Notes under the pieces: model-generated
The model's database searches: none
Told to the model about the DNA's origin: nothing
Seen by the model: only the letters and a program-made list of their open reading frames with translations
Program-made: the position numbers and the translations under genes
Shown: positions 1-60,400 of the stretch, piece by piece
Numbering within the stretch: the first letter of the stretch is position 1
Layout: the number at the start of each line of letters is the position of its first letter
IMG/VR virus record: IMGVR_UViG_3300045988_043806
Length of the DNA stretch: 60,400 nt
Origin: a virus
Reading direction: 5' to 3' (one strand)

Positions 1-55
1 TTTTGGCTACCTTAACCCACCGTCTAAAGCCAGTGGGATTGCGGTAGCCTTATTT
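1..55. repeat. 55-nt terminal direct repeat, identical to 60346..60400 (circular-contig overlap)
   Basis: Bases 1..55 (ttttggctaccttaacccaccgtctaaagccagtgggattgcggtagccttattt) recur exactly at 60346..60400, so the unique unit is 60,345 bp. Confidence 0.95.
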
Positions 56-196
56 CAAGGTGTAATCATAAGATTTCCCTGATTTTCTAGGGATTCTGCC
101 CGGTCCTACTGTGTATCCGCTTTTTACCAGGATTCCAGTCATGATTGACCGGTCCTCCACTGTTGAACAAATCAACTCCGCTACTTTTTCCATCGC

Positions 197-1072
197 TTAA
201 TCCTCCAATAATCTCTTTCGCATCTCATCGTATCTATCCGCCGCCTGGTTCATCCTCCAGGATGCCCCGGCTACTCTGTGCGGAAAACACATCGCAAAAA
301 TTCTGTCATATATCCTTTTGTATCTCGTATCCATGTTTTCTTTCATATCCGTCAACATCAAATTAGTTGTCAGAATCAGCGGCTTTCCTGCGAGGTATCT
401 GCTGTCTATCACGTTGTAAACCTTTTCCAGTCCATAATCCGTATTGCGCTCTGTTCCTAAATCATCGATGATAAGCAGCTTTGCATTGTTCAGCCTTGCT
501 ATCAGCTCTGATTCCTCCACCTGCTTGTCCTGTATCATCTGTAATATTTTTACAAATGATGTCATTATTACCGGTATTTTCTGATTCAGCAGTTCGTTTG
601 CAATGCAAGCGGCAGCATAACTCTTGCCGGTTCCAACTGGACCATACAGAAGTAACCCCTGATTGTTCCTGTACATCTCGTCAAAATTCTGCACATAATT
701 TCTGACTATCTTATAAAGCTGTGCATTATCTTTGTTCTGCTGAAATGTGGCAAGGTTGGCGTTTTTCAATCTGTTCTCAATAAGACTTGCTGACCGCAGG
801 CGTTCCATGCGCTGTAATTCCTGTCTGGCCTCTTCCTGCTTCTTTCTATCTTCTTCTGCCTTTGCCTCGCATTTACAGATACAAGGAACCGTAATGGTTG
901 CCCCATCACCGCCGGGGATTTTTACTCTGGTCTGTCTTTTCCCTCTGCATTTTCCGCAATGGATAAGACCGTCCTCGATATAATCTCCCTCGCGCATCAT
1001 TTCCTGCTGTGTTCCTTTTTCTCTTGCAATCCTCTCTGCAAATCCTGTGAACAATTCTGCTGTTCTCTCCAT
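197..1072 (-). CDS. DnaC/IstB-like AAA+ ATPase (replicative helicase loader)
   Basis: 291 aa. Walker A GPVGTGKS and Walker B LLIIDDLG. N-terminal Cys-rich CGKC...CICKC region. Directly downstream of a replisome-organizer-like gene. Confidence 0.85.
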   Translation of the reverse strand: MERTAELFTGFAERIAREKGTQQEMMREGDYIEDGLIHCGKCRGKRQTRVKIPGGDGATITVPCICKCEAKAEEDRKKQEEARQELQRMERLRSASLIENRLKNANLATFQQNKDNAQLYKIVRNYVQNFDEMYRNNQGLLLYGPVGTGKSYAAACIANELLNQKIPVIMTSFVKILQMIQDKQVEESELIARLNNAKLLIIDDLGTERNTDYGLEKVYNVIDSRYLAGKPLILTTNLMLTDMKENMDTRYKRIYDRIFAMCFPHRVAGASWRMNQAADRYDEMRKRLLED

Positions 1073-1088
1073 CTGCTATGCCTCCAAT

Positions 1089-1787
1089 CTATCTGAATGG
1101 GTTTCCCTCATCCTCTTGTAATTCCTCAACCCTATTATTTTCCCGTTTATTCAAGAAGTCCTCAAAAGGTGTATTCTCACTAAGGAACGTCTTGGCGTGT
1201 TTTATGTATTTACTCTCTGTTCTCTCTCGAACCAGTTTTTTCTTGTAATTTTCAGCCGCTTCGCACAATTCATCGGGTGACCATCCATCATTGAGGCGTG
1301 CCTTGTATTTCTTATACGCTTCGCCTTTTCCATCTTTTCTTGGGTATATCCTCCAAAATCTCTGGAAATCTGTGCTGTACTCTGTTTTCTTCGGTTTCTT
1401 TGGTGGCTCCTGCGGTACTTCCTGCTCCGGTGCTTTCTCTTCCGCCATCTCTATTCCAGGAATATCAAGAACCGACTGGGTTTCTTCCATGCCATCCGGT
1501 TTTTTCGGTTCTTCTGTCTGTACCTTTTTCGGTCTACCTCCCAGCTTTCCGTTTCTTCTGTTTATCTCACATCTGGCATCGTACTTGTCGCTATCTCTTT
1601 TGAGCTGTGACCGGATAAAGGAGAAAGCCATTAAAGGCAGTCCTGCCAGCTCTTCACAAGGCAAATCATTCACATAACAGAAGACTGCCTTTATCAGCTT
1701 TCCAGCCTCCTCATCAGACATGAGCGAGAAGTGGTCTATATAATCGTTATAAAGTTGAAAGCTCTTTTTGTCCTCTGACTTTCCCAT
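1089..1787 (-). CDS. phage replisome organizer / DnaD-like replication protein
   Basis: 232 aa. The N-terminal domain ends in NGKLGGRPKK. The C-terminal FQRFWRIYPRKDGKGEAYKKY motif is common in phage DnaD-like initiators. Position upstream of the loader fits. Confidence 0.55.
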   Translation of the reverse strand: MGKSEDKKSFQLYNDYIDHFSLMSDEEAGKLIKAVFCYVNDLPCEELAGLPLMAFSFIRSQLKRDSDKYDARCEINRRNGKLGGRPKKVQTEEPKKPDGMEETQSVLDIPGIEMAEEKAPEQEVPQEPPKKPKKTEYSTDFQRFWRIYPRKDGKGEAYKKYKARLNDGWSPDELCEAAENYKKKLVRERTESKYIKHAKTFLSENTPFEDFLNKRENNRVEELQEDEGNPFR

Positions 1788-1806
1788 TGTATCCGCTCCA
1801 ATTTCT

Positions 1807-2610
1807 CTAAACTTCTGCTACAAGGTCGGCTATTCCTATCGGTCTTTTCAGGACTTTAGTTTCCCGGCAGTAATCGCAGCAATGGCATCTCAAAGGTTCG
1901 ATTTCTCCTCTCTTTACTGCCAGTACGTGATTGATATTTGCTTTTACAACCTCCCTCGCCTCTCTCAGGTAATTATCCTGTACATGGATAATCTCAATAT
2001 TCGGTGTGCTTTCCTTACTGATTCCGGCAATATAGAACGGCAATCTCTTTCCGGTATTCTGATATACGACTTCCTGATATATTGCGCCCTGGATGTCGTA
2101 CCCCCAGTAGCGGACGAAATCTAAGTATCCTATATCTCGCACCCACTCCAATTTTGTAAGGGATGCCATAACTTTAAGGTCCACAATCGCAACTCCCGGA
2201 ATATAACTGTCCATTTTGATTTTCCAGGGTGTTCCATACAGTTCTGCGGTCATTATGACCTGCTTTTCCCCGGACATATATTTCATAAAGAGTTCGTCCC
2301 TCTCTGCTCTCTGAATCAGCGCATCCGCTTTTACATATTCCGCTTTCAGATTTCCATCTTTTTTGAACATTTCCGTGTGTTCACTCTTAAATGCATCAAG
2401 TGTACCCTCGAAATATCTATCAACATAGCTGCCAACCATCAATGCTGTTGAGCTTGCCTGCGCATACTCGCCTTTGAGTTTTGCAAGGGCAGCCTCCTCG
2501 CAAGCCACCCTGCCATATGTACCGTTGAAATCCTTGAACTGGGATACGGACATATACTCATAATTTGCAATGTCTGAATAATAATTTTCTTCTGTCAACT
2601 GCATTCCCAT
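1807..2610 (-). CDS. PD-(D/E)XK exonuclease (DUF3799/RecE-like, Cas4-type Cys cluster)
   Basis: 267 aa. IVDLK core motif and C-terminal CHCCDYC cysteines. Lies in the RecT recombination module. Confidence 0.65.
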   Translation of the reverse strand: MGMQLTEENYYSDIANYEYMSVSQFKDFNGTYGRVACEEAALAKLKGEYAQASSTALMVGSYVDRYFEGTLDAFKSEHTEMFKKDGNLKAEYVKADALIQRAERDELFMKYMSGEKQVIMTAELYGTPWKIKMDSYIPGVAIVDLKVMASLTKLEWVRDIGYLDFVRYWGYDIQGAIYQEVVYQNTGKRLPFYIAGISKESTPNIEIIHVQDNYLREAREVVKANINHVLAVKRGEIEPLRCHCCDYCRETKVLKRPIGIADLVAEV

Positions 2611-2613
2611 TTC

Positions 2614-3573
2614 TTAGACCTCCCTGTACTCTGCTCCAACAAATTTGATATAATCCAGAATCTTTTTATGCTGTTCTTCGTTTCCTCTGACCTGGATTGT
2701 CCAAATCTTTTTGCCTCCACTTAATCCCGGCTGCTGTGTTACCGGATTAGCAATCGTTCCGGTTACTGCCTGCTGATATGCGTGTCTTTCAATGCTTTCG
2801 ATTGCCTTTCCCATTTCAGTCTTAGGTTCTGCAGAAGCGACAGGCTCCGGTGCTTTCTCTGGTTCCTGCGGCTGTTCTTCCTTTTTGGCAAGTGCTTCAC
2901 GCTTTGCCGCCTCTTCTCTCTCCCTCTTCTGTCTTTCTCTTTCCAGAATCATTTCTTTCTGCTTGCGAAGCTCCTGGACCTTAGATAACGCCTCGGATAA
3001 TACCAGATTTCTCTCATATACCTTTTTCGCATCCTCTCTGAAATCTTCCTCAATTCCATCAAGGATGTTCAGGTCGCCTTTTGTATTCTCAAATGCAGTA
3101 TTTACCGCATCCTGCCAGGTTTTCTTCGTGGTGGATTTGTTCTCCCACTTACTGTCATAAATCTTAGATTTCAGCTTAGAGGCAACTGTTTCCGGTAATT
3201 CTGCAAACACTTCTGCCATGTATGCAAGAATTTCCTCTTTTTTCTTCTTTTTCTGTTCCTCTTCGTAATCCTTTACCTGCTTTGCAATCGTATTGATAGG
3301 CTCATCAATAAGCTGTGTCAGCTCCTTTGCCTGTTTTTCCATCTCATTGTATGGCTCCAGGCACTTCTTTTTGACGTCTTTTCTTCTGTCCTCAACGGAT
3401 TCTTTTAACTTTCTAAGATATGCAACGGTTTTCTTCGCATCTGCGATTGAATCATCGTCAAACACAATGCCAGTGTATTTCTTCATCTCTGTGGCAAGTG
3501 CCGTTTTCAATTCTTCAAAATTCCAGTTAATTTTTCCTACTTCCTGTTTTACTACTACCTGTAATTCGTTCAT
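2614..3573 (-). CDS. DUF1351-like phage protein (recombination-module associated)
   Basis: 319 aa. N-terminal INWNFEELK...KKYTGIVFDDDSIADAKK pattern and a long Lys/Glu coiled coil, as in proteins that accompany phage RecT/Erf. Confidence 0.55.
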   Translation of the reverse strand: MNELQVVVKQEVGKINWNFEELKTALATEMKKYTGIVFDDDSIADAKKTVAYLRKLKESVEDRRKDVKKKCLEPYNEMEKQAKELTQLIDEPINTIAKQVKDYEEEQKKKKKEEILAYMAEVFAELPETVASKLKSKIYDSKWENKSTTKKTWQDAVNTAFENTKGDLNILDGIEEDFREDAKKVYERNLVLSEALSKVQELRKQKEMILERERQKREREEAAKREALAKKEEQPQEPEKAPEPVASAEPKTEMGKAIESIERHAYQQAVTGTIANPVTQQPGLSGGKKIWTIQVRGNEEQHKKILDYIKFVGAEYREV

Positions 3574-3588
3574 TTTCTCATCCTCCTG

Positions 3589-4557
3589 TTATTTCCAAGG
3601 TAAATCGTCCATTGCTGATTCATCCGGCATCATAAAACCCATGCCATCAGGTATCGGCTGTGGCTGTTCCTCCTGCTGCTGTTCAAAAGGAATTGCCTGC
3701 TGTGTCGGTTCTTTTGTTTCCTGCGGTTGTGACTGTTCTACCGGTACAGGCTCTTTCTTCGCCTGCTCCATCTGCGCGAACACATCAACCGGCGCGCCAT
3801 TATCCGGTAATGCGGCTGTAGCTGTTCTTCCATCAATGAACACCGGCTGACCGTTTTCAAACTCCACATCGCCGCCTGCAAGATATGCTTTCTGCTGTTC
3901 GATGTTGTCAAAATCAAGGTCAATCAGCTTGCACAATCTGCGGAGGACTGTCTTTTTATACATCTCTCCTGTGCTACTCTTCCAAGCCTGGCTGTCTTTG
4001 GCTTTGGAATATGTATTTCTGACATTCTCGATTTCTTCTACGCTCATGGTGTCATACATCATTGAGCCATCTTTGAAAACTACAATCGCAAAAGCTCCAA
4101 TCATTGGCTTGTTGGAAAACGGCTGTGGTCTGTAGATTACATTCTGAACGCCTGCGTCCACCTCTTCTGTAAAGAAATCATCCTGTCGGACCACTTTTGC
4201 AAAAATGTCCTTAATCGGATTTCTGGAAAATCTCTTGCACATTTTGATTTCGCCTTTATAGTCCGTTTGAAAATTAAGTTCCCCTCCATACGGAATTGCG
4301 TAACATTCTCCGTTGAAATAATCCAACCCCAGATATGCCGCTTTGCACAAGCACACTGCCATTGATTCAAATGTCAGCTTGCAAAGCTCCGTCTTTTTCT
4401 TTTTGTCTTTCAGCATTTCGGAAATAACCGTAACCGTATTCAAGGCGAAACGCTCCTGATTAAATCCTGCTGGCAATGCTGCTTTGTGGGTAGTTAATTC
4501 CTTGATAATCGAACTCTGCACCCCTGAAAGCCACTGTTTTTCTGTCATTTCTGCCAT
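3589..4557 (-). CDS. recT: RecT-family single-strand annealing recombinase
   Basis: 322 aa. LPAGFNQERF...AAYLGLDYFNGECYAIPYGG...GEMYKKTVLRRL pattern. AGGAGG lies upstream of the ATG. Confidence 0.85.
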   Translation of the reverse strand: MAEMTEKQWLSGVQSSIIKELTTHKAALPAGFNQERFALNTVTVISEMLKDKKKKTELCKLTFESMAVCLCKAAYLGLDYFNGECYAIPYGGELNFQTDYKGEIKMCKRFSRNPIKDIFAKVVRQDDFFTEEVDAGVQNVIYRPQPFSNKPMIGAFAIVVFKDGSMMYDTMSVEEIENVRNTYSKAKDSQAWKSSTGEMYKKTVLRRLCKLIDLDFDNIEQQKAYLAGGDVEFENGQPVFIDGRTATAALPDNGAPVDVFAQMEQAKKEPVPVEQSQPQETKEPTQQAIPFEQQQEEQPQPIPDGMGFMMPDESAMDDLPWK

Positions 4558-4813
4558 CGTCTGTAACCTCCTGTTTTTGTGTTTTTATATATCTCTCAAA
4601 TTCCATCATCCCGGTTGAAACTTCATTTATTGCATTTCTGATAAAATATTCTTTTATCACGTCCGGGAGTAAATACGGAATGTAAGATTCATCCTTACCG
4701 GCTACTGCCGCTTTTCTCTCTGCGTACTGCACCAGTTCTGTAAACTTCCTGTCTGTCATGCTGTACCCTTGCTTTTCTGCGTCTTTTCTTATGTCCTCGT
4801 ATAATTCCTGCAT
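4460..4813 (-). CDS. hypothetical protein
   Basis: GAGAGGAG RBS before ATG 4813. No recognisable domain. The 3' end overlaps recT by about 98 nt. Confidence 0.4.
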   Translation of the reverse strand: MQELYEDIRKDAEKQGYSMTDRKFTELVQYAERKAAVAGKDESYIPYLLPDVIKEYFIRNAINEVSTGMMEFERYIKTQKQEVTDDGRNDRKTVAFRGAEFDYQGINYPQSSIASRI

Positions 4814-5006
4814 CAATCAGCACTCCTCTCATCATCCTTATGAGCCATTCCAGAAAAAGCATAAATGCCGGTGCTAACCATTCGCCGCCTATTGCAAAAT
4901 GCCCCTGCGTGTTGTATCTCACTCTGATGAGCACTCCTAACAGTGTGAATCCAACAGTTAATGCTATCCAGTGTTTCACTATCATGCGTTCCAGCATCTT
5001 TCTCAT
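4695..5006 (-). CDS. small membrane protein (C-terminus uncertain)
   Basis: ATGA start/stop coupling with the upstream gene. Two hydrophobic segments (HWIALTVGFTLLGVLI, WLAPAFMLFLEWLI). The last 120 nt overlap the next gene. Confidence 0.4.
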   Translation of the reverse strand: MRKMLERMIVKHWIALTVGFTLLGVLIRVRYNTQGHFAIGGEWLAPAFMLFLEWLIRMMRGVLIDAGIIRGHKKRRRKARVQHDRQEVYRTGAVRREKSGSSR

Positions 5007-5605
5007 TCCTCCCTGTCTATGTAAAAATCATGCCCGCCATGCGAATACAGGTAATTCAGATTATCTCTGTGCCATGTGCTACTGCTTTCACTCTCGAAAT
5101 AGGTTGCTCCCAGGCTGCCGTCCCATTTTTCTGATACAATCATCTGCAAAGCCTCAAAGCATTCTTTGTTCGGCTCAACTTTTTGGAATCTTCCGTTTGC
5201 AACCGGTGTGAATTGCCCTTTTTCGTAAATCACTTCTGACACCGTATCAGGAAATCCCTCTGCTTTTGTTCTATTCAGAACTACCAACATGACAAGAGCT
5301 TTCCCCTCCACATCTTCGCCCTCGGCTTCTGCCATGGCTATTTTGCAAAGCATATAGGCATCATCTGCATTTATTTCTTCATTCATGATTGTGCTGGTAT
5401 ATTCTGTCTTGAATGTTTCCTGCGGTTCCTCTGTGGTAATTGTTTGTGTGTTATCTTCAATAGAAACTTCATAACCAGATACATCCTGCGCTGATGCAGT
5501 ATATCTTTGTTTCCCATGCATACACACTGTCATTTGAACTGTGGCAAACATCATCGCCGCATCAACTACAAGGACCTTAATTTTTCTTTTATGCGCTCTT
5601 TGCAT
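5003..5605 (-). CDS. SleB/CwlJ-type cell-wall hydrolase (Hydrolase_2 domain)
   Basis: 200 aa. N-terminal hydrophobic anchor, then KIAMAEAEGEDVEGKALVMLVVLNRTKAEGFPDTVSEVIYEKGQFTPV, the SleB-family signature. Confidence 0.7.
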   Translation of the reverse strand: MQRAHKRKIKVLVVDAAMMFATVQMTVCMHGKQRYTASAQDVSGYEVSIEDNTQTITTEEPQETFKTEYTSTIMNEEINADDAYMLCKIAMAEAEGEDVEGKALVMLVVLNRTKAEGFPDTVSEVIYEKGQFTPVANGRFQKVEPNKECFEALQMIVSEKWDGSLGATYFESESSSTWHRDNLNYLYSHGGHDFYIDREE

Positions 5606-5744
5606 TGTTATCTCCTTTCAGCGGCGTAACGAATATCCCTAAATCAAGTTCTGGCATCGACTGTACAGCCTCCAAAAGTTCCTCGTCAGAGCAAATATTA
5701 AATTCTTCTTTCAGGACTTCTTTCAGTCTGTCAATCAGTTCCAT
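5589..5744 (-). CDS. small hypothetical protein (51 aa, below ORF-track cut-off)
   Basis: Hand-translated MELIDRLKEVLKEEFNICSDEELLEAVQSMPELDLGIFVTPLKGDNNAKSA. GAGGAAG RBS. Fills the gap between flanking genes. Confidence 0.3.
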   Translation of the reverse strand: MELIDRLKEVLKEEFNICSDEELLEAVQSMPELDLGIFVTPLKGDNNAKSA

Positions 5745-5749
5745 GATTT

Positions 5750-6211
5750 TTACTTCCTCTCCGCCATCATTCGCAGTTCTGTAATAGCCTTATAAACTCC
5801 ATCTAAAGACTGAACCATTTCTTTCAGTTCTTCTCTCTCGGCTGCCTCAACCTTTCCGTCCTCGGCAATCCTCAATAATGTTTTTTGGATTTTGTCGATT
5901 TTCTCATCCTCCAACCCTGAAAGCATTCTTACCGTAATGCCCTCTATGTTCCCTGCCTCTGTTGCTATTGGCAGTTCCTTTCCTATCGGACATTCACTCT
6001 TGCAGTAGATGCATTTCAGCTCTGGTGCGTTGTACACCTCCGCCATCATCACAACCACATCTACAGGAATGTTTTCCGTTATTCCCAATTCGTAATGTGC
6101 AAGGGTTGATTCGGAAATCCCAAGTATTTCAGCCGCCCCGGCTCTGCTGTTCAATCTCTCATTATGTATTGCAGCTCTTTTCCTGCACTCAAAATACACG
6201 TTTTCGTTCAT
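5750..6211 (-). CDS. XRE-family HTH transcriptional regulator
   Basis: 153 aa. HTH at AAEILGISESTLAHYELG. Second gene of the early operon. Confidence 0.7.
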   Translation of the reverse strand: MNENVYFECRKRAAIHNERLNSRAGAAEILGISESTLAHYELGITENIPVDVVVMMAEVYNAPELKCIYCKSECPIGKELPIATEAGNIEGITVRMLSGLEDEKIDKIQKTLLRIAEDGKVEAAEREELKEMVQSLDGVYKAITELRMMAERK

Positions 6212-6232
6212 ATCCTGTAACCATCCTCTATG

Positions 6233-6475
6233 TCAGTTCTCTTCGCTTTGCCCTATACTATTAGCAGGTTGATAAATGGCGTCGTAATCATTGCTGATTC
6301 CCAGGCAATCGCTCACTTTGTTTACTGCCGGTTGGCTGTAAATCCTGCCGTTAATAATTGAGGATAAATATGGTCTTGCCAGCCCGGTTTTTGTTGCCAG
6401 CTCGGACACATCCATGTCCTTGTCAATTAAGGTGTGCTTTACCAACTTGCACCAAGGCGGAAGTCTTTTCTTCAT
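6233..6475 (-). CDS. Cro-like small HTH regulator
   Basis: 80 aa. HTH at VSELATKTGLARPYLSSIING. First gene of the minus-strand early operon, divergent from the cI-like gene. Confidence 0.65.
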   Translation of the reverse strand: MKKRLPPWCKLVKHTLIDKDMDVSELATKTGLARPYLSSIINGRIYSQPAVNKVSDCLGISNDYDAIYQPANSIGQSEEN

Positions 6476-6659
6476 CTCGCACCCTCCCTTTCTCGGTTCC
6501 GCTTATTCTTTACTTTTGTAAGGTTCTCATGTAAAATAATGAGTATGTAATCTTTATTTCATTCTCAAATGCATCTTACATTGGTAACTATAACTCATAG
6601 TTTTGAATAGGTCAACCCCTGTAACGCATTTTTTTGAGTTTTTATTTTAGGAGGTCATT
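6476..6659. promoter_or_regulatory. divergent lysis/lysogeny switch region (promoters and operators)
   Basis: 184-nt AT-rich gap between divergent HTH genes. Palindrome AACTATAACTCATAGTT at 6586..6602. ATGTAA at 6529 and 6545 with inverted TTACAT at 6576. Confidence 0.55.
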
Positions 6660-7019
6660 ATGTTATACGATAGATTTCGTGAAGCCTGTGAAAAGCGAGG
6701 CACTACAATAACACAAGTTCTGCGTGATATAGGGCGTGCAGAGGGAAATACAGGGAGCTGGAAAGCAGGAAAATCCCCGAAACTGGACATTGTTATGGAA
6801 ATGGCTGAACACCTCAACATGACATTGGATGATTTTGTATATGGCGATAATCCACCTATCGCAAAACCATCAACGCAAAATAGTGAGTTATCCGATATGG
6901 AGCAGGAACTTCTTGAGGTTTTCTCCCACATACCGGCGGACAGACAGCAACTGTGTCTGGACTTCTTACGCACTCATATGGTCCAACCCGAAAAGTATGC
7001 CGACAAGATGAACGCGTAA
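6660..7019 (+). CDS. cI-like XRE-family repressor
   Basis: 119 aa. HTH at TTITQVLRDIGRAEGNTGSW. GGAGG RBS. Divergent from the cro-like gene and co-oriented with the integrase. Confidence 0.75.
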   Translation: MLYDRFREACEKRGTTITQVLRDIGRAEGNTGSWKAGKSPKLDIVMEMAEHLNMTLDDFVYGDNPPIAKPSTQNSELSDMEQELLEVFSHIPADRQQLCLDFLRTHMVQPEKYADKMNA

Positions 7020-7087
7020 TCACTTTGGACTATGCCAGATACCGGCGTCTTAATAAACCGGAATAATTTCAGAAAGGACGGTGTGCT

Positions 7088-7273
7088 ATGTCAAAAACTG
7101 ACAATATCATAAAGCTGTATGAGCCATCATCCAAAGGCAATGACAGCGAGCGTGATGCTTACGTTCAGGAACTCCAACGTTTGCTCGCTTGCTATCAGCT
7201 TGCCAGTTCAGATGATAAAAATGTCGTTTGGGCAGTGCTGAACAAATATGCACCGCATATCAACACGATATAG
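7088..7273 (+). CDS. hypothetical protein
   Basis: 61-aa ORF between repressor and integrase. No recognisable domain. Confidence 0.4.
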   Translation: MSKTDNIIKLYEPSSKGNDSERDAYVQELQRLLACYQLASSDDKNVVWAVLNKYAPHINTI

Positions 7274-7298
7274 CCCCAGGCATGGGGCTTTTCTTGTT
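7272..7298 (+). terminator. rho-independent terminator candidate
   Basis: AGCCCC-aggcat-GGGGCT stem-loop followed by TTTTCTTGTT. Confidence 0.6.
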
Positions 7299-7314
7299 GT
7301 ATGGGAAAATCATT

Positions 7315-9054
7315 ATGAGAAATAAATCATTGGCAGGAAGAGCCAATAACCGGGCAGAACGCCCTCGTAAGGTTGCTATTTACATTCGTGTATCTACAAC
7401 CCATCAGATAGATAAGGATTCTCTGCCGATGCAGCGCAAGGACCTTATCGCATATTGTGAACTTATCCTCGGCATTGAGGATTACGAAATATTTGAGGAT
7501 GCAGGGTACTCCGGGAAAAACACCGACCGGCCTGCGTTTCAAGAAATGATGCAGAAAATACGTGCCGGCTCATTCTCCCATTTACTTGTCTGGAAGATAG
7601 ACCGTATCTCTCGTAATCTTCTGGACTTTGCAGAAATGTACGAAGAGCTTCAATCCCTGCGAGTAACTTTTGTCAGCAAAAATGAGCAGTTCGATACTTC
7701 AAATGCTATGGGTGAAGCTATGCTCAAAATCATTTTAGTGTTTGCGGAACTCGAACGCAACATGACATCGGAGCGTGTTACTGCAACAATGATTTCAAGA
7801 GCTAACCAGGGATTGTGGAATGGCGGCAGGATTCCTTATGGATATTCCTACGATGCGGAAACTTCTGCGTTCTCCATCATCCAGGATGAAGCGGATGTGT
7901 GTCAGCTTATGAAAACAGATTATTTTGAGCATAAATCCATTATTCATACTGCCAGGTTACTGAACGATAAGAAAATTCCTACCCGGTCAGGTGCGCTCTG
8001 GTCCCCTACTGCGGTATGGAAAATACTGTCCAGTCCTTTTTACGCCGGTGTCTACCGGTACAACCATTACAAAGGAACTGAAAACAGAACTCTCAACCCG
8101 GAGGAAGAATGGGTGCTTGTCCCAGACCATCATCCTGCAATATTCACTTTGGAAGAACACGAAAAATTATGTGATATTCTTGATGCGAACAAAAGAACCG
8201 CCAATCTTCCAGGGCGAAAACACCGGGCAAAAAATGTGTATGTGTTCTCCGGCATCCTTTATTGCGGAAAATGTGGTAATAAACTGGTTTCCACTCCCGG
8301 CAGATTGCAGGCAGATAATTTCCGCACTACCACTTACTCATGCCCGAAAAAGAGGAAAACGCACGAGTGTGATAATCCATCTGTAAATGATTTGATTGTT
8401 GGAGAATTTGTTATAAATTATATTTTGAATATGCTCAACGCAAAAAGTTCTTTTTCCTCCATCAACTCCCCTGCGGAACTTGAAGAGCGTTTGCTTTATG
8501 GTGGCTCATTCAAGGACGTGCAGCATATCTCGGAAGATGGTCTGAATGAATTTTACAATCTTCTATCTCGGTACGGCTCGGATAGTTCCTATGTCTTTGC
8601 TGTAAAACACCCTCGCAAGAAAAAGGCTGCTGTCAATCCAGAAGTCGAAGCTCTCCGTAAGGATAAGGAAAAGCAGGAACGTGCCTTGAAGCGATTGCAG
8701 GATTTATACCTTTATTCCGAAAGAGCAATGACCGAAAAGGATTTCATCATACAGAAAAATGAAATATCCTCCAGGATTCAGGACATTAACACCCGGCTTG
8801 GTATGGTTACGCACGATGCCAATTCCACATTATCGGATGAGGATTTTGTGCGGCAAGCAAGCCATCTCCTCATTACGAAAAAACTCATTGGTCGGGATTA
8901 TATTTATTATAAAGCCCTGGCACAGACCGTTTCGCCGGATGTCCTCAAAATATACATGGAAACTATTTTAGATTCTGTTTATGTGATTGATGGGCGTGTT
9001 TCCTCCATCGTGTTTAGAAATGGTCTTACTCATACTTTCATATACCAAAAATGA
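7315..9054 (+). CDS. int: large serine recombinase (phage integrase)
   Basis: Resolvase catalytic domain (VAIYIRVSTTHQ...YSGKNTDRPAFQ...VWKIDRISRN), recombinase domain, Cys-rich zinc ribbon (CGKCGNK...CPKKRKTHEC) and C-terminal coiled coil. Start taken at MRNKS (7315), not the track start 7228. Confidence 0.9.
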   Translation: MRNKSLAGRANNRAERPRKVAIYIRVSTTHQIDKDSLPMQRKDLIAYCELILGIEDYEIFEDAGYSGKNTDRPAFQEMMQKIRAGSFSHLLVWKIDRISRNLLDFAEMYEELQSLRVTFVSKNEQFDTSNAMGEAMLKIILVFAELERNMTSERVTATMISRANQGLWNGGRIPYGYSYDAETSAFSIIQDEADVCQLMKTDYFEHKSIIHTARLLNDKKIPTRSGALWSPTAVWKILSSPFYAGVYRYNHYKGTENRTLNPEEEWVLVPDHHPAIFTLEEHEKLCDILDANKRTANLPGRKHRAKNVYVFSGILYCGKCGNKLVSTPGRLQADNFRTTTYSCPKKRKTHECDNPSVNDLIVGEFVINYILNMLNAKSSFSSINSPAELEERLLYGGSFKDVQHISEDGLNEFYNLLSRYGSDSSYVFAVKHPRKKKAAVNPEVEALRKDKEKQERALKRLQDLYLYSERAMTEKDFIIQKNEISSRIQDINTRLGMVTHDANSTLSDEDFVRQASHLLITKKLIGRDYIYYKALAQTVSPDVLKIYMETILDSVYVIDGRVSSIVFRNGLTHTFIYQK

Positions 9055-9081
9055 TACCGGCATGAATGTCGGGAACAAAAT

Positions 9082-9118
9082 AACCCAGAAGCCGCATAGC
9101 TCCTGGGTTTCATTTTAT
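9082..9118 (+). terminator. stem-loop/terminator candidate downstream of int
   Basis: AACCCAG-N14-CTGGGTT followed by TTCATTTTAT, in the convergent gap. Confidence 0.4.
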
Positions 9119-9281
9119 CCCATTATTCAATTATTTTTCAGATGTGGGATTCCTTACTTTTGTAAGAAAACGGTGTTATTCTATAAACATGGCATCCCCG
9201 AACCTTTAGGAATGTAGCCGAAATGTTACATTTGTCAGTATATCATATATATAGGAAGTAATCCAGTTCTTTTTTTCTGTA

Positions 9282-9845
9282 CTATTCCTCATAAATAAAT
9301 CCGTTGTCTGTAAGGTATATGTATCCGTATGGTTCCGCTATGCATCCATCCGTATCCAGTTTCCCATATACGGCACAAGCATAATATGAGCCGGCATGAA
9401 CTATCCCGGTGCCATCTCCACATTTAATTACGAACCATCTGTATCCGCTGTTCCTCACAACCTCTTCGGCGAACGCTCTGTACTCCTCCTCTGATATTCC
9501 CTTTAAGGTGTCTTTGTCAACCTCAATGTATGCCATCAAGCTATCGCCTACTATTTTGGATTGCAACTCTGCATCAATCAGTGGATTCCCTGTTTCATTT
9601 TTCCCCGGTATGATAACGCTTTCCGGAACTTCCTGCGCACTTTCTTGAGTTTTTGAATCGCTTTCCTGGGTTTTGCATACATTTTCTTCGATTTTGATAA
9701 CATTTTTTGTATTTTCCTGCGTGATTCCATATTTCTGCGCTATCATCTGTTTTCTTTTTTCGGCACTATTCTTGCTTATAGCAAAGGCGGCACATACAAG
9801 TACCGCCACAATTACAAGAACCGCCATTGCTCTTGCTTTCTTCAT
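9282..9845 (-). CDS. membrane-anchored/secreted hypothetical protein
   Basis: Start at MKKARAMAVLVIVAVLVCAAFAI (AAAGGAG RBS). Signal-anchor, Ser/Glu/Thr linker, Cys-containing C-terminal domain. Last gene before the putative attP. Confidence 0.55.
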   Translation of the reverse strand: MKKARAMAVLVIVAVLVCAAFAISKNSAEKRKQMIAQKYGITQENTKNVIKIEENVCKTQESDSKTQESAQEVPESVIIPGKNETGNPLIDAELQSKIVGDSLMAYIEVDKDTLKGISEEEYRAFAEEVVRNSGYRWFVIKCGDGTGIVHAGSYYACAVYGKLDTDGCIAEPYGYIYLTDNGFIYEE

Positions 9846-9859
9846 TCTCTCTGCTCCTT

Positions 9860-10087
9860 TTAAGCTAATATTTTGTAATTTTGGATATGTGATACCCGGA
9901 ACAAACACGTTTTGCATACTCCATAATCATCTGTCAAGAAGTAATAGTTCTTCGGCAAATACAGGTTCGGGTCGTTCCGATATCGTTCATCTCCCGATTT
10001 TCTTAAATATCCCTCGTATTCTGCTCCGTCGAATAGTCTGACCTTTATTCTTCGTCCCAGGTTTTCTTCCAGTGCCTTTCTATTCAT
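9860..10087 (-). CDS. hypothetical protein
   Basis: AGGAGG 6 nt before ATG 10087 (MNRKALEENLGRRIKVRLFDGAEYEGYL...). No confident domain. Confidence 0.5.
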   Translation of the reverse strand: MNRKALEENLGRRIKVRLFDGAEYEGYLRKSGDERYRNDPNLYLPKNYYFLTDDYGVCKTCLFRVSHIQNYKILA

Positions 10088-10352
10088 CCTGCGCCTCCTG
10101 TATTGTTTCTCCTCTGGCATACGCATTGAAAGCATCCTCAAGCCCTATTTTTTCTATCACAACCATCAGACCATATGTAAGTTTTACTAAATCGAACGCT
10201 TTTATATTCAACAGTTCTACGCTTAAATCGTCACTGCCGTTTTTCAGGTCTACACAGCATCCTTGCTGAATTTCTTTCGTGCTCCCATCGTCATACGTTA
10301 CCGTAATCCCTGCAACTTCCTTGTCTTTTTCCTTGATTGTATAATCGTCCAT
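10080..10352 (-). CDS. hypothetical protein
   Basis: 90-aa ORF in operon context. No recognisable domain. Confidence 0.5.
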   Translation of the reverse strand: MDDYTIKEKDKEVAGITVTYDDGSTKEIQQGCCVDLKNGSDDLSVELLNIKAFDLVKLTYGLMVVIEKIGLEDAFNAYARGETIQEAQDE

Positions 10353-10379
10353 CGTTATTCCTCCTGCCTATTTATCCTT

Positions 10380-10619
10380 TTATTTTTTTCGGTAAACTTT
10401 TTTCCTACGCTCCCTGCCTCTCTTGCACTTTATCGGGCAATCAGGCATTCGCCTTTTGTCAGCCTCCCCGGTATCTAGCCGAACTTCACTTCCGGTTATA
10501 TAGCATCCAGCAAATTCTACATCCGCCATTGGAGCCGTCCAAAAAGGACACCATGTGCATGATTCAGGCAGATGCTCCGCCTTAATTTTGAAACCGAATT
10601 TTTCATAATTTGCAAGCAT
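10380..10619 (-). CDS. Cys-rich small hypothetical protein
   Basis: 79 aa with CTWCP...C...CPIKC and a basic tail. Confidence 0.45.
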   Translation of the reverse strand: MLANYEKFGFKIKAEHLPESCTWCPFWTAPMADVEFAGCYITGSEVRLDTGEADKRRMPDCPIKCKRGRERRKKVYRKK

Positions 10620-10639
10620 TGATATTTCTCCTCATAATT

Positions 10640-11053
10640 CTAATTGAACGGTAAGCCGGTATCATCATCTGGGACGCTCATAAAACCATCGCCATTCGGA
10701 GTTGGCATCTGATCGGTTCCCTGTGCTTCGCTACTTCCTTTGCTCTCTGCGAACTCCTGCTCCTCCACTGTTATTTCAGTGGTATATATTTTCTGACCAT
10801 CCTTGTTTGTATAACTTCCTGTTGTGATTCTTCCAGAAATAACAACTTTTGTTCCTTTTCTGAAATACTTCTCGGCAAACTCCGCCTGTTTTCCAAACAC
10901 TACGCAAGGGATGAAATCTGCTGTTTGTTCTCCCTCTCTTTTGAATTTTCTGTCTACCGCAATAGTGTATCTTGCTACTGCTGTATTGTTCCCCTGCGAA
11001 TATCTAACTTCCGGGTCGCGCGTAAGGCGGCCTATCTCGATTGCTTTATTCAT
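10640..11053 (-). CDS. ssb: single-stranded DNA-binding protein
   Basis: 137 aa. OB-fold pattern IGRLTRDPEVRY...ARYTIAVDR...FIPCVVFGKQAE and an acidic C-terminal tip DDDTGLPFN. Confidence 0.9.
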   Translation of the reverse strand: MNKAIEIGRLTRDPEVRYSQGNNTAVARYTIAVDRKFKREGEQTADFIPCVVFGKQAEFAEKYFRKGTKVVISGRITTGSYTNKDGQKIYTTEITVEEQEFAESKGSSEAQGTDQMPTPNGDGFMSVPDDDTGLPFN

Positions 11054-11126
11054 TTTTAGCCTCTCTTTCTTTTACCAGCAACTAACTGATGCACCATATT
11101 TCCGAGCCAGCTTGCGGCTATAACCT

Positions 11127-11714
11127 TTAGTACCCCCCCCCGATTGTAATATAGGCTGTTCTTCTGCTGTTCATCTTTACATCTACAGGACTACCGCAAG
11201 TAAAGCATTTATAAGTAAATTCCGCAGTATTCATATTTGTCATGTACTTAAATTCATTGCCACACTTGCATTTCGTATAAAGCGGTTTAAGGTTTACCAG
11301 TTCCGTTTCTTTGCCACATTCACATTTATAGGACTTGATTTTTTCTTTTGCACAGAATCCTTTTTCCTTTCCGCATTTATCGCATTTGATATACAGGAAC
11401 CCTTTGTATCCGTCAGGATGTTCCATATCCTGCGGCTCTTCGGTTTTCTCTGGTTCTTTCTTCCATCCAGTACCAAACAGGCTGTCATTCCGGCTGTGAG
11501 GCTTTTCCTGCATTCTTTTCACAAATTCTTGTGCTGTGATACTTTCCTTGATTTCCTCTTCCTTTTCAGCTTTGATACCAGTATTATCCTCAACACCGTC
11601 AATCGCTTTGATTTTATTATGGAATCTCACGGCGTTATTAAGAAGTGACATTGTATCCGCATCGTCCATCTGAAATGTATTTTCTCCATATCCACTAATA
11701 ATTTTAACTTCCAT
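11127..11714 (-). CDS. zinc-ribbon-containing hypothetical protein
   Basis: 195 aa with repeated CxxC pairs (CDKCGK, CECGK, CKCGN, CFTCGS). The C-terminal IGGGY is encoded by a G9 tract. Confidence 0.55.
   Translation of the reverse strand: MEVKIISGYGENTFQMDDADTMSLLNNAVRFHNKIKAIDGVEDNTGIKAEKEEEIKESITAQEFVKRMQEKPHSRNDSLFGTGWKKEPEKTEEPQDMEHPDGYKGFLYIKCDKCGKEKGFCAKEKIKSYKCECGKETELVNLKPLYTKCKCGNEFKYMTNMNTAEFTYKCFTCGSPVDVKMNSRRTAYITIGGGY
11133..11141. repeat. C9/G9 homopolymer tract
   Basis: Nine consecutive C on the plus strand, inside the last codons of the 11127..11714 gene. Confidence 0.95.
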
Positions 11715-11725
11715 CTTTTTTCTCC

Positions 11726-12247
11726 TTACTGTCTGTTTTTCTGCAAATCGTAAATAATTCCATTTACCGTATCAACCCACCGTTCCAGTTCTTTCCAGTC
11801 TTTCTGTTCCCCTGCAAAAGGTCCAAGGAGCAGTAGCCTCTCAGATGCAGATAATCCACTCGACTTAAACTTCTTTTCATTTTTCAGCAAATACTCTTCA
11901 CATTTTCTGTAAGTCTCCTCATCAAATGGCTTTCTTTCATGCTCATATGCACTGTATTCAGCCGGACTGCAACCGGCAATCTTTGACATTTCCATCATCG
12001 ATATTTTTGCGTCTTTCCGTAATGCTGCTATGTACCCTGCGTACATTCTTTTTCGGCTGTTCAGATTCTGGATTCTGAATCTTTCCTGCATGGCTTTTGT
12101 TTCTGTAACCTTAATCAGTTGCCGTACTTCGCATTTCTCATTCTCGCAATCATGTACAAAGCCGCTTTTTCCGTTTTCTCCATCCCAAAACCCGACAACG
12201 TGTTTGGTCGGTTCATTGCATCTTTCACATTTTGTATTTAACAGCAT
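11726..12247 (-). CDS. hypothetical protein with N-terminal zinc ribbon and central HTH-like segment
   Basis: 173 aa. CERCNE...CENEKC, then ISMMEMSKIAGCSPAEYSAYEHERK, which resembles an XRE HTH. Confidence 0.5.
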   Translation of the reverse strand: MLLNTKCERCNEPTKHVVGFWDGENGKSGFVHDCENEKCEVRQLIKVTETKAMQERFRIQNLNSRKRMYAGYIAALRKDAKISMMEMSKIAGCSPAEYSAYEHERKPFDEETYRKCEEYLLKNEKKFKSSGLSASERLLLLGPFAGEQKDWKELERWVDTVNGIIYDLQKNRQ

Positions 12248-12250
12248 TTC

Positions 12251-12589
12251 CTAGTCCTCCCTCGGCTTATTCAAAACATCCAGATGCTTTATCAAGCATT
12301 GCACGCATCCTATCTGCTGAAATCCTGGTTTGCATACCATTTCCACCGGTATAGGGCAACTATGAGCATTTGAGATAATGTATTCTGCAAGAGCTTTTTC
12401 TCCGGCTTTCGCCTTTTTCAATCTCTTGTCCGCCGCATCCAGGCGATTATCTACATGACCTATGAAATCTACCATTATCCGCATGGTTTCTTTGCAATAT
12501 TCTTCGTTGATTCGGTATTCCTCATGTGTGAAATCATGCAGGAATAGGTCTATTCGCCGTTTCAACTCATTTTTATTTTTTATATCCAT
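12251..12589 (-). CDS. hypothetical protein
   Basis: 112-aa ORF in operon context. Confidence 0.5.
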   Translation of the reverse strand: MDIKNKNELKRRIDLFLHDFTHEEYRINEEYCKETMRIMVDFIGHVDNRLDAADKRLKKAKAGEKALAEYIISNAHSCPIPVEMVCKPGFQQIGCVQCLIKHLDVLNKPRED

Positions 12590-12701
12590 CTTTTCTGTGC
12601 CTCCTGCATTTTACAGAACACTTGCGGCAGCAATATTTCTTTCCTGGAATATCCGTCTGAAATATCTTCCTGCAATACAAGCACTTTCTTTCCTCCATCT
12701 T

Positions 12702-13289
12702 CTAGCCTCCACTCATATCGAATAGGTCAAATAACGTAAGCTGTCCGGTAGGCAGTACCTTTTCTTTGGGAATCTCTTTCAGGTATTCCTCAATCTGTTT
12801 GCGACAATATTTAAAACTGTCCTGGTATCTTTCCGGGCGTTCGTGCCGCCTCATTCCGACATAATCATTCCCATTGATAAAACTCTGCAATCCTGTAATA
12901 TATCCCATGACCGCACCGATATGGCACTGTTCTTTTTGCCTTTCGTTCAACTTCCCAAGATTCTGCATGATAAAAATATAATTTTCATCTGCCTTATAAA
13001 CCAAGAGAGAGCTTTTAGCATTTTCCCTGATTTCATCCATCCTCGCCATATAATAATTGTCTACCTGCGGCGGTGTTTCTCTGAAATATTCTTTCGGGTA
13101 GTCCTTTTCTTCCAACTCCTCCTGGCACTTCCGCTTGTCATATATGATATGGTTCCGCACAATGTTCATGTTGAAGCCATCTTCATATAATGGGTCGCTG
13201 CCTCCATGCGTGTTGAGATATTCCCATCTTTGAAAATCTTTCTGCAAATTTTCCTGCAATTCCTCTGCTCTCGTCCTTTTCTTCGCCAT
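12702..13289 (-). CDS. hypothetical protein
   Basis: Start taken at MAKKRTRAEEL (13289). No recognisable domain. Confidence 0.5.
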   Translation of the reverse strand: MAKKRTRAEELQENLQKDFQRWEYLNTHGGSDPLYEDGFNMNIVRNHIIYDKRKCQEELEEKDYPKEYFRETPPQVDNYYMARMDEIRENAKSSLLVYKADENYIFIMQNLGKLNERQKEQCHIGAVMGYITGLQSFINGNDYVGMRRHERPERYQDSFKYCRKQIEEYLKEIPKEKVLPTGQLTLFDLFDMSGG

Positions 13290-13313
13290 TCTGCGCCTCT
13301 TTTCTATCCCCTC

Positions 13314-13335
13314 CCCGGCATCCATGGGTGCCGGG
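13314..13335 (-). promoter_or_regulatory. DGR target-recognition hairpin downstream of VR2
   Basis: Coding-strand CCCGGCA-CCCATGGA-TGCCGGG about 20 nt past the stop codon. Near-identical to the hairpin at 28166..28187 downstream of VR1. Confidence 0.6.
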
Positions 13336-13355
13336 ATGAGAAGATTGATAGATTT

Positions 13356-14222
13356 CTATGCAATGGTACAAGCCGGAGCGCAGCGATAAGCCCAGTTCGC
13401 GCCGTTGTAGTCGACGTAACCATCGGAGTGCACACACCACGTACGGTTCGAGGTGCTCCGAGAAGCCGAGCGGGTCCAGTGTCGGCAGGTGTTGCCATCC
13501 TCTGTGAATTTCACTCTGTTCGCCTTATTTTCATAAAATTCGTATGGTGTTTCCTCCGGGTCGAACTCCTCTTTTGAGAGTAGGAAAAACAAATCTTCTG
13601 TCTGTTCTCCATTGCTGTTGTTTTTCTTCACTTTTGCCAGGTAAGGAATGAGGTCTGCAAATCTTTCTTTGAACTCATCACTCTGTAAATATTCTCTCAG
13701 CTCGGAATCCGCCCATACATTACTGCCGTAATCTCCTTTTGTATCGAACTCTCTCGCCTCAATCGCTACATGAGCCTGGATTGTCATGCTATGGTCAAGC
13801 GTTTTGTCCGCAAGTTCCTCCACATCAAAGCCGATAACATCGTATGGAACCTCTTTTCCGTCAAACATAATCCAGATTGTATCTCCAACCGAAACATGGT
13901 TCTGGATTTCTCCGTTTCTAATAAGTGCTCTTAATTCATCCAGCGTAAATGTTTTCTTGTATTTATGTGTGATGTTCAGCTCTTTTCCGGTATCTTTTGA
14001 CTTTTCATGCTCCTGGTCCGAATCCACACCAGGCATGGCGCAGTTGCAAAATGGATGCAACGGTTCTGCGCATACTGCCTCTGCTAATTTCTGTGCCGTT
14101 TCGTTTACTCTTCCTGCCGCAAATTCCAGAAACGCATCTCTTTCCCTCTTGATAAACTTCTTGCTGCCTACTGCCTCCATACGGAATCCGTATGCACTTA
14201 ATCTGATTGAATTGATACTCAT
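13356..14222 (-). CDS. DGR variable protein 2 (C-type-lectin-fold/DUF6273-like, non-structural context)
   Basis: AGGAGG RBS before ATG 14222. The C-terminus WTRSASRSTSNRTWCVHSDGYVDYNGANWAYRCAPACTIA aligns to the TR with adenine-only differences. No signal peptide seen. Confidence 0.8.
   Translation of the reverse strand: MSINSIRLSAYGFRMEAVGSKKFIKRERDAFLEFAAGRVNETAQKLAEAVCAEPLHPFCNCAMPGVDSDQEHEKSKDTGKELNITHKYKKTFTLDELRALIRNGEIQNHVSVGDTIWIMFDGKEVPYDVIGFDVEELADKTLDHSMTIQAHVAIEAREFDTKGDYGSNVWADSELREYLQSDEFKERFADLIPYLAKVKKNNSNGEQTEDLFFLLSKEEFDPEETPYEFYENKANRVKFTEDGNTCRHWTRSASRSTSNRTWCVHSDGYVDYNGANWAYRCAPACTIA
13368..13472 (-). repeat. DGR variable region VR2 (105 nt)
   Basis: Aligns codon for codon with TR 27564..27668. 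All 14 mismatches are at TR adenines. Confidence 0.85.
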
Positions 14223-14238
14223 TCTTTTTGTCCTCCTG

Positions 14239-14550
14239 TTATTCGATATGTTTTGTTTCTCCTGCAAAGCAATTTCCGCAGAACCGGTATATGCCTTTCT
14301 CCACCCTTTCAAAAGTCGGGAAAGTGTCACGCTCCGTTCCCATCTCATCGTCCATCACTCTGCTGTATGGCGCACCCACCTGCAAGTATCCATCTCTGTA
14401 TATTCTTGGTGTTGTGACATCCATAAAATATATGAATACGCTTTCATCCACCAGGTCACCCGGTTTCGCATAATCATACCAGCTATATTGGCAATTACCG
14501 TTTGCCTCTCTTTCCCAGTCTTTCATGGTCTTGAGCTTTCTCCGATGCAT
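14239..14550 (-). CDS. hypothetical protein
   Basis: ORF in operon context. The start is uncertain (14550 or 14526). No confident domain. Confidence 0.45.
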   Translation of the reverse strand: MHRRKLKTMKDWEREANGNCQYSWYDYAKPGDLVDESVFIYFMDVTTPRIYRDGYLQVGAPYSRVMDDEMGTERDTFPTFERVEKGIYRFCGNCFAGETKHIE

Positions 14551-14764
14551 TTTCAGCCGCCTTTCTGTATTCACTTACTATGTAGCTGTCCGCATGGAAT
14601 CCGTTCAGGATATTAACTGCCTGTAATTCCGTTATTCCGCATCGGTTCTGTAACTCAATTCTTAATTCTCTTCGCTCCCTTATGTCCTGCCCTGCTGTGT
14701 CCGGCAGAGCTTTTGCACGTTTCCGGTATTCTTCTACAATCGCCCTTGTCAAAAGTTCTGCCAT
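14495..14764 (-). CDS. hypothetical protein
   Basis: AGGAGG before ATG 14764 (MAELLTRAIVEEYRKRAK...). Resembles small proteins seen in Firmicutes mobile elements, but the family was not confirmed. Confidence 0.45.
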   Translation of the reverse strand: MAELLTRAIVEEYRKRAKALPDTAGQDIRERRELRIELQNRCGITELQAVNILNGFHADSYIVSEYRKAAENASEKAQDHERLGKRGKR

Positions 14765-14778
14765 ACCTCTGTTACCTC

Positions 14779-15702
14779 CTATACGCCCGAAGCAGACGTT
14801 TTCTGTAATTCTGTGATAACTTCTTTCAAAGCATATTTGCCATTCGTTGTAAGCTGCCTCTGCCAGCATCCATTCTTCGGTGACCATCTGAAACCATGTT
14901 TTTTTACAATATCCCCTGTTTCTTCATCCGGTTTTCCATCAAAGAAAAGCTGTAATCTCATAAGGTCTGTATTTTCTACCACTTTGAAGAAATCGTTCTC
15001 TGTTTCCTTAGTTCCTGCCTCTTTTGCCTTTTTCAGTCTTTCCAGTCTTGCCTTGGTATTTTTGATTTTTGCATTATTGTTTGAAAGCTGATACCCTGCG
15101 AATGGTGCATCGCTCAAATGCCAACTTTCTGACATAGCCTTTTTCAATTCTTCCTGCTGTGAAACGGAAAGTTCCGGGCATCCCTCGACTGTTTTGTGCT
15201 TTCTCCAATATGCATTGACCGCTTTCATTCTGTCCTGAAGCTCTGTAAGGCTTTCCAGCTTTTCCTCCAACATCTCAATGGCCTGTGCGTCCCCGGATAA
15301 AATCGGCTGGTTCATTGTGAGCAGATTTGTAATCTTCTTTGCATAGGATTCCAGGCTGTTCCACTCCTGCATGAGTGAATCCCTGCGGCTGTTCTGCTTG
15401 TTCTTTTTCTTAACCGAGAAGTTACCGGCTCCAGAAATCAGAACTGACGGACAGCTCGCTTCGTTTCTGTAGTAGGAATTGTAGTATTCCGCCAGCTTTT
15501 TGCTGTATCTCCCTGCCATTCTCTCTGCCTTTTCAGCAAGGTTCGGTCTTTTCTGTTTGATTTTCTCAACAACCGCATAGACACTCTCCACTCGCTTGCG
15601 GTATTCCTCTGTTGCGCTGCCCTGCTTATAATCACTCATTGAATTGGCATCGTTGGCGGCTCTTGCCATATCCTCGCTGATTGTATAGAACTGAATCTCC
15701 AT
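14779..15702 (-). CDS. DUF3560-like protein
   Basis: 307 aa. C-terminal MRLQLFFDGKPDEETGDIVKKHGFRWSPKNGCWQRQL motif, typical of DUF3560 proteins of plasmids, ICEs and phages (recalled from memory, not searched). Confidence 0.5.
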   Translation of the reverse strand: MEIQFYTISEDMARAANDANSMSDYKQGSATEEYRKRVESVYAVVEKIKQKRPNLAEKAERMAGRYSKKLAEYYNSYYRNEASCPSVLISGAGNFSVKKKNKQNSRRDSLMQEWNSLESYAKKITNLLTMNQPILSGDAQAIEMLEEKLESLTELQDRMKAVNAYWRKHKTVEGCPELSVSQQEELKKAMSESWHLSDAPFAGYQLSNNNAKIKNTKARLERLKKAKEAGTKETENDFFKVVENTDLMRLQLFFDGKPDEETGDIVKKHGFRWSPKNGCWQRQLTTNGKYALKEVITELQKTSASGV

Positions 15703-15959
15703 TATTCGTCCTCCTCCATTTTTAAGATTGTTCTGTGCTCATATTTCATCGTTGCCTGTGAATCTTTGAACTTTGAAAACTCCCAATCTGAATTGTAAGG
15801 ATGGAAGTTAAGGTATCCATCACTGCCAACTGATATGCTCGCTGACATTTCCTCGCCATTCCCTTTTAATGCCTCCTGAATTGCTTTCAGGTGCGGATAT
15901 ACTGCTTTGCATAATTCCTCGAACTGTTTCTCTGTCATTTCAATTTTTTCTTTGCTCAT
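15702..15959 (-). CDS. hypothetical protein
   Basis: 85-aa ORF, start-stop coupled to the next gene. Confidence 0.5.
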   Translation of the reverse strand: MSKEKIEMTEKQFEELCKAVYPHLKAIQEALKGNGEEMSASISVGSDGYLNFHPYNSDWEFSKFKDSQATMKYEHRTILKMEEDE

Positions 15960-15976
15960 TTTTGTGAGTTCCTTTC

Positions 15977-16216
15977 TTATTCTGCTGTTGCGTGGAAGAA
16001 CATTCTTTCCGCTTCCTCTGCTCCCTCTTCCGCATCCATGATACCGGCTGCCATCTCATTCAGGATTGAGCCAACATACAATGCCTGTAATGCTTTTCCT
16101 GTCTGAATCAAAATCATCTGTACGCCGTTGTTTTCCTTGGCTGTAGCGGTTGCCCCTGTTCCATATAACCTGTTTTCGACTGCATTCATAAGCTCTTTGA
16201 ATAATCCCATCTTCAT
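15977..16216 (-). CDS. hypothetical protein
   Basis: 79-aa ORF. AAGGAGG RBS. First gene after promoter cassette P1. Confidence 0.5.
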   Translation of the reverse strand: MKMGLFKELMNAVENRLYGTGATATAKENNGVQMILIQTGKALQALYVGSILNEMAAGIMDAEEGAEEAERMFFHATAE

Positions 16217-16231
16217 GCCTCCTTGTGTTGT

Positions 16232-16287
16232 AACTCACTATATTGAGTTGTTTGAGTATATACTAACACGTAGTAGGTAGGTGTCAA
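16232..16287 (-). promoter_or_regulatory. promoter cassette P1 (-35 TTGACA, -10 TAGTAT) with downstream inverted repeat
   Basis: Minus strand TTGACA(16287..16282)-N16-TAGTAT(16265..16260), then AACTCA-N6-TGAGTT (16232..16249). About 40 nt are near-identical to P2 and similar to P3. Confidence 0.6.
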
Positions 16288-16320
16288 TACCTTTATTCAC
16301 AAAATCTCAATTTTTTGAGT

Positions 16321-16641
16321 TTACTTTTCAGGTGGTACTATTTCGAGAGAATATCCCATAGAATTTATGACGTGCTCAATAATTATGAATCTTGCAGAAT
16401 CATCCTCTGTATCAGCCGCTATATCTTCCAGCTTTGTTATATCCGGCTTTCCATCCTGCGTCAGTTTAATTTCAAAACCAAGACCGTCCGCAATTTTTTT
16501 GATTGTTCCATAGGTTGGTGATACTCCCACATTCAGTTTGTACCACAGATTCTGCCTAGTCCATCCGATACGTTTTGCCGCCTCCTCGTATGTGATACCA
16601 TTATCGAGCATATACTGCTTGAATTTTTCTATAATATCCAC
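16321..16641 (-). CDS. HTH DNA-binding protein (candidate regulator of the repeated promoters)
   Basis: 106 aa. HTH at ITYEEAAKRIGWTRQNLWYKLN. Last gene of the P2 operon. Confidence 0.6.
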   Translation of the reverse strand: MDIIEKFKQYMLDNGITYEEAAKRIGWTRQNLWYKLNVGVSPTYGTIKKIADGLGFEIKLTQDGKPDITKLEDIAADTEDDSARFIIIEHVINSMGYSLEIVPPEK

Positions 16642-16644
16642 TGC

Positions 16645-16839
16645 CTACACCTCCACAAAATTGAATTTTGGATGTTTCTTTCGCTCCTCGCATTTCTGGA
16701 ACCACTCCTGCACCTTTTCTGCACAGAAATCTTTCCCGGCTGTATATTTCCCACTCGAAAAAATAATGCCACTTTCACTGTCAATTTCGTGAATCCAGTA
16801 CACATATCCCCCCATAATTCGGTTGTACTGAAATTTCAT
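16645..16839 (-). CDS. hypothetical protein
   Basis: 64-aa ORF. Overlaps the upstream ORF by 59 nt. Confidence 0.4.
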   Translation of the reverse strand: MKFQYNRIMGGYVYWIHEIDSESGIIFSSGKYTAGKDFCAEKVQEWFQKCEERKKHPKFNFVEV

Positions 16840-17026
16840 ACCACTTTCCGAATCTATCGGTCGGAAATGTCAAGAAATCGCATCCCGGCTTTTTGGTGTA
16901 GTCAAGCTGCATCTGGTCGAATATCCAATCTGCCAATTCGTCCAGATTTTCAAACGTCTTGTCGAACGCTTTCTGGTTATAATCGTTATAATACTTTACG
17001 ATTTTTGCTGTTATCATTACGCACAT
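16781..17026 (-). CDS. hypothetical protein
   Basis: 81-aa ORF. The C-terminal part overlaps the next ORF, so a frameshift relationship is possible. Confidence 0.4.
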   Translation of the reverse strand: MCVMITAKIVKYYNDYNQKAFDKTFENLDELADWIFDQMQLDYTKKPGCDFLTFPTDRFGKWYEISVQPNYGGICVLDSRN

Positions 17027-17316
17027 TCCTCCTGGTATTTATATTTTATGCCCTGCATATTCTCTTCCCATTTGGCAGACTCGGGCGTTAATTTTACGAA
17101 CTGTTCTACAATCTCTAACAGTTCATCTTCGTCCAGTTCCGCCATCGGGCAGCCGTATTTGCTTTCCAACTCTTCCTGCTCCTCATCCAGGAACAGATAG
17201 TCCTCTCTCAATGGCGGCGGCTCTTCATCATCCCACTGGCTCCGCCTGCGTGGTGGGTTTTCAAATTCTTCTCGCCTGCGCTCCCAGTATTCGTCCTTAT
17301 CCGGTATATTCCACAC
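17017..17316 (-). CDS. hypothetical acidic protein
   Basis: GTG start at 17316, 6 nt after AAGGAGG. The longer track ORF (to 17436) would overlap the upstream gene by 119 nt. Confidence 0.45.
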   Translation of the reverse strand: MWNIPDKDEYWERRREEFENPPRRRSQWDDEEPPPLREDYLFLDEEQEELESKYGCPMAELDEDELLEIVEQFVKLTPESAKWEENMQGIKYKYQEECA

Positions 17317-17317
17317 T

Positions 17318-18072
<755 letters not shown>

Positions 18073-18105
18073 GCTTCTGCCCTCCCTCCATTCTGTATCT
18101 GCCTC

Positions 18106-18618
18106 TTAATCGAGGCAGACTTCCTGTGAAATTGTGTACTGTTCTTTTAATTTATCGAACGCTTTATTGGTTACTCGGTATTCGTTCCAGCCTACCCGGT
18201 AATGCCCCGGTGTGCAGAAATCCTTATCCGTATATTTTTTCAGGAATGTAATTCCCCGGCCTTTGATTTCCAGTGGCGTATCAATAAACCAATGACCGCC
18301 ATAATATCCCCGGCTCGCCTCCATCTGGCAATCAGGCTTTGCGCCTCCCATCTCCGGCGTATACTGATACACCCCAGGTTCGGTTGCCTCCTGCGACTCC
18401 TGCTTTTCTGGCTGTGTCAGCTCCAGGCGTTTTCCTCTGCCAATCCTGCGAAGAGTGTACATCTCTTTTTCAGAAATATATCCTTTCTGAAAAAGCTGTT
18501 CTACGCTTTCAAGATAGAAATTGCAGGATTCTAAAGAATCGCAAATCTCAAATAACTGAATCAGATTGTTATAACCGTTGCTATGTTGTACCGGAAACTG
18601 GATAATCTGTGCTGCCAT
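18106..18618 (-). CDS. hypothetical protein
   Basis: 170-aa ORF. AGGAGG RBS. First gene after promoter cassette P2. Confidence 0.55.
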   Translation of the reverse strand: MAAQIIQFPVQHSNGYNNLIQLFEICDSLESCNFYLESVEQLFQKGYISEKEMYTLRRIGRGKRLELTQPEKQESQEATEPGVYQYTPEMGGAKPDCQMEASRGYYGGHWFIDTPLEIKGRGITFLKKYTDKDFCTPGHYRVGWNEYRVTNKAFDKLKEQYTISQEVCLD

Positions 18619-18653
18619 GATTTTGACCTCCTACTCACTTTTGTGTGTTTCAT

Positions 18654-18700
18654 AACTCGTTCTTATGAGTTTAATATAACACGTAGTAGGTAGGTGTCAA
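18654..18700 (-). promoter_or_regulatory. promoter cassette P2 (-35 TTGACA, extended -10 TGTTATATT) with inverted repeat
   Basis: TTGACA(18700..18695)-N16-TATATT(18678..18673), immediately followed by AACTC-N8-GAGTT (18654..18671). Confidence 0.6.
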
Positions 18701-18734
18701 TACCTTTATTTACAAAAAGCTCAAAAAATGAGTT

Positions 18735-19013
18735 TTATTTCTTTTCCTTGCTTTCCTCTGGATTTTTCTTAGGTCTGCCTCCAAGTTTTCCTCTTTCCTG
18801 CTGTTTCCGGCAGTATTCTTTTCTTTCCTCGGTTTCCATATCCATTTTTGTCCGAATGAATATAAATGCCATATCCGCCGCCGCACTCAAGTCTTTTGGT
18901 TCTTCGCCCCTCCATCTGTAAATCATAAGCGCTTTGAAGAGTGTCCCCATATCTCTATCGCTCAACGTCATTACCGGCTCTGCAATATCAGGGTGTAGAA
19001 TTAAATCCTCCAT
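18735..19013 (-). CDS. small paralogue of the replisome-organizer N-terminal domain (DUF6291-like)
   Basis: 92 aa. MAFIFIRTKMD...ERGKLGGRPKK parallels MAFSFIRSQLK...RNGKLGGRPKK of the 1089..1787 product. Confidence 0.5.
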   Translation of the reverse strand: MEDLILHPDIAEPVMTLSDRDMGTLFKALMIYRWRGEEPKDLSAAADMAFIFIRTKMDMETEERKEYCRKQQERGKLGGRPKKNPEESKEKK

Positions 19014-19025
19014 GCCTCACGCCTC

Positions 19026-19295
19026 CTATCTGCCTTTCTTGATTCTATCTGCCTTTGTTTCTGTTGCCTCGCTTTGAAGAAATTTCTTTATTCCCTCTCT
19101 GCAATACTGTCCTGTGTACGGATTCGGACACGCTCGCTCGCCAGCTTCATGTGCAATCGCATCATCATAAATACAGTACGCGCATTTCTTGAATGCCCCT
19201 CTCAATATTGCACTTGCTATCGCATCATCGCTTGCACTGTTAAGCATTTCCCTTACTGTCATAGCTCCCTGTACCTCCTGTTCTGAATAAATCAC
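19026..19295 (-). CDS. hypothetical protein
   Basis: 89-aa ORF in operon context. Confidence 0.45.
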   Translation of the reverse strand: MIYSEQEVQGAMTVREMLNSASDDAIASAILRGAFKKCAYCIYDDAIAHEAGERACPNPYTGQYCREGIKKFLQSEATETKADRIKKGR

Positions 19296-19512
19296 ACGCC
19301 ATCATAAAGCCTGCGATGAATCCCTGCTTTTCTCTGCTATCTCCATACTGGACCATACTGTCCCATATATCGCCCTGCAATTTCATAAGGCTGTTATCTG
19401 CTTTGCTGCATATATTTCTAAACTGGCGAATCGCCTCCTGCTCCTCTCCGCTTTCTGCGCTCTCCATGCGCTCATCGACATATGCCTGATACAGTAAATC
19501 AATCGTTCTCAC
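19240..19512 (-). CDS. hypothetical protein
   Basis: 90-aa ORF. The 3' end overlaps the next ORF by 56 nt. Confidence 0.4.
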   Translation of the reverse strand: MRTIDLLYQAYVDERMESAESGEEQEAIRQFRNICSKADNSLMKLQGDIWDSMVQYGDSREKQGFIAGFMMACDLFRTGGTGSYDSKGNA

Positions 19513-19531
19513 TTTCCGCCCTCCTGTTCCG

Positions 19532-19708
19532 TTATCCTAAGTAATCGTACCTTGTGTGCCAGTGGTATTGGTAAAATCCATTGGCAGGGTTAATCCCCTC
19601 GTACCGTTCTCGCCATTCTTTCAACATTTCCCGATATGTAAACAGCTCTCCTGTTTCTTTATTCCGGTACAGTTTCGCCGGCTGTTCGCCGGTATTTTCT
19701 TTATCCAT
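19532..19708 (-). CDS. small hypothetical protein
   Basis: GGGAGG RBS before ATG 19708 (MDKENTGEQPAKLYRNKETGELF...). The longer track ORF is probably an upstream extension. Confidence 0.4.
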   Translation of the reverse strand: MDKENTGEQPAKLYRNKETGELFTYREMLKEWRERYEGINPANGFYQYHWHTRYDYLG

Positions 19709-20375
19709 CCTGCTCGCCTCCCTCTTCCGGTAAATACTCAACTTTAATGTGAGCCGCCATGAAGCAATCAGGTTCTCCGTCAAATTCGTTGCCTGCGGAT
19801 GAGTTGAGCGTATCTCCTCTTTCCTCGCAGCACTCTCTCGGACTGCAACAGTCTGTATTCTTCCAGAGCTTTCCGTTTTCATCCTCATACACGTACCGTC
19901 CCCAATCATCCCTGCCGATATATTTCAGATGCAATGTTTTAATCTTTACAGCAGCCAATTCATAATTGATAACATCAAAATGTCCGAGCGGCTTTTTGTA
20001 TTCGATATAGCCCCATGCCTGGCAGCCTACTTCCTCAACAAACTTTTTATTGTCGAAGTTCTCAATCTCCAGGACTTCGTTATTTTTTGGCTTCGGGTAT
20101 CCTCCCGGCATGATTGGACGCTGTGTGCTGTAATACCTGTACCCTGCCGGGGAGATTTTCTTTTCTTTCGCATCAGGGTAATGTGCTATGACATCCTGTT
20201 TCGCATCCTCTATTGTTTTGAATGGTCCTGTCCCTGCGGCTCCTTTTCCCTTGTCCTCATCATAAAGAAAATGATTGTGGTATCCATCAACGTCCTGGAC
20301 TATTGCGATATGATTCACGTATCCATCATCCATATGCAGTGCTGAATGAAACATTGCTACAATATTCGCCATCAT
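19701..20375 (-). CDS. hypothetical protein (polyvalent-protein-like domain?)
   Basis: 224 aa. The YRYYSTQRPIMPGGYPK motif resembles domains of large polyvalent proteins of conjugative elements and phages (family uncertain). Cys-rich C-terminus. Confidence 0.5.
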   Translation of the reverse strand: MMANIVAMFHSALHMDDGYVNHIAIVQDVDGYHNHFLYDEDKGKGAAGTGPFKTIEDAKQDVIAHYPDAKEKKISPAGYRYYSTQRPIMPGGYPKPKNNEVLEIENFDNKKFVEEVGCQAWGYIEYKKPLGHFDVINYELAAVKIKTLHLKYIGRDDWGRYVYEDENGKLWKNTDCCSPRECCEERGDTLNSSAGNEFDGEPDCFMAAHIKVEYLPEEGGEQDG

Positions 20376-20425
20376 TTGTATGTCCTCACTTTCTGCCCTC
20401 GTACCCTCCGGGGCGGGTAACTGTT

Positions 20426-20740
20426 TTATAATTCAAATGCCATTGCTGCATCTTTCTCCGATGCTCCCTGTTCCATGCAGGCGTTGTATCTCATCAACTG
20501 CCGTTCCTCTTTAATCTCCCTGATTCTCTTTAAGGTTGGCCAGTCCACCAATGCGCCCACGCAATACGCCTTTTCCATAAGCTCCTCGACTTCGCTGATT
20601 CTTTCCTGGACCTCATCCCACTGCTCGTCTGTATATGTGTGTGCCGGTGCCTCCTGCATGTCAATTTCGATGCATTTCAGCTTATCGTGCATCGAATACA
20701 GGTTGAAATGTTCGCTCTCGTTTACTCTGTACTTTTTCAT
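20426..20740 (-). CDS. hypothetical protein
   Basis: 104-aa ORF in operon context. Confidence 0.5.
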   Translation of the reverse strand: MKKYRVNESEHFNLYSMHDKLKCIEIDMQEAPAHTYTDEQWDEVQERISEVEELMEKAYCVGALVDWPTLKRIREIKEERQLMRYNACMEQGASEKDAAMAFEL

Positions 20741-20754
20741 CAGCTCTGCTCCTC

Positions 20755-21243
20755 CTAAAACATAGTATCAAGAATCCTCTGGATAAGTTTTTCGCTTTCC
20801 TCAACCAACTGTTTGTTATGTCTGTTGTCCTGCACAGCCTGCTTAAATTCTGCGCTATCCGGATTGTCCGCAAATTCAACAATTTTTCTGGCGGATTCTT
20901 CTGTTCTTCTTATCGCCTCCGCCTTGCTATCAATAAGAATAGCTTTTATTGCGCCAGCCTCTTCCAACGTGAGAACTTTCTGTTCAAGTTCTTCGACAGT
21001 TCTCTTCTCTGCTTCATAATCTTTCACTGCACTTTCGTACATTTCTTTATATTTTGCTGCCTCTGCCGCCGAACTTTCGGCTCTCTGTTTCATGCTGCAT
21101 CCGAAATCATTTTCAATGTTTCCCTCGGCAATTTCAAAGCATCCCTCAAATGCCATGCTGATATAGCTATCCTCTCCAAGGTCTGTCACGATTTTTTTGA
21201 TTTTTTCCAACGCTTTCCGTTCCTGCTCTTTGGTTGCTGCCAT
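20755..21243 (-). CDS. hypothetical coiled-coil protein
   Basis: AGGAGG 8 nt before ATG 21243 (MAATKEQERK...). The track start 21282 is a GTG without an RBS. Confidence 0.5.
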   Translation of the reverse strand: MAATKEQERKALEKIKKIVTDLGEDSYISMAFEGCFEIAEGNIENDFGCSMKQRAESSAAEAAKYKEMYESAVKDYEAEKRTVEELEQKVLTLEEAGAIKAILIDSKAEAIRRTEESARKIVEFADNPDSAEFKQAVQDNRHNKQLVEESEKLIQRILDTMF

Positions 21244-21290
21244 CTCTATGTCCTCCTGCATTCCGCTCTTGATTTCTTCCACCGCCCTGC

Positions 21291-21337
21291 TATAATAAAA
21301 GGGTAAGGCTTGGCGGTGGCAGGAACCGCCTTACCCT
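21291..21337 (-). terminator. intrinsic terminator between leader ORF and the P3 operon body
   Basis: Minus strand AGGGTAAGGC-N18-GCCTTACCCT (10-bp stem; the loop holds a nested GGCGG/CCGCC pair) followed by TTTTATTATA. Confidence 0.6.
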
Positions 21338-21358
21338 TATTACGGATTGGAAACCCTC

Positions 21359-21502
21359 TTACTTACCAGGTGTCGGGGTTTCCTTTTTTAATACCTCAAT
21401 TTTCTTTCGTATGATGCCTGCGGCATCTTCTCCGGTCTTTGCTTTCAGCTCCACGTTTTCTGCTAATGTTTCTAAAAATAAAATCAACTCTGTCTGTGTC
21501 AT
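21359..21502 (-). CDS. small leader ORF (47 aa)
   Basis: Hand-translated MTQTELILFLETLAENVELKAKTGEDAAGIIRKKIEVLKKETPTPGK. GGAGGA 7 nt upstream. Lies between P3 and the terminator. Confidence 0.35.
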   Translation of the reverse strand: MTQTELILFLETLAENVELKAKTGEDAAGIIRKKIEVLKKETPTPGK

Positions 21503-21547
21503 TTTAAATTCCTCCATGTACTCTTAACCTCCTGCCTTGGTTTATTC

Positions 21548-21603
21548 CAACTCGTTTTATTGAGTTGTTGACATTATAATAACACGTAGGTTAGTAGTGT
21601 CAA
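21548..21603 (-). promoter_or_regulatory. promoter cassette P3 (-35 TTGACA, -10 TATTAT) with inverted repeat
   Basis: TTGACA(21603..21598)-N16-TATTAT(21581..21576), then CAACTC-N8-GAGTTG (21548..21567). Confidence 0.6.
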
Positions 21604-21715
21604 TATGTTTATTTACAATTTTTGAAAAAGTTTTTGAGGTACAAATGAACATAAATATATTTATATATCTGTATCTTTATCTGTTTCTGTATCTGTATCG
21701 GGTTTTTTCGGTTCA

Positions 21716-21941
21716 GAAAATAACCGTTCGGTAATTCGGTTTTTATTTTAGAAATGAATCATCAGAAAATCCTTATTTTATGCGGCTTTCAAGGATTGTA
21801 AGAAAATAACCGTTCGGCTTTTCGGTTTTCTGTACTGGTGGTACAAATTTTGAAGTCCAGGTTTGAACCTGGTACAAACTCAAAAAATAAACCGAAATTT
21901 TCCGAACGCATAAAAAAATAACCGTTCGGTATCGGTCGGTT
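21716..21941 (+). repeat. iteron-like direct repeats in an AT-rich non-coding region
   Basis: GAAAATAACCGTTCGG at 21716 and 21802, and AAAAATAACCGTTCGG at 21914, each followed by TTCGG/TCGG repeats. At least 8 TTCGG/CCGAA pentamers in about 230 bp. No ORF. Confidence 0.6.
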
Positions 21942-22007
21942 ACCAAACGATTATTTTATCAACTCAATATTTTGTGGATAATGTGAATAACTATGGGGAT
22001 AACTCTG

Positions 22008-22942
22008 TTATTGTATCTGCTCAATATCTCCATTATCGAGATAAACTATAAAATCCTGGAGGACTGTTCCACTGAACATCAGGTTAGCATCGTGCTCCTC
22101 TCCCTTTACATACTCATGGACCGTAACGAACAGGTTTCCGCTAAGATACTGTATCTTCGTTGTTGTATTATTATAAAAATTCACAATGCAGTGAATCTCA
22201 TCATCGTTCGTAAATTTCCATTGGTAGTAATCTTTTGCGTATTCCACCATCTGCACATCCGCAGAAATGGCAGACACTCTCCACTTTCCAGTAACATCAT
22301 TCCGCACTTTATCCCTGGAAAAGGTTGCATCTATATCGTGACAGCTCTTGTCACTGATTCCGTACATTCCATCCCGGTGTGGTACTTCCTGCGTTTCAGG
22401 CTCTTTGGATTCCTCCTGCGTGTCCTCTACCGCCGCAGGCTCTGTTGTTTCTTCCTGCTTTATCAATTCCCCTGTTGTGTAGTTATACGCATCCTTACCG
22501 GTTGTAGGATAATACAAATGTCCGTTCTCGCTGTCAGTGATATAAACAACCGTCCAGTTATTATTCAGGTACTGGCATCTGACGATAAGGTTTTGTGCAT
22601 CTGTGATAAGGTAAGCCTCCATATCGACAACACTTCCGGCTGTCTTGTAATTCCCCCAATAGCAATCAGAAACTTTCTTTACTCCAATCGACTGTAAAGC
22701 CGTTTCCAGAGCTTTGACCGCTCCATCCCCATCCGGGCATGATTCAGCCTGTTCTTGCGTTATTTTTGTGAATCCGTCCGGCATTTCTACCGTCGATGTC
22801 GGCTCTACTTCGCTACTTTCGCTTTCCGCTACGCTCTCGGTCTGCGAGGTATCAACATCCGTTGTACCCCCCCCCCCGAACATCCGTTCAGGGCAAGACC
22901 AGTTATGGCAAACGCCAATAATAAAAAATGTCTTTTTCTCAT
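22008..22942 (-). CDS. putative surface lipoprotein, with signal peptide out of frame with the body at a G11 tract
   Basis: AGGAGG-N10-ATG(22942) encodes MRKRHFLLLAFAITGLALNGCS, then G11 (22877..22867). The 291-aa body (22883..22008) is in another frame; G12 or G9 would fuse them. Confidence 0.55.
22867..22877. repeat. C11/G11 homopolymer tract
   Basis: Eleven consecutive C on the plus strand, immediately after the lipobox Cys codon. Confidence 0.95.
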
Positions 22943-23068
22943 TCCTCTTAGACCTCCTGGCTTTTTCTACAGTCTACCATATATGCATAATATTTTCGAG
23001 TATAAAAAAAGAACCCCTCCACCACATTTTGTGTGATAGAGAGGTCCGTTCTCCTTATTTGTCAAGCA

Positions 23069-24577
23069 TTAACAGCGTACAGAATATTCTGACTGTAACG
23101 AAAACCATCCTGCGCCAGATTTCAGCTTGCCCCATTTTACGCCATTTACAGTGCGTTCTTCCACTACTGTATATTTGTAACTCTTTTTCAAATATCCCAG
23201 TACCTTTGTTCCACTGGTTCCAGGATTGTCCCTGTATCTCAATCCATCAACTGTGATTTTTACCACATAGTTGCATGACGTTCCGGTATTTGCCGATGCC
23301 GGATATACCTTGTTTCCGTTGGAATCAAATACGCTATAACCCTTATTTTCGTCAGCACATTTTTTTGCGTTTTCCAGGCTCGTAAATGCACCTTTCTGAC
23401 TCGCTGCATCAGCCCAGGTTTTACGCACTCTGTACATCTGCTTTGTCTGCGTTCCACCGGAAGTGCTGTTGCCGGTTCCTCCACCATTAAGGATGGATTT
23501 TACCATATTTTTGAATGCTACCCATTCAGCATTGTTACTTCCTGCCATCTGTGCCGGGCAATTCTTTCCTGTAACATCCCAGTGACGGAGTACATACTTG
23601 TCAACTTCGCCTGCACTGATGCCAAGCATTTTACAGATATACGCGCACAGATATGCGGCGTTCTGTTTAGTCTTTTCGGAAATCTTATAATTTCCGGCGG
23701 TACAGCACATCTCAATACCGATACTGTTTGCATTTCTGCAATATGCGTGTTTATATGTCTGCGCTCCACAATGCCATGCTACAGAATTTAACGGTACACT
23801 CTGGTAGATTTCCGTATCATCCACAAACAAATGGGCGGATGCATTTCTTCCGGCTCCACCGAAATAGTTTGCATTCGCCCTTGCTGTGTCCTTATTATTT
23901 CCTGTGTAATGCATAGTCACGTATGAAGCATCTCTGCTTGACCTGCTGCTGTAATTATCCGGGTTGCATCTCAAATCAGATTTGATTTTAATTCCATTGA
24001 TAACGGCTGAAAGCCATCCTGTTGTAATCGTCTTTCCCATGATAGATGTTCCTCCTTTTCCAGACGCATATTTGTCATAAAATTTCTGTCCGCATTCGGC
24101 TCTTTCTTTTTGTACGGAACTTCCCTGGTTTGCCGGTTTTTCAAAATTAAGCAGTACGGCATTTGATGCCTGGGAAACGCTCGTTGCTGTTTTCAGCACG
24201 TTCAGCACAGATTTATAGCTGCTGCTCAATTCCTGTATAAGAAATTCGAGTTGCATTTCCAGGTCACCGATGGAGGCTCCCTTTTCCTGCGCATACTTCT
24301 GCAGGTTTTGTTTTCTGCTCCAATACGTCCACTGCGCAATGCCGTATCCTGCTTTGTCATGTACGAAATTCTGATAATCGCCATTGTCTACGGATGTTGT
24401 GTAGGTATCATCCGTAAATCCCAGTATTTTCTCGTAGGTATTCTGCAAGTTAATAGGGCTCAACCCACTTTCTCGGTCCAGATTTCCCATCAAACCTGCA
24501 ACACCAAATGGATTAAGCCCCTTGCTTATCAGAAAATTCCAGATGCGCTCTTCATTGCTATTTCCTTTGAGCGACAT
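23069..24577 (-). CDS. multidomain endolysin (lysozyme-like N-domain, Amidase_2, SH3-like C-terminal repeats)
   Basis: 502 aa. GVAGLMGNLDRESGL...GIAQWTYWSR (phage lysozyme-like). YVTMHYTGN...SAHLFVDD...IGIEMC...RHWDVTGKNCP (N-acetylmuramoyl-L-alanine amidase). C-terminal SH3-like WGKLKSGAGWF. Confidence 0.85.
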   Translation of the reverse strand: MSLKGNSNEERIWNFLISKGLNPFGVAGLMGNLDRESGLSPINLQNTYEKILGFTDDTYTTSVDNGDYQNFVHDKAGYGIAQWTYWSRKQNLQKYAQEKGASIGDLEMQLEFLIQELSSSYKSVLNVLKTATSVSQASNAVLLNFEKPANQGSSVQKERAECGQKFYDKYASGKGGTSIMGKTITTGWLSAVINGIKIKSDLRCNPDNYSSRSSRDASYVTMHYTGNNKDTARANANYFGGAGRNASAHLFVDDTEIYQSVPLNSVAWHCGAQTYKHAYCRNANSIGIEMCCTAGNYKISEKTKQNAAYLCAYICKMLGISAGEVDKYVLRHWDVTGKNCPAQMAGSNNAEWVAFKNMVKSILNGGGTGNSTSGGTQTKQMYRVRKTWADAASQKGAFTSLENAKKCADENKGYSVFDSNGNKVYPASANTGTSCNYVVKITVDGLRYRDNPGTSGTKVLGYLKKSYKYTVVEERTVNGVKWGKLKSGAGWFSLQSEYSVRC

Positions 24578-24595
24578 GGTATCATCTCCTGTCTT

Positions 24596-24955
24596 TTATT
24601 CAGTTTTTGTTGTCTGTTCGTCTACTGCTTCGATTACGATTCCTGCGTTTTCCTCCATCTTCATCTGCTTGACAGCCGCTTCAATCAAAATGTTAAGCTG
24701 TTCATCAGTAATGGAAATATTCTTTGCTGTCAGCATTTCTTTTAGCAGGTCAGTAACAATAGCTTTTTTCTCGGCTCCACTCTTTGATGTGAGTACCTGC
24801 TGCGCGTATAGTACGGCCTGTGTAACCATCTTTTCGATGGCTGCCATCTTATCCTGCTCGATTCTGCTTTTAAGCCAAGGAATAACGTATCTGGCAATCA
24901 CAGCCACGCAAACCATAATCAGTAACTTTAATGCTTCAAAAATAATGTCATTCAT
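24596..24955 (-). CDS. holin (LL-H-type) candidate
   Basis: 119 aa. Single N-terminal TM (LKLLIMVCVAVIARYVIPWL) followed by a helical domain. Immediately upstream of the endolysin. Confidence 0.6.
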   Translation of the reverse strand: MNDIIFEALKLLIMVCVAVIARYVIPWLKSRIEQDKMAAIEKMVTQAVLYAQQVLTSKSGAEKKAIVTDLLKEMLTAKNISITDEQLNILIEAAVKQMKMEENAGIVIEAVDEQTTKTE

Positions 24956-25302
24956 CCTCTGTTGTCCTCCACATTTTCTATGTTTTCATTTTCACTGTTA
25001 CTGGTCCCCATATACCGGGAACCCTTGCCGCCAAAATCGTTGTATTTGAATATGTTTTCAACACCTGCTTTGACTATGTTCGCCCCCACCACAATTCGGA
25101 ACGTTTCATTCGTTTCGCTTATAAGAGTATCTAGGTAGCTGAATTGCCCGGTTTCCTTTATCGCAACCACAATCACGACCAGGGAATACAGCCAGTTCAG
25201 CACATACAATACCGACAGGCAGTTCACAATCATTTTGGTATGCTCCCACATCCAAAGAATGGCGGCTTTACTTTTATTTTTAGTAACTCTTCTTTTCCTC
25301 AC
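24952..25302 (-). CDS. membrane protein (lysis-cassette associated)
   Basis: GTG start with GGAGG RBS. Two hydrophobic helices (MIVNCLSVLYVLNWLYSLVVIVVAI). Confidence 0.5.
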   Translation of the reverse strand: MRKRRVTKNKSKAAILWMWEHTKMIVNCLSVLYVLNWLYSLVVIVVAIKETGQFSYLDTLISETNETFRIVVGANIVKAGVENIFKYNDFGGKGSRYMGTSNSENENIENVEDNRG

Positions 25303-25316
25303 TCCGCAACCTCCAA

Positions 25317-25670
25317 TCAGTAAAGTTGATGTAAAGCCTGGGAGTTCAGGAAATCTTTCTGTTCATGCTTCACTTTCTGAGCATAATCCAGGGCGGCGTG
25401 CATATCTCCATTGCATTTCGCATCAGGGATACGCTGTACCGCTTTTGCTGTGGCTTCTCCGAGCGCAAGCGAGGCATTTATGCAGTTGATGATGCACAGC
25501 TCGCCCTTTTCTCTCGCCTGTTCCCTCTCGTCCTGCTCTTTCTGCCTTTTCTTGCGTTCCTCCTTGTCCCGCTCCTCTCGCTTCTCCATGTGGTGTTCCA
25601 AGCACCAAAAGCAAAAACCTGTGATTGCCGATGGAATCCCTATGGCGATGGCTAATGAAAATAAATCCAT
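25317..25670 (-). CDS. membrane protein (lysis-cassette associated)
   Basis: Start at MDLFSLAIAIGIPSAITGFCFWCL. One TM, then a highly charged Lys/Glu/Arg segment. Confidence 0.5.
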   Translation of the reverse strand: MDLFSLAIAIGIPSAITGFCFWCLEHHMEKREERDKEERKKRQKEQDEREQAREKGELCIINCINASLALGEATAKAVQRIPDAKCNGDMHAALDYAQKVKHEQKDFLNSQALHQLY

Positions 25671-25690
25671 TGTCCTATACTTCCTTTCTC

Positions 25691-25960
25691 TCACTCCAAC
25701 AAATCCAGGTAGTCAGCCGGTGCGTCCTGCGGAGTAAGGTTGTAATCCTCAATTATTTTCTGAATAACAACACTGAAAATGGCATCCGTAAGCGCATCCT
25801 CGAAAGGACGGTACGAATGCCATATCAAATGGTTATGCAGGTTGAATAATTTTTCTTCATTCTCCTGCTCTTCTGTATTCAGATGTAATTCCCTTGCCGC
25901 ATCCTCCAACCGGTCAAAGTTGTAATATTCTGACAAGGGCGGTATCGATATTTTATTCAT
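25691..25960 (-). CDS. hypothetical protein
   Basis: 89-aa acidic ORF. Confidence 0.45.
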   Translation of the reverse strand: MNKISIPPLSEYYNFDRLEDAARELHLNTEEQENEEKLFNLHNHLIWHSYRPFEDALTDAIFSVVIQKIIEDYNLTPQDAPADYLDLLE

Positions 25961-26011
25961 AAGGCATTATGCCAGGTGGACTTCTGCAAAGCACCTGCTT
26001 TTTCCCTCCTC

Positions 26012-26191
26012 TTACTGGTATTCCTTTCCGGTAATCTCCGTATATTCTTCTGCTGTGATTCTCTTTTTCTTGACAGCATTTTTTACCATGGCGGCGTTCC
26101 AGAAACCGCTGTCATGGTAACCTTTGATGTCCTCAAATTTAGGACTGTGCTGTACTTCCTGCGCCTGTTCCATGTTCTGTGTATCACTCAT
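26012..26191 (-). CDS. XkdX-like small phage protein (59 aa)
   Basis: Hand-translated ...YHDSGFWNAAMVKNAVKKKRITAEEYTEITGKEYQ, matching the XkdX pattern (W..., ITxEEYxEITG). Below the ORF-track cut-off. Confidence 0.5.
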   Translation of the reverse strand: MSDTQNMEQAQEVQHSPKFEDIKGYHDSGFWNAAMVKNAVKKKRITAEEYTEITGKEYQ

Positions 26192-26351
26192 CGTCTACGC
26201 CTCCCATTTCGTTTTTATCTTCTGTCGGAATATCAATATCTGCCATCATAGCCAGATAATCAATCATGGCTGCCTGCTCTGCAACTGTTGCACGCAGGTT
26301 TTCATTCGCCCGGCTATCATAAATACTGCCGTCCATCTGCTTAATTCTCAT
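26184..26351 (-). CDS. small hypothetical protein (55 aa)
   Basis: Hand-translated MRIKQMDGSIYDSRANENLRATVAEQAAMIDYLAMMADIDIPTEDKNEMGGVDDE. The start overlaps the RT stop and the stop overlaps the next start. Confidence 0.35.
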   Translation of the reverse strand: MRIKQMDGSIYDSRANENLRATVAEQAAMIDYLAMMADIDIPTEDKNEMGGVDDE

Positions 26352-27462
26352 TGTCAGTTACCTCCGTTTCTTGGTCATTCCATAAACTCTTGTAAAATTT
26401 GTCCATGCGGCGTATAAGGTGAAAGGAATTTCCTTTGCTCGCATGGCTCCTCCATGCTTGATAACAGTCATCTACTTTCGCCTTTGTGATTTCGCCTCTT
26501 TTGGCTTTCCTCACCAGCTTACGGAGCTTTCTGCGCCTTTCTTTGACTTTCTCCGAGCTGACTGTCATGATAACTTTTCCAGTATCCGTCAACCGATACT
26601 TGAATCCCAGGAATGTAAAGCCCTCTTTAATGCTGAATACTTTCGTTTTCTTCGAGTTGTACTCCATTCCCCTGCTTGCAAGGTATTTCTCATTTATCAA
26701 TTTTAGGTTTTCCAGATATTCTTTTGATGGATGGAACAGTGTTGAATCATCCATATATCTGCCGTAATCCTCGGCTTCGGTCTGCTCCCTCATCATATGG
26801 TCGTACTCACTTAGAAATGTAATACCGGCTATCTGTATCATTTGGCTGCCAGGATTATATCCCACATCCCCTGCGTACTGTCCGTCAAGAACAGTTGCAG
26901 TCTGCTCATACAGCCAATCGTCCAGTTTATCCCGGAACAATTCTTTTGTAAGGTCATGCCTCATATTCGGGTAATATCCATGAATGTCGCATTGTAAACC
27001 ATAGAAATCTGTGCCATATTTCCGATACATCCTTTGCAGAAATATTTTCATTCTATCCCTTGCATCGTCCGTTCCCTTTCCTTTCTGGCAAGCCCAATTA
27101 TCACGAATGAGCTGTTTTGTCATAATCGGGTATAGAGCGTTATCATTCAAACTCCGCTGATATACCCTATCCCGAAAGCAAGTACTTATTATGTCCCTGG
27201 GTTTCGGTGATGTTATCTTAAATTGTGTTGTCGGCCTTGCTTTATAGGTTCCCTTTTCAAGCTCTTCGCTCAATTTGTAAGTTTCCTCCATGCTGTTAAG
27301 CACATAATGAGCAACCGAACCTTTCCAGGTAACCCCTTTCTTACTTTTCATCATTGAATCGTACAAGGCATCGAAACCGATTATCTCTTCTCTATCCACG
27401 TAATTTGAATTATTGTCCATAACGTATATAGCAGTACCAGTCCTTTCAAGGGCTGACTGCAT
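26341..27462 (-). CDS. DGR reverse transcriptase
   Basis: 373 aa. YGRYMDDSTLF (YMDD box) and GSQMIQ in the motif-4 region. Located about 100 nt downstream of the TR. Confidence 0.9.
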   Translation of the reverse strand: MQSALERTGTAIYVMDNNSNYVDREEIIGFDALYDSMMKSKKGVTWKGSVAHYVLNSMEETYKLSEELEKGTYKARPTTQFKITSPKPRDIISTCFRDRVYQRSLNDNALYPIMTKQLIRDNWACQKGKGTDDARDRMKIFLQRMYRKYGTDFYGLQCDIHGYYPNMRHDLTKELFRDKLDDWLYEQTATVLDGQYAGDVGYNPGSQMIQIAGITFLSEYDHMMREQTEAEDYGRYMDDSTLFHPSKEYLENLKLINEKYLASRGMEYNSKKTKVFSIKEGFTFLGFKYRLTDTGKVIMTVSSEKVKERRRKLRKLVRKAKRGEITKAKVDDCYQAWRSHASKGNSFHLIRRMDKFYKSLWNDQETEVTDNEN

Positions 27463-27563
27463 CGCTACAGTGGTGTTTTGCCATTCGGCAAGGATAAGAA
27501 CTTCTTGTGTTAGATTGGTCGGAGCACCACCTCTGTGAGGCAGCCGTATGTCCTAAATACCAC

Positions 27564-27683
27564 ACAATCCGGAGCGCAGCGATTAGCCCAGTTCGCGTTG
27601 TTGTTGTTGACGTTACCATCGGAGTTCACATACCACGTATTGTTCGAGTTGCTCCGATTAGCCGAGCGCAGGCGGACGTTCTG
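27564..27683 (-). repeat. DGR template repeat (TR, ~120 nt, non-coding RNA template)
   Basis: AAC/AAT-rich (about 32 adenines by my count). Identical to VR1 and VR2 except at adenines. Lacks the downstream hairpin found after both VRs. Confidence 0.85.
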
Positions 27684-27714
27684 CGTTTCAGTCCTCATCC
27701 CTGTATAATAAACA

Positions 27715-28140
27715 CTATTTCCGTTGTTTTACGGCATAGCGTTCACTATCGCTTTCATTCCAGTTTCGTATCATTCCCCGGATTTTTAATACTTTACCAA
27801 CCCAGTATTTGACACGCTTTGATTTCAGGTGAAACGAGGATTTTGCGATGCCTATGAGTGCTAAAAGCCTGTTGCAATTTCTTGCGGCTCTTAACTGTAG
27901 ACGGCTCCTCTCCTCCCAGTTGCTATCGCCACGTTTCTGTACTCTGATATTGTTTGCGTCCCATGAATCTATGTAAATATTCTTTGCGGTTTCCACAATA
28001 TCGTCCGTAACGCAGCCTTTATATTCTGGAAGAAATATTTTCTCATTTCTTGTAATCTGGAGCGTATATGTCACAAGGTCCAACTCGTGCATGAATACGT
28101 CCATCTTACATGGTCGTCTTTCTCCCTCTGGTACTGCCAT
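27715..28140 (-). CDS. avd: Avd-like accessory variability determinant
   Basis: 141 aa, basic and predicted helical. AAAGGAGG RBS before ATG 28140. Canonical position between the target gene and the TR. Confidence 0.7.
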   Translation of the reverse strand: MAVPEGERRPCKMDVFMHELDLVTYTLQITRNEKIFLPEYKGCVTDDIVETAKNIYIDSWDANNIRVQKRGDSNWEERSRLQLRAARNCNRLLALIGIAKSSFHLKSKRVKYWVGKVLKIRGMIRNWNESDSERYAVKQRK

Positions 28141-28165
28141 CTTGATTCCTCCTTTCAAAAAATAT

Positions 28166-28187
28166 CCCGGCATCCGTGGGTGCCGGG
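28166..28187 (-). promoter_or_regulatory. DGR target-recognition hairpin downstream of VR1
   Basis: Coding-strand CCCGGCA-CCCACGGA-TGCCGGG about 20 nt past the stop codon. One loop base differs from the 13314..13335 copy. Confidence 0.6.
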
Positions 28188-28206
28188 GATTAAAACGATT
28201 ATTCGA

Positions 28207-29427
28207 TTAGCAAAGCCAACAAGCCGGAGCGCAGCGACAAGCCCAGTTCGCGCCGCCGTAGCCGCTGACGGCACCATCGGAGCTCACATACCACGTACCG
28301 TCCGAGGTGCCCCGATAAGCCGAGCGCAGGCGGACGCTCTGCGGCGAAGTGTGATTCTCAATCGCAAATGTACGAATCTGCGGATAAGTCTTGTACTGCT
28401 GCATTTTCTCCGCCATACCGGATGCACGTTTCCAGTATTCCCATACATCGTCCTCGCCAGCTTTCTGCGGATTGATTGACATTGCCTCCAAACTCGGCAG
28501 GAACACTTTATCGTAAGTTACCTCAATACCGTCCGTATCTCCATTGTCTGTAAGAGTGTTCTTCCAGGTGGATACTTTCGTTGCTTTCAATCTCTTTGTA
28601 AATTCCTCATCGAATCCGGTAAGAAATCCATGCTTTTCTTTGAGCTGGTCCGGTGTACGGTCAAAATTGTGCTGTGGTGTCCACCACTTACCGTTTGCCT
28701 CTTCGGAATTAAGCCACTGACGCATAGCACTCTGCGCCCAACGGTTATATCCGTAAGCTGTGCTCTGCAATCCATTCAATGGCGATGTCGGTTTGAAAGA
28801 TAATGTACCAAGGGCGGTTCCGCCTGTTCCCTCCACCATCGCTACAGTTTCGATAGGGTCTGTTGCCGTATTGCTCTCGAATGAATATACTTTCCATTCG
28901 CTCAGGCTGACATCCGGTGCTCCGTATAATCCTGCAAGCTGTCCTTTCGCTGGTACAGGCTTCGTAAGCGTGAACTGGTATGTTTTACCCTTTACGCAGT
29001 TATTTCCCCAGGTATCACCGATAATGACATTGTAGGTTCCTGCCGGTAACTGCTTCTCGCAATACTTAAACGCCTGGAACTGGTTGAACTGCACGCCAAA
29101 AGGCGTTGCATAATGCCACTGTACCAACATTCCCGGTACAGTTTCGCCATCCGCAAGTGTGACATCTCCAAAATGTACCACATCAAGCGGACACTCATAT
29201 GTTTTTCCGGTTGCTTTGTCGGTCCATGGTAAAATAATCTGGTCGCCATAATTAAAAACCTGGCTTGCATTTCCTGACTGAACCACTGCAAACACATCTG
29301 CAATGGAAGTCGGTTTGTAATTGTACCCACTGGCAATCGCTGTGAGTAATTCGTTCTGTTTCTCCATCAATCCAAGAAACTGCTGACCGGTTTTATCCAA
29401 CAGCATCGGTTCTGTAATTTTGCTCAT
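28207..29427 (-). CDS. DGR variable protein 1: tail-fibre/receptor-binding protein with C-type-lectin-fold VR
   Basis: 406 aa. Last structural gene after the baseplate genes. The C-terminus SVRLRSAYRGTSDGTWYVSSDGAVSGYGGANWACRCAPACWLC aligns to the TR. Confidence 0.85.
   Translation of the reverse strand: MSKITEPMLLDKTGQQFLGLMEKQNELLTAIASGYNYKPTSIADVFAVVQSGNASQVFNYGDQIILPWTDKATGKTYECPLDVVHFGDVTLADGETVPGMLVQWHYATPFGVQFNQFQAFKYCEKQLPAGTYNVIIGDTWGNNCVKGKTYQFTLTKPVPAKGQLAGLYGAPDVSLSEWKVYSFESNTATDPIETVAMVEGTGGTALGTLSFKPTSPLNGLQSTAYGYNRWAQSAMRQWLNSEEANGKWWTPQHNFDRTPDQLKEKHGFLTGFDEEFTKRLKATKVSTWKNTLTDNGDTDGIEVTYDKVFLPSLEAMSINPQKAGEDDVWEYWKRASGMAEKMQQYKTYPQIRTFAIENHTSPQSVRLRSAYRGTSDGTWYVSSDGAVSGYGGANWACRCAPACWLC
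28219..28341 (-). repeat. DGR variable region VR1 (123 nt)
   Basis: Aligns with TR 27564..27683. All alignable mismatches are at TR adenines. One extra codon lies within the (AAC)4 block. Confidence 0.85.
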
Positions 29428-29432
29428 CTCTT

Positions 29433-29636
29433 TTATTCCTCACTTTCATAGGTTACGCATAACGTGCCATCGACAACTGAAAATCCATATCCGTCCATCT
29501 GCTCTTTTAATGCGATGTCATTCTCAATGAGCTGTTTCGGTGCCTGGTTCACATTATCCGCATGGTTTGTGTCGGTTGTTTCCACTATCGGAATGCTGTC
29601 TTTGTAGGTAGCGGAACTCGGTTTGTATGCTTTCAT
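29433..29636 (-). CDS. hypothetical protein (tail-fibre associated)
   Basis: 67-aa ORF immediately upstream of the fibre gene. Confidence 0.45.
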   Translation of the reverse strand: MKAYKPSSATYKDSIPIVETTDTNHADNVNQAPKQLIENDIALKEQMDGYGFSVVDGTLCVTYESEE

Positions 29637-29657
29637 GGTTTCCTCCTCTCTGCCGGA

Positions 29658-30041
29658 TTAGAAAACATCATCCAGCGTGTATGTCATTTCAATATCGTTA
29701 TCCTTTCCCTTTCTGGTAAAGGTCTTGATACAAACAATATCGCCGTTGGCATCATACAGCCCAATTTCACTGATATACTGTCCGGCAAGCTCTGATTCTC
29801 CAAGCGTGCATTCGTATCTGCATGTGGTTTCTGTGATAAAGTTATAGCCGCTGATAGGCTTACGGAGCAGTTCCTTTTTCAGTGCTGTCTGTGTTTCAGA
29901 CGGAGAAATAACATTTCCTGCGCTGTCTACTCCTCCAGAGCCAAATGCCATGCCGACAATTTTAGGAAGTGTAATCGCTCCTGCTCTTGCCTGTACCATT
30001 TTCTTTCTGGCTGATTTTGTAATAATTACATTCTGTGCCAT
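29658..30041 (-). CDS. tail-collar fibre-like protein (DUF3751-like)
   Basis: 127 aa. AFGSGGVDSAGNVISPSETQTALKKELLRK...ISEIGLYDANGDIV pattern. Confidence 0.55.
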   Translation of the reverse strand: MAQNVIITKSARKKMVQARAGAITLPKIVGMAFGSGGVDSAGNVISPSETQTALKKELLRKPISGYNFITETTCRYECTLGESELAGQYISEIGLYDANGDIVCIKTFTRKGKDNDIEMTYTLDDVF

Positions 30042-30043
30042 TC

Positions 30044-31087
30044 TTAGATAGTCTCCTTTCTGTTTAATGAATTAAGCAATCTTGAACCGTTCATTTTCAA
30101 TGAACCATCAAAATATGCCAGATTCCTTTTCACTGTGCAGGTAGCATTTCCATAACTTTCAGAAATGGATGCCACCGGTATTTTGATATTTGCCGTAGTC
30201 TTATTGTCTGCTCTGCAATAATTCATCAGCAAGTTTCCATCCATCGGAACAGAGCCATCAAAAAACAAAGACTGCCAGTTAAATGCTTTCGCACTGACAG
30301 TCTGCTTCTCAATATGCATTTTTTCTGATAGCGGAACTTTCGCCCTCGCTGTCATTCGCTCAATATCCAACGTTTCTGCAATCCGAAATTCGCCCTCTTT
30401 GTATTTCACTCCGAGTCGCATTTCATATTCGATAGCCGCATCCATGAGATGTGAACCATCCCACAACTCGGAACCATCAAACCATCGAGCTTTCCAGAAC
30501 GGTATTTTGAATAGCAACCCTATATTGCTGACCATGAATTTTTCAGAAAACACAATTTCGAACATCGAATAGTCATTCACAAAATATGTTGTATGTGATT
30601 CCTTTAATTTATCAATCAGCTTTCGGACTTTCTTTGAATCCAGCGTGCCATCGCCATTGAAAAAAGCCTTAAATACATTCGGGTGAGGCGGCTTATACTT
30701 CAATGGTCCTGCATCGTGGCAATCTGCTATATGTACCGTAAATCCGGTTGCATTTTCCAGATACCGCTCCATAATGTACGGTGTCATTGGCAAATGATAA
30801 TCTCTCTTTTCGTATATCGCTTGTCTGCGCTCCTGGTAAGAAAGATTTTCCTGCACCGGCAATCCCCATTTTATTTCATGCCAGCATAATCCCCAGGTCG
30901 CTGTTTCCGGGAAAAACTGTTCCGGTAATTCCTCTGCTAGCTTCAAAGCCTTGTCATATTCCAACCCCATGACCTGAAACATCCATTTGCCGACATACGA
31001 TTTATCGTAAAATCCGGGTGTCACATAGGACAGCATTTTTAAGGCGCTCTCGCTCGTCGGGAATAATTCCAATTCTTCATCTGTCAT
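30044..31087 (-). CDS. baseplate/tail protein, XkdU/DUF2313-like
   Basis: 347 aa. N-terminal LSYVTPGFYDKS...FFPETATWGLCWHEIKWGLP pattern. Confidence 0.6.
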   Translation of the reverse strand: MTDEELELFPTSESALKMLSYVTPGFYDKSYVGKWMFQVMGLEYDKALKLAEELPEQFFPETATWGLCWHEIKWGLPVQENLSYQERRQAIYEKRDYHLPMTPYIMERYLENATGFTVHIADCHDAGPLKYKPPHPNVFKAFFNGDGTLDSKKVRKLIDKLKESHTTYFVNDYSMFEIVFSEKFMVSNIGLLFKIPFWKARWFDGSELWDGSHLMDAAIEYEMRLGVKYKEGEFRIAETLDIERMTARAKVPLSEKMHIEKQTVSAKAFNWQSLFFDGSVPMDGNLLMNYCRADNKTTANIKIPVASISESYGNATCTVKRNLAYFDGSLKMNGSRLLNSLNRKETI

Positions 31088-31098
31088 CGTCCGTCCTC

Positions 31099-32223
31099 CT
31101 AACTTCTGAAATCAATCGTTCCAGTAACCGGATATTCTTCTTTCTCCAACTTGATATTGCTCATTTTGCCATTTATCAGGAATGTGTCGAAGTCCTCCAC
31201 TCCATCAATAGCAGTTATCAGTGGGCGCACATCATTGTATCGAAGTATTCCCTCATTTTTTGCCACGCCATATACGGTAAGCACCAGCTTCTTGAAATCC
31301 TCCTCCACACGCGCCTTGTCCGCCGATTCGTCCAGTAGCAATCCTGTAATGGTATAATTCATCTTTACAGTGGTTGCAGCCACACATGACAGTTTGGCGC
31401 ACGCCGTAGGCAATAATCGTTGCATCCGGTCATTCGGAGAAACAATGTAGTTATACACATCATTTATCAGCTTTGTATTTGCCGGCTGTCCGTTTCCATC
31501 AACCAGTACCAGTTTTACGGTTCCAGGACCATCAAAAGCCGCCACAACAGTGCAATCTCCTGCGCCTGCTTCTTTCGCCCATCGGACAAAATCGCTGTCA
31601 TTCCCCAGGTATGTTTTGCTATTATCATATTCAGCAAATATCCTGTCGAAATAATCTCCGTCCTCTTCTCGCACCGTTCCACCGGAAATCGGCTCTGCAT
31701 TATCTATGCCGGTAATGTTCTTGTCACTCTTTGCCATAATGCATACGGTATGAGCTGCCACATTTGAACCGATACCACTTTCAACTGCTGTTACGGCCAC
31801 TGTTACAGTGCCATCATCAGCTATTGTGCAGTCCTCATTCGTGGCAAATTCTATCGCAGGGTTATCATCTACAGCCGGTACGCAAAAAACGGTGCCTGCG
31901 GCTATTACGCTGCCTGCAACACCGGTAATTGTTATGTTTCCAGTCGCATACTGTTCTGCGTGCCTTGTCACATGAACCTGCGCCCCATGCAAATCGAGCC
32001 AATCATCCCAGGCATACTGCGGAAACGCAAGCATTACTGCCCTTATCAGATGATAATTGATAAACTCTGATTTCTCCTCTGCCGCCGGTCTTGTGAAATC
32101 ATAAGGAAATCCGGCAGGCATATCGTCTATATCATCCGGCAAGCTCGCCATCATTCGCTCGTGTATTTCATCGGTTGTGCTCCCATCGAAGCACTCCGGT
32201 CTATGAAATTCTGGTTGCGCCAT
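31099..32223 (-). CDS. baseplate J-like protein (XkdT-like)
   Basis: 374 aa. Size and position between the XkdS-like and XkdU-like genes. DDMPAGFPYDFTRPAAEE... N-terminus typical of baseplate J. Confidence 0.7.
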   Translation of the reverse strand: MAQPEFHRPECFDGSTTDEIHERMMASLPDDIDDMPAGFPYDFTRPAAEEKSEFINYHLIRAVMLAFPQYAWDDWLDLHGAQVHVTRHAEQYATGNITITGVAGSVIAAGTVFCVPAVDDNPAIEFATNEDCTIADDGTVTVAVTAVESGIGSNVAAHTVCIMAKSDKNITGIDNAEPISGGTVREEDGDYFDRIFAEYDNSKTYLGNDSDFVRWAKEAGAGDCTVVAAFDGPGTVKLVLVDGNGQPANTKLINDVYNYIVSPNDRMQRLLPTACAKLSCVAATTVKMNYTITGLLLDESADKARVEEDFKKLVLTVYGVAKNEGILRYNDVRPLITAIDGVEDFDTFLINGKMSNIKLEKEEYPVTGTIDFRS

Positions 32224-32238
32224 CTTACCACCTCCGTT

Positions 32239-32670
32239 CTAAATATTGATTTGAAATACTTTGTCCCACTCTTTCCCCTTAACCTTGAAAGAGCAGTTCA
32301 TGCTATCGCCGTTCCATTCAAACTCGAAATCTCGCACCCATTCAGTCCTCGGATTTACAAGCAGTGCATCTCTGATGGTTCGCTCCACCATTGATTCGAC
32401 TGTCTTTTCATCGTCCTGCGCCAGTGCGTCCTCCATCTCAACACCTATATCGTTGGAATATGCAAGGCAGGAATACCGTTCTGTCATGGATACTTTCATG
32501 CACCAAATCATGTAGCCCTCTTCTCCGGTACACTCCACAACCTGGTTTGCTGCATTTCTCACGAAATCCCCTTTTTCGGGATTCCATTTCATTGTCCTTT
32601 TGTATTGTGTATCATACTCGGAACTTTCTTCGATAAACGCAGGAACGGCAACTGTTACAATATTTGCCAT
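32239..32670 (-). CDS. baseplate wedge protein, XkdS/DUF2634-like
   Basis: 143 aa. TERYSCLAYSNDIGVEMEDAL...IRDALLVNPRTEWVRDFEFEW pattern. Confidence 0.6.
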   Translation of the reverse strand: MANIVTVAVPAFIEESSEYDTQYKRTMKWNPEKGDFVRNAANQVVECTGEEGYMIWCMKVSMTERYSCLAYSNDIGVEMEDALAQDDEKTVESMVERTIRDALLVNPRTEWVRDFEFEWNGDSMNCSFKVKGKEWDKVFQINI

Positions 32671-32680
32671 CGTTTACCTC

Positions 32681-33049
32681 CTACGAACCTGTTACAACGT
32701 CTATGACGCAGGCTTCATTCATTACCCACGCCACAAGCACCCTGTCCCCAGGCTTTATCTGTGGAGGCGCAATCGTGTGACCATGGGAACCATCGCCACT
32801 TGAATGTCCTCCATGCTTTCCGCCGCTTGTTGTAAAAGATAATCCTCCTACGTGTCTGCATACCGAATATTGGCCTTTCGGAATTGCTACTGGGAAAGTA
32901 TTTGTGATGAGGCTGCCGTTTCCCTGGATTTCTCCAAAGTCCAGGCATAACGATGTATCATTTTCTCTTCGCATCCTGTCACTTAAAACATTTGCCAGCT
33001 TATTTGTACCGGCATTCGCATCGAAATTTTCCACGTTATCGCCTCCCAT
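32681..33049 (-). CDS. XkdR/DUF2577-like baseplate protein
   Basis: 122 aa. C-terminal IKPGDRVLVAWVMNEACVIDVV pattern. Confidence 0.55.
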   Translation of the reverse strand: MGGDNVENFDANAGTNKLANVLSDRMRRENDTSLCLDFGEIQGNGSLITNTFPVAIPKGQYSVCRHVGGLSFTTSGGKHGGHSSGDGSHGHTIAPPQIKPGDRVLVAWVMNEACVIDVVTGS

Positions 33050-34287
33050 TATTCAAAAGTTCCATTATCCACCCATCCGTAAACATTGCTGCCACTGTCA
33101 GTGTGTATCAAATGCCAAGGATGAGTTTTTCCAGAACCATTTTTGATTGTTATTTTCGCTTTTCCGGCTCTTGCACTATATCCTCTTGAACCAGAATAGG
33201 ACGATACATAATGCGTACCGCCCTTAAAATTTACAATATCTCCGACATTGTAATCCTTTTTCTTTGTTGTCTGTGTTGCTGTTTCGGTCTTGGCAAGTTC
33301 CAGGTCCATTGTCATGCTGTAAATATCGCAATCATGCCGGATTCCAACCACGTAATAATAATTCTGTGCGGAACCTATCATAACGTAGACTAAATCGCCT
33401 TTTCGGATGAATGGCACGTCTGGAGCCTGCACTGTAATTTCTTCATTAATCACGCCATCTTCATCGATGATTTTTTGTGCGGCTGTCTTTGCCTCATCCA
33501 GGCTTTCGTCTTTTCCTCTGGTGTAGATTCTCTGACGGATTCCGTATTTTGTAAGCCCATCTACCGTTGCCTCGACCGGAGAATTACCATCATCGTCTGC
33601 CTGCCCCAGCACCTTTACCCTGGTAACAAGGCTTGCGGTGCTTATTGACTGGCTGATAGATTTTGTGTTATCCACCCGGAACACATAAACATCTGTGTTC
33701 GTGCCACGCTCCACCACATCTGCATACCCCTCCGCCGCCCGGATGATGAATTTTCCTCCGCCCTTTTTGTAGGCATCGTCCAAAACATCCAGCAACATAT
33801 CAGATACATACGAACTGCTGTATTTCATTTTTTCGTGAGATACATTCGGTCCGCTATATCCTTTTGTGGGTATTCCCCACTCGTCAAATGCACCGGTCAT
33901 AATGGATTTTGTACCGGTTCCTGCGGAATAAAATTTGTTGTCCTGGCTCCTCTGCAAATCATACAGAGAATCATATGCAACGCATTTTAGGGTATTGGAA
34001 CTGCTTTGCTCCTGCGGATTCCATTCCTGCACCGTTCCCCTTGCCACTTCTCTGTCCTGCTTTCCTCCATCACTCGCAAAAATACCAATAAGACATCCGG
34101 GTTTGATTAACTCTGATAATCGCCCCGCAGATGTCTTATCATTCTTTGCTGTAAATGAAGTTCGGACAGAAATCTCATTTTTGTTTTCTTCCCAGCCAAG
34201 ACCTGTGACAAATTCTTTTATGTTATACTGCTTTCCGCCACTATCTATAACGGTAAGTCGGTATGCGATTTTTGATAAATCTATCAT
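33049..34287 (-). CDS. XkdQ/gpD-like baseplate hub protein
   Basis: AGGAGG 7 nt before ATG 34287. About 412 aa. Position after the LysM protein, as in the PBSX xkdP-xkdQ order. Confidence 0.55.
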   Translation of the reverse strand: MIDLSKIAYRLTVIDSGGKQYNIKEFVTGLGWEENKNEISVRTSFTAKNDKTSAGRLSELIKPGCLIGIFASDGGKQDREVARGTVQEWNPQEQSSSNTLKCVAYDSLYDLQRSQDNKFYSAGTGTKSIMTGAFDEWGIPTKGYSGPNVSHEKMKYSSSYVSDMLLDVLDDAYKKGGGKFIIRAAEGYADVVERGTNTDVYVFRVDNTKSISQSISTASLVTRVKVLGQADDDGNSPVEATVDGLTKYGIRQRIYTRGKDESLDEAKTAAQKIIDEDGVINEEITVQAPDVPFIRKGDLVYVMIGSAQNYYYVVGIRHDCDIYSMTMDLELAKTETATQTTKKKDYNVGDIVNFKGGTHYVSSYSGSRGYSARAGKAKITIKNGSGKTHPWHLIHTDSGSNVYGWVDNGTFE

Positions 34288-34298
34288 CTTCGCACCTC

Positions 34299-34988
34299 CT
34301 ATGCCGCCGGAATTGACAGCGTTGTTCCCGGCCATATCCAATGACCATGGTCTGAACTGCTTTTGCCATGTTTCTTGGCTGCCGCCTCAATCGTTGAAGC
34401 ATTTGCATCGTAAATCTTCGTCCACTTTGTACCACTTCCAAGTTTTCGTGAAGCAATCCCCCACAACGTATCGCCACTGACAATCGTGTAGGAAGAGCCT
34501 TTATTTGAGTTATCATTTCTCGGAACTGTCTTTTTTACAAAGGCGTCAATTTTTAATTCGTTTGTTGTATAGATTTTCAGGTCTTTTGCCTGTGAAAACT
34601 TAATGCCATAGCTTACATCTCCATAAGCACCAAAAGGGTCGGGTGTAAATGATTCAATCGTAACATCCATGTTAATCCATGTTTCTGTTACAAGCAGATT
34701 CAGCACCGTTCCCTCTTCCTGCCATTCCCTCAACTGCTTAATGCATTTATCGGGTTTCTGGTAACTTTCCGCTTTCACAACCGCCAGATTCTTTCTGTCC
34801 GGTCCGAAGAAAACGGCATCCCATGAGATTTCCGCCACTTCTGTTCCCTTTGGCACCTTTACGGCACCCTGGGAGATAATATCATAGGTCTGATACTTCG
34901 TCCCAAGACTGCCGCTTATCTTCTCCGGCAACGAAGAGAACGTAAACGACTTCTCTTTATCAGCCGCTTCAAACAGTTTTATTTCCAT
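34299..34988 (-). CDS. LysM-domain tail protein (XkdP-like)
   Basis: 229 aa. C-terminal LysM motif YTIVSGDTLWGIASRKLGSGTKWTKIYDAN. Confidence 0.7.
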   Translation of the reverse strand: MEIKLFEAADKEKSFTFSSLPEKISGSLGTKYQTYDIISQGAVKVPKGTEVAEISWDAVFFGPDRKNLAVVKAESYQKPDKCIKQLREWQEEGTVLNLLVTETWINMDVTIESFTPDPFGAYGDVSYGIKFSQAKDLKIYTTNELKIDAFVKKTVPRNDNSNKGSSYTIVSGDTLWGIASRKLGSGTKWTKIYDANASTIEAAAKKHGKSSSDHGHWIWPGTTLSIPAA

Positions 34989-34991
34989 CGC

Positions 34992-37900
34992 CTACCCCTC
35001 CTTTACTACCGGCATATTTGAAAATACCTGTTCCAGTCTGTCAGCAATTTCTCCTCCCAGTTCATCAGCCATTGACTTCATGTTCTTTCGGATAATTGCC
35101 ATGATGCTTGCCTCATCCATTTTTCCGGTGCCTGAATCCGAAATATTGAACTGCGGTGACATCTGGATATTAAGGTTTATATTTGTCTTTCCGGTTTCCA
35201 CTGTGCTCGAACTGCTCAAAGGTTCATCTGCGATATCTGAATCGCTTTCTGTACCCTCTGTGAATCCGTTATAGCCTGTGGCTCCGTTTCTAATCGCTTC
35301 GGCTAACAAATTATCATTGAGAGATAAAAAGTCCGAAATGGAGCTGTAAGCAAACATTTCTGTTGCTGTACTTCCGATGGTTGTACTTCCACTTCCTCCA
35401 CCTAAAGGTGTTGCCTCTCCGATGATGTTTCCATTCGCATTTGCCTGTACTCCGAGAATGTCCCCAACCTCTTTGTACAGTTCCAGTGCTCTGTTTCTTC
35501 TGCCAGGAACTAAAGGTATGATTGCCTCCGGTCCCTCTTCTCCAACCCATGACAACTGCTTGTCATTTACATAACCGCCGCTTGCATGAGCCGATACGGT
35601 AAGTGTTGTACTTCCACTTCCTCCACCGCCTATCGTGAACGTCTTTGTCGGATTCACAAGTGAATAGTCCAGGGTTACGCTTACCGGCATTGTTGTAGAA
35701 ACGCCTGCACCAAACGCACTGTTTACGGAACTATCCGTATTTGATTTCAGTGCATCTACTGCACTGTTAATCTGTGCCATATCAGCATTTGTAATAGCAC
35801 TGCTGATTCCACTTCCAACAGCCGCACCTACACCGGAGTAATCCGCAGTCTGGAAAGCTGTTGCCGCATCGGTTCCAGATTTTGTTCCAAGCTCCGCAAA
35901 TGCTGTTGAGAATGCTGACGTATCAGTATTCAAAATCGAATCACTCATTTTCGTGCTTAATGTTGTGCCAATACTAGAAAAATCTGCGCTCTCGAAAGAG
36001 CTGTTCATCGCTTCTTTGTATTGCTCTACTATGGATTCGTATGCCTCATTGGAAATTGGACCGTACTCTGCCATGACTTCCTCCATCGTTGGAATGGATT
36101 CTTTCAGACTTTGCACGATTTCCTCTTTAGCTGTCGGTGCCATATTTTCTGCTGTTGCCACCAACTCCTGATAGATGTTTTCAAAAGCTGATGTGTCTAT
36201 TGTCATATCATCAAGTCCAAGCCATCCCATCATATCTTCCTGGGTCCAGCTTGATATATCCGGTTTTTCTGATAATGCAGTCTGTAAAGCAGCGTTCAAT
36301 TTTTCAGAAACGCTACCCTCCATATCCGGCATAATACCGGTAAGCTCATCATTCCAAGCCTCTGCTATCGTATCCAGATTGAAACTTGATACTCTCACCT
36401 CCATATCGTTGATGTTTGCGTAATATCCATCGGTAGCCTGCTGTACAGCCGCATCGTACTGCTCCTGTGTGATAGCTCCCTCGGATAACTGTAAATTAAG
36501 GTTTGTGAGGGTTACTGTAAGCGCATTATCATAAGTTTCTTTGAAAGAACTTACCTGTGCCTGCAACTCCTCCTGCAACTGATTGAATGAATCAATATCA
36601 AGACTTGCACCATTTCCGTACTTGATTTTCAAGGTCTGGAACGATGCATCCTCCTGCGCTTTTGATACTTTCTCTGTAATTTCTGTAATCTGTTCTTGCA
36701 GATTTGTGATTTCTTTCGATTCATCCAGCGTGATAACTCCATCTTCCAGGGCAATGTTCACTGTATCACTCAATTTTCCCGATAGTTCTTCTATCTGGGA
36801 TTTCATGTTGTTATACATACTGTCAAGCCCCTCTGTGCTGCCCTCGCCGTTTGTAAGCAATTCTAGGGCAACTGTAGCCTCGTAATGGCTGTTTTCGATG
36901 TAGTCCTGCGCCGACTTCACAAAATTATCAATGGATGTTTTGTAATCATCCATATCCGTTTCGGATAACTGCATACCCAGACCAACTTTCCAGTTTTCCT
37001 TTTTCATCGTGGAAACAGAACTCTCCAAAGATGATAAGGATTCTTTTGCGCTCTCCGTTGCCTCATTGAACTTTGTAATTCCATCGCCCATATCAGCAAA
37101 CGTGATTTTGTTCGCAAGGTCTTTAATTTCACTAAGCGATAACTTTATGTTACCGAAAGCCTCTTTTCCGACCTTTGCAACATCCTCCTGGATGTATGAT
37201 GCAAGCTGTTCTGCGGTTACGGAACTGTCATTCATTGCATCGTTCAAATCATCATTCGCAAATCTTACTTTGTCGATTGATAATCCAGTGGCATCGAATA
37301 CCTTTTGAGCTTTTTCAGCTTCTTTCTGCATCTCCTCCACATTGTCCTGATACTCTTTCTTGACCTTGTTTCCCTTTATCCAACCTGCAATGCCTCCAAC
37401 TCCTGCGCCTACCAAGGCACCTACCGCAGTACCAAGACCAGGAATAATGCTACCGCTTGCCGCGCCTACGGCTGCTCCGGCTGCAACTCCCCCTGCTTTC
37501 CATGCGGCGGATTCTCCATAAGCTGACTTTTCGGCTTTATCATCGGATTTCAATGCTTTGTACGCATCAATTCCTGCACTTACAAGTGTTGCTCCTGCGG
37601 CTACCCCTCCGGCTGTACCGGCTGTTCCTGCCGCAATCAATCCTGCACCGGTAGTGGCTCCAGAACCGAGTGTGTTTCCAATCATACCCATCGTTACGCC
37701 AAGTCCTTTTAGACCGGTTCCCTTTGCGGCTGAACCTATGATTGAACTTCCAATACTTCCGGCCAGTGATGTTCCGGTGGCTGCATCTTTACCGAAAATT
37801 GCTTTTCCTACGCTGAAAGCACCTTTGCCAAGGCTCGCAACTGGACCTGCGATTTTGGCAAGCATAATTGCAGAAAAAATGGAGGATAAATCTGCCGATT

Positions 37901-39617
37901 CTCCCCCTGGAAGTAACTTTCCTGCGCTCTTTACCATATTCCCGAAGCCCTCAAACAGTTTGCTTGCTATCGCATCTGTATCGAACCCCTCTGCAAATCC
38001 TTTCGCAAACGAAGCCCCAACGCTCGCACCCTCATTCAAAGTGTCCGAAACATCCACTCCAAGAAGTGTTAATATTCCGAGCTTTAATCCGGTTCCGATG
38101 CTGGTTCCCATATCGCCTGCAATATCTGCGATTTTCTGCTTTCCGGTGCTGTGCCACCATTCGCTGAACGGTTCTGCGATGAAATCATCCCAGGCAAGTT
38201 TCACTTTTCCGAAGAAATCCGCATTTTTCCACTCATCCGACTGTGATAATTCTTTGAATTTCCTCTTCATTCGGTCCACTTTGCTGTCTACCCAGTCCAT
38301 CATCTCATTAAGTCCCTGCTCAACTTCCGGCATCTGCTCCGTCAGCCAATCCGCAATGCCTCTCACATAAGGAGATAATCTTTCTCCGAATGAGATTTTT
38401 ACTCCATCCATAGCTGATTGCAGCAATGTGATTGAACCCTCTAAGTTATCCAGCATAGTGTCAGACATTTTAGATGCGGCTCCATCTGCATTGTTGATAG
38501 ATTCAGCCAGTTTGTTGTAATCGGATTCTGTCGCATTGATAATTGCCAGCATACCAGACATAGCCTCTTTACCGAAAATGGTACTTGCGGCTGCTATCTT
38601 TTCGGTTTCAGATAATCTTCCCAGGCTTGAACGTAAATTATCAAGAACGCCTTTCAGCGTTTTCATATTTCTGTTGCTATCCGTAAGGCTGATTCCGTAT
38701 TTCTTCATGGCGGTTGCCATCTTATCTGTTGGTGCCGCCATATTCGCCAACGCTGTTTTTAAGGATGTACCAGCCATCGAACCCTTTACGCTTGCATTTG
38801 CCATCAGTCCCAGGGCAAGAGATGTGTCCTCAATGCTGTACTTCATCGCTCCTGCGATTGGTGCAACATATTTGAAAGATTCTCCCATCATGGAAACATT
38901 GGTATTTGCACTCGCCGCCGACTGTGCCAATACATCTGAAAAATGCGCCGCATCGCTGGCTTTCAAACCAAACGCTGTGAGCGCATCTGTTACAATATCA
39001 CTGGTTGTTCCTAAATCCTCCCCGGATGCAGCTGCCAGGTTCAGGATTCCCTCGATACCATCAAGCATCTGCTGTGAATCCCATCCGGCCATAGCCATAT
39101 AATTAAATGCCTCTGCACTCTGCGTGGCGGTAAATTTTGTGGTCTTTCCCATCTCCTTTGCCTTGGCTGTTAATTTATCGAATTCACTGCCGGTTGCCCC
39201 GCTTACTGCTTTGACCTGTGACATAGCGGCCTCGAAGTCCTTGCATGTATCAATCGTATCTTTCAATCCGATACTGACACCGAGAACCGCCCCCACTTGC
39301 AAGATTGGATTTTTTAGGAGGTTTATTACGCCTCGTATCGGTGCGGTGGCAAGGTCTACTGCTTTCATTGTCACGCTCCAGGTCTTTCTTCCAAAACTGG
39401 TAAGACCACCCTTGATTGTTGACAATATTGGTGAAATCTTATCTTTCGCCTCCAACAGCACCGAATACTTTTCTTTCGCCCATGATAACAAACTTTTCTG
39501 TGTTTTCTGTGCCGACCGGTCAAACTTTGTAACCTCATCATTTGCCTTTTTCGCAGATGTGCTCATTTGGTCGGTAGAGCTTTTCACTTTGTCGACTGCA
39601 TCCTTGACTTTGTTCAT
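34992..39617 (-). CDS. tail tape measure protein
   Basis: 1541 aa. Helical, with a central Gly/Ala-rich hydrophobic region. Lies between the chaperone and baseplate genes. Confidence 0.85.
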   Translation of the reverse strand: MNKVKDAVDKVKSSTDQMSTSAKKANDEVTKFDRSAQKTQKSLLSWAKEKYSVLLEAKDKISPILSTIKGGLTSFGRKTWSVTMKAVDLATAPIRGVINLLKNPILQVGAVLGVSIGLKDTIDTCKDFEAAMSQVKAVSGATGSEFDKLTAKAKEMGKTTKFTATQSAEAFNYMAMAGWDSQQMLDGIEGILNLAAASGEDLGTTSDIVTDALTAFGLKASDAAHFSDVLAQSAASANTNVSMMGESFKYVAPIAGAMKYSIEDTSLALGLMANASVKGSMAGTSLKTALANMAAPTDKMATAMKKYGISLTDSNRNMKTLKGVLDNLRSSLGRLSETEKIAAASTIFGKEAMSGMLAIINATESDYNKLAESINNADGAASKMSDTMLDNLEGSITLLQSAMDGVKISFGERLSPYVRGIADWLTEQMPEVEQGLNEMMDWVDSKVDRMKRKFKELSQSDEWKNADFFGKVKLAWDDFIAEPFSEWWHSTGKQKIADIAGDMGTSIGTGLKLGILTLLGVDVSDTLNEGASVGASFAKGFAEGFDTDAIASKLFEGFGNMVKSAGKLLPGGESADLSSIFSAIMLAKIAGPVASLGKGAFSVGKAIFGKDAATGTSLAGSIGSSIIGSAAKGTGLKGLGVTMGMIGNTLGSGATTGAGLIAAGTAGTAGGVAAGATLVSAGIDAYKALKSDDKAEKSAYGESAAWKAGGVAAGAAVGAASGSIIPGLGTAVGALVGAGVGGIAGWIKGNKVKKEYQDNVEEMQKEAEKAQKVFDATGLSIDKVRFANDDLNDAMNDSSVTAEQLASYIQEDVAKVGKEAFGNIKLSLSEIKDLANKITFADMGDGITKFNEATESAKESLSSLESSVSTMKKENWKVGLGMQLSETDMDDYKTSIDNFVKSAQDYIENSHYEATVALELLTNGEGSTEGLDSMYNNMKSQIEELSGKLSDTVNIALEDGVITLDESKEITNLQEQITEITEKVSKAQEDASFQTLKIKYGNGASLDIDSFNQLQEELQAQVSSFKETYDNALTVTLTNLNLQLSEGAITQEQYDAAVQQATDGYYANINDMEVRVSSFNLDTIAEAWNDELTGIMPDMEGSVSEKLNAALQTALSEKPDISSWTQEDMMGWLGLDDMTIDTSAFENIYQELVATAENMAPTAKEEIVQSLKESIPTMEEVMAEYGPISNEAYESIVEQYKEAMNSSFESADFSSIGTTLSTKMSDSILNTDTSAFSTAFAELGTKSGTDAATAFQTADYSGVGAAVGSGISSAITNADMAQINSAVDALKSNTDSSVNSAFGAGVSTTMPVSVTLDYSLVNPTKTFTIGGGGSGSTTLTVSAHASGGYVNDKQLSWVGEEGPEAIIPLVPGRRNRALELYKEVGDILGVQANANGNIIGEATPLGGGSGSTTIGSTATEMFAYSSISDFLSLNDNLLAEAIRNGATGYNGFTEGTESDSDIADEPLSSSSTVETGKTNINLNIQMSPQFNISDSGTGKMDEASIMAIIRKNMKSMADELGGEIADRLEQVFSNMPVVKEG

Positions 39618-39675
39618 GTTCTTTTCAACACTCGATGTACCAGGACCAGTGTTATCATCGACTTCGATAGGTATC

Positions 39676-39861
39676 TCAATTCGTATTGTTTCCGCCGTCC
39701 TCCTCTCCTCCTTTCGTGCTTTCTAAATAAATCCGCATGGACGCAAGCATAAACGCCTGTACTCCATGCGGTTTTTTATAAAATTCATCCGGTGTAATTC
39801 CTGTCCGTTGGAATATGTGATGCAACAGACAAGTCTTTCCTCCGGCTTTAATTAGTTTTTT
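39676..39861 (-). CDS. -1 frameshift extension of the tail assembly chaperone
   Basis: The -1 frame is open from the slippery site to TGA at 39678..39676. It encodes ...LIKAGGKTCLLHHIFQRTGITPDEFYKKPHGVQAFMLASMRIYLESTKGGEEDGGNNTN. Confidence 0.5.
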   Translation of the reverse strand, partial: KKLIKAGGKTCLLHHIFQRTGITPDEFYKKPHGVQAFMLASMRIYLESTKGGEEDGGNNTN

Positions 39862-40409
39862 GCTACTTCCTCGATATTCTCCTCGAATCCGCTAAGAGAA
39901 TCGATGCACTCAATAATCTTGTCTTTCTCTCCGGCTTTCAGGCAGTATTCGATAACATCCAGACCATTCATAATCTGGAGGTCTTTTGCTCTAAGGCTTT
40001 CCCATACCTTTTTGTTATCCCAGAGCTTTTCGCGGTCTGCTTCAACCGTCGCTGTATAAATCAGTGCATCTCTGAATTTGACAGTGTTCGTTTCCTCCGG
40101 TAATTTCATACCGAACTGTTTGTTTCTCACGTACTTGGTGTGTTTCTTCTTGCACTTGTTGTATTCCTCTTCGGATAACGGTCTGATTTCAAATGCGAAA
40201 AGCACCTTTCCATTTCTGGCAATTTCGATGCGCTGTGTATCATCTTTCGCATAATCAGCCGCACTGATAAGTCCCTGGATGAAATCATCCTCATTCATTC
40301 TGATGAGGGTTTTGTTCTCCTCTTCGGTTGTTTCCACTTCCGTAACTGCCATGTTCTCCTGCTCCTCATTTACAATCTGTACACTTGCTTTTTTTGTTGT
40401 ATCTGCCAT
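39852..40409 (-). CDS. tail assembly chaperone (XkdN-like), 0-frame product
   Basis: GGAGG RBS before ATG 40409. Lies between the tube and tape-measure genes. Ends in GCA AAA AAC TAA. Confidence 0.65.
   Translation of the reverse strand: MADTTKKASVQIVNEEQENMAVTEVETTEEENKTLIRMNEDDFIQGLISAADYAKDDTQRIEIARNGKVLFAFEIRPLSEEEYNKCKKKHTKYVRNKQFGMKLPEETNTVKFRDALIYTATVEADREKLWDNKKVWESLRAKDLQIMNGLDVIEYCLKAGEKDKIIECIDSLSGFEENIEEVAKN
39855..39861 (-). promoter_or_regulatory. programmed -1 ribosomal frameshift slippery heptamer A_AAA_AAC
   Basis: Coding strand gcA AAA AAC taa, in the canonical X_XXY_YYZ register, one codon before the stop. Confidence 0.55.
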
Positions 40410-40499
40410 ATCGTTTTTTCCTCCATCTTTCAAAAAATATTGTTAAAATTAAATGGAGGATGCCATCTCGGCACCCTCCGGTGAATCGCACTGTATTTC

Positions 40500-40958
40500 T
40501 TAACCCAGTGCAAGTAAGTTCTGTAATTTCGGTGGTCTGTTGACCGCAAAGTTCCATGCTCTCTTGATAACATCCCCGACGGTAATGTTCTGTAAATCAA
40601 CCTGTCCACTCGGAATGCACTCACGATACACCATTCTTTCCTCGGTGTCGTTTCTTCCCTTGAGCACGCCCTGGAAATCCCATACAGGCATTGTCTGTGA
40701 TTCCATAGCCTCGACAAGCTCCTGGATGAAAGCATCATCCTCAACCACAACCTGGGACATTGTAAGGGCAACCTTAAATGTGTTTGCGGTTTCAAGCTCC
40801 TGCGCATTTCCTAAAACGGAATATGCGGCATTGTTATAAGTTACATTAGCTGTGAAGCTGTCTACGGTAGCCAGCAACACGCCGTCAGCGTTGTAAATCG
40901 CTCCATCTTTACCGGTTCTCGCAAAACGAGAATCTCCGGCTGCTCTTGTGTTAATCAT
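40500..40958 (-). CDS. tail tube protein (XkdM-like)
   Basis: 152 aa, immediately after the sheath gene. Size and position are typical of PBSX-type tube proteins. Confidence 0.7.
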   Translation of the reverse strand: MINTRAAGDSRFARTGKDGAIYNADGVLLATVDSFTANVTYNNAAYSVLGNAQELETANTFKVALTMSQVVVEDDAFIQELVEAMESQTMPVWDFQGVLKGRNDTEERMVYRECIPSGQVDLQNITVGDVIKRAWNFAVNRPPKLQNLLALG

Positions 40959-40972
40959 CTTCCGTTACCTCC

Positions 40973-42379
40973 TTATGCATTTGTGCTGAACTGGAATCTA
41001 TAAGACAGGTAGATGTGTTCCATAGAATCCTTGTCAACAACGTCAATATCAAACCAAGCACTGTCCCCATCAGCCACATTTACTGCGCTTTCGGAAACGG
41101 TAATCGCTGTCAGTTTTCCCTCGGCAATCATATTGTCACCGATTGCCTGTAACTGGCTTACTACAGTGCTTCGACCATCATTGTCATTGTCTACCTTTCC
41201 GACAAGTGCATCTGCCGCCGCATTCATTCTGCGGATAAGCTCGAATCTGGTCTTTACTCTTCTGATTTTCTTCCAACCATCATCCTGATTGTCAGCCGGT
41301 GTAATAAGAGTGTTGATAGCATTATCAATCCACACCTGTTTTGCGCTGCTGTAGCTGAGTACGATGCAGCCTTTCTTTTCTGCAGCAATCATCTGTGTAT
41401 TTGTGAGGCGTTCCAGGATTTCACTGAATCCACTCACAACAGTATGTGTAAGGGAAGAATTTGAAGCGCAAGCTCCAATCATTCCTGCCAAACGTGCCGC
41501 CGTCTGGTATCCGTCAATCTCCTTGCCCTGCTCATTCACATAAGCATTGAGAACATAGTTCATTTTTTCATCATTGAATGATGCCGCATGGCTCATTCTG
41601 GTTTCCAGGTCAACAGTATGCTTTTCTGCTACAACTCCCTGTGTCAGGGAACCTACACCGAAAATACGTTTCATGAATGACTGCATCAGGATATGTACTG
41701 CTGTTTCCTCCGTATCAACACAGATTGTATTGAACTCGTAAGGCTCGACAGCTACAAATCCGTTTGAGTAATCCTCATTCGTAACCTGCGGGTCGGTTCC
41801 CTGAGTAAAGGCGTTCTGTGATACATTCTTCACGATTGCCTGGTCTTTTCCAGACTGTGCCTCTGCTTTGAATTTCTTCGTTGCTGCAAATGCATCTGCA
41901 AGTGCTTTTGCTTCTCCTGCGCCTGCGGTAAATTCGACTCTCTCAAATTCTGTCACACCGGCATAGATGATACACTCTTTCATGGTGCTGTCTGTCAGCT
42001 TTTCCCTTACCGTTACGGTAAAGGCTTTCTTTCCCGGATATGCTGCTGTGATTTTTACTGCCGCCTGTCCATCTGCTGTGTTCAGAGTGGCAGTTGCCGG
42101 TGTTCCTCCATTACCAACTCGGCAAGCAATAATTGTCTGCGCTCCGCCGTTGATTGCCTCCTGGATGGCATCTGTTGTGCCTCCATTACCGAAAGTGTTT
42201 GCAAATCCATCATCGGGATTTAATTCAACCGCAGTATTTAACGGTCCAAAATCGGAACGAAAAAGGACAGCCGTAACACCGCTTACAGTGCCACTCTGCT
42301 GTCCTGTCCCTTTCTTCTGAATATTGAAATATGCTCCCGGTCTGACTTTTGTTTCTCCTAAGACATAAGTTCCAGCCAT
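40973..42379 (-). CDS. contractile tail sheath protein (XkdK-like)
   Basis: 468 aa. N-terminal GTYVLGETKVRPGAYFNI pattern typical of sheath proteins. Confidence 0.8.
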   Translation of the reverse strand: MAGTYVLGETKVRPGAYFNIQKKGTGQQSGTVSGVTAVLFRSDFGPLNTAVELNPDDGFANTFGNGGTTDAIQEAINGGAQTIIACRVGNGGTPATATLNTADGQAAVKITAAYPGKKAFTVTVREKLTDSTMKECIIYAGVTEFERVEFTAGAGEAKALADAFAATKKFKAEAQSGKDQAIVKNVSQNAFTQGTDPQVTNEDYSNGFVAVEPYEFNTICVDTEETAVHILMQSFMKRIFGVGSLTQGVVAEKHTVDLETRMSHAASFNDEKMNYVLNAYVNEQGKEIDGYQTAARLAGMIGACASNSSLTHTVVSGFSEILERLTNTQMIAAEKKGCIVLSYSSAKQVWIDNAINTLITPADNQDDGWKKIRRVKTRFELIRRMNAAADALVGKVDNDNDGRSTVVSQLQAIGDNMIAEGKLTAITVSESAVNVADGDSAWFDIDVVDKDSMEHIYLSYRFQFSTNA

Positions 42380-42382
42380 ATC

Positions 42383-42661
42383 TTATTTGACCTCCTTTTT
42401 CATGAATGCGTCCACAAGCTCTTTGGCTTTAGACACTGTACACGTTGTTACTCCTGCGACTTTTAATGCCGCAACAACACATTCTCTTTGGACTTTGAAA
42501 ATGTTTCCTGCCCCGTCTGCAAGTTCCTCGATTGTGTACTCGGATTCTGCCGGAGCTTTTGGCTCTTCTGCCTGTACCGGTGCAGTATCTTCGACAGCAT
42601 CGGTTTTCTGTTCCTCCACTGCATCTGCTGTGGATTCTGCTTTTGCTCTTGGCATCTTCAT
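42383..42661 (-). CDS. hypothetical protein
   Basis: 92-aa acidic ORF upstream of the sheath gene. Confidence 0.45.
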   Translation of the reverse strand: MKMPRAKAESTADAVEEQKTDAVEDTAPVQAEEPKAPAESEYTIEELADGAGNIFKVQRECVVAALKVAGVTTCTVSKAKELVDAFMKKEVK

Positions 42662-42666
42662 ACCTC

Positions 42667-43554
42667 CTAAAAATAATTTTGCGTGGTTCTATTAAGCTGA
42701 TGTGGTTTTGCTTTGTATCGCAATAAACCATATCTGCCTGTTACAAAAATCTGACCGTCTTTCAGGTAATCAGATTTATTGTCCATCTGTAATTTGCGGA
42801 TAAACATTGGTGAGTAATCCAGCATTGTGACTTCTCCGTCTAGTGACATCGCATTTGTGATAGCGGCTGCCATTTTCAGCCTCATATCAGTGTCCGGGCA
42901 TAAAATATGGATGGCAAGTTTACCATCCATCCAAACAACCGTATTCGTTTCCTCTACTTTTTCCATGCTATTGAGCCTGCAATATATAACAGGCGTTTCT
43001 CTTGAAGCCTCTGTAATTTCCTCCATACGGTCAAGCCCTACCACGATGCACTCTGGATACAGTTCTTTTACGAACTTATTCATTGCCATTACCGGGTCCG
43101 GGTCGGTTGTTTCCTGGCTTGTATATTCCAGGATGTCAAACCTCACATCGCTACCGATAATAAGGTCTGTTTTGCTTTCTGCCAGTTCAAATGCGTCCGT
43201 CCGGTTCCATGCGAATGCATACAGCTTTCCATCTTCGGAATGGAGCAACACATCTTTCAGACAATCCCGAACCAGCGGTTCAAGCATTTCCGGTGTTATA
43301 TCTTCCTCTGTCGCATCCTCTGTGTTCTGGCATAGCAACGATACAGACAATGTTCCTGCGCTCTTCCGCTCCTCATCCGCCTGCATATCATAGTTATATA
43401 CAAGCCTCGGATAATGAACATCTGTGCCCCAGTTCTGGTTATCCTTTGGAGCCTCCGGGCTGAATATCGCCGGGTAATCTCCAAACTTGGCAAGGAATTT
43501 TGTTAATCCCTCACGCTCTGTAAATCTTTTTTGAATCAGTTCTTCCAGTTTCAT
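42667..43554 (-). CDS. hypothetical structural protein (neck/tail completion?)
   Basis: 295-aa ORF in the head-tail joining region. No confident family. Confidence 0.45.
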   Translation of the reverse strand: MKLEELIQKRFTEREGLTKFLAKFGDYPAIFSPEAPKDNQNWGTDVHYPRLVYNYDMQADEERKSAGTLSVSLLCQNTEDATEEDITPEMLEPLVRDCLKDVLLHSEDGKLYAFAWNRTDAFELAESKTDLIIGSDVRFDILEYTSQETTDPDPVMAMNKFVKELYPECIVVGLDRMEEITEASRETPVIYCRLNSMEKVEETNTVVWMDGKLAIHILCPDTDMRLKMAAAITNAMSLDGEVTMLDYSPMFIRKLQMDNKSDYLKDGQIFVTGRYGLLRYKAKPHQLNRTTQNYF

Positions 43555-43859
43555 TCCTGCCCTCCATTCTCGACAGGCTCCTCCTCATGCGTTATGCCGT
43601 ACTCATATACTTCGGACATATCCACAGACCATCGGATTTCCCATTGCCCTGCGGCTGCCTCTGATGCCAGGATAAAAAAATGATTCGTCACATTCCCAAT
43701 GCCCGGATGAAACTGCACCGCAATTTCATTTCCGTTCACTCCTGTAACGAATCCACTCTTTCCTGCATCCCATGAGGAATGCTTTGCATATATGAGATTG
43801 CCTTTCGCTATGGCGGATGTGTCGAACTGCTTCACTGGCTTTTCTGTAATCAGTTCCAT
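43551..43859 (-). CDS. hypothetical protein
   Basis: 102-aa ORF in the head-tail joining region. Confidence 0.45.
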   Translation of the reverse strand: MELITEKPVKQFDTSAIAKGNLIYAKHSSWDAGKSGFVTGVNGNEIAVQFHPGIGNVTNHFFILASEAAAGQWEIRWSVDMSEVYEYGITHEEEPVENGGQE

Positions 43860-43873
43860 CTCTTCGCCTCCTA

Positions 43874-44308
43874 TCAGCTATCTTCGCTGAAAATACTTTC
43901 TATTTCCGGCAGTGCCTTTTCTTTGATTTTTTCCACATACGGTCTTGCCGCCATTTTGCTTGTACCGTTTTCCAAATACCCTGCATACGGAACCTGGCTT
44001 TCGATGTATGCCGTATATTTTGCTCCACCACTTCCAGATGAACCACCATCAACGCCTTTGGCCCACTGTAATCGCAATGCACCTGTTCTTCTTGCCGGTG
44101 GTTCTCCGGGTGATGATGCCTGATAGGTACGTTTTGAATGCGGCTTGCGGTATCTCTTTCCGCCTCTCTGTCCTTTCAGCACTTCCAGCTCTGCATTTCT
44201 CAATGCATTATTTACTCTGGCTGCCTTTGACCGGACTTTCTGATTGATGTGCTTTACCTCTTTTTCGACTGCCTCTCTTACTCCATCAGGAGCCTGTTCT
44301 GGTGTCAT
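43874..44308 (-). CDS. HK97 gp10-family head-tail joining protein
   Basis: 144 aa. SSPGEPPARRTGALRLQW...YAGYLENGTSKMAARPY pattern. Confidence 0.6.
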   Translation of the reverse strand: MTPEQAPDGVREAVEKEVKHINQKVRSKAARVNNALRNAELEVLKGQRGGKRYRKPHSKRTYQASSPGEPPARRTGALRLQWAKGVDGGSSGSGGAKYTAYIESQVPYAGYLENGTSKMAARPYVEKIKEKALPEIESIFSEDS

Positions 44309-44663
44309 TTTTTATATCATCCCTTTCCTCGACATAATACAGGGTGGAAATTCCAAGACCTCCTGTATCATCTACTGCAACAACATAAAAAACACGATTT
44401 CCCAGCACTAATTTATCAGTTTTCTTCGCTAAAGGTGTTCCTCTCTGCACAATCGTATGTGTAACGGTATGGTCCTCGGTAGACTTATTTTTCGCAGTTT
44501 CTGTGGTTGCATCTGCAAGGCATCCATACAGAGTTTTTATGCCGTCCCCTTTATGGTCATTCACTACTCGCCCGGTGGATGTCACTTTCTGCCGGTTATT
44601 TTCAATCACAAATTCTTTGAAAAGGTTGCCAGGTCTTAAATACATCATGTTTGCATTTATCAT
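44286..44663 (-). CDS. head-tail adaptor / head closure protein
   Basis: 125 aa. LVLGNRVFYVVAVDD...YYVEE pattern and position. Confidence 0.5.
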   Translation of the reverse strand: MINANMMYLRPGNLFKEFVIENNRQKVTSTGRVVNDHKGDGIKTLYGCLADATTETAKNKSTEDHTVTHTIVQRGTPLAKKTDKLVLGNRVFYVVAVDDTGGLGISTLYYVEERDDIKNDTRTGS

Positions 44664-45079
44664 CCCTGCCTCGTCCTTTCATTCTCCTGCATACCGGTAA
44701 AGAAATACGGTGGTTTCTTGCCTACGTTTCCTGCAAATGCCGGAACGGAAATATTTTCGGCTTTGACTTCTTTCTTCAATGCCTCGTATGCCTCTTTCCA
44801 GGTTTCCGCCCTTTCGTGTAGGCTCAAAGATAATGGTCCTGTCTTTGTATCCACCTCATACGAAAAACGCCGGTAGATACTCTCTACCAGCATCAGCTTT
44901 GCTTTCTTCCATGACTTCGGGTACATTTCAATGGCAGCATTGATTTCCTCATCCGTTACCGCACAAGTATTTTCGGCTCCCTGTACCATCGTATCGCCAA
45001 GCTCAAAACGCATACGGCTCATCGTGTTTCCTTTAAGGTCTGCCGGGTTGTAACTGTAAGTTCCTGTTGCCATATTCAC
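44660..45079 (-). CDS. head-tail connector (gp6-like)
   Basis: 139 aa. Position immediately after the capsid-associated genes. Confidence 0.45.
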   Translation of the reverse strand: MNMATGTYSYNPADLKGNTMSRMRFELGDTMVQGAENTCAVTDEEINAAIEMYPKSWKKAKLMLVESIYRRFSYEVDTKTGPLSLSLHERAETWKEAYEALKKEVKAENISVPAFAGNVGKKPPYFFTGMQENERTRQG

Positions 45080-45088
45080 GCACCGCCT

Positions 45089-45589
45089 TTACTTTTTCTC
45101 CGTATCTTTGTCTGTGTCTTTCGCACTACCCTTTGTAGGCTTCTTACCGCCTGTGGCTGCCTTTTTCTCGCCGCCTGTGCTTAATTCAACGGCTCTGGAT
45201 TTTGCCGCCGCTTTTACCGCTTCTCTGCTCTCTGTGGCATGAATCGTAATAAGAATGTTTTCATCCTCAATTCCTGCAATTTCTTTGACAGCATCCTCTT
45301 CCGGCATCTGCATAACCTCAAATACTTTCACAACTCCTGAAAGCACAAGTGATACCTCCATTTCTCTGCCATCTTCTGCCTTTACCGGGATTGTTACCTG
45401 CTCGATAACCACTTTTTCCTCCGGTTTCTTATCAGCCGGTGGTGCTACTTCCTCTGTAAGCTCTCCAATAAAGCCGGATGTTTTTAATGCTCTTACTCTT
45501 TCAGGGCGGATTGCCCCATCAGGGATTGCATCCCCAGGGGCATAATCAACACCACTGATACGAAGAGCTTTTGTACAAACATAGCTCAT
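45089..45589 (-). CDS. hypothetical protein
   Basis: 166-aa ORF following the major capsid gene. Confidence 0.45.
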   Translation of the reverse strand: MSYVCTKALRISGVDYAPGDAIPDGAIRPERVRALKTSGFIGELTEEVAPPADKKPEEKVVIEQVTIPVKAEDGREMEVSLVLSGVVKVFEVMQMPEEDAVKEIAGIEDENILITIHATESREAVKAAAKSRAVELSTGGEKKAATGGKKPTKGSAKDTDKDTEKK

Positions 45590-45608
45590 CGCTGTACCTC
45601 CTTACTGT

Positions 45609-46646
45609 TTACACACACGCAGACAGGTAGCAAGCCAGGTCATCGGAGGTTTTCTTCATATCCGTAGACATTAAGCCCTCGATGAACTCTGAATGAGTAC
45701 CACCCTCGCCCTCGAACTGGTCTGTTGCCATGTAGTTTCCGTTGCCGAGCATATCCCATGTAAAGATATATCCTGCGGACGGCTCATCAATAGCCGGTGC
45801 ATTTGTTGTGTATGTAAGTAATGCTCCATCAGATTCGCATACAAACTTCATATCGTCCGGCTGTCCCTCTTCTGCGGCATTGTATGTTGCCTCCAGGACC
45901 TTTACTTCCTCAAATCCAAGTACCTGTGCAAGTACCTGTTCATTTACGATTGCCGGATTTGCCGTACCGCCTGTGTACTTCACACGCTCCAGGATGTCCG
46001 GGTGATTCTTTAATGCTGTGAATGAATCATAGCCGAGGCTTAACTTATTCGGCATACGTCTGCCTGCCAGCTTGATTTCTCTCTTTCTTGCATCGAAGAA
46101 ATTAACCGGGTCGAAATTCGCATCATTGAATTTCAGGAACTGGCTGGCGCCCGGTGTACCAGATGAAATACCAGTGAACTCATTCGCCCAAACTCCTGTC
46201 TTGAAAAAGCTCTCTGCGAATAAAATATCAAGGTGAAGCAACTGCTGTTCTGATACAAAACGTACCTTGCTACGTCTTGGGTCGATGGATGCCGGTACTC
46301 CTGCACGCTGATAGTTTATGGCTCCAATCTGGTCTACGCCTACGATAATCTGGTCTACAACGCATTTGTAGCTGTTATCAGTGTGTCCCATCTTTGCCGG
46401 TGATACTTTACCGAAAGCCGGCTTTCTCGCAACATTATCTCTTGCAAGGTCGCCTTTCAGAAATTCATAATAAAATCCGGTAGAAAAATCCACCGGACAA
46501 ATCGGAAAAATACTGGTTGCAACATGGTCTTTCGGGTCAGCAAAATAAGCCATGCTCATGTTTGTTAAATAGCGGTTAGGTTTCCATCCCTTATTGATTC
46601 TCGCAAGAATCGCCGCATTTCCGTTTACTTCTCTTGTGTTGCCCAT
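45609..46646 (-). CDS. major capsid protein (gpE-like, HK97 fold)
   Basis: 345 aa. Size and position after the decoration- and scaffold-like genes. Composition typical of capsid protein E-type families. Confidence 0.75.
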   Translation of the reverse strand: MGNTREVNGNAAILARINKGWKPNRYLTNMSMAYFADPKDHVATSIFPICPVDFSTGFYYEFLKGDLARDNVARKPAFGKVSPAKMGHTDNSYKCVVDQIIVGVDQIGAINYQRAGVPASIDPRRSKVRFVSEQQLLHLDILFAESFFKTGVWANEFTGISSGTPGASQFLKFNDANFDPVNFFDARKREIKLAGRRMPNKLSLGYDSFTALKNHPDILERVKYTGGTANPAIVNEQVLAQVLGFEEVKVLEATYNAAEEGQPDDMKFVCESDGALLTYTTNAPAIDEPSAGYIFTWDMLGNGNYMATDQFEGEGGTHSEFIEGLMSTDMKKTSDDLACYLSACV

Positions 46647-46667
46647 CGTTTATAGTCCTCCTCTTTC

Positions 46668-47066
46668 TTACTCTTTCGGTTTGTAGCCAGCCTTAATAAG
46701 CTGAACCTTTACCACGCTACCTGCTTCTGTTGCTGCACTAAGGGCAACTGCTGTAATAAAATTACCTGCCGCCGCTTTTACTGCCTTTCCCTCTGCATTG
46801 GTTGTAAGCTCATCTCCAACCGCAACTGCCCCTCCGGCAATCCACTTTCCGATGTCCTTTACCTGGATGTCTACATCATCACCGGCCTTTACTTTCTCAT
46901 CATTCGTAAACAGTGATAAGCCGATAACATTTGCACCGGCTGTCGGCTTTTCAGCCTTACCATTCTTGATTGCCAGGGCAATTCCCTGTGCGCCCCCAAT
47001 GTCTTTTCCAGCCTCTAACACGATAGTCGGGCTTTCATTGATGCTTGTGCCAAAATAATCTGCCAT
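46668..47066 (-). CDS. DUF2190-like capsid decoration/cement protein
   Basis: 132 aa, Gly/Ala/Val-rich beta protein directly upstream of the capsid gene. Confidence 0.55.
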   Translation of the reverse strand: MADYFGTSINESPTIVLEAGKDIGGAQGIALAIKNGKAEKPTAGANVIGLSLFTNDEKVKAGDDVDIQVKDIGKWIAGGAVAVGDELTTNAEGKAVKAAAGNFITAVALSAATEAGSVVKVQLIKAGYKPKE

Positions 47067-47069
47067 GTC

Positions 47070-48314
47070 TTACTCCTCCTTTTCACATTCTGCTGCAAGT
47101 TCCGGGTCATTCTGGAATACTTCATCAAGTGCCTGCGCCTTTGTCACATTCTTTGATTTCATAATCTCTGCCGCCTGGGTTTCTGCCTTTAACCATGCTG
47201 CGCCATCTGTTGTGCCAGCTCCACCGGATTTACCGATTTCAGTAAAAGCACCGGACTTCTCAACGGCTGCAACCGCTCCATCGAGTACAGCAATCATATC
47301 TGTATATGCTGTGCCTCCTGCGGCTTTCAGACTTTTGAGTACCGGTACAAGCTCTTCTTTCTTCTTTCCGATGATTTCATACTTTTTGGCAACGTCCTCA
47401 AGCTCACGCTCCTCTGTTGCCTCTCTGAACTTCTTTAAGTTCTCAAGTTCCGCTCTTACTGCCGGATGCATACCCTTGTAGATATCTTCTCCGCCATCTG
47501 TTCCCTGCGCCGGTGTATTGGATTTACCGACCTCTGTTGCCGGTATTCCCTCCGGATTCTGCGCCAGTGGAGTTACGCCCTCTGCTCCTGCGGCTACCTC
47601 CTCTTCGCCGTAACGCTTCTCAATGGACTGTAAGAAAGCCAGTTCTGCAGGTGTAAGTTTGCTCTTGTCAATTTTCATTTCTTCTGCTCCTTTCGCATCG
47701 TTCTGATTTTTGTTCTGGTCCTTTTTCTTTGGTTCTCCGGTTCCAGGCTCATCCTGCGCCTTTTCTGCTTTTTCGATGGTATCATCCAATCTCTTGCGGA
47801 TGGATTTCATCATCGCCAGGTCTGATGCCGTAACCTCCTCTTTCTTCACAATGTTGGTTGCCTTACCACTGGACCACTGCGAGATTGCATCTTTTGTAAA
47901 CTCGCAAAACTCGTCAAGGCTTTCCTGCATTGCTGTTGCTGCACTGGTTCCATCCATTTCCTCATCATTCAGAATGGAACACAGAGAAGATTGGAGGGCG
48001 TAACAGATATCCCAGATTTCATCTGCGATTTTTCGGTTTTTTACTTCGGCAATTCTTTCTCCGAAGCTCTCCGGACTCTTCTGAATATCATCTATCACGC
48101 TTTCCAGCTCCGATGTATCCGGTTCACTTCCTGCGGCTTTTGTAATCGCCGTAATCAGGCGTTTCCAGATATTCGGTTTCTTCTCTGCACCCTCATCATG
48201 TGGCGGCTCCACACCGTCCTTGCTCTTAAACAATCGGATGTGTGCCTCTGGATTGGCTCCATCGTCCACAAAATCAACTTTTGTGATTTTGAGGTTTTTC
48301 AATTTTGTTGCCAT
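47070..48314 (-). CDS. scaffolding-like protein
   Basis: 414 aa, acidic and helical, between the protease-like and capsid genes. N-terminal ITKVDFVDDGANPEAHI. Confidence 0.5.
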   Translation of the reverse strand: MATKLKNLKITKVDFVDDGANPEAHIRLFKSKDGVEPPHDEGAEKKPNIWKRLITAITKAAGSEPDTSELESVIDDIQKSPESFGERIAEVKNRKIADEIWDICYALQSSLCSILNDEEMDGTSAATAMQESLDEFCEFTKDAISQWSSGKATNIVKKEEVTASDLAMMKSIRKRLDDTIEKAEKAQDEPGTGEPKKKDQNKNQNDAKGAEEMKIDKSKLTPAELAFLQSIEKRYGEEEVAAGAEGVTPLAQNPEGIPATEVGKSNTPAQGTDGGEDIYKGMHPAVRAELENLKKFREATEERELEDVAKKYEIIGKKKEELVPVLKSLKAAGGTAYTDMIAVLDGAVAAVEKSGAFTEIGKSGGAGTTDGAAWLKAETQAAEIMKSKNVTKAQALDEVFQNDPELAAECEKEE

Positions 48315-48390
48315 CGCTCTGCTCCTTTCTTAAAAATTCTTTATAATGCAAGAAAAGCACCCTCCCGGATGCCTCCCTGTATTACCGCTA

Positions 48391-48495
48391 TTATTTTTCA
48401 TCAAAATATTTTCTCGTGACTGTGCTTAGGGATATTAACAGCACCCCAACAGCCACACCGAAAAGGAAAATCCCTATTCCTGCAAGTATTGTCAT
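48391..48495 (-). CDS. tiny transmembrane peptide (34 aa)
   Basis: Hand-translated MTILAGIGIFLFGVAVGVLLISLSTVTRKYFDEK. ATGA overlap with the upstream stop. Confidence 0.3.
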   Translation of the reverse strand: MTILAGIGIFLFGVAVGVLLISLSTVTRKYFDEK

Positions 48496-48962
48496 TCTTC
48501 CTCAACCTCCACTCGCTCTGCTTCTCCCTCAATGGAGAACATCGGGTATTCGCCGCTTTTGACCTTTTCCCAGACATCCTCATCAAGCACCTTGAAGCCA
48601 ATCCACCATCCGACAGGCAACGTGCCCTCCGGGATTCCCATTGCTTTCATTTTCTCCTCGGTAAATACCACCGATTCGATAAGGACTGCGGCTCCGCCTC
48701 TTTCGTGCATCTCTCCGCCCTCCCGGTACAGTTCTGCGAACTTGTAAGCAGCACTTTCAAGTTCCTCCGGTTCGATGATGTCCTCCTGGTAATCTTCTAT
48801 CAATTCCCCATCTGCGGTGATGGATACATTCGCCCATCCAAACGCCAGCATCTTATCATCATCAGATTTTGCAATCTTGAACCGCCCTTTCTGCACTGCC
48901 GGTTTCTTCTTTCCGACTCCATCTTCCGTTGATTTCTTTATCAGCTCCGAAAACTTCTGCAT
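48492..48962 (-). CDS. XkdF-like putative prohead serine protease domain protein
   Basis: 156 aa. KMLAFGWANVS...GGEMHE...VGWWIGFKVLDEDVWEKVKSGEYPMFSIEG pattern. Confidence 0.6.
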   Translation of the reverse strand: MQKFSELIKKSTEDGVGKKKPAVQKGRFKIAKSDDDKMLAFGWANVSITADGELIEDYQEDIIEPEELESAAYKFAELYREGGEMHERGGAAVLIESVVFTEEKMKAMGIPEGTLPVGWWIGFKVLDEDVWEKVKSGEYPMFSIEGEAERVEVEEE

Positions 48963-48977
48963 GATTCCTCGCCTCCT

Positions 48978-49937
48978 CTACTTTTTATTTTTATCAGGTG
49001 TGACCTCTATGTACTCAATAGCGCACGCACATCTCGGATGCGCTGGTGGTGTGAGGTCGGTTGTAACTTTGGTTCCTATTCCCTTGAAAGAAAATTCCTC
49101 ATCCATGCCAATTTCCACACCCTCCAAAGAACTACACAAAGAGCACACCATATCATCGCCTGATGTGCTCCATCTCTTTATGACCTCGCCTATAAGTTTC
49201 TGTTCCTGCGCCTGTCGCACGCTCTCATCAGCTCCCTTGTTGTAAGCGTATGCCATTTCCGTTTGTGCAATATTGTCCGCCCTCTGCCGGTGCTGACGTT
49301 CTGCATACTTCATTGCGGCTGTCCTGGCTTTCTTCTGGATGCTTTCTGCTTTCATCCTCGGATGCTGTTCTCTCAAAGTTTTGACCATATTTTCGTAATA
49401 TTTGAGATTTGCCTGCGTCTGCGGCTTCGTCAGCCCAATACAGGGGCGAATCATCTTTGCCAGTTCATCAACCGAATGTCTTTCCCGAACTGTCCTTTCC
49501 AGGAATACCTTGATTGCCTCTTTCTGCGTATCAGTGCATTGTGTCACAAGCTCGGCCCCTCTTTCCTGTATCCATCCAAGAACCTGCTTCGTTGAAAAAA
49601 TATAATCCATATCTGCAAGAGCCTGGATTATTGGCTGGCTTGTGGAACCGGCTATAATCGCATTCTGCCACATACCGTTGAGTTTTCCCTGCACCAATAA
49701 AGAATAGTCCTGCATCCATTCATCGGCTGTCTTTTCGTCCAGCTCTCCATCAAGCACTGCCTGTCTTAATTCCTGATACGTGATGGCATTGGACTGGTCT
49801 TTCCAGAATCCGCATAACAGCTCAACCGGTTCTGAACTGGCTGTTTTCAGATAATCCTCCAACTTTTTCAGGATTTCCGCACCGTTACCGGCTCTGGCTT
49901 TTCTGAACCTCTTCCCAGGTCTTATCAATATTGCCAT
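48978..49937 (-). CDS. head morphogenesis protein (SPP1 gp7 / MuF-like)
   Basis: 319 aa. C-terminal CSLCSSLEG...PPAHPRCACAIEY motif. Confidence 0.75.
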   Translation of the reverse strand: MAILIRPGKRFRKARAGNGAEILKKLEDYLKTASSEPVELLCGFWKDQSNAITYQELRQAVLDGELDEKTADEWMQDYSLLVQGKLNGMWQNAIIAGSTSQPIIQALADMDYIFSTKQVLGWIQERGAELVTQCTDTQKEAIKVFLERTVRERHSVDELAKMIRPCIGLTKPQTQANLKYYENMVKTLREQHPRMKAESIQKKARTAAMKYAERQHRQRADNIAQTEMAYAYNKGADESVRQAQEQKLIGEVIKRWSTSGDDMVCSLCSSLEGVEIGMDEEFSFKGIGTKVTTDLTPPAHPRCACAIEYIEVTPDKNKK

Positions 49938-49939
49938 GA

Positions 49940-51346
49940 TTAGTACCTCCCTAGCCGCCGTTTGGCAGCTTCAGTAATGTCACTGGGTATTTCTCCATCG
50001 CCATCCTTTGGCTCTTTCCCTGCCGCCGTTGCGCTTTCTGGCGGTTGGTTCTGCGTCTGTTGTGTTGCTCTTACCTCATCAGGTGTTCTTGTGTCAGATG
50101 TTCTCTCCGGTAAATGTCCCACCTGTCTAATGTAATCTTCCAAACCATCATCGGGAACCAGTACACCGATACCGGTCATATCTTTGATAAATGCAGAAAC
50201 TTTCGTGATGTCTGCATCCTCAATATCCCCATGCGTCATTTTGGGATAATCTGTGATGCCCTTGAAATGCTCTCCGTTAATATCAATCAAAGCCGGGATT
50301 GCCTGGCTGTTGAATGTTTCGCAGATAATATCAAGAAATGCTCCGCACGCCATTGAGAACAGCTCCGTTTTATCGGAACTCAACGCCCAACTGCCGTTTT
50401 GCTCATGCCCCAAAAATATAAAATCCGCCAGTACCGTCATTGCAATACGGTTATCATAGCGGTTGATGATTGCGTTTGTATCAAATTGTCGGCTGCCTCC
50501 GGTACTTAATAGTTCCAGTTTATAGCCATCTGGAAGAACAACGCCCTCCATCTCATCCCTGCGGATGTTCCTAACCTGCGTCTGTAATCCGTTCAGGATT
50601 TCTTGCGCCTGCTCATCGTCAGGATTCCAGATATCTAAATCTGACGGTCCATATATTACCGGAAGTCCTGCAAGGTCACGTTCAATACCGATGCCCTCAA
50701 CCTCCTGTATTCTTCTCTTGAAATACCAGGAACGGTACGCATTACGCAAAATAGACCTGCCCTCCGGGTTGTCCTTTCGGCTCTTGGTTCGGAAAAGCAA
50801 TGCCTTTTCAATCGGAATCGTGTACAGGTTGTAAGATGGAGGCGGCATCTGCGTCATTCCTTTCAGATTGTCCTCATCGTCATACTCCCATTGGTAAAGG
50901 GTTTCCTGCGCTCGTATCGGAAGTTTTCTCCATCCGATAAGCCCATCTGCATATTTACTTCGTGTTCTACCGTCTTTTGTCCTCCCCATTCTTCGTTTGT
51001 AAACAATCTCGTGATAGCTCCATCCGAATGTGAGGAATGACAAGATTTCTGATATGGTGTCAGTCCATGTGTTCTGCATATCATTCATGCAGCTTTCGAC
51101 AAACTCTGCCGCATCAATATCTGCCTGGCTATCTCCTCCAGGTTCCACGTTCCAATCAGTCTGTCGAATCAACATCTCGATAGCAAAAAGGATAGCGCCT
51201 ACAACATCGTCATTTTCAGACATTTCTCTGTAAGCCTCTATTCCTCGTTTTCCTCTAAGCTCATGCAGGAACTCTTCGTAAATCACTCCACCATATCGCC
51301 TTTGTCCTATTCGTCCAATTTCTTTGTTATCGGCCATCTTTACCAC
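49940..51346 (-). CDS. portal protein
   Basis: 468 aa, directly downstream of terL. N-terminal YREMSENDDVVGAILFAIEMLIRQ pattern of DUF935/Mu gp29-like portals. Confidence 0.8.
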   Translation of the reverse strand: MVKMADNKEIGRIGQRRYGGVIYEEFLHELRGKRGIEAYREMSENDDVVGAILFAIEMLIRQTDWNVEPGGDSQADIDAAEFVESCMNDMQNTWTDTISEILSFLTFGWSYHEIVYKRRMGRTKDGRTRSKYADGLIGWRKLPIRAQETLYQWEYDDEDNLKGMTQMPPPSYNLYTIPIEKALLFRTKSRKDNPEGRSILRNAYRSWYFKRRIQEVEGIGIERDLAGLPVIYGPSDLDIWNPDDEQAQEILNGLQTQVRNIRRDEMEGVVLPDGYKLELLSTGGSRQFDTNAIINRYDNRIAMTVLADFIFLGHEQNGSWALSSDKTELFSMACGAFLDIICETFNSQAIPALIDINGEHFKGITDYPKMTHGDIEDADITKVSAFIKDMTGIGVLVPDDGLEDYIRQVGHLPERTSDTRTPDEVRATQQTQNQPPESATAAGKEPKDGDGEIPSDITEAAKRRLGRY

Positions 51347-51347
51347 C

Positions 51348-52793
51348 TCACTTTCGCCAGTAACTTTCTTTGCTCAATCCTCCATCTGTCGGAGGTGCGG
51401 AATATGTATTTCCGCTTTCAAGTTCTGTAAACGCCGAACTGCTCGCATCCACCATATCCTTGAACTTGCTTTCCGGGAAACTCTCAACCTGGTTGAAATA
51501 CATCTCATTCCAGGGAGCTATCAGCACATCAACGTTGCCTTTATCCATTCCCTCAAGTCCTAACCACTGTGCAGAAAACGGCTCTGCTCTTGTAACCTTA
51601 TCCCCGGATTCAGGGATGCACTTAACAGTAAAACCGGCTAAGAATTTTAAGAAACTCTGCGCCTGGTCCTTTCCTGCCTGTCCTGGGTCTTGCGGAAGTC
51701 TTGTGAAAACTCTTTTGTGCTTTGCCCTATCGGTAATGCAGGTCTGCTTTATTATCTCCCGGACATCTGCCGAGCTAAGTCTTTTATTGATAACATCGGC
51801 AATGATATAACGTCCGTTCCTCCTCTTGCCAATAAGAACACCGGCTGTATATGCCGGGTCGCCCTTTTCATCCTCGGATGTGGCTGCAAGGTCCCATCCT
51901 CTCGCCCACTTGATAACGTCTGTCGGTAATTCTTCCAGCATATTTACCTTTGTGCGGCGGAACATCAAGCCTGCGGCTGCCTTAATCTTCCAGTTGCCTC
52001 GGAGAAGCCTTTCTCTCTCAACCTCCGTCAATGCTAACAGGTTGGCTTTGTATCCTGGGTTTTCTTTCATCAAGATTTTGTTATCATCCAACGTGGACAT
52101 AATGAATGTGACAGATTTCGGCATTGTTTCTGCCTCTTCCTCGCCTATATTGGCATCAAGGGCAATCTGTACAGCCTCTTTCCTTGTGGCAGCCCACATA
52201 ACAGTTTCGTTAATGCGGACGAACCATCTCTTCTTGCCGGAACGTTCCTTTATCGGATAGCCGGTGTCCTGGTCTATCCACCATGAAATAAAATCAGCAA
52301 CCCACGAATCCGCATCTGGATTGCAAGTTGCTCTCATGTATGGCTTTACTCCGCAAACACTACGGTTTCGGGATAGCATATAAAAAAACTGTTTCTCGGA
52401 AAAATGGGTAAGCTCATCAAATCCTATCATGGTTATCTGCGAACCTTGCCATTTCTGCAAATCATTATCTCGGTTGATATAGTCAAATGCAACTGTCATA
52501 CCGTTTTTGAACTTCCACATACCTGCGCTGTATCTTCCATCGGCTCCCTTTATATCTCCATATACGTCATTGCTCGTATCCCACAAGCCGCCCTGGTTGA
52601 ATATCTGCTTATATTCGTGTCGGAATATTACAGCACCAAACCGTTTGTTGTTCTTATACCTCAAAGGCTCAATCAGCAATCCGTATGACTTTCCGCCTCC
52701 TGCGGCTCCACCGTAAATAGCAATATCTGCTGTTGTTGAAAGGAATTTTTCTTGCGGTCCTTTCTGCGGCCGTATGACTTTGATATTACTCAT
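51348..52793 (-). CDS. terL: terminase large subunit
   Basis: 481 aa. Walker A YGGAAGGGKS, GFDELTHF Walker B-like motif, C-terminal nuclease region. Confidence 0.9.
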   Translation of the reverse strand: MSNIKVIRPQKGPQEKFLSTTADIAIYGGAAGGGKSYGLLIEPLRYKNNKRFGAVIFRHEYKQIFNQGGLWDTSNDVYGDIKGADGRYSAGMWKFKNGMTVAFDYINRDNDLQKWQGSQITMIGFDELTHFSEKQFFYMLSRNRSVCGVKPYMRATCNPDADSWVADFISWWIDQDTGYPIKERSGKKRWFVRINETVMWAATRKEAVQIALDANIGEEEAETMPKSVTFIMSTLDDNKILMKENPGYKANLLALTEVERERLLRGNWKIKAAAGLMFRRTKVNMLEELPTDVIKWARGWDLAATSEDEKGDPAYTAGVLIGKRRNGRYIIADVINKRLSSADVREIIKQTCITDRAKHKRVFTRLPQDPGQAGKDQAQSFLKFLAGFTVKCIPESGDKVTRAEPFSAQWLGLEGMDKGNVDVLIAPWNEMYFNQVESFPESKFKDMVDASSSAFTELESGNTYSAPPTDGGLSKESYWRK

Positions 52794-53253
52794 CGTCCTC
52801 GCCCTCCTTTTCTGGCAGATATATTTCTACTGGCGTTCCACCGGTCATGCCTCCATCCTCTTCGGCTTTCTTTGCCTCTCTGTCCTGTTTCTTCCGGTAT
52901 GCAAATTCTTTTTCTTGTAGCTGTTGCGTTGGGTTCTGCCCTGCGGTATCTCTTAGGAACTTTGCAGCATTTACATTTCCATTCGCCGCCTGCACCAACA
53001 TTGCCGCCATCACTCCCATACTGTAGTCCATATCCTCTTCGTCAATCCCTAAAGCTGTGAGCGTGGCTTTCATGGTCGATTGCTTATTCGATACCGGCAT
53101 ATTCAACAGCATTTCGGCTGCCTTTCGCATATCCCTTTTCTTACGCCTCGCTGCCCCGGATGCTTTACCTCCTGCTGTGGCGATTTTTCGTTGCTCGCTC
53201 TTTGTTCGGCGGTTCATAGGTATCAGATTTTCGTCATTTGCCAATGCCACCAC
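52786..53253 (-). CDS. terS: terminase small subunit
   Basis: 155 aa. NLIPMNRRTKSEQRKIATAGGKASG N-terminus, typical of terS. Overlaps the terL start. The GTG start is uncertain. Confidence 0.6.
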   Translation of the reverse strand: MVALANDENLIPMNRRTKSEQRKIATAGGKASGAARRKKRDMRKAAEMLLNMPVSNKQSTMKATLTALGIDEEDMDYSMGVMAAMLVQAANGNVNAAKFLRDTAGQNPTQQLQEKEFAYRKKQDREAKKAEEDGGMTGGTPVEIYLPEKEGEDDE

Positions 53254-53280
53254 CTCGCTTCGTTCTCAACTCCGATAAAA

Positions 53281-54243
53281 TTAAATAAAGCAAGCGTCCT
53301 TTCTCGCCTGCTCCATCTTTTTGACCTCCAGATTAGGGGCTGTCATTCTACAAGGTATGTCGCACATTGACATATCCGTTACCGCCGCCATTTTCTTTGC
53401 CAGAATATCTTCGTCCATGATATGACCTATAATCTGATACGGCTTATGACAGCAGTACATGACTTCGCCTTTTTCATTTAAAGCCATCTGCGCCCAGCTT
53501 GCGGTGCATCTCTCTTCCTGCCTGTCGAGTAATCCCCATTTGAAATTGAGCGTCACCCTTTCATCATCCATCGCCATATCCGATACGATTTTCTTTATTT
53601 CCTCCGCATCTCTCTTTTTCCTCTCATCCCTGTAGTAACTTCCTGCGGTGCTTTCCACTGGTCTGAAAACCATGTAGTCAACGTCCAGGTCCTTATTTGC
53701 ATCGTAAAATCTCTTTACATCCTCCGGCTCTTTTACAAGCTGTTGGATTCCAAGAGATGTGCCAGGACTGTTTTCTTTTTTCCATGCTGCATATGCTTTT
53801 ATGTTCTCCCGGACTGTTTCATATGCCGCCACGCCTCGCAACTGCTCATAGCTTTCATTGCTGTACGCATCAAGGGACACTTTCAAGTAATTCGGTTTGA
53901 CCTTTACCAGCTTATTGAAATTCGTATTTATTCCCCACTGGAAATTGTTCTCGGTAAGCCATCCTGCAATCTTTTCAAAATCAGGATTGATGGTCGGCTC
54001 TCCTCCACCGGTCAGTATAAATCCCTGTACGCCCATAACTGCCAGTCTTTTTGCGTATGTGATAAAATCCTCATATCTCATTGCCTGCGCCCCTGTATCC
54101 AGCTCCCACCGTCCGTAGGTGCAATAGGGACATCTGTTATTGCAATAATTTGTGAGGAATATATCTGCTGTTATGGGTTTCTTTTCCCCTGCAATCCTGT
54201 CTATATGGCTTAGCATCTTTTCGCCTGTTATGTTTTTCTCCAT
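53281..54243 (-). CDS. radical SAM enzyme with C-terminal Cys cluster (SPASM/twitch-like)
   Basis: 320 aa. CNNRCPYC (CxxxCxxC), GGGEPT, and C-terminal C...CC...CDIPC cysteines. Confidence 0.85.
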   Translation of the reverse strand: MEKNITGEKMLSHIDRIAGEKKPITADIFLTNYCNNRCPYCTYGRWELDTGAQAMRYEDFITYAKRLAVMGVQGFILTGGGEPTINPDFEKIAGWLTENNFQWGINTNFNKLVKVKPNYLKVSLDAYSNESYEQLRGVAAYETVRENIKAYAAWKKENSPGTSLGIQQLVKEPEDVKRFYDANKDLDVDYMVFRPVESTAGSYYRDERKKRDAEEIKKIVSDMAMDDERVTLNFKWGLLDRQEERCTASWAQMALNEKGEVMYCCHKPYQIIGHIMDEDILAKKMAAVTDMSMCDIPCRMTAPNLEVKKMEQARKDACFI

Positions 54244-54246
54244 TTT

Positions 54247-55113
54247 CTAGGTATCCTCCTTTCTCTCTTTCCTCCACTTTTCATTCAGGATTTTCGGGGC
54301 TGTGTGTTCCCAGTTTATCCTGTGGTGTATTCTCTTGTGCGTGGTATACATCATGCTGACTTTTACAGCGCTCGGCATACTCATAATCGCATAAAAGGTT
54401 TTTAGGTACGTGCCGCCCTCCTTATACGCATCTGTCATTCCTCCCGACAGGCTTTGGGTTGGCAACTGTACCACGCAATATTGTGTATTTGAAAAGAACA
54501 GGTGTCCCCGGCTGCTCAATGTTGTATATGTCACAACATCTTCGTTCATGGTTCCCCTGTACTCTATCGGCGTATCTGTCTTGCAAAAGAAACTGTTCAT
54601 CGCCTTTCGTAATAATCCTTTGTGGAAGTTTCCTCCGTCTACTCCTCCAACGAAATCTCCTCCCTGGCAAAATGCCACTGTATCAGCTCCCGACACCTCC
54701 AGGAACTGAATCATATCTTCAAACACTCTGTCAAAATCATGCGATGGCTTATATTTCAGCTTTCCATCTTCCTCGTACCGGTAATCAATGCTTTTGTAAT
54801 CATCATCCAGCATCAAGAAGTATTTCAGCCCCAGTTCTTCCGCAATCCTCCAACATTCATTGCGAGCATAAATGATTGCCCTGTGGTCGTTGAAATTATC
54901 CATCGTATCTGCCCGGTCATATGCTGCCTGCTTATCAAATATAATCACTCGGTCTGCCCCGAAGTTCTTTTTATATTCTTCTGCCTGCTCGTCCTCATCA
55001 TCTATGATGAAATATATCTTACCGGTATATCCTGCCTTTTTAATTGCAGGAACCGTAACCACATTATCGGCTCGCCCATGTGTCAGTATGAAAACTGCGA
55101 AATCATTCCTCAT
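54247..55113 (-). CDS. glycosyltransferase-like protein (GT-A-like, DDD motif; family uncertain)
   Basis: Start at MRNDFAVFILTHGR (55113), overlapping the ParB stop by 11 nt. Has FIIDDEDE and FLMLDDDY acidic motifs. Resembles the TET-associated/GREB1-like GT family by recollection only. Confidence 0.4.
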   Translation of the reverse strand: MRNDFAVFILTHGRADNVVTVPAIKKAGYTGKIYFIIDDEDEQAEEYKKNFGADRVIIFDKQAAYDRADTMDNFNDHRAIIYARNECWRIAEELGLKYFLMLDDDYKSIDYRYEEDGKLKYKPSHDFDRVFEDMIQFLEVSGADTVAFCQGGDFVGGVDGGNFHKGLLRKAMNSFFCKTDTPIEYRGTMNEDVVTYTTLSSRGHLFFSNTQYCVVQLPTQSLSGGMTDAYKEGGTYLKTFYAIMSMPSAVKVSMMYTTHKRIHHRINWEHTAPKILNEKWRKERKEDT

Positions 55114-55858
55114 CGGCTTCGCCCTCCATAATGTCTGTGATGTCAGTTGCCAACTGCACATATCCGTTTGCTATGGCATCATTCACATCAATTATTACGA
55201 GTGCGGACTTTTCAAACAATTTCTGCACTTCCGGCTCTGCGTGTGCGTAATACTCTGCGATATTCCGGTAATTAAATACATTATGTCTGCGTGCCGCCTG
55301 TATCAGGAACTCCCTTATCTCCTCCGGGATGTCTGTGGCTTCAACTTCCTGTATCAGCTCATCCGCCTTGCTGCTATCCAGCATATCAGATATTTCCGGG
55401 CACTCTCCTGTAATTTCATACTGCGGTATTTTGACTTTCAGAGTGTACTTATCGTCCTGCATCTCCTCTCCCAGTTCATCCTCCCCAACAGAAAATCCGA
55501 ACTGGCTCATATCAATGTTTATGATTCCCTGCATTTCTTTTCCCAGTAAGTCCTCGTCCCACTCTGCCAGCTCTGCGGTCTTGTTGTCTGCCAGCCGGAA
55601 CGCCTTAATCTGCTCGTCCGATAAATCATCTGCACTGATACATGGTATGTCGGTGATTCCCAGCTTCTTTGCCGCTTTATATCGGGTGTGTCCTGCGACA
55701 ATCACTCCATCTTTGTCAATGATAACTGGATTTTTGAATCCAAACTGCTGAATAGATGCTGCTACTGCATCCACCGCCATATCATTATGTCTTGGGTTGT
55801 TCTCATACGGTTTCAGTTCTCCAATCTTCCGCATGACAATTTCAATGCTGCTGTTCAT
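55103..55858 (-). CDS. ParB N-terminal (ParB/Srx nuclease-like) domain protein without a methyltransferase domain
   Basis: 251 aa. LKPYENNPRHND and GHTRYKAAKKLG motifs. The C-terminal FNYRNIAEYYAHAEPEVQKLFEKSALVIID segment normally links ParB to an MTase domain in phage ParB-methylases. Confidence 0.8.
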   Translation of the reverse strand: MNSSIEIVMRKIGELKPYENNPRHNDMAVDAVAASIQQFGFKNPVIIDKDGVIVAGHTRYKAAKKLGITDIPCISADDLSDEQIKAFRLADNKTAELAEWDEDLLGKEMQGIINIDMSQFGFSVGEDELGEEMQDDKYTLKVKIPQYEITGECPEISDMLDSSKADELIQEVEATDIPEEIREFLIQAARRHNVFNYRNIAEYYAHAEPEVQKLFEKSALVIIDVNDAIANGYVQLATDITDIMEGEADEE

Positions 55859-55992
55859 TTATTGCCTCGCTCCTTTCATTTCCCCGGCTCCTGCGTCTGT
55901 TCATCCTCTGCGCTCCTCATTCCGGACAAAACAAAAAGCCATACCATGTTCAGATATGACTTTTCATGTTACTGATATTTAATTTTAGGAGC

Positions 55993-56015
55993 GTGGCAGG
56001 TATTTCTCCTGCCAC
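55993..56015 (-). promoter_or_regulatory. stem-loop in the late-operon leader
   Basis: GTGGCAGG-N7-CCTGCCAC, a perfect 8-bp stem, about 135 nt upstream of the ParB-domain gene. Confidence 0.5.
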
Positions 56016-56082
56016 ACGAGAAAAAGAACGAGTACAGCAGCCGCATTCTTTACAATCAAAACTTCTTCTGATTGCACCATAC

Positions 56083-56111
56083 ACTATATCATCGGTCGAA
56101 TTGACGGTCAA
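56083..56111 (-). promoter_or_regulatory. candidate sigma-A-type promoter for the late operon
   Basis: Minus strand TTGACC(56111..56106)-N17-TATAGT(56088..56083). Confidence 0.45.
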
Positions 56112-56149
56112 AGGAAAAAAAACGGATTCAAAATAAGCCGAACGGTTTT

Positions 56150-56752
56150 TTATTTATCCATCGGGTTCCCAAAATCATGCAAAATCATAGCATCTAAGCC
56201 GAAAAATAGCACCGTCAGGTCATTTCGTGCCTCTTTTGCATCTTTCTGGATTGTGGACAATTCCATGTTATAAAATTCCGCAATTTCCTTTGTGCTCTTC
56301 TTTTTCTCTCTGTCAAGGTACATCATCTGAATGACTTTCCATCTGCGCTGTATAATCTCATTCGATGAGGTTTCGCACTCTCTCTGGTACACTTCCAGCA
56401 TCCGGTCTACGTGTGCAAGCATAAATTTTACTGCATTGATTCCCTTTAACTGCCTATGTAACGTTTTATCTTCATCAAAGATTCTGAATCCGTACAGAAC
56501 ATCCATATTTACGATGCTCTCATCCACCTGCTCTGCCTCATCAATAGTGCAGACTGCCTTTTCTGCATAGTCTTTCAGCTTCGTGTAATTCTCTAACAGC
56601 TTTTTGGTATTATACAGGAGGGTTTTCTTTTCCTGCGCAATACTCTTTTTTCTTGCCTTTTCGCTTCTCTCAACTGCTTTATCGGCAGCCTCCTCACAGA
56701 GTGCTTTTATTTCCTCTTTCGTGAGTGATACTCTTCTTTCTGCTTTTCCCAC
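56150..56752 (-). CDS. late-gene transcriptional regulator candidate (ArpU/RinA- or sigma region-4-like HTH)
   Basis: 200 aa. C-terminal STKEIAEFYNMELSTIQKDAKEARNDL HTH. Lies upstream of the packaging operon. Confidence 0.5.
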   Translation of the reverse strand: MGKAERRVSLTKEEIKALCEEAADKAVERSEKARKKSIAQEKKTLLYNTKKLLENYTKLKDYAEKAVCTIDEAEQVDESIVNMDVLYGFRIFDEDKTLHRQLKGINAVKFMLAHVDRMLEVYQRECETSSNEIIQRRWKVIQMMYLDREKKKSTKEIAEFYNMELSTIQKDAKEARNDLTVLFFGLDAMILHDFGNPMDK

Positions 56753-56871
56753 TTTCTCTGACCTCCTACAATTACAGATTGACTTTTCGGAATTGTCATA
56801 ATAAAATGACAGTAGTTTTTGTGTTTTATGAGCCGATTGTCAATCATCGTATTGCGAGAGGCTCTATTTTT

Positions 56872-57150
56872 TTATTTTCTGCGGAACATATTAGCAACCG
56901 GGCAAGTGGCAAAATGTGAATTGTACCCTACGCCGGTGGCATCCTGCGTCCCAGGCTGTACAATTTCCGCGCTTACCGTTTCACCGTTCGGTGTGACGAT
57001 TCTCTCTTTTCCTTTTCCCTCTTTCGGAACCCGGTATGTTATCAGCCTTGCGTTTACTAGCATATTCTTACCGTTTATGGTCTTAATCCATAATATCTGC
57101 TGGCGGCATTTTGCACAGGTTCCAAAATTTCCACGATTCGCCTTTTTCAT
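56872..57150 (-). CDS. hypothetical zinc-binding protein
   Basis: 92 aa with CAKC...HFATC ligand pattern. Confidence 0.45.
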   Translation of the reverse strand: MKKANRGNFGTCAKCRQQILWIKTINGKNMLVNARLITYRVPKEGKGKERIVTPNGETVSAEIVQPGTQDATGVGYNSHFATCPVANMFRRK

Positions 57151-57185
57151 CCTTTATCGCCTCCTTTCCAAGGCTTGAATCTTGA

Positions 57186-57512
57186 TTATTCACTTTCTTT
57201 GCTCAAACCCTCTGTTGCTTTCCTTACCTTTTCGACCTCTTCCAGTTCAGGAAATTCAATGGTTTTGCTTAATGCTTTTACTGCCAATGCGCAACCGTTT
57301 TTCTTTTCCACCTGGTCTGCCAGGTATCTCAACGCAATTACCAACAGAGTTGCATCCGCTTTGGAATATGGCTGTACCGCTCCGATAATTTTATTGGAGT
57401 AATACTGTAACCCCTGAATGACCATCTTTGCCGATTCTTCTCTTTTTCCATCTGCAAGGATTTCCTGTGCTCTGATAATAAAGCTATGCATTCTCTTTTC
57501 TCTCTTGAACAT
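57186..57512 (-). CDS. hypothetical protein
   Basis: 108-aa helical ORF. Confidence 0.45.
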   Translation of the reverse strand: MFKREKRMHSFIIRAQEILADGKREESAKMVIQGLQYYSNKIIGAVQPYSKADATLLVIALRYLADQVEKKNGCALAVKALSKTIEFPELEEVEKVRKATEGLSKESE

Positions 57513-57514
57513 CT

Positions 57515-58171
57515 CTATTCCTCCATCGGGTCATCGTATGGGTAATCATCATCGCCCTCGCTGAATGGTAATGGCATACCACTATCGTCTGTGCTATCGT
57601 AATCGCCGCTAGGAACGTCGGTATCTGTTTCCTCATCCACATTATCGGGTACGGTCATCATACCGTCTGATTCGCCGTCCTGCTCTTCCTCCTGCGGCTC
57701 TTCTGATTCCTCATTCGCCTGATTGTCCGGTAGGAAGTATGTAGGCTGTCCCTCAACGGCTGGTGTTTCACTATCCACAATATCTGCATCGTTCTCTGCC
57801 TGCTGCTCCATATCGAAAATGTTCATCTGTCCTCCGGTAGAAACATATTTCAGCACATATCGTTTCAGCTTTTCATCATATACCAGGCACATTCCTGTAT
57901 CTCTCTTACCGTCCGCACTGTCCTTTACCGGCACAACGGTGGGAATCTTATGCTTGATAAGAGGCTTTTTGATTCTTACCGTTGTTCCATCTTCCTGCGG
58001 TACGAAATCCTCATTCAGTTCGATGCTGATTTTGAGGTCGATACTTCCCTCGTCCATATCAGACTGTTCCATCTTTCTGAATAACTTCTGCATCATCAGA
58101 TTGAATGTTTCTCTTGCCGCCTGGAATGTATCGCTTTCCAGTGTCATTTCCTCGTAATTTAAAATACTCAT
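57515..58171 (-). CDS. hypothetical protein with strongly acidic C-terminus
   Basis: 218 aa. The last ~90 residues are Asp/Glu-rich. Confidence 0.5.
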   Translation of the reverse strand: MSILNYEEMTLESDTFQAARETFNLMMQKLFRKMEQSDMDEGSIDLKISIELNEDFVPQEDGTTVRIKKPLIKHKIPTVVPVKDSADGKRDTGMCLVYDEKLKRYVLKYVSTGGQMNIFDMEQQAENDADIVDSETPAVEGQPTYFLPDNQANEESEEPQEEEQDGESDGMMTVPDNVDEETDTDVPSGDYDSTDDSGMPLPFSEGDDDYPYDDPMEE

Positions 58172-58205
58172 TTTGTTTGAATCCTCCTATGTTTTATTTG
58201 AAAAT

Positions 58206-58631
58206 CTATTCCACTGCCCGGATGAATACGTCCACCCTTGGTGTATCAGAATAGAACTTTCGCACCTGCGTATCTACAATCGCATTATCGTCATACCACG
58301 CTACGCCATTCAACGCGTCATATATGAGCTTTGCCACATTATCAAGGTCCGGCTTCACTGTTGGTCTGATTCTATGCTCAAGCATTTCTTTCCGCCGCTT
58401 CTTTGAGGTTGATTGTGGTATCGGATAATATGCTATGATGCGAATATCAAGAGGCTCCTTTTCCTTAAATCTCCTGCCTCTGGCAACTTCCAGGAAACAC
58501 TCTGCAACCTCTTTTTCATGCTGTGTTGTCTTTTTTGGCGTGTAAGTCTTTGTATATGTACCCATTCTGGCGAATTTTGGTCGCTGTTTTCCGAACGGAT
58601 TTCCAGGTACTGTAAATTTGATTGATTTCAT
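58206..58631 (-). CDS. rusA: RusA-family Holliday junction resolvase
   Basis: GGAGG RBS before ATG 58631. VPGNPFGKQRPKF...KPDLDNVAKLIYDALNGVAWYDDNAIV motif. Confidence 0.8.
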   Translation of the reverse strand: MKSIKFTVPGNPFGKQRPKFARMGTYTKTYTPKKTTQHEKEVAECFLEVARGRRFKEKEPLDIRIIAYYPIPQSTSKKRRKEMLEHRIRPTVKPDLDNVAKLIYDALNGVAWYDDNAIVDTQVRKFYSDTPRVDVFIRAVE

Positions 58632-58679
58632 ATCGCCAGCCTCCGTTATTTCCAGTATCATTGATTCATCGCCTTTCTA

Positions 58680-58860
58680 ATCGTGAACTACCCATTGTCT
58701 AAAGCCAATGGGCTTCCTGCTTCCCTGACCTCGTAACCTACTATCTCCACAGGCGTTAATTCGGGCAGTTCCTGCCCTATGTTGTTATTCCTTTTATGCT
58801 ATTTGTCTTAATCCTTCTTCCAGTATATTCTTCGCCGCATTGATATCCCTGTCATGATTC
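58680..58860 (-). ncRNA. candidate TnpB guide RNA (omega/reRNA) scaffold spanning the tnpB 3' end and RE
   Basis: Hairpins GGGCAG-gaa-CTGCCC (58763..58777) and CCCATTG-N8-CAATGGG (58691..58712) sit downstream of the tnpB stop, where such RNAs are encoded in IS200/IS605 elements. The boundaries are guesses. Confidence 0.35.
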
Positions 58861-59896
58861 GTTCCACAGACGGGACATATCCATTCCCTTACTGTCAGAT
58901 TTTTCGTCTCTGTATTTTGGTATCCACAGACTGAACACAACTGACTACTGGCATAGAAGGTATCTATTTTGACATATTCCCTTCCATTCCATTTTGCCTT
59001 GTATTCCAACTGCCTTGTCAGCTCATACCATGATACATCACTTATTGACTTTGCCAGATGATGATTTTTTACCATATTCTTTATCTGCAAATTCTCCGAG
59101 ACTATCACTTGGTTTTCGCTGATAATCTCATGGGATATCTTGTGAAGATAATCTTTTCTGGTATTTGTTATTTTCTCATGGCATAATGCTATCTTTTTCT
59201 TTGTTTTGTAGTAATTTTGACTTTTTTCTCTTTATGGGCTAACTGCCTTTGCAGTTTTTCCAGTTTCTTCTCGTTTTTTCTGATAATTTTGGGATTTTCG
59301 TATTTCTTTCCACCAGAAGTAATACATAAATCCTTAATACCTAAATCGATTCCTGTATTTTGGGTTGTATGTGGCAGTTCCACATGTTCTGTTTCCACTA
59401 AAACCGATACATAATATTTCCCACTCGGCACTTGTGATATCGTTGCTGATTTTATCTGCCCGCTAAACTTTCTATGCAGTTTTACTTTTACGCCTTTTAA
59501 TTTAGGCAATTTTACTTTGTTTCCATCGAAATCTACTGTTATGTTGCCATTCGTAAAATTTGTTGTATATGATTTATGATTATCATGTTTACTCTTAAAC
59601 TTTGGATAACCTGCATGCTCCCTAAAAAATTTCTGATATGAACTGTCCATGTTATAAATCGCATTTGTTAAAGCAAACTTATCCACTTCTTTCAGCCATT
59701 CATACTCTTTCTTTAATTCCCTGTTGCAGTAATTATTACAATCTGTTTTGCTGACAGATTTTTTCTCTTTTTCGTATCTTTCTTTCCGATATGCAAGTGT
59801 CTGATTATACACAAAACGGCAACAGCCAAATGTTTTTTCTATCTGTACTTTCTGCTCATTATTGGGATATATTCTGTATTTATATGCTTTTAACAT
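58794..59896 (-). pseudogene. tnpB: tnpB (RNA-guided nuclease, OrfB_IS605) interrupted by a frameshift at an A6 run
   Basis: N-terminal ORF (59896..59189, KAYKYRIYPNNEQ...) and C-terminal ORF (59108..58794, [12 protein letters not shown]...[18 protein letters not shown]) are in different frames. The frames overlap at 59189..59231, and one extra A at 59222..59227 would join them. Confidence 0.8.
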
Positions 59897-59914
59897 TCGC
59901 TGCCACCTTCTTTC

Positions 59915-60334
59915 TTAGCCTTGATTTTCGATATACTTTTTTAGCATTTCTTCTGATACATTTCCTACACTACAAGCAAAATAACCATCTGTCCAAAATG
60001 TATGTTCTTTCCAGAAATGCTTCCGCAAATAATTCGGATAGCGTTTCCATATATGGTAAGTCGTATAACTTTTCATTAGGTTTACAATTTTACTCACCGA
60101 CATTGTAGGTTCAGTTTCTATCATGTAGTGAATATGGTCTTTGTCAGTTTCCATGTATTTGATAATAACTTTGTGCTTTTGACATATCTCATATGAAAAC
60201 TGCTTTATATCATCTGATACCTGTTGCGAAACCAGTAATTTCTTCCTATATTTGCAGACGAAAATAATGTGGTATTGTAATAAATATTTGTGTCTGTTTT
60301 TAGATTTCCATGTTCCCATATCATTAGCATACAA
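59915..60334 (-). CDS. tnpA: IS200/IS605 Y1 (HUH) transposase
   Basis: 139 aa. HUH motif HIHYMIE and catalytic-Tyr region TDGYFACSVG. Confidence 0.9.
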   Translation of the reverse strand: MYANDMGTWKSKNRHKYLLQYHIIFVCKYRKKLLVSQQVSDDIKQFSYEICQKHKVIIKYMETDKDHIHYMIETEPTMSVSKIVNLMKSYTTYHIWKRYPNYLRKHFWKEHTFWTDGYFACSVGNVSEEMLKKYIENQG

Positions 60335-60345
60335 TAATTCTCAGC

Positions 60346-60400
60346 TTTTGGCTACCTTAACCCACCGTCTAAAGCCAGTGGGATTGCGGTAGCCTTATTT
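60346..60400. repeat. 55-nt terminal direct repeat (copy of 1..55)
   Basis: Exact identity with window bases 1..55. Confidence 0.95.

Follow-up and report, generated by a model that had tools for sequence, protein, structure and literature searches.

Can a gene that lies far from the cassette of a phage DGR, and outside the virion module, be a genuine target of that DGR, and if so, where would the protein it encodes act? To our knowledge, DGRs are the only dedicated protein-hypermutation systems known in prokaryotes, and those of phages are understood almost wholly via tail-fibre tropism switching. The question is raised by a gene, here called T2, in a viral stretch of 60,400 nucleotides that we analysed at its full length (the window). 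According to a repeat search, bases 1-55 of the window recur at 60346-60400, and the circular assembly measures 60,345 bp. Pfam and PHROG scans identify the phage that carries T2 as temperate and contractile-tailed (a myovirus), with nearly every gene on the minus strand. Its landmarks, all from these scans except for the tape measure, which is presumed from size and position rather than from a profile scan, are as follows.

197..6973, early recombination/replication module (DnaC-like, DnaD/replication-initiator-like, exonuclease, RecT, regulators)
7228..9054, plus strand, large serine integrase
23069..24955, holin and endolysin
29658..30041, tail-collar-fibre-like gene
30044..34341, baseplate genes
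34992..39617, presumed tape measure, an ORF of 1541 aa
40973..42379, tail sheath
45609..46646, major capsid protein
51348..52793, large terminase subunit

Clostridium sp. OF09-36 (NZ_QUMD01000005) carries a prophage 99.6% identical to the window from 24229 down to 9183. Since this similarity ends at about 9183, we place attP there, just past the integrase gene, so that the 13-kb stretch running from the lysis genes to attR forms the prophage's right arm. A tRNA gene was found neither in the window nor within the host-side flank of about 6 kb in a related locus, L002. Within the phage collection the sole near relative is MT835491, which is unannotated, while named phages are not close.

The elements of the DGR, together with its two presumed targets, are these.

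26341..27462, minus strand, DGR reverse transcriptase (RT; Pfam RVT_1 E=1.8e-10, PHROG reverse transcriptase E=8e-74)
about 27564..27685, minus strand, template repeat (TR), of which 27564-27668 is common to VR2 and the 5' 17 nt are common to VR1 only
27715..28173, minus strand, Avd accessory protein (PHROG 'Avd protein of DGR', E=7.6e-9)
28207..29427, minus strand, T1, the cassette-adjacent primary target of 406 aa with a DUF6273 domain (Pfam/PHROG scans)
about 28222-28346, minus strand, VR1 (in T1), one codon longer than TR
13356..14222, minus strand, T2, candidate remote target gene of 288 aa (from ORF, RBS and homologues)
13368..13472, minus strand, VR2, codons 251-285 of T2, an ungapped 105-nt match to TR 27564..27668

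T2 thus shares its genome with a cognate DGR-type RT and Avd, which adjoin TR on either side, and T1 follows directly on the baseplate and tail-collar-fibre genes. The repeat search returned three copies in register, namely 13368-13472 (VR2), 27564-27668 (TR, 87% identical) and 28222-28326 (VR1), and VR2 and TR are 14,196 nt apart. When compared base by base, all 14 mismatches between VR2 and TR fall on TR adenines, which make up 29 of the 105 nt (hypergeometric p = 8.5e-10 for this restriction). This agrees with a preliminary description of the window, which had reported 14 ungapped mismatches confined to adenines of the same TR, and the codon changes given there (AAT>TCT, AAC>ACC, AAT>CGT, TAT>TGT, AAC>CAC/TAC/GAC/GGC, GAT>GCT) are all correct; AAT>TAT at residue 279 has to be added. 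Its reading of the 288-aa ORF holds as well, with AGGAGG 8 nt ahead of the start codon at 14222 (ATG) and with homologues that begin at the same Met, whereas its phrase 'last 35 codons' is right about the length of the repeat but not about its place, codons 251-285 being followed by T-I-A before the stop. As the T2 frame is kept in all homologues, we took an antisense ORF (13786..14616, plus strand) and small ORFs over VR2 (13183..13440 and 13304..13498) to be non-coding.

Within VR2, codons 254, 256, 257, 259-261, 263, 265, 267, 269, 271-274, 276 and 279 are hypervariable. In an alignment of 32 protein variants, columns of the repeat with an entropy above 0.8 (254, 257, 259-261, 263, 265, 269, 271-274, 276 and 279) all correspond to adenine-containing TR codons, and any adenine-free TR codon differs in at most one variant sequence; residues 256 and 267, yet less variable, also go back to adenine codons. 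Some alleles carry one or two additional codons in the AAC run. One TR adenine behaves differently, as the mismatch between TR GAT and VR GCT at residue 284 is constant in VR1 and VR2 of every genome and in all 32 protein variants examined, and this invariance points to a fixed distinction between target and template (IMH vs IMH*) rather than to a product of ongoing mutagenesis.

Near-identical genomes tell the same story. MT835491 (from human faeces) is 99.1% identical to the window over 26 kb, its differences cluster in VR2 and VR1, and in a three-way alignment every VR2 difference lies at a TR adenine. Against the loci L002, L004 and L005, the 105 nt of VR2 show 16-19 differences, 15-19 of which are at TR adenines, as opposed to just 1-2 differences in the other 762 nt of T2. 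The TR of the window holds a lineage-specific A (AGC, compared with GGC in the TR of MT835491) and Ser256 occurs in the window VR2 alone (Gly in the other 31/32 variants), as would be expected if, in the window lineage, TR is copied into VR2. On a larger scale, T2 clusters at 90% identity comprise 9373, 5803, 1972, 868 and 725 distinct sequences in a collection of 5.8 billion proteins. At AAY codons of VR2, natural variants are dominated by Y/N/S/G/T, with I/L/F/V amounting to 4.4%, and A>T changes were counted 109 times at codon position 1 vs 17 times at position 2. This spectrum may reflect selection for a soluble, functional binding surface, context bias of the RT being an alternative. In one related lineage (the P0025 cluster with 191 members) frameshifted VR alleles are common, suggesting that the T2 protein can be lost, at least in prophages.

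From these between-genome comparisons we infer that diversification of VR2 is ongoing. That VR2 could instead be an inactive relic, a chance resemblance to TR or a recombinational duplicate of VR1 is conceivable a priori, and VR2 does lack the 5' 17 nt of TR homology present in VR1. We find this hardly credible, since it is refuted by the comparison with MT835491, the 32-variant alignment and the L002, L004 and L005 differences; also against it stand the adenine restriction of the mismatches, the lineage-specific TR base found again in VR2, a reading frame that is kept in the window-lineage alleles examined, and variants poor in hydrophobic residues. Hence the proposal that the same TR serves a second, remote target is borne out by an adenine-specific repeat and by hypervariation among near-identical genomes, and we regard T2, with a confidence close to certainty and as securely as sequence comparison allows, as a genuine DGR target.

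Elements that may act in cis on the two targets are in line with this.

13368..13385, minus strand, invariant GC-rich 3' block of VR2, CGCTGCGCTCCGGCTTGT, IMH-like, differing from TR only at the fixed C/A of residue 284
13314..13335, minus strand, putative DGR target-site hairpin (cruciform), CCCGGCA-CCCATGGA-TGCCGGG, 32 nt downstream of VR2
28166-28188, hairpin of VR1, near-identical to that of VR2 and at about the same spacing

VR1 and VR2 of the window, those of MT835491 and all variants have the same 3' block, and it is TR that has the A. About 30 nt downstream of both 3' blocks follows a nearly identical hairpin of the form CCCGGCA-N8-TGCCGGG. Homologues of about 50% identity have a GC-rich hairpin just past the stop codon too, with quite different stems (TGCGCCGC/GCGGCGCA, ACGCCCTGTA/TACAGGGCGT, CCCCGGGCAA/TTGCCCGGGG), and such retention despite different stems argues for a structural requirement. 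In Bordetella phage BPP-1, a target-site hairpin reportedly promotes homing, as is said of the 2011 work by Guo et al. The VR2 hairpin matches that of BPP-1, and a putative role in homing may be assigned to it by analogy. VR2 hence combines two features typical of DGR targets, a GC-rich, IMH-like 3' end that sets VR apart from TR and a hairpin downstream of it.

As for the protein, T2 is laid out as a disordered N-terminal segment of about 85 aa, a beta subdomain (residues 86-153) and a DUF6273 domain (residues 155-287; E=4.6e-12, 46.6 bits against a Pfam cut-off of 23.5). In a comparison with all window ORFs, residues 86-160 of T2, i.e. upstream of the Pfam domain, resemble residues 39-111 of T1 (E=0.002), and the two are paralogues with different N-terminal segments. 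For the N-terminal 85-90 residues or so of T2, the genome contains no paralogue and Pfam and PHROG give no match, fibre and baseplate families included; these residues are predicted to be disordered except for one helix. The T2 family (28 representative clusters at E<=1e-30) includes both long and short forms; the short ones, of about 205 aa, account for about half of it and are devoid of this segment. T2 contains a single DUF6273 with VR at the protein C-terminus and no Ig domains; it is therefore not a tentaclin, in which an N-terminal, VR-bearing DUF6273 is followed by Ig-like domains (Baykov 2023).

From a deeper alignment, AF2 gave a confident model of residues 86-288 (pLDDT 94.9, pTM 0.91). 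It replaced a full-length model with a pLDDT of 62.8, in which the N-terminus and VR stayed below 50 and a PDB fold search was uninformative. The best Foldseek match of the newer model in the PDB is the DUF6273 N-terminal domain of the Thomasclavelia ramosa IgA peptidase (9qa6; E=1e-6, TM 0.60), followed by the C-terminal domain of Legionella Lcl (E=0.03) and then by many classical C-type lectins with weak scores. In BFVD, phage DUF6273 proteins lead the fold matches, and some of these bear the name tail-collar fibre or receptor-binding protein. When the family profile was run against PDB sequences, it picked up only a short DUF6273 motif in the IgA protease 9qa6 and a spurious repeat match to CpcN, and did not match Mtd. 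Based on the model, the DUF6273 domain of T2 appears to resemble a C-type lectin, much as had been expected in the preliminary description, and VR forms its C-terminal end.

That description had further called T2 an apparently cytoplasmic protein without signal peptide or transmembrane segment. The latter is correct insofar as we find no hydrophobic segment, signal peptide, lipobox or transmembrane segment in T2 (best 19-residue Kyte-Doolittle mean 0.67). The former does not follow from it, since a missing signal peptide proves little: T1 has neither a hydrophobic segment nor a signal peptide (Kyte-Doolittle maximum 0.78), and virion proteins need none. Fibre-like homology of the N-terminus, which had been named as a sign that would speak against a non-structural role, was not found in Pfam, PHROG or the ORFs of the genome. 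PADLOC models gave no match for T2 and nine neighbours (10 proteins), and an NCBIfam scan of the same proteins yielded nothing useful.

The neighbourhood of T2 is made up as follows.

9282..22883, minus strand, accessory block from the lysis genes to attR, mostly small genes, about 13 kb (profile scans; border from L002)
10640-11053, SSB (PHROG/Pfam)
11726-12247, HTH protein
14779-15702, DUF3560 protein (PHROG name 'primase')
16253..16304, minus strand, promoter/operator-like repeat, TTGACA-16-TAGTAT with TG, at the head of the predicted T2 unit (consensus prediction)
16321-16641, HTH protein
18666-18717 and 21569-21620, sister copies of the promoter/operator-like repeat (repeat family D2)
18735-19013, DUF6291 protein
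19701-20375, DarA_C-domain protein
23011..23047, minus strand, terminator-like hairpin, a 16-bp stem and then a T-run, directly after the endolysin gene (pattern match)

T2 is tightly packed between two genes without assigned function. The downstream one (12702..13289) was considered as a relative of the ParB_N gene that follows the T2 homologue in another locus (L059), to which it has no detectable kinship. Pattern matches place three near-consensus sigma-70 promoters with TG extension inside the 52-nt repeat, and the T2 unit would run from about 16287; further copies of the repeat near the lysogeny switch were not found, all three in the genome being located in the accessory block. The hairpin at 23011..23047 is predicted to separate the late operon from this block. 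Neither of the marks of a virion receptor-binding protein that we looked for, a late-operon position and a fibre domain, is seen with T2, which is found 9 kb past the lysis genes and behind the terminator-like site. Its placement among accessory or early-type genes, as proposed before, stands in that T2 is outside the virion module and among SSB, DUF3560, DarA_C and HTH genes, kinds that phages have in common with conjugative elements, but the block is not the replication module, which occupies 197..6973. DarA has been discussed among anti-restriction/DNA-establishment proteins of phages and conjugative elements (PMC5512222); to extend this label to other genes of the accessory block is our own reading, by analogy with DarA.

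A survey of related phages, suggested in the preliminary description, shows that the remote target recurs. Among the loci L001-L057 that contain homologues of T2, SSB is encoded a few kb downstream in 43, and an RT within 10 kb is seen in L044 only. This locus holds T1/VR1, Avd, TR and RT, with the T2 homologue 9.7 kb away, and 11/11 mismatches of the homologue are at adenines of L044's own TR. In more divergent phages, homologues lie between a repressor/cro/antirepressor region and genes for SSB, ERCC4, Phage_rep_org_N and DnaB (L062), between SSB and REP_ORF2-G2P, VRR_NUC and ParA, upstream of terminase (L061), just past a divergent HTH repressor (L058), or before ParB_N, SSB and integrase (L059). 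In the Toutatis record, gp24 is situated between the integrase/repressor region and genes for replication initiation and antitermination. In the phages compared, the T2-type small target is consistently an early, accessory or replication-module gene and never belongs to a structural module.

How a single DGR could serve both targets may be sketched along the lines of BPP-1, for which Liu (2002) and Guo (2008/2011) are said to have described an adenine-specific transfer from TR to VR in the gene for Mtd that depends on RT and Avd, work that is also cited in PMC10743442. In Mtd, as in T2, VR occupies the C-terminal part of the protein, which has a C-type-lectin fold in Mtd and is predicted to resemble one in T2, and a GC-rich IMH (IMH-like in T2) at the VR 3' end is followed by a hairpin downstream; unlike T2, which lies outside the structural module and lacks a detectable sequence match to Mtd, Mtd is the single, cassette-adjacent target and a tail-fibre tip protein. 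On this paradigm, TR RNA, encoded between avd and the RT gene, would be reverse-transcribed with misincorporation opposite adenines, and the cDNA would replace the homologous stretch of either T1 or T2, both targets apparently being marked alike by an invariant 3' block one base off TR and a GC-rich hairpin about 30 nt downstream. Some 16 VR2 codons would be rewritten in this way, allowing for roughly 10^16 possible proteins; they map to C-terminal strands and loops of the small DUF6273 domain. With the variable codons on a C-type-lectin-like domain, the product of T2 is presumably a variable ligand-binding protein. The separately transcribed accessory/early block, rather than the late structural operon, would be its source, and most likely it would act as a soluble protein within the lysogenic or infected cell and not where the tail fibres are.

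Remote second DGR targets in gut temperate phages are already published and T2 is a further case, so that the earlier remark that a diversified, apparently cytoplasmic binding protein in a phage would be unusual is overstated. A close parallel by description is Shimadzu of Roseburia intestinalis, where a tail gene carries VR1 and orf43/44, without assigned function, carries VR2, both shown by experiment to be modified (Cornuault et al., 10.1101/575076; ISME J 2020). As with the phage of T2, Shimadzu is a temperate myovirus of gut Clostridia with VR1 in a tail gene just before RT and a distant second VR, and it is mainly TR adenines that are changed; the difference is that modification was measured there, while for T2 it is deduced by comparison. 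In Toutatisvirus (Faecalibacterium) there are two DUF6273 targets, of which gp24 is a core gene about 17.5 kb away, and a receptor-binding role was favoured (10.1101/2024.10.15.618418). The arrangement of one TR with two DUF6273 targets and a small one (215 aa) with VR at the DUF6273 C-terminus is similar to ours, yet gp24 is kin to T2 at the level of the Pfam family only (BLASTP E=0.05), and the large Toutatis target is Hoc-like/tentaclin and downstream of RT. Lelie/CP11 have large and small DUF6273 targets, too, whose roles were called 'intriguing' (PMC11792537). In Quimbyvirus, the second target is non-structural according to the authors and located in a 'defense-related island' (Benler et al. 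2021, PMC8008677); compared by description, both of its targets have C-type lectin domains, but Quimbyvirus infects Bacteroides and has a frameshifted RT, and its second target is encoded on the opposite strand beside methyltransferases and a nuclease. A tblastn search of the phage collection with T2 gave matches to MT835491 and MT835477 only, no sequence kinship with Shimadzu being detected in the collections searched, and a large metagenomic DGR survey was blind to remote targets by design (PMC8144416).

Taken as a whole, we consider it very probable that T2 is a second target, in trans, of the single DGR, that it is currently diversified and that it encodes a likely non-tail, soluble intracellular protein. 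A non-virion product made with early/accessory genes is, on the basis of gene context, the better-supported reading and the one we favour. The main competitor sees T2 as a virion component: attached to tail or capsid by its N-terminal ~85 residues, it would serve as a further receptor-binding or adhesin protein that widens host range or mediates adherence, a role proposed in the literature for the analogous small DUF6273 targets. Several lines speak for it: T2 is paralogous to tail-side T1 beyond VR with DUF6273 in both, T1 likewise lacks a signal peptide, some of the DUF6273 proteins matched in BFVD go by the name of tail-collar fibre or receptor-binding protein, receptor-binding roles were put forward for Toutatis (10.1101/2024.10.15.618418) and nd4/nd12 (PMC10743442), and P1 Dar proteins are packaged though encoded outside structural operons (PMC5512222). 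Against it counts the location of a gene outside the late operon, past a terminator-like hairpin and with its own predicted promoters, whose homologues in at least 4 divergent phage groups reside among early/replication genes and never in structural modules. Nor do the N-terminal 90 residues have a genome paralogue or a match to fibre or baseplate families, and in Shimadzu, selection during infection was weaker on VR2 alleles than on those of VR1 (10.1101/575076). To our minds, a virion role is therefore unlikely, albeit one to be reckoned with.

Doubtful, and the less probable of these two options, is a soluble lectin, produced in lysogenic conversion or released by lysis, with glycans of bacteria or of the host (mucosal) as its extracellular ligands. 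The site of T2 between lysis genes and attR is a classical moron position and comes with predicted sigma-70 promoters of its own, the modelled fold is lectin-like, and a DGR-diversified DUF6273 protein of Mushuvirus is expressed in lysogens and found in the secretome (2026 preprint, 10.64898/2026.05.08.723808). Yet T2 has no signal peptide, lipobox or transmembrane segment, and in other phages homologues sit amid early/replication operons instead of a moron position. Returning to the non-virion product that we favour, a more specific version of it, speculative and tentative, would have the T2 family consist of early, cytoplasmic, DGR-diversified binders of host or competitor factors inside the cell, a kind of hypervariable 'intrabody'. 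We entertain it because T2 and its homologues are constantly found beside genes for SSB, recombination and replication and genes of anti-restriction type (DarA_C, DUF3560, ParB_N, PcfJ), in contrast to the tail-side paralogue. Possible uses would be to neutralise variable host defence proteins, to exclude competing phages or, like P1 Dar, to be delivered together with DNA.

What the T2 locus provides is a well-documented case of a second diversified, putative binder outside the virion module, with thousands of variants, conserved cis elements and a conserved synteny of T2-type targets that spans divergent Clostridia phages. Our comparison shows that T2-type small targets are consistently found in early/SSB/replication neighbourhoods, which sharpens the question of what the second target binds, and where. 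With a cultured lysogen, Clostridium sp. OF09-36, this question is testable, and a cytoplasmic binder of host or competitor factors, if true, would be of high interest.

The template repeat (TR) and the variable repeat (VR2) of the remote target gene (T2) share a lineage-specific base. At TR position 27653 the window carries A (AGC), whereas the TR of its near-identical relative MT835491 has G (GGC), and the same A is found in VR2 at 13457 (codon 256), where it encodes Ser256, the only serine at this codon among the 32 natural T2 variants compared. VR1, the variable repeat of the cassette-adjacent target, has G at the matching position. The A shared by TR 27653 and VR2 13457 is a natural marker for TR-to-VR2 transfer. 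Eleven nucleotides upstream of the TR-homologous stretch, three neighbouring substitutions (13483-13485, CGA versus TCA) fall outside TR-derived positions; the resulting Arg247/Ser difference is dimorphic in the population, with Ser in MT835491, P0076, P0080, P0089 and P0098.

Some VRs also differ from TR in length. The (AAC)4 run is one codon longer in VR1 (28222-28346) than in TR (27564-27685), and one or two extra codons occur at the same AAC site in some natural VR2 alleles (P0074, P0084, P0001, P0005 and loci L008/L009), which suggests AAC repeat slippage during cDNA synthesis or integration.

T2 lies in the same accessory block as a gene for a DarA_C protein, and the block includes the following neighbours and repeats:

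15702-15959, YezG-like (weak match)
18735-19013, DUF6291
19701-20375, minus strand, DarA_C ('defence against restriction A, C-terminal') protein of 224 aa (Pfam, E=5.6e-22)
16253-16304, 18666-18717 and 21569-21620, minus strand, a 52-nt element present three times (repeat and motif match)

Each copy of the 52-nt element carries a predicted near-consensus promoter (TTGACA and a TG-extended -10), the spacer of which is spanned by an imperfect palindrome (ACACGTAG..GTAGGTGT). An HTH gene (16321-16641) sits directly upstream of one copy, and beyond the three copies the motif has no further occurrence elsewhere in the genome. Taken as sequence features, the three elements resemble a repressor-controlled regulon serving the accessory block. 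As for the ORF downstream of T2, its first ATG (13325) lies inside the VR2 hairpin loop, and the ATG at 13289, preceded by AAGAGG, seems the more plausible start.

Outside the block, phrog_20388, the top PHROG family of the 502-aa endolysin (23069-24577), also matches the C-terminal ~70 residues (356-426) of the tail protein at 33049..34341, so that the two look like carriers of a common cell-wall-binding or lytic module. The terminase genes have one further gene immediately upstream:

53281-54243, minus strand, 320-aa protein with weak radical-SAM matches

Positions 1-55 and 60346-60400 form an exact 55-nt direct repeat at the termini: either a genome of 60,345 bp was assembled as a circle, or the contig has a short terminal redundancy.

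Some T2 homologues are aberrant. P0108 (L013 lineage) ends in ...NVNNNNAINANRCAPDCVVLRT, a TR-like, Asn-rich C-terminus with the 'PDC' of TR instead of 'PAC', and is probably either a VR/TR assembly chimera or the conceptual translation of a TR copy. In P0025, P0027, P0032 and P0068 (L059, 10001-10960) the VR is frameshifted and reads through the hairpin into the following gene, giving a C-terminal portion that contains ...AAPRLVPLHNHIIPAPADAGKKKERKEH.... Since the P0025 cluster by itself has 191 members, on contigs of prophage size, a non-functional small target is tolerated, in lysogens at least.

Follow-up and report, generated by a model that had tools for sequence, protein, structure and literature searches.

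The virus-derived stretch of 60,400 nt analyzed here (IMG/VR virus record IMGVR_UViG_3300045988_043806; hereafter, the window) carries a reverse transcriptase (RT) gene beside a pair of repeats, at the distal end of a tail gene module. Is this locus a working diversity-generating retroelement (DGR), and if so, which genes does it diversify? Our comparison with related phages indicates that the element is very probably a functional and recently active DGR of a temperate, contractile-tailed phage with a host among the human-gut Clostridia.

Organization of the retroelement

The initial annotation had described a cassette on the minus strand in the order target gene, VR1, avd, template (TR), spacer and RT gene. 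This order was recovered with all parts at most 2 nt from their previously noted places. The claim that the DGR is complete within 26341..29427 holds for the cassette itself, to which a second VR and its target have to be added that lie outside of this interval, at 13356..14348. The features of the element are as follows.

29427..28207, minus strand: target gene 1, ORF of 406 aa
28343..28219, minus strand: VR1, 125 nt, coding for approximately the last 40 residues of target 1
28140..27715, minus strand: avd, 141 aa (start of the longer ORF at 28173)
27685..27564, minus strand: TR, 122 nt with 32 adenines, including GTC(AAC)4GCG
27563..27463, minus strand: spacer from TR to the RT gene (Sp-like RNA region), 101 nt
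27462..26341, minus strand: predicted DGR reverse transcriptase, ORF of 373 aa with RYMDD
14348..13356, minus strand: target gene 2, ORF of 330 aa
13472..13368, minus strand: VR2, 105 nt, the same length as TR segment 27668..27564

The measured spacer length agrees with the ~100 nt given previously, and the avd start at 28140 is indeed to be preferred over that at 28173, as its ATG has AGGAGG 7 nt upstream.

Adenine-specific differences between TR and VRs

Repeat finding and local alignment independently recovered the TR/VR1 pair. All 19 substitutions between the two fall on TR adenines (122 aligned columns, 32 of them A; hypergeometric P = 4e-14), and the same is true for the 14 mismatches between TR and VR2 (14/14; P = 8e-10). 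Mismatches in the computed TR/VR alignment are strictly confined to TR adenines, and the alignment contains each of the nine TR-to-VR1 codon changes that had been listed from visual inspection. Read in the frame of the target, 15 TR adenines occupy the first and 17 the second codon position, with none at the third, and a stop codon is unreachable from any of the 19 variable TR codons. With these 19 codons, VR1 can encode about 10^19 variants of the protein. Both VRs are sited at the 3′ end of their ORF, as is the rule for DGR targets.

VR1 exceeds TR by 3 nt, with the extra codon residing within the (AAC)4 run, for which VR1 has five NNC codons. The repeat lengths in the initial annotation (123 nt for VR1, 120 nt for TR) already implied this one-codon excess, on which its text was silent.

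Reverse transcriptase and Avd

The RT matches RVT_1 (Pfam) and phrog_1423 (E = 8e-74). Searched against the PDB as a single sequence, it scored 58.4 bits with the DGR RT and 57.7 bits with group II RTs, i.e. without separation. Because this search could not part DGR from group II RTs, a clade profile was used instead, which matched the Bordetella phage DGR RT (8ub7_A; entry identity taken from Foldseek descriptions) end to end with 98 bits (E = 4e-27), while a group II intron RT reached 69 bits and retron RTs 29 bits. Rather than with group II intron or retron RTs, the protein thus groups with 8ub7_A as its best profile match, and its sequence identifies it as a probable DGR-type RT, closest to that of the Bordetella phage. 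None of the NCBIfam group II and DRT models reached its cut-off with this RT, leading us to reject a group II intron, retron or defence RT (TIGR04416, 83 bits vs. a cut-off of 300; Drt3a, 33 vs. 200; Drt5, 21 vs. 550). For the window, PADLOC returned nothing beyond generic RT-domain matches.

Two RT motifs, G(Y/F)NPGSQMIQ and RYMDD, are invariant in the clade. The motif 4 signature of DGR RTs is (I/L/V)GxxxSQ. In the clade motif, SQ follows the glycine with a spacing unlike that of this signature and of IGSLTSQ in bRT; HMMER aligns GSQMIQ of the clade to GSLTSQ of bRT.

The avd product matches phrog_3206 ('Avd protein of DGR'; E = 7.6e-9). Its sequence had no match in Pfam, NCBIfam or the PDB, whether searched singly or as a 22-member profile, and because these sequence searches gave nothing, we compared folds. 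The AF2 model (pLDDT 87) is a four-helix bundle, for which Foldseek retrieved 2gsc, 2rld, 4dwl and the Avd chains of 8ub7, with a TM of 0.82 on the target and a Foldseek probability of 1.0 for 4dwl Avd and the 8ub7 Avd chains. The PHROG match and the predicted four-helix-bundle fold, a low-information fold with Foldseek E-values of 0.005–0.3, together support the assignment as a putative Avd, backing the Avd-like gene proposed earlier.

IMH, hairpins and spacer RNA

The following sequence and RNA elements accompany the repeats.

28236..28219, minus strand: IMH-like end of VR1, CGCTGCGCTCCGG-C-TTGT
13385..13368, minus strand: IMH-like end of VR2
27581..27564, minus strand: IMH*, the 3′ end of TR, …CCGG-A-TTGT
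28187..28166, minus strand: GC-rich hairpin, CCCGGCACCCACGGATGCCGGG, 31 nt downstream of VR1 and followed by a T-run
13335..13314, minus strand: GC-rich hairpin, CCCGGCACCCATGGATGCCGGG, 32 nt downstream of VR2, lacking a T-run
27544..27526, minus strand: covarying spacer hairpin of 8 bp (RNAalifold)
27509..27501, minus strand: conserved spacer block CACAAG(G/A)AG (alignment)
27492..27477, minus strand: second spacer stem (RNAalifold)

The base after CGCTGCGCTCCGG is C in all 57 VR alleles compared (57/57), as opposed to A in TR. VR2 has the same IMH and the same downstream hairpin as VR1. This identical hairpin is found downstream of VR1 and VR2 only (two copies within the window vs. 0 expected by chance), TR being devoid of it. 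Related DGRs all have a hairpin 3′ of their VR, the stems of which show compensatory changes between clades. With its T-run, the VR1 hairpin could also represent an intrinsic terminator.

When folded as a whole, the RNA of TR and spacer was no better than shuffled sequence (z = −0.95). The conserved spacer hairpins became visible because comparative analysis was used, single-sequence folding not revealing them: across 12 clade members, alignment and RNAalifold revealed compensatory changes in 10 of 11 pairs. A search of the entire window against Rfam yielded 0 matching families, group II introns and retrons included.

Two DUF6273 targets

Target gene 1 belongs to a tail module comprising genes for the sheath, tube, an XkdN-like chaperone, the sheath initiator, Baseplate_J, a Mu gp48-like protein and XkdX, backing the earlier classification as a PBSX-like myovirus at the module level. 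Within this module, it follows the genes for Baseplate_J, the Mu gp48-like protein, a tail-collar N-terminal domain and a 67-aa protein, with XkdX and lysis genes located downstream. The encoded protein consists of N-terminal helices and a beta-sandwich, followed by a C-terminal DUF6273 domain (Pfam E = 4.8e-15); its AF2 model has a pLDDT of 89, and its 90% cluster (P0065) numbers 10,311 member sequences. BFVD matches comprise phage DUF6273 proteins and one annotated tail-collar fibre protein. A Foldseek search of the full-length model against the PDB gave no direct match to the C-type-lectin targets Mtd and TvpA, and the lectin-like fold suggested for target 1 rests on the DUF6273 literature.

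Based on its position after baseplate and tail-collar genes and its DUF6273 domain, target 1 is a probable receptor-binding protein (RBP). The receptor-binding fibre named in the initial annotation is plausible on the same two grounds, from which we infer its role. Rather unlikely, in our estimation, is that target 1 represents another kind of diversified adhesin, for instance of the decoration or mucus-binding type known from Hoc-like or 'tentaclin' DGR targets. Such a role would fit a match of its DUF6273 part to phrog_10993 ('Hoc-like head decoration'), the non-tail roles proposed for DUF6273 targets (PMC10743442), and the outcome of the Foldseek search against the PDB, in which no known RBP was matched directly by structure. 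However, the gene occupies the fibre/RBP position of PBSX-like modules, between a small gene and the XkdX and lysis genes, one BFVD match bears the tail-collar fibre annotation, and the protein is free of Ig-like repeats.

Target gene 2 is non-adjacent, lying 14.2 kb from TR in the early/replication region, where it adjoins a primase-like gene (phrog_19458 'primase'). Its product has a C-terminal DUF6273 domain as well (Pfam E = 6e-12) and has the C-terminus and part of the scaffold in common with target 1. Judged from these repeats and their flanks, one DGR evidently serves two genes, one of them non-adjacent.

Codon-number polymorphism at the AAC run

The window was compared with MT835491, the prophage of Clostridium sp. 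OF09-36, and IMG/VR and metagenome contigs. The TR tract contains four AAC in every correctly classified locus, while five-codon tracts were present in 9 of 31 VR1 and 3 of 26 VR2 alleles (about 21% of 57). All 12 length variants in this 57-allele set are in frame and adhere to the NNC pattern. In the close clade, a gain of one codon was thus seen in 12/57 alleles and a loss of one codon in 0/57, the gain having arisen independently at both targets. VR lengths can differ within a single genome: in the window and MT835491, VR1 has five codons and VR2 four, and in contig 053231, VR1 has four and VR2 five.

We rejected the one-codon TR/VR difference as a novel feature, since it is an already described non-canonical feature of DGRs (PMC5758913). 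In-frame indels at AAC repeats, known from finished genomes, have been ascribed to RT slippage (PMC5758913, PMC12875486). An origin of the extra codon in transient (AAC)5 variants of TR, replication slippage in the VR, or assembly artefacts appears unlikely to us. Most of the five-codon alleles do derive from assembled metagenomes or viromes, the tract of the isolate prophage (L060) counts four codons, and some low-coverage contigs show VR anomalies, namely a chimera (L063), a frameshift (L085) and a 25-nt deletion (L006). Yet, all correctly classified TR alleles are (AAC)4, the sole 'TR-class' allele with a mutated tract being the VR1/TR chimera of L063, and VR1 and VR2 can differ in length despite sharing one TR. 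Replication slippage and in-register k-mer chimeras are further unlikely because the VR tracts are not perfect repeats. Against any source other than the RT also speak the uniformly in-frame length variants with their NNC pattern and the occurrence of this same pattern in finished genomes. RT slippage is the reading we retain.

Recent turnover of both VRs

Activity was judged from differences between assembled consensus genomes, most of them metagenomic. MT835491 and the window are 98.6% identical over 37.5 kb, with a background of ~1 difference per 500 nt. VR1 differs between the two at 21 positions, all within 28239–28337, and VR2 at 17, all at TR-A sites; for both VRs combined, all but one of the differences are at TR-A sites. 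Compared to the OF09-36 prophage, 21 differences fall into the 28000–28500 bin containing VR1. The window TR differs from the TRs of MT835491 and the OF09-36 prophage in one base, at 27653, which is A in the window and G in the TRs of all relatives. At the equivalent VR site, the 57 alleles have G throughout (window VR1 included), except for window VR2, which has A; loci aligned with their own TR read GGGGC in TR and VR alike. Over the 57 unique VR alleles, 789 of 1620 TR-A sites (49%) were changed vs. 9 of 4401 non-A sites (0.2%). Information flows from TR to VR and, as far as consensus genomes reveal, VR1 and VR2 have both recently turned over beside a stable TR.

That the cassette is an intact fossil, no longer mutagenic and with TR/VR differences as mere relics, is highly improbable: the data are assembled consensus sequences only, but genomes of 98.6–99.3% identity differ at 17–21 positions per ~100-nt VR, almost exclusively at TR-A sites, 57 distinct VR alleles coexist with essentially invariant TRs, and ORFs and motifs are all intact.

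Proposed mechanism

The present analysis established the adenine specificity, the asymmetry of IMH, IMH* and hairpin, the spacer structure, and the families of RT and Avd. A mechanism can be proposed on this basis, for which priming, the RT–Avd–RNA complex, homing chemistry and the receptor-binding role are inferred from the paradigm of Bordetella phage BPP-1. TR and the structured spacer would be transcribed, and a complex of RT and Avd would copy TR RNA into cDNA, placing random nucleotides opposite template adenines. At the 3′ end of a target gene, this cDNA would then replace the homologous VR, with the acceptor VR marked by the GC-rich IMH (…CCGG-C-TTGT) and the hairpin ~31 nt downstream. 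TR would never be overwritten because it has IMH* (…CCGG-A-TTGT) and is without a hairpin. The genes served would be that of the DUF6273 protein of the distal tail/baseplate, probably receptor-binding, and that of the smaller DUF6273 protein in the early region 14 kb away. Slippage on the (AAC)4 tract would add a codon in roughly one-fifth of alleles and, consequently, the variable tract would change in length as well as in sequence.

Relation to known systems and significance

Among the known systems closest to the element is the DGR of BPP-1 (mtd-avd-TR-brt). Both share the gene order (target with 3′ VR, avd, TR, spacer, RT), adenine-specific TR-to-VR mutagenesis, the asymmetry between a GC-rich IMH and IMH*, and a GC-rich hairpin downstream of VR that is missing from TR; the RT is closest to bRT (8ub7_A), and Avd has the same fold (4dwl). 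The two differ in the target scaffold, which is Mtd in BPP-1 and DUF6273 here, and in the host and tail, the present phage having a PBSX-like contractile tail and, as its host, a Gram-positive bacterium of the gut Clostridia. Further differences are the second, non-adjacent target, a hairpin with a 3-nt loop at ~31 nt from the VR end, the GSQ/MIQ spacing of the RT motif, and the frequent in-frame codon insertions.

Among the domains of DGR targets, DUF6273 is one of the C-type-lectin-like kind, and gut phages with two targets are known (PMC10743442, PMC11792537). Known two-target DUF6273 DGRs include those of the 'tentaclin' phages nd4 and nd12 and the Faecalibacterium prophages Lelie, CP11, Roos and Pioen. 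In these phages of gut Firmicutes, as in ours, the DGR acts on a single DUF6273 protein or on two of unequal size, and the VR maps to the DUF6273 C-terminus (PMC10743442, PMC11792537). Tentaclins have an N-terminal lectin domain and, in addition, Ig domains, whereas both VRs are C-terminal here, in targets lacking Ig-like domains, and the second target lies 14 kb off in the early/replication region instead of within the cassette, as in the tentaclin and Faecalibacterium phages.

Targets that are not adjacent to the cassette have been documented, as have inverted repeats following the IMH and in-frame indels in AAC runs (PMC5758913). In line with Wu et al. 2018 (NAR), TR and VR differ in length by a multiple of 3 within an AAC tandem repeat, and the two targets of a single DGR are not alike in this respect. 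The indels in that study were mainly from 'Lineage 4-related', mostly non-phage DGRs, in contrast to the phage DGR described here, where they are seen at population scale (~21% of 57 alleles, all +1 in the close clade). The element thus belongs to an already well-described kind and leaves the current understanding of DGRs unchanged.

Possible, albeit doubtful, is that the findings go further in one of two respects: codon gain on (AAC)4 might be a regular, directional output of the RT rather than a rare error, or target 2 might be a non-virion protein. If the former were true, the element would be tuned to vary tract length in addition to sequence; if the latter, the DGR would diversify something besides host recognition.

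The window represents a clean and complete natural phage DGR, in which every cis element can be located and activity is legible from public, near-identical genomes. As this phage also exists as a prophage of Clostridium sp. OF09-36, a cultured isolate from the human gut, it is practical to induce it, to sequence VR amplicons and to test its host range. It may therefore serve as a Gram-positive gut model of two-target DGRs, for gauging how frequently DGR RTs slip on AAC repeats, and for asking what role the second, non-tail DUF6273 target plays.

Organization of the cassette

An initial annotation had placed a diversity-generating retroelement (DGR) at 26341-29427, and ORF calling, repeat search and alignment recovered all of its open reading frames and both repeats, with coordinates agreeing within 2 nt. 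They lie on the minus strand, the coding strand of every gene in the window:

29427..28207, minus strand: target 1, ORF of 406 aa
28343..28219, minus strand: variable repeat of target 1 (VR1), from local alignment
28140 or 28173..27715 (alternative starts), minus strand: accessory variability determinant (Avd) gene, ORF of 141 or 152 aa
27685..27564, minus strand: template repeat (TR), from local alignment
27462..26341, minus strand: reverse transcriptase (RT) gene, ORF of 373 aa containing RYMDD

The independent repeat search returned two families, D1 (27608-27685 with 28266-28343) and D2 (27564-27597 with 28219-28252), whose block spacings of 658 and 655 nt imply a 3-nt length difference between TR and VR1. 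Local alignment on the minus strand located three additional VR1 bases within the TR run GTC(AAC)4GCG, where VR1 reads GTC AGC GGC TAC GGC GGC GCG. Substitutions were A-to-N without exception, as had been proposed; 19 of 19 fell on TR adenines (P = 4e-14 given 32 A among 122 aligned positions). Each of the 32 TR adenines sits in the first or second position of a codon in the target frame, a stop codon is reachable from none of the 19 variable codons, and the theoretical VR1 repertoire amounts to ~10^19 proteins. A 62-aa minus-strand ORF at 27510-27698 (MRTETQNVRLRSANRSNSNNTWYVNSDGNVNNNNANW…) encloses the TR and mirrors the target C-terminus; rather than a gene, it is most likely a frame that came with the repeat.

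Reverse transcriptase and Avd

The RT matched RVT_1 as well as phrog_1423 (E 8e-74). As a single sequence, it scored similarly against the 328-aa chain 8ub7_A—'Diversity-generating retroelement (DGR) ribonucleoprotein reverse transcriptase' in the Foldseek output—and a group II intron RT. With a profile built from nine clade members (51-100% identity), 8ub7_A came first at 98 bits (E 4e-27, end to end) versus 69 for group II and 29 bits for retron-type RTs, and the group II and DRT NCBIfam models remained far under cut-off. Identity as a group II intron or retron RT was rejected on these grounds, in favor of the DGR RT originally suggested. Within the clade, the motifs G(Y/F)NPGSQMIQ and RYMDD are invariant.

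Avd had no sequence match in Pfam, NCBIfam or PDB, profile query included, and matched phrog_3206 ('Avd protein of DGR'). Its AF2 model is a four-helix bundle (pLDDT 87) with 2gsc, 2rld, the Bordetella phage Avd 4dwl (TM 0.82 on target) and the Avd chains of 8ub7 as closest structural neighbors, bearing out the assignment as Avd-like.

A second, non-adjacent target

Scanning the TR against the whole window with adenine positions ignored revealed a third repeat copy at 13364..13494, at the 3′ end of a 330-aa ORF:

14348..13356, minus strand: target 2, ORF of 330 aa with a Pfam DUF6273 match
13472..13368, minus strand: variable repeat of target 2 (VR2), 105 nt matching TR 27668..27564, from the adenine-blind scan and alignment

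Over these 105 nt, all 14 mismatches between VR2 and TR are on TR adenines (P 8e-10), with no length difference. Targets 1 and 2 both match Pfam DUF6273; they share the C-terminus encoded by the VR and, upstream of it, a segment of weak similarity. Target 2 is located outside the tail module among early/replication genes (primase-like phrog_19458, HTH protein). The DGR thus has one adjacent target within the span initially delimited and one non-adjacent target outside it.

Activity and direction of information flow

Window 12587..50103 shares 98.6% identity with MT835491.1, an unannotated phage genome recovered from human faeces; the background near the cassette is ~1 difference per 500 nt. 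Against this background, 21 differences fall in VR1, of which 20 are at TR-A sites and one is G-to-T, and 17 in VR2, all at TR-A sites. The TRs differ only at 27653 (minus strand): the window has A, MT835491 and every other TR retrieved have G. The A provides one additional mutable codon (AGC) in the window genome only. Both MT835491 VRs hold G at the equivalent position, as does their TR, which is expected under TR-to-VR information flow. Just upstream of the VR2 5′ boundary, three successive bases (13483-13485) are unlike MT835491 (Arg to Ser); they are outside TR homology, and adenine mutagenesis does not account for them.

A prophage of Clostridium sp. OF09-36 (NZ_QUMD01000005.1), 99.3% identical over 21 kb, again has its differences from the window concentrated in VR1; its tract—the NNC codons aligned with the TR (AAC)4—comprises four codons. 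When IMG/VR and metagenome contigs were searched by pattern, 57 unique VR alleles fitted a stricter pattern, and in these 789 of 1620 TR-adenine sites (49%) were changed versus 9 of 4401 non-adenine sites (0.2%), one of the nine being explained by the window's TR variant. As judged from sequence comparison, the element is a canonical phage DGR that is active and serves two targets; it is very probably functional.

Cis-acting elements

VR1 and VR2 both end in CGCTGCGCTCCGG-C-TTGT and the TR in CGCTGCGCTCCGG-A-TTGT. As this position is C in 57/57 collected VR alleles, it constitutes a fixed difference between the VR-end element (IMH) and its TR-end counterpart (IMH*), not a mutagenised adenine. 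A near-identical hairpin, CCCGGCACCCA(C/T)GGATGCCGGG, lies 31-32 nt downstream of each VR:

28187..28166, minus strand: VR1 hairpin
13335..13314, minus strand: VR2 hairpin

The window contains no third copy, the TR has no such hairpin, and none is expected by chance. A GC-rich hairpin occupies the equivalent position in every related DGR retrieved, the remote VR of locus L028 included; the stem sequences vary and the pairing is conserved. The counterpart of this hairpin in the Bordetella and Legionella DGRs is the inverted repeat that efficient homing requires (PMC5758913). With its following T-run, the VR1 hairpin also fits a terminator pattern, whereas the VR2 hairpin does not.

The TR-to-RT spacer, estimated initially at ~100 nt, measures 101 nt and contains an 8-bp hairpin (27544..27526) plus a shorter stem. 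Across 12 clade members, compensatory changes preserve 10 of the 11 predicted pairs, and the stems flank conserved CACAAGGAG and AACA blocks.

Length variation and aberrant alleles

While (AAC)4 is present in every TR retrieved, five-codon tracts occur in 9/31 unique VR1 and 3/26 VR2 alleles of the 57-allele set (no significant difference; Fisher P 0.19), or in 10/34 and 3/29 under a looser pattern. VR1 and VR2 can be unequal in length within one genome, and more distant clades show one codon more (L023, L033) or less (L032). We rejected novelty of this one-codon difference: TR/VR length differences, mostly multiples of 3, were found in 7% of DGRs, 74% of them adjoin AAC repeats, and the differences were attributed to RT slippage (Wu et al. 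2018, PMC5758913), a model repeated by a 2026 study (PMC12875486). To this known in-frame slippage, the locus adds a population-scale count and a +1 bias.

Some related loci hold aberrant alleles. In L006 (IMGVR_UViG_3300029681_000026, 3106-3230), VR1 is devoid of 25 nt (the AAC tract and the next 16 nt), a gap bounded by CGC microhomologies that would frameshift the target C-terminus; the allele is either dead or mis-assembled. Three others are on low-coverage human-gut metagenome contigs. In L063, a mutated 5′ part of VR1 is fused to the 3′ end and flank of the TR; this is either a VR1/TR recombinant without avd or a chimera. In L085, the VR2 tract measures 16 nt, a +1 frameshift. L101 ends with a mutated five-codon copy in place of the TR, and the 3′ flank of this copy is different.

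Target 1 and the tail module

The target 1 model was confident (pLDDT 89), and its sole match in a structure search of the PDB was the IgA peptidase 9qa6; the paper on this peptidase family reports an N-terminal DUF6273 domain in ThomasA. BFVD matches comprised many phage 'DUF6273 domain-containing' proteins and one tail-collar fibre protein. In published work, DUF6273 is assigned a C-type-lectin-like fold whose C-terminus corresponds to the VR, and gut phages with two DUF6273 targets are on record (PMC10743442, PMC11792537). Target 1 homologues P0065, P0076, P0118 and P0132 represent 90%-identity clusters of 2,400 to 10,300 distinct members each, an unusually large size consistent with membership inflated by hypervariable C-termini.

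The structural module encodes terminase, Mu-like portal, sheath, tube, XkdN-like chaperone, tape measure, LysM protein, YqbQ-like protein, sheath initiator, Baseplate_J, a Mu gp48-like protein and a tail-collar N-terminal domain protein, and is followed by target 1, the DGR, XkdX, holin and endolysin. This predicted gene content supports a PBSX-like, contractile tail, as first suggested for a PBSX-like myovirus. Target 1 occupies the position expected of a fibre or receptor-binding protein; from this we infer that it may act as the receptor-binding fibre initially proposed.

Genome and host

Because window 1-55 is identical to 60346-60400, the record is a circular k=55 assembly of a complete phage genome of ~60.3 kb, not a chromosome piece. 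Three stretches diverge from MT835491 far more than the remaining sequence: 46000-48500 (~230 differences; genes 46668..47066 and 47070..48314, without Pfam matches), 31000-32000 (44 differences in the Baseplate_J gene) and 12500-13330 (~30 differences outside VR2). As they have no TR homology, they look like recombination mosaics rather than the outcome of DGR activity. Between the otherwise collinear genomes, window 58683-60400 plus 1-52 (~1.8 kb) has only ~330 nt in its place in MT835491 (9170-9501), an indel or replacement region.

The OF09-36 prophage aligns with window 16337-37466 and encodes a 100% identical RT. Clostridium sp. OF09-36, a cultured human-gut isolate, is a probable host of the phage, and the existence of this cultured lysogen provides an experimental handle on the element.

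Follow-up and report, generated by a model that had tools for sequence, protein, structure and literature searches.

The window, meaning the whole stretch of 60,400 nucleotides analyzed here, holds the genome of a complete, circular, temperate phage of 60.3 kb with a gut Clostridium as host; completeness and circularity follow from the exact 55-bp overlap of the two window ends. Three tightly packed genes lie on its minus strand immediately 5′ of the small terminase subunit gene terS, in the order ParB-like protein, glycosyltransferase (TAGT), radical SAM enzyme (rSAM) and terS. The original prediction had placed the three genes correctly. The first two overlap by 11 nt, and gaps of 3 and 27 nt follow between TAGT and rSAM and between rSAM and terS. 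In the direction of transcription, the features are as follows.

56150-56752, minus strand: 200-aa protein upstream of the module
55859-56149, minus strand: intergenic region of 291 nt, 5′ of the ParB gene, containing a terminator-like, T-rich stretch as well as a promoter-like site (56111-56083)
55103-55858, minus strand: ParB/Srx-like partner protein, 251 aa, pI 4.3 (Pfam ParB_N and phrog_620)
55139-55456, minus strand: TAGT-specific partner domain, forming the C-terminal part (about residues 135-240) of the ParB-like protein
54247-55113, minus strand: TAGT-family GT-A glycosyltransferase, 288 aa counted from M17 (PF20691 and phrog_842)
53281-54243, minus strand: radical SAM enzyme, 320 aa, with a predicted Twitch-like C-terminal auxiliary-cluster domain (PF04055)
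52786-53253, minus strand: small terminase subunit terS (phrog_2412), downstream end of the module
51348-52793: terL (Terminase_6N/6C), next after terS
49940-51346: portal gene, after terL

The 200-aa protein matches phrog_1558 (E=9e-37) and bears a weak sigma-70 region-4-like HTH, for which the Pfam Sigma70_r4 match stays under its cutoff; it might be a late-gene activator. The intergenic region is probably the start of the late operon. Its promoter-like site (TTGACC-17-TATAGT) agrees with the consensus at 10/12 positions, whereby such sites do not exceed the number expected by chance in this region. Phage phi jlb1 carries a "transcriptional activator" at a relative position equivalent to that of the 200-aa protein.

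Pfam scans of the 83 ORFs of the complete genome—one scan covering the best 25 of 31 matched families—detect no TET/JBP enzyme, hydroxymethylase or kinase, in agreement with the original prediction, and also no DNA methylase and no supplier of a hydroxylated acceptor, be it a TET/JBP-type 5mYOX, a dCMP/dUMP hydroxymethylase or a first glycosyltransferase. The same scans find neither other 7-deazaguanine genes nor ParA. PADLOC defense models yield matches to MTase_II (N-terminal region) and weak, generic matches to pVip only, without membership in a defense system.

The three proteins

In the ParB-like protein, an acidic linker joins the N-terminal ParB_N domain to a conserved C-terminal domain. 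The protein matches phrog_620 over its full length (E=4.7e-66) and ParB_N (PF02195) at residues 11-92 with 31.1 bits (cutoff 26.3); the G-x-x-R box is present as a GHTR motif within the stretch AGHTRYKAA, which is conserved in the alignment. AF2 models the N-domain with a pLDDT of about 77-89 and the C-domain with low confidence (pLDDT <50). By sequence, the N-domain most resembles that of phage fusions of ParB and a methyltransferase, with phrog_498 (E=2e-42) and PADLOC MTase_II (1e-25) aligning to residues 5-137 only. A ParB N-terminal domain protein without a methyltransferase had been predicted and is indeed present. The accompanying idea of a truncated ParB-methylase with a replaced methylase, whose C-terminal segment (FNYRNIAEYYAHA...) would be a pre-methylase linker, turned out to be wrong: the C-terminal domain (IPQYEITGECP...RRHNVFNYRNIAEYYAHA...SALVIIDVNDAIANGY), which gives no match in Pfam, is found beside the TAGT subfamily only. 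Searching phages by tblastn returns it in 28 phage records, with a close TAGT in 28/28, and it adjoins TAGT in 78/80 diverse IMG/VR TAGT loci; the C-terminal 116 aa as a query retrieve TAGT-partner proteins only. Vibrio phage pv27 encodes the partner domain alone as a 139-aa protein ahead of TAGT, and in-frame ParB-TAGT fusions occur in independent assemblies (a 543-aa ORF in L013 and L014; P0128 and P0132; one IMG/VR locus). Such linkage marks a dedicated partner domain of the window's TAGT subfamily, in viruses of bacteria and archaea alike.

Two other identities of this protein were rejected. A canonical partition ParB (Spo0J/Noc) reaches 44.5 bits with TIGR00180 (cutoff 58.45), aligned over the N-terminal part only, and Pfam detects no HTH family. 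A ParB-DNA methyltransferase fusion would need a methyltransferase domain, which is lacking, and the C-terminal domain is of the TAGT-partner type; the PMBT4 homologue is labeled "adenine-specific methyltransferase", apparently through annotation transfer based on the N-domain.

For TAGT, the longest ORF spans 54247-55161 (304 aa). As homologues begin at M17, whose ATG lies at 55113, the length is taken as 288 aa, which is also that of homologue P0122, a representative of 1015 member sequences. The protein matches PF20691 ("TET-associated glycosyltransferase", TAGT) with E=5e-47 and 160.9 bits (cutoff 27.5) over profile positions 1-200 of 205, and phrog_842 with E=6e-64. Ten TAGT sequences from bacterial and archaeal viruses all share R14, D103-D105, and E191-D192; the acidic motifs on which the predicted 288-aa glycosyltransferase had been based are hence real, being conserved across distant homologues. 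The R...DDD...ED(Y/F) signature of phage GT-A enzymes, whose TAGT-type members put sugars on DNA (bioRxiv 10.1101/2023.12.21.572611), is intact. PF20691 also takes in the T2/T6 enzyme responsible for glucosylating glucosyl-hmC DNA, and a 2026 study lists a "solitary TAGT" without defined function in 288/753 GT-encoding phage genomes (PMC13216743).

The radical SAM enzyme, of an oxygen-sensitive kind, matches PF04055 with 50.7 bits (cutoff 29.5), and its AF2 model shows a partial TIM barrel (pLDDT 88) with the core starting at about residue 25. The motifs noticed at the outset, CX3CX2C (C34-X3-C38-X2-C41), GGGEP (79-83), and a C-terminal cysteine cluster (C246, C264, C265, C294, C298), proved to be invariant across the family. 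The cluster's pattern, C-X17-CC...C-X3-C, has Twitch-like spacing and resembles that of the sugar-oxidizing and sugar-epimerizing radical SAM enzymes BtrN and HygY. Pfam SPASM matches weakly (15.8 bits, under its cutoff of 21.5), and no NCBIfam model attains its cutoff. Foldseek lists DesII, SuiB, BlsE, SkfB, viperin, and anSME as top PDB matches, with DesII (E=1e-11) and BlsE (E=2e-10; best mutual TM of 0.64/0.63) as the best structural neighbors; the similarity is moderate (TM 0.55-0.64, about 15% identity to DesII/BlsE), and the RiPP maturases SuiB and SkfB as well as viperin score nearly equally, which speaks against a sugar-tailoring role. DesII acts on TDP-sugars in the desosamine pathway and BlsE on cytosyl-glucuronic acid in that of blasticidin S. 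Membership in the DesII/BlsE family was rejected, as NCBIfam rSAM_desII reaches just 22.3 bits (cutoff 450) and the likeness is at fold level only. A RiPP maturase of the SuiB/SkfB type was rejected as well: the protein has no RRE-sized N-terminal extension, all maturase models of NCBIfam stay far under their cutoffs, and no precursor-peptide or small ORF lies within the 3- and 27-nt gaps flanking the gene. Around the trio, no RiPP or polysaccharide context was found, such as the original prediction had named among the findings that would contradict it. Spore photoproduct lyase, a DNA-acting radical SAM enzyme, is absent from the top 50 structural matches. The protein seems to represent a new radical SAM family that fills the third slot of the module in anaerobes.

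Conservation and the third slot

The rSAM gene lies beside TAGT and ParB in 84/90 informative loci (93%), which span at least three terminase/portal backbones and include the variant orders ParB-TAGT-TAGT-rSAM and ParB-rSAM-TAGT. The neighborhood, whose conservation had been proposed as a check, is thus well preserved. In modules with two TAGT genes, the copy beside rSAM is always the orthologue of the window's TAGT. Hosts of trio-bearing phages are strict anaerobes in every case. Four of the 90 informative loci (L019, L076, L126, and L131) contain rSAM without detected ParB or TAGT; in L126 and L131, it is part of the head-morphogenesis module, between the portal/MuF and scaffold/capsid genes, and L131 bears a weak Glycos_transf_2 (family-2 GT) ORF 3′ of the capsid gene.

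Counted from TAGT, rSAM is found in just 1/80 diverse loci, and ParB-TAGT modules of 44-53% identity occur without it in phages of E. coli, Lactobacillus, Nocardia, Haloarcula, and Vibrio. The glycosyltransferase and rSAM, implicitly treated as equals in the original prediction, differ in status: the ParB(CTD)-TAGT pair is a widespread conserved core, usually without a third gene, and rSAM an accessory restricted to phages whose hosts are strict anaerobes. The pair is abundant in human-gut phages, and the Rac-like ynaK prophages of E. coli, in which it consists of ynaK and its neighbor, carry it in 1580/5426 genomes. It is located immediately 5′ of the terminase genes in most loci, adjoins a sliding-clamp gene in 9/78 loci, and lies within the replication module of Vibrio phage pv27. 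Accessory genes (HNH, MTase) are frequent upstream of terS in the sampled loci.

A GalE/RmlB/LegB-like SDR directly follows TAGT in 6/78 loci, with L162 showing the order ParB-TAGT-SDR-195aa-TerL. By gene order, slot X in ParB-TAGT-X-terminase is equivalent, being occupied by rSAM here and by an NAD-dependent NDP-sugar epimerase/dehydratase elsewhere.

Proposed acceptor and sugar chemistry

The reading we favor, and to which we commit only tentatively, is a late-expressed nucleic-acid glycosylation module, with the ParB-like protein as partner or activator of TAGT and rSAM as sugar-tailoring enzyme. The role of the ParB-like protein is suggested by its C-terminal domain, a constant companion of the window's TAGT subfamily that in some relatives forms a single protein with it, and by an analogy: on double-stranded DNA, the thymine dioxygenases of phages are activated by ParB-like proteins. 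TAGT would transfer a sugar from a host nucleotide-sugar to phage DNA near the time of replication and packaging, and the glycosylated DNA might be shielded from host nucleases, which would make the module an anti-restriction system. Using its auxiliary Fe-S cluster, rSAM might remodel a sugar substrate—either the nucleotide-sugar donor or the already attached sugar—by oxidation, epimerization, deoxygenation, or decarboxylation, and would take the role of the NAD-dependent NDP-sugar epimerase/dehydratase in the equivalent slot of other phages. From the proposed DNA hypermodification or anti-restriction module, the functional linkage, the start of the late/packaging operon, and a glycosyltransferase from a known phage DNA-GT family have stood; that modified DNA is the product is what we infer from them. 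We know of no modified nucleoside reported for any phage bearing a ParB-TAGT(-rSAM) module.

To our knowledge, all characterized TAGT-type enzymes glycosylate a hydroxyl group, and phage DNA glycosylation is known solely downstream of hydroxymethyl-pyrimidines. Since the genome makes no hydroxymethyl base, an acceptor on ordinary DNA is left unexplained. With DNA as the target, a chemistry other than that of the T-even and TET/5mYOX pathways would be required, as the original prediction had likewise reasoned. A more specific proposal is that ParB(CTD)-TAGT directly glycosylates ordinary, non-hydroxymethylated phage DNA at a canonical base or the backbone, while rSAM remodels the sugar in gut-anaerobe phages; we regard this as possible but rather doubtful.

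A target other than DNA appears unlikely. Here, the glycosyltransferase and the rSAM-tailored sugar would modify either a cell-envelope polymer or a protein, be it of the virion, the terminase, or the ParB-like partner itself, with capsid glycosylation of mycobacteriophages and the prophage enzyme TarP acting on teichoic acid as models. The location at the head of the structural/late operon would suit such a target, as would the L126 and L131 rSAM genes between portal/MuF and scaffold/capsid, including the weak Glycos_transf_2 after the L131 capsid gene, and TarP being the top PDB match of phage GT-A enzymes in a study of these. The acidity of the trio proteins points the same way, and the mildly acidic TAGT and rSAM (pI 5.9 and 5.7, respectively) speak against the nucleic-acid glycosylation module. 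However, the obligatory partner bears a ParB/Srx N-domain of the kind fused to DNA methyltransferases, the catalytic motif is of the DNA-acting JGT/TAGT type, and the pair also occurs within replication modules, near sliding clamps, primase, and helicase. Its presence in E. coli, Lactobacillus, Nocardia, and Haloarcula—with wholly different envelopes and differing virion types—disfavors an envelope- or capsid-specific acceptor.

We consider it quite improbable that rSAM serves as an anaerobic substitute for TET/JBP. It would abstract a hydrogen at the C5-methyl of thymine or another base position, the auxiliary cluster would oxidize the radical, and capture of water would give a hydroxylated base such as 5hmU. 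Glycosylation of this base by TAGT would then yield a product resembling base J with no need for oxygen, and rSAM would be activated on duplex DNA by the ParB-like protein, similar to ParB-dependent 5mYOX. Indeed, phage thymine dioxygenases have proven ParB-like activators (PMC13229309), and members of the rSAM family occur solely in phages infecting strict anaerobes, a setting in which the O2-dependent 5mYOX cannot function. TAGT is by definition a TET-associated family, and the genome is without TET in the Pfam scans (one covering the best 25 of 31 families). Furthermore, the predicted auxiliary cluster suits a two-electron oxidation, and the rSAM-adjacent TAGT is always the orthologous copy. 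Nevertheless, ParB-TAGT homologues (44-53% identity) exist without any oxidizing enzyme in phages of aerobes or facultative hosts, so that a pre-made hydroxymethyl base is evidently not needed by the window's TAGT subfamily. The equivalent slot elsewhere holds an NDP-sugar SDR, TET_JBP is not among the families listed for the 78 loci, and the DNA-acting spore photoproduct lyase is missing from the top 50 structural matches. Hydroxylation of a DNA base by a radical SAM enzyme has no precedent known to us.

Very improbable is an rSAM independent of the glycosyltransferase—viperin-like or QueE-like on free nucleotides, or a peptide maturase, co-travelling in a moron-rich spot 5′ of terS—for which the generic pVip match (E=5e-8), the viperin structures, SuiB and SkfB within the top structural matches, the four loci without ParB-TAGT, and the accessory genes often upstream of terS might be cited, but against which stand the position beside TAGT in 93% of loci on at least three phage backbones, retained despite the changed order ParB-rSAM-TAGT, the pVip/viperin scores far under their cutoffs (NCBIfam viperin model: 23 bits versus 180), the lack of a precursor-peptide ORF and of an RRE-sized N-terminal extension in the 320-aa protein, and the lack of other 7-deazaguanine genes in the genome (Pfam scans, one of the best 25 of 31 families).

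The analysis contributes three points: an obligatory, previously unnamed partner domain of these glycosyltransferases, usually on a ParB-like protein; the high frequency of the pair, in human-gut phages as well as in Rac-like prophages of E. coli; and a variable third slot for putative sugar-tailoring enzymes (rSAM, SDR). If the product is on DNA, it would represent a new modification chemistry with bearing on restriction evasion, sequencing artifacts in the gut virome, and enzymatic DNA-labeling tools. Direct glycosylation of ordinary DNA, if true, would define a new hypermodification class without a TET, thymidylate-synthase-like, or other precursor step, and the modification would extend to many phages of the human gut and, through the ynaK-linked pair, to somewhere between a fifth and a third of E. 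coli genomes. A product not on DNA would mean an unexpected non-DNA role for the ParB-like partner. The E. coli version (ynaK-TAGT) makes the acceptor question directly testable.

Comparison with known systems

The window's TAGT shares Pfam family PF20691, well over the cutoff, with the T2/T6 beta-glucosyl-HMC-alpha-glucosyltransferase and the 5mYOX-associated phage GT-A enzymes; common to them are also the R...DDD...ED signature, the phage origin, and the frequent proximity to ParB-like and terminase genes (PMC13216743; bioRxiv 10.1101/2023.12.21.572611). The family is related to the trypanosome base-J glucosyltransferase JGT. These phage enzymes, however, use a pre-made hydroxyl, which belongs to hmC (made by dCMP hydroxymethylase, or by C5-MTase together with TET), to hmU (made by 5mYOX), or to a first sugar; its suppliers are missing here. 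The situation corresponds to that of a "solitary TAGT" (PMC13216743), but with a dedicated partner domain and rSAM.

The ParB-dependent phage thymine dioxygenases ParB176/5mYOX176 (O'Toole et al., PNAS 2026; PMC13229309) show that a phage enzyme modifying DNA bases can have a ParB-like activator, and provide a mechanistic model, in which the partner is required for activity on duplex DNA. By description, proteins of the ParB176 type are short and ParB-like, combine a nucleotide-binding-type domain at the N-terminus with a C-terminal domain, have no recognizable HTH, and are encoded beside a phage DNA-modifying enzyme with terminase genes frequently nearby—all as found here. The difference is in the partner enzyme, which is a glycosyltransferase here and not an Fe/2OG dioxygenase. 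ParB-dependent 5mYOX are linked chiefly with kinases, AADTs, and amidotransferases (PMC13229309). The phage ParB-DNA methyltransferase fusions (phrog_498; MTase_II) have a closely similar N-terminal ParB/Srx domain and a comparable position in temperate phage genomes, close to the terminase genes, but the match ends at residue 137 and the window's protein has no MTase domain.

With DesII, BlsE, and the Twitch enzymes BtrN and HygY, the window's rSAM shares the radical SAM core and a C-terminal cysteine cluster of Twitch-domain spacing, and an analogous class of sugar enzyme—the SDR NDP-sugar epimerase/dehydratase—takes the equivalent gene slot in other phages. The identity to DesII and BlsE, however, is only about 15%, with RiPP maturases and viperin almost equal in structure. 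Subclass II phage DNA-glycosylation clusters combine a glycosyltransferase with a sugar epimerase (bioRxiv 10.1101/2023.12.21.572611). Those clusters carry C5-MTase and 5mYOX for the formation of 5hmC, whereas the window has no base-oxidizing enzyme and a radical SAM enzyme as putative tailoring enzyme. The pairing of a DNA-type GT-A with a sugar-diversifying enzyme is nevertheless a logic that the six ParB-TAGT-SDR loci follow.

The gene set upstream of terS and its genome

Directly upstream of terS, the window carries genes for a ParB-like protein, a glycosyltransferase (GT) and a radical SAM enzyme (rSAM), here referred to as the trio:

55103-55858, minus strand: ParB-like protein, 251 aa (Pfam ParB_N, 31.1 bits vs a cutoff of 26.3)
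54247-55113, minus strand: TAGT glycosyltransferase, 288 aa counted from M17, the longest ORF starting at 55161 (PF20691, E=5e-47)
53281-54243, minus strand: rSAM, 320 aa (Pfam Radical_SAM, 50.7 bits vs 29.5)
52786-53253, minus strand: terS, directly after the trio and followed by terL and the portal gene

The ORFs and Pfam matches bear out the tightly packed three-gene set of the original prediction—the ParB and GT genes overlap by 11 nt, and gaps of 3 nt and 27 nt separate GT from rSAM and rSAM from terS. The acidic GT motifs and the Cys and GGGEP motifs of the rSAM, which it had also pointed out, are real and conserved among homologues. PF20691 is named "TET-associated glycosyltransferase" (TAGT) in Pfam, and a SPASM match of the rSAM stays sub-threshold. 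Isoelectric points are uninformative as a proxy for DNA binding, with family medians between 5.9 and 8.2. Upstream of the trio, a small HTH protein (phrog_1558) precedes a 291-nt intergenic region, in which a T-rich stretch resembles a terminator and another site a promoter. Given this region and the order trio–terS–terL–portal, the trio appears to open the late/packaging operon; a consensus scan for promoters and terminators near the trio carries little weight in this regard, as its counts were not above chance.

Positions 1-55 and 60346-60400 are identical, and this exact 55-bp terminal overlap marks a complete circular genome of ~60.3 kb (about 60,345 bp). It belongs to a temperate myovirus with serine integrase, RecT, SSB, RusA, sheath, baseplate and Mu-type portal. 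MT835491.1, an unannotated human-faecal phage, shares 97–99% identity with the window, and Clostridium sp. OF09-36 carries a 99%-identical copy of the trio locus. Among the matches listed in the Pfam scans of 83 ORFs, there is no TET/JBP (the O2-dependent dioxygenases making hydroxymethyl bases), no DNA methyltransferase, no thymidylate-synthase-like hydroxymethylase and no kinase. Since the genome is complete, the predicted absence of TET/JBP, hydroxymethylase and kinase holds genome-wide.

PADLOC assigns the trio to no known defence system. Elsewhere in the window, the product of 19701-20375 matches DarA_C ('Defence against restriction A', E=5.6e-22) and may provide this phage with a further anti-restriction function. 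The genome also bears a diversity-generating retroelement, with its reverse transcriptase at 26341-27462 (minus strand) and a template repeat at ~27550-27695. One variable repeat lies in the C-terminus of the ORF 28207-29427 (~28203-28350), and a second, remote one in the C-terminus of a DUF6273 ORF at 13356-14348 (~13358-13482); mismatches between template and variable repeats fall at template adenines. Beside RusA, an IS200/IS605 element (58794-60334) is missing from the otherwise 97–99% identical MT835491.1; it consists of tnpA (59915-60334) and two tnpB pieces (58794-59108 and 59189-59896), and this split tnpB suggests a decaying element.

The ParB(CTD)–TAGT core pair

The C-terminal domain of the ParB-like protein (CTD, about residues 135-240) had been taken for the linker that precedes the methylase in phage ParB-methyltransferases. 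This assignment does not hold: methyltransferase models of PHROG and PADLOC align to residues 5-137 only. The last 116 residues match 28 phage records, all of which (28/28) also hold a close TAGT homologue. These comprise E. coli vB_EcoS phages, Salmonella SPF_0923, Nocardia NTR1, the Lactobacillus phages phi jlb1, JNU_P11, c5, phiLdb and PMBT4, the haloarchaeal virus HHTV-2 and Vibrio jumbo phages. As the domain finds only TAGT-partner proteins, the idea of a truncated ParB-methylase was rejected. In Lactobacillus phage PMBT4 (MG913376.1, ~29660-30420), the label 'adenine-specific methyltransferase' is attached to the ParB(CTD) protein encoded ahead of TAGT; this protein apparently has ~250 aa without a methylase domain, and hence the label was probably carried over from the ParB N-domain.

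The ParB(CTD)–TAGT pair is the conserved core of the module. A CTD protein adjoins TAGT in 78 of 80 diverse IMG/VR TAGT loci, and in-frame ParB–TAGT fusions are seen in independent assemblies. Vibrio phage pv27 (L133, 6462-7891; L-numbers denote loci compared with the window) even encodes a 139-aa CTD-only protein lacking the ParB N-domain, which precedes TAGT in a replication module that also encodes SSB, exonuclease, primase and helicase. The E. coli version consists of ynaK and its neighbour in Rac-like prophages, annotated as 'hypothetical protein' (L003, 5244-6960, phage vB_EcoS-683R6). Of 5426 complete genomes, 1580 contain this version, with at least 80% of the pair present in 889 of these, and it offers a tractable model for the uncharacterised core. 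An AF2 model of the window's ParB-like protein, made to probe for an architecture of N- and C-domain lacking an HTH, reaches a mean pLDDT of 54.5, with the C-domain below 50.

The radical SAM enzyme and the slot after TAGT

Close rSAM homologues number in the hundreds in gut metagenomes; at E<=1e-30, only ~48 cluster representatives were retrieved among 1.84 billion. More distant matches in Selenomonadaceae, Phycisphaerae and others (23–35% identity, N-terminal core only) were judged generic rSAM similarity. Wherever a host of the rSAM loci could be identified, it was a strict anaerobe—Blautia, Lachnospiraceae, Muriventricola, Phascolarctobacterium and Eubacteriales. Conservation of the neighbourhood was assessed in 90 informative loci from metagenomes, reference genomes and IMG/VR, in which the sequence extends at least 2.6 kb upstream of the rSAM gene. 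The trio is together in 84 of them, TAGT directly adjoining the rSAM and a ParB gene being present. It is spread over three or more distinct terminase/portal backbones and also occurs in the variant orders ParB–TAGT–TAGT–rSAM and ParB–rSAM–TAGT.

Four of the six remaining loci show an rSAM without any detected ParB or TAGT. In L019 (6986-7948), an orphan rSAM with 60% identity and replaced C-terminal Cys is chromosomal in a Clostridiales MAG, between ABC-transporter genes and threonyl-tRNA synthetase, with surrounding phage genes absent. L076 has rSAM–terS downstream of SbcCD-like genes. In L126 and L131, an rSAM 54–56% identical to that of the window lies between portal/MuF and scaffold/capsid genes; L131 (2196-7668) reads portal, MuF, rSAM, scaffold, capsid and an ORF with a weak Glycos_transf_2 (family-2 GT) match.

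The AF2 model of the rSAM is confident (pLDDT 88), and in the PDB it comes closest to DesII (E=1e-11), SuiB, BlsE (TM 0.64/0.63), SkfB, viperin and anSME. The substrates of DesII and BlsE are nucleotide- or nucleoside-linked sugars. Fold similarity to these sugar-acting enzymes is matched almost equally by SuiB, SkfB and viperin. Searching the PDB by sequence yielded weak generic matches only, every match of a BFVD fold search was an uncharacterised phage rSAM, and no NCBIfam cutoff was reached by either the window rSAM or ten distant homologues. The spacing of the invariant cysteines (C246-X17-C264-C265...C294-X3-C298) resembles that of a Twitch domain, with one cysteine to spare; among Twitch enzymes, BtrN and HygY catalyse the oxidation or epimerisation of sugars. 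A peptide (RiPP) pathway with a nearby substrate gene, the outcome that would have spoken against a modification module, was looked for and appears unlikely, as the rSAM lacks an N-terminal extension of RRE size and its vicinity is free of precursor-peptide ORFs.

Most ParB–TAGT modules have no third gene, the terminase coming next, and an rSAM is present in only 1 of 80 diverse TAGT loci. A Pfam scan of the gene right after TAGT in 78 loci found a sliding clamp (DNA_pol3_beta) in nine, a GalE/RmlB/LegB-type NAD-dependent NDP-sugar epimerase/dehydratase (SDR) in six and a DNA methylase in one. Sequence inspection pointed to clamp-like genes at this position in L139, L140, L148, L149, L152, L172, L178, L186, L193 and L205. 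The six SDR loci (L157, L158, L162, L183, L185 and L203) continue from ParB–TAGT–SDR into terminase genes; in L162 (ParB–TAGT–SDR–195 aa–TerL), the SDR occupies exactly the slot of the window rSAM.

A possible DNA glycosylation module

Our preferred reading, held tentatively and at somewhat less than even confidence, is a late-expressed DNA glycosylation module. Hereby, the ParB-like protein would be partner or activator of the GT, TAGT would move a sugar from a host nucleotide-sugar, and the rSAM would act as accessory sugar-tailoring enzyme—an anaerobe-compatible counterpart of the SDR that holds the equal slot elsewhere. Of the original prediction of a hypermodification or anti-restriction module, the conserved and linked trio is supported, and the idea that it replaces a methylase is not. 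The main weakness of DNA glycosylation is the acceptor: characterised relatives all use a hydroxyl, and no pathway to a hydroxymethyl base is encoded here.

A protein or the cell envelope as glycosylation target, as the head-module rSAM variants L126 and L131 might indicate, is unlikely in view of the ParB domain on the partner, the replication-module contexts and the wide host range of the pair. That the rSAM stands in for TET/JBP without needing oxygen seems quite improbable, because close ParB–TAGT pairs occur without any oxidising enzyme, in aerobes too. An rSAM functionally independent of the GT is hardly to be expected with 93% adjacency to TAGT.

For T4 alpha-GT, glucosylation coupled to the replisome has been described, which the clamp gene beside TAGT recalls. 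A literature search on rSAM, GT, ParB and phage hypermodification found nothing linking rSAM enzymes to such modules. Among the members of PF20691 is the T2/T6 enzyme adding a second glucose to glucosyl-hmC; of 753 phage genomes that encode a GT, 288 are reported to carry a 'solitary' TAGT of undefined function (PMC13216743). Phage GT-A enzymes of the TAGT type resemble the base-J glucosyltransferase, and a sugar epimerase accompanies some of the phage GT-A enzymes (bioRxiv 10.1101/2023.12.21.572611). For one subclass of phage thymine dioxygenases, ParB-like proteins serve as activators on duplex DNA (PMC13229309). Set against the known kind of phage DNA glycosylation module that has a ParB-like partner, the TAGT partner domain and the putatively accessory rSAM family are new.
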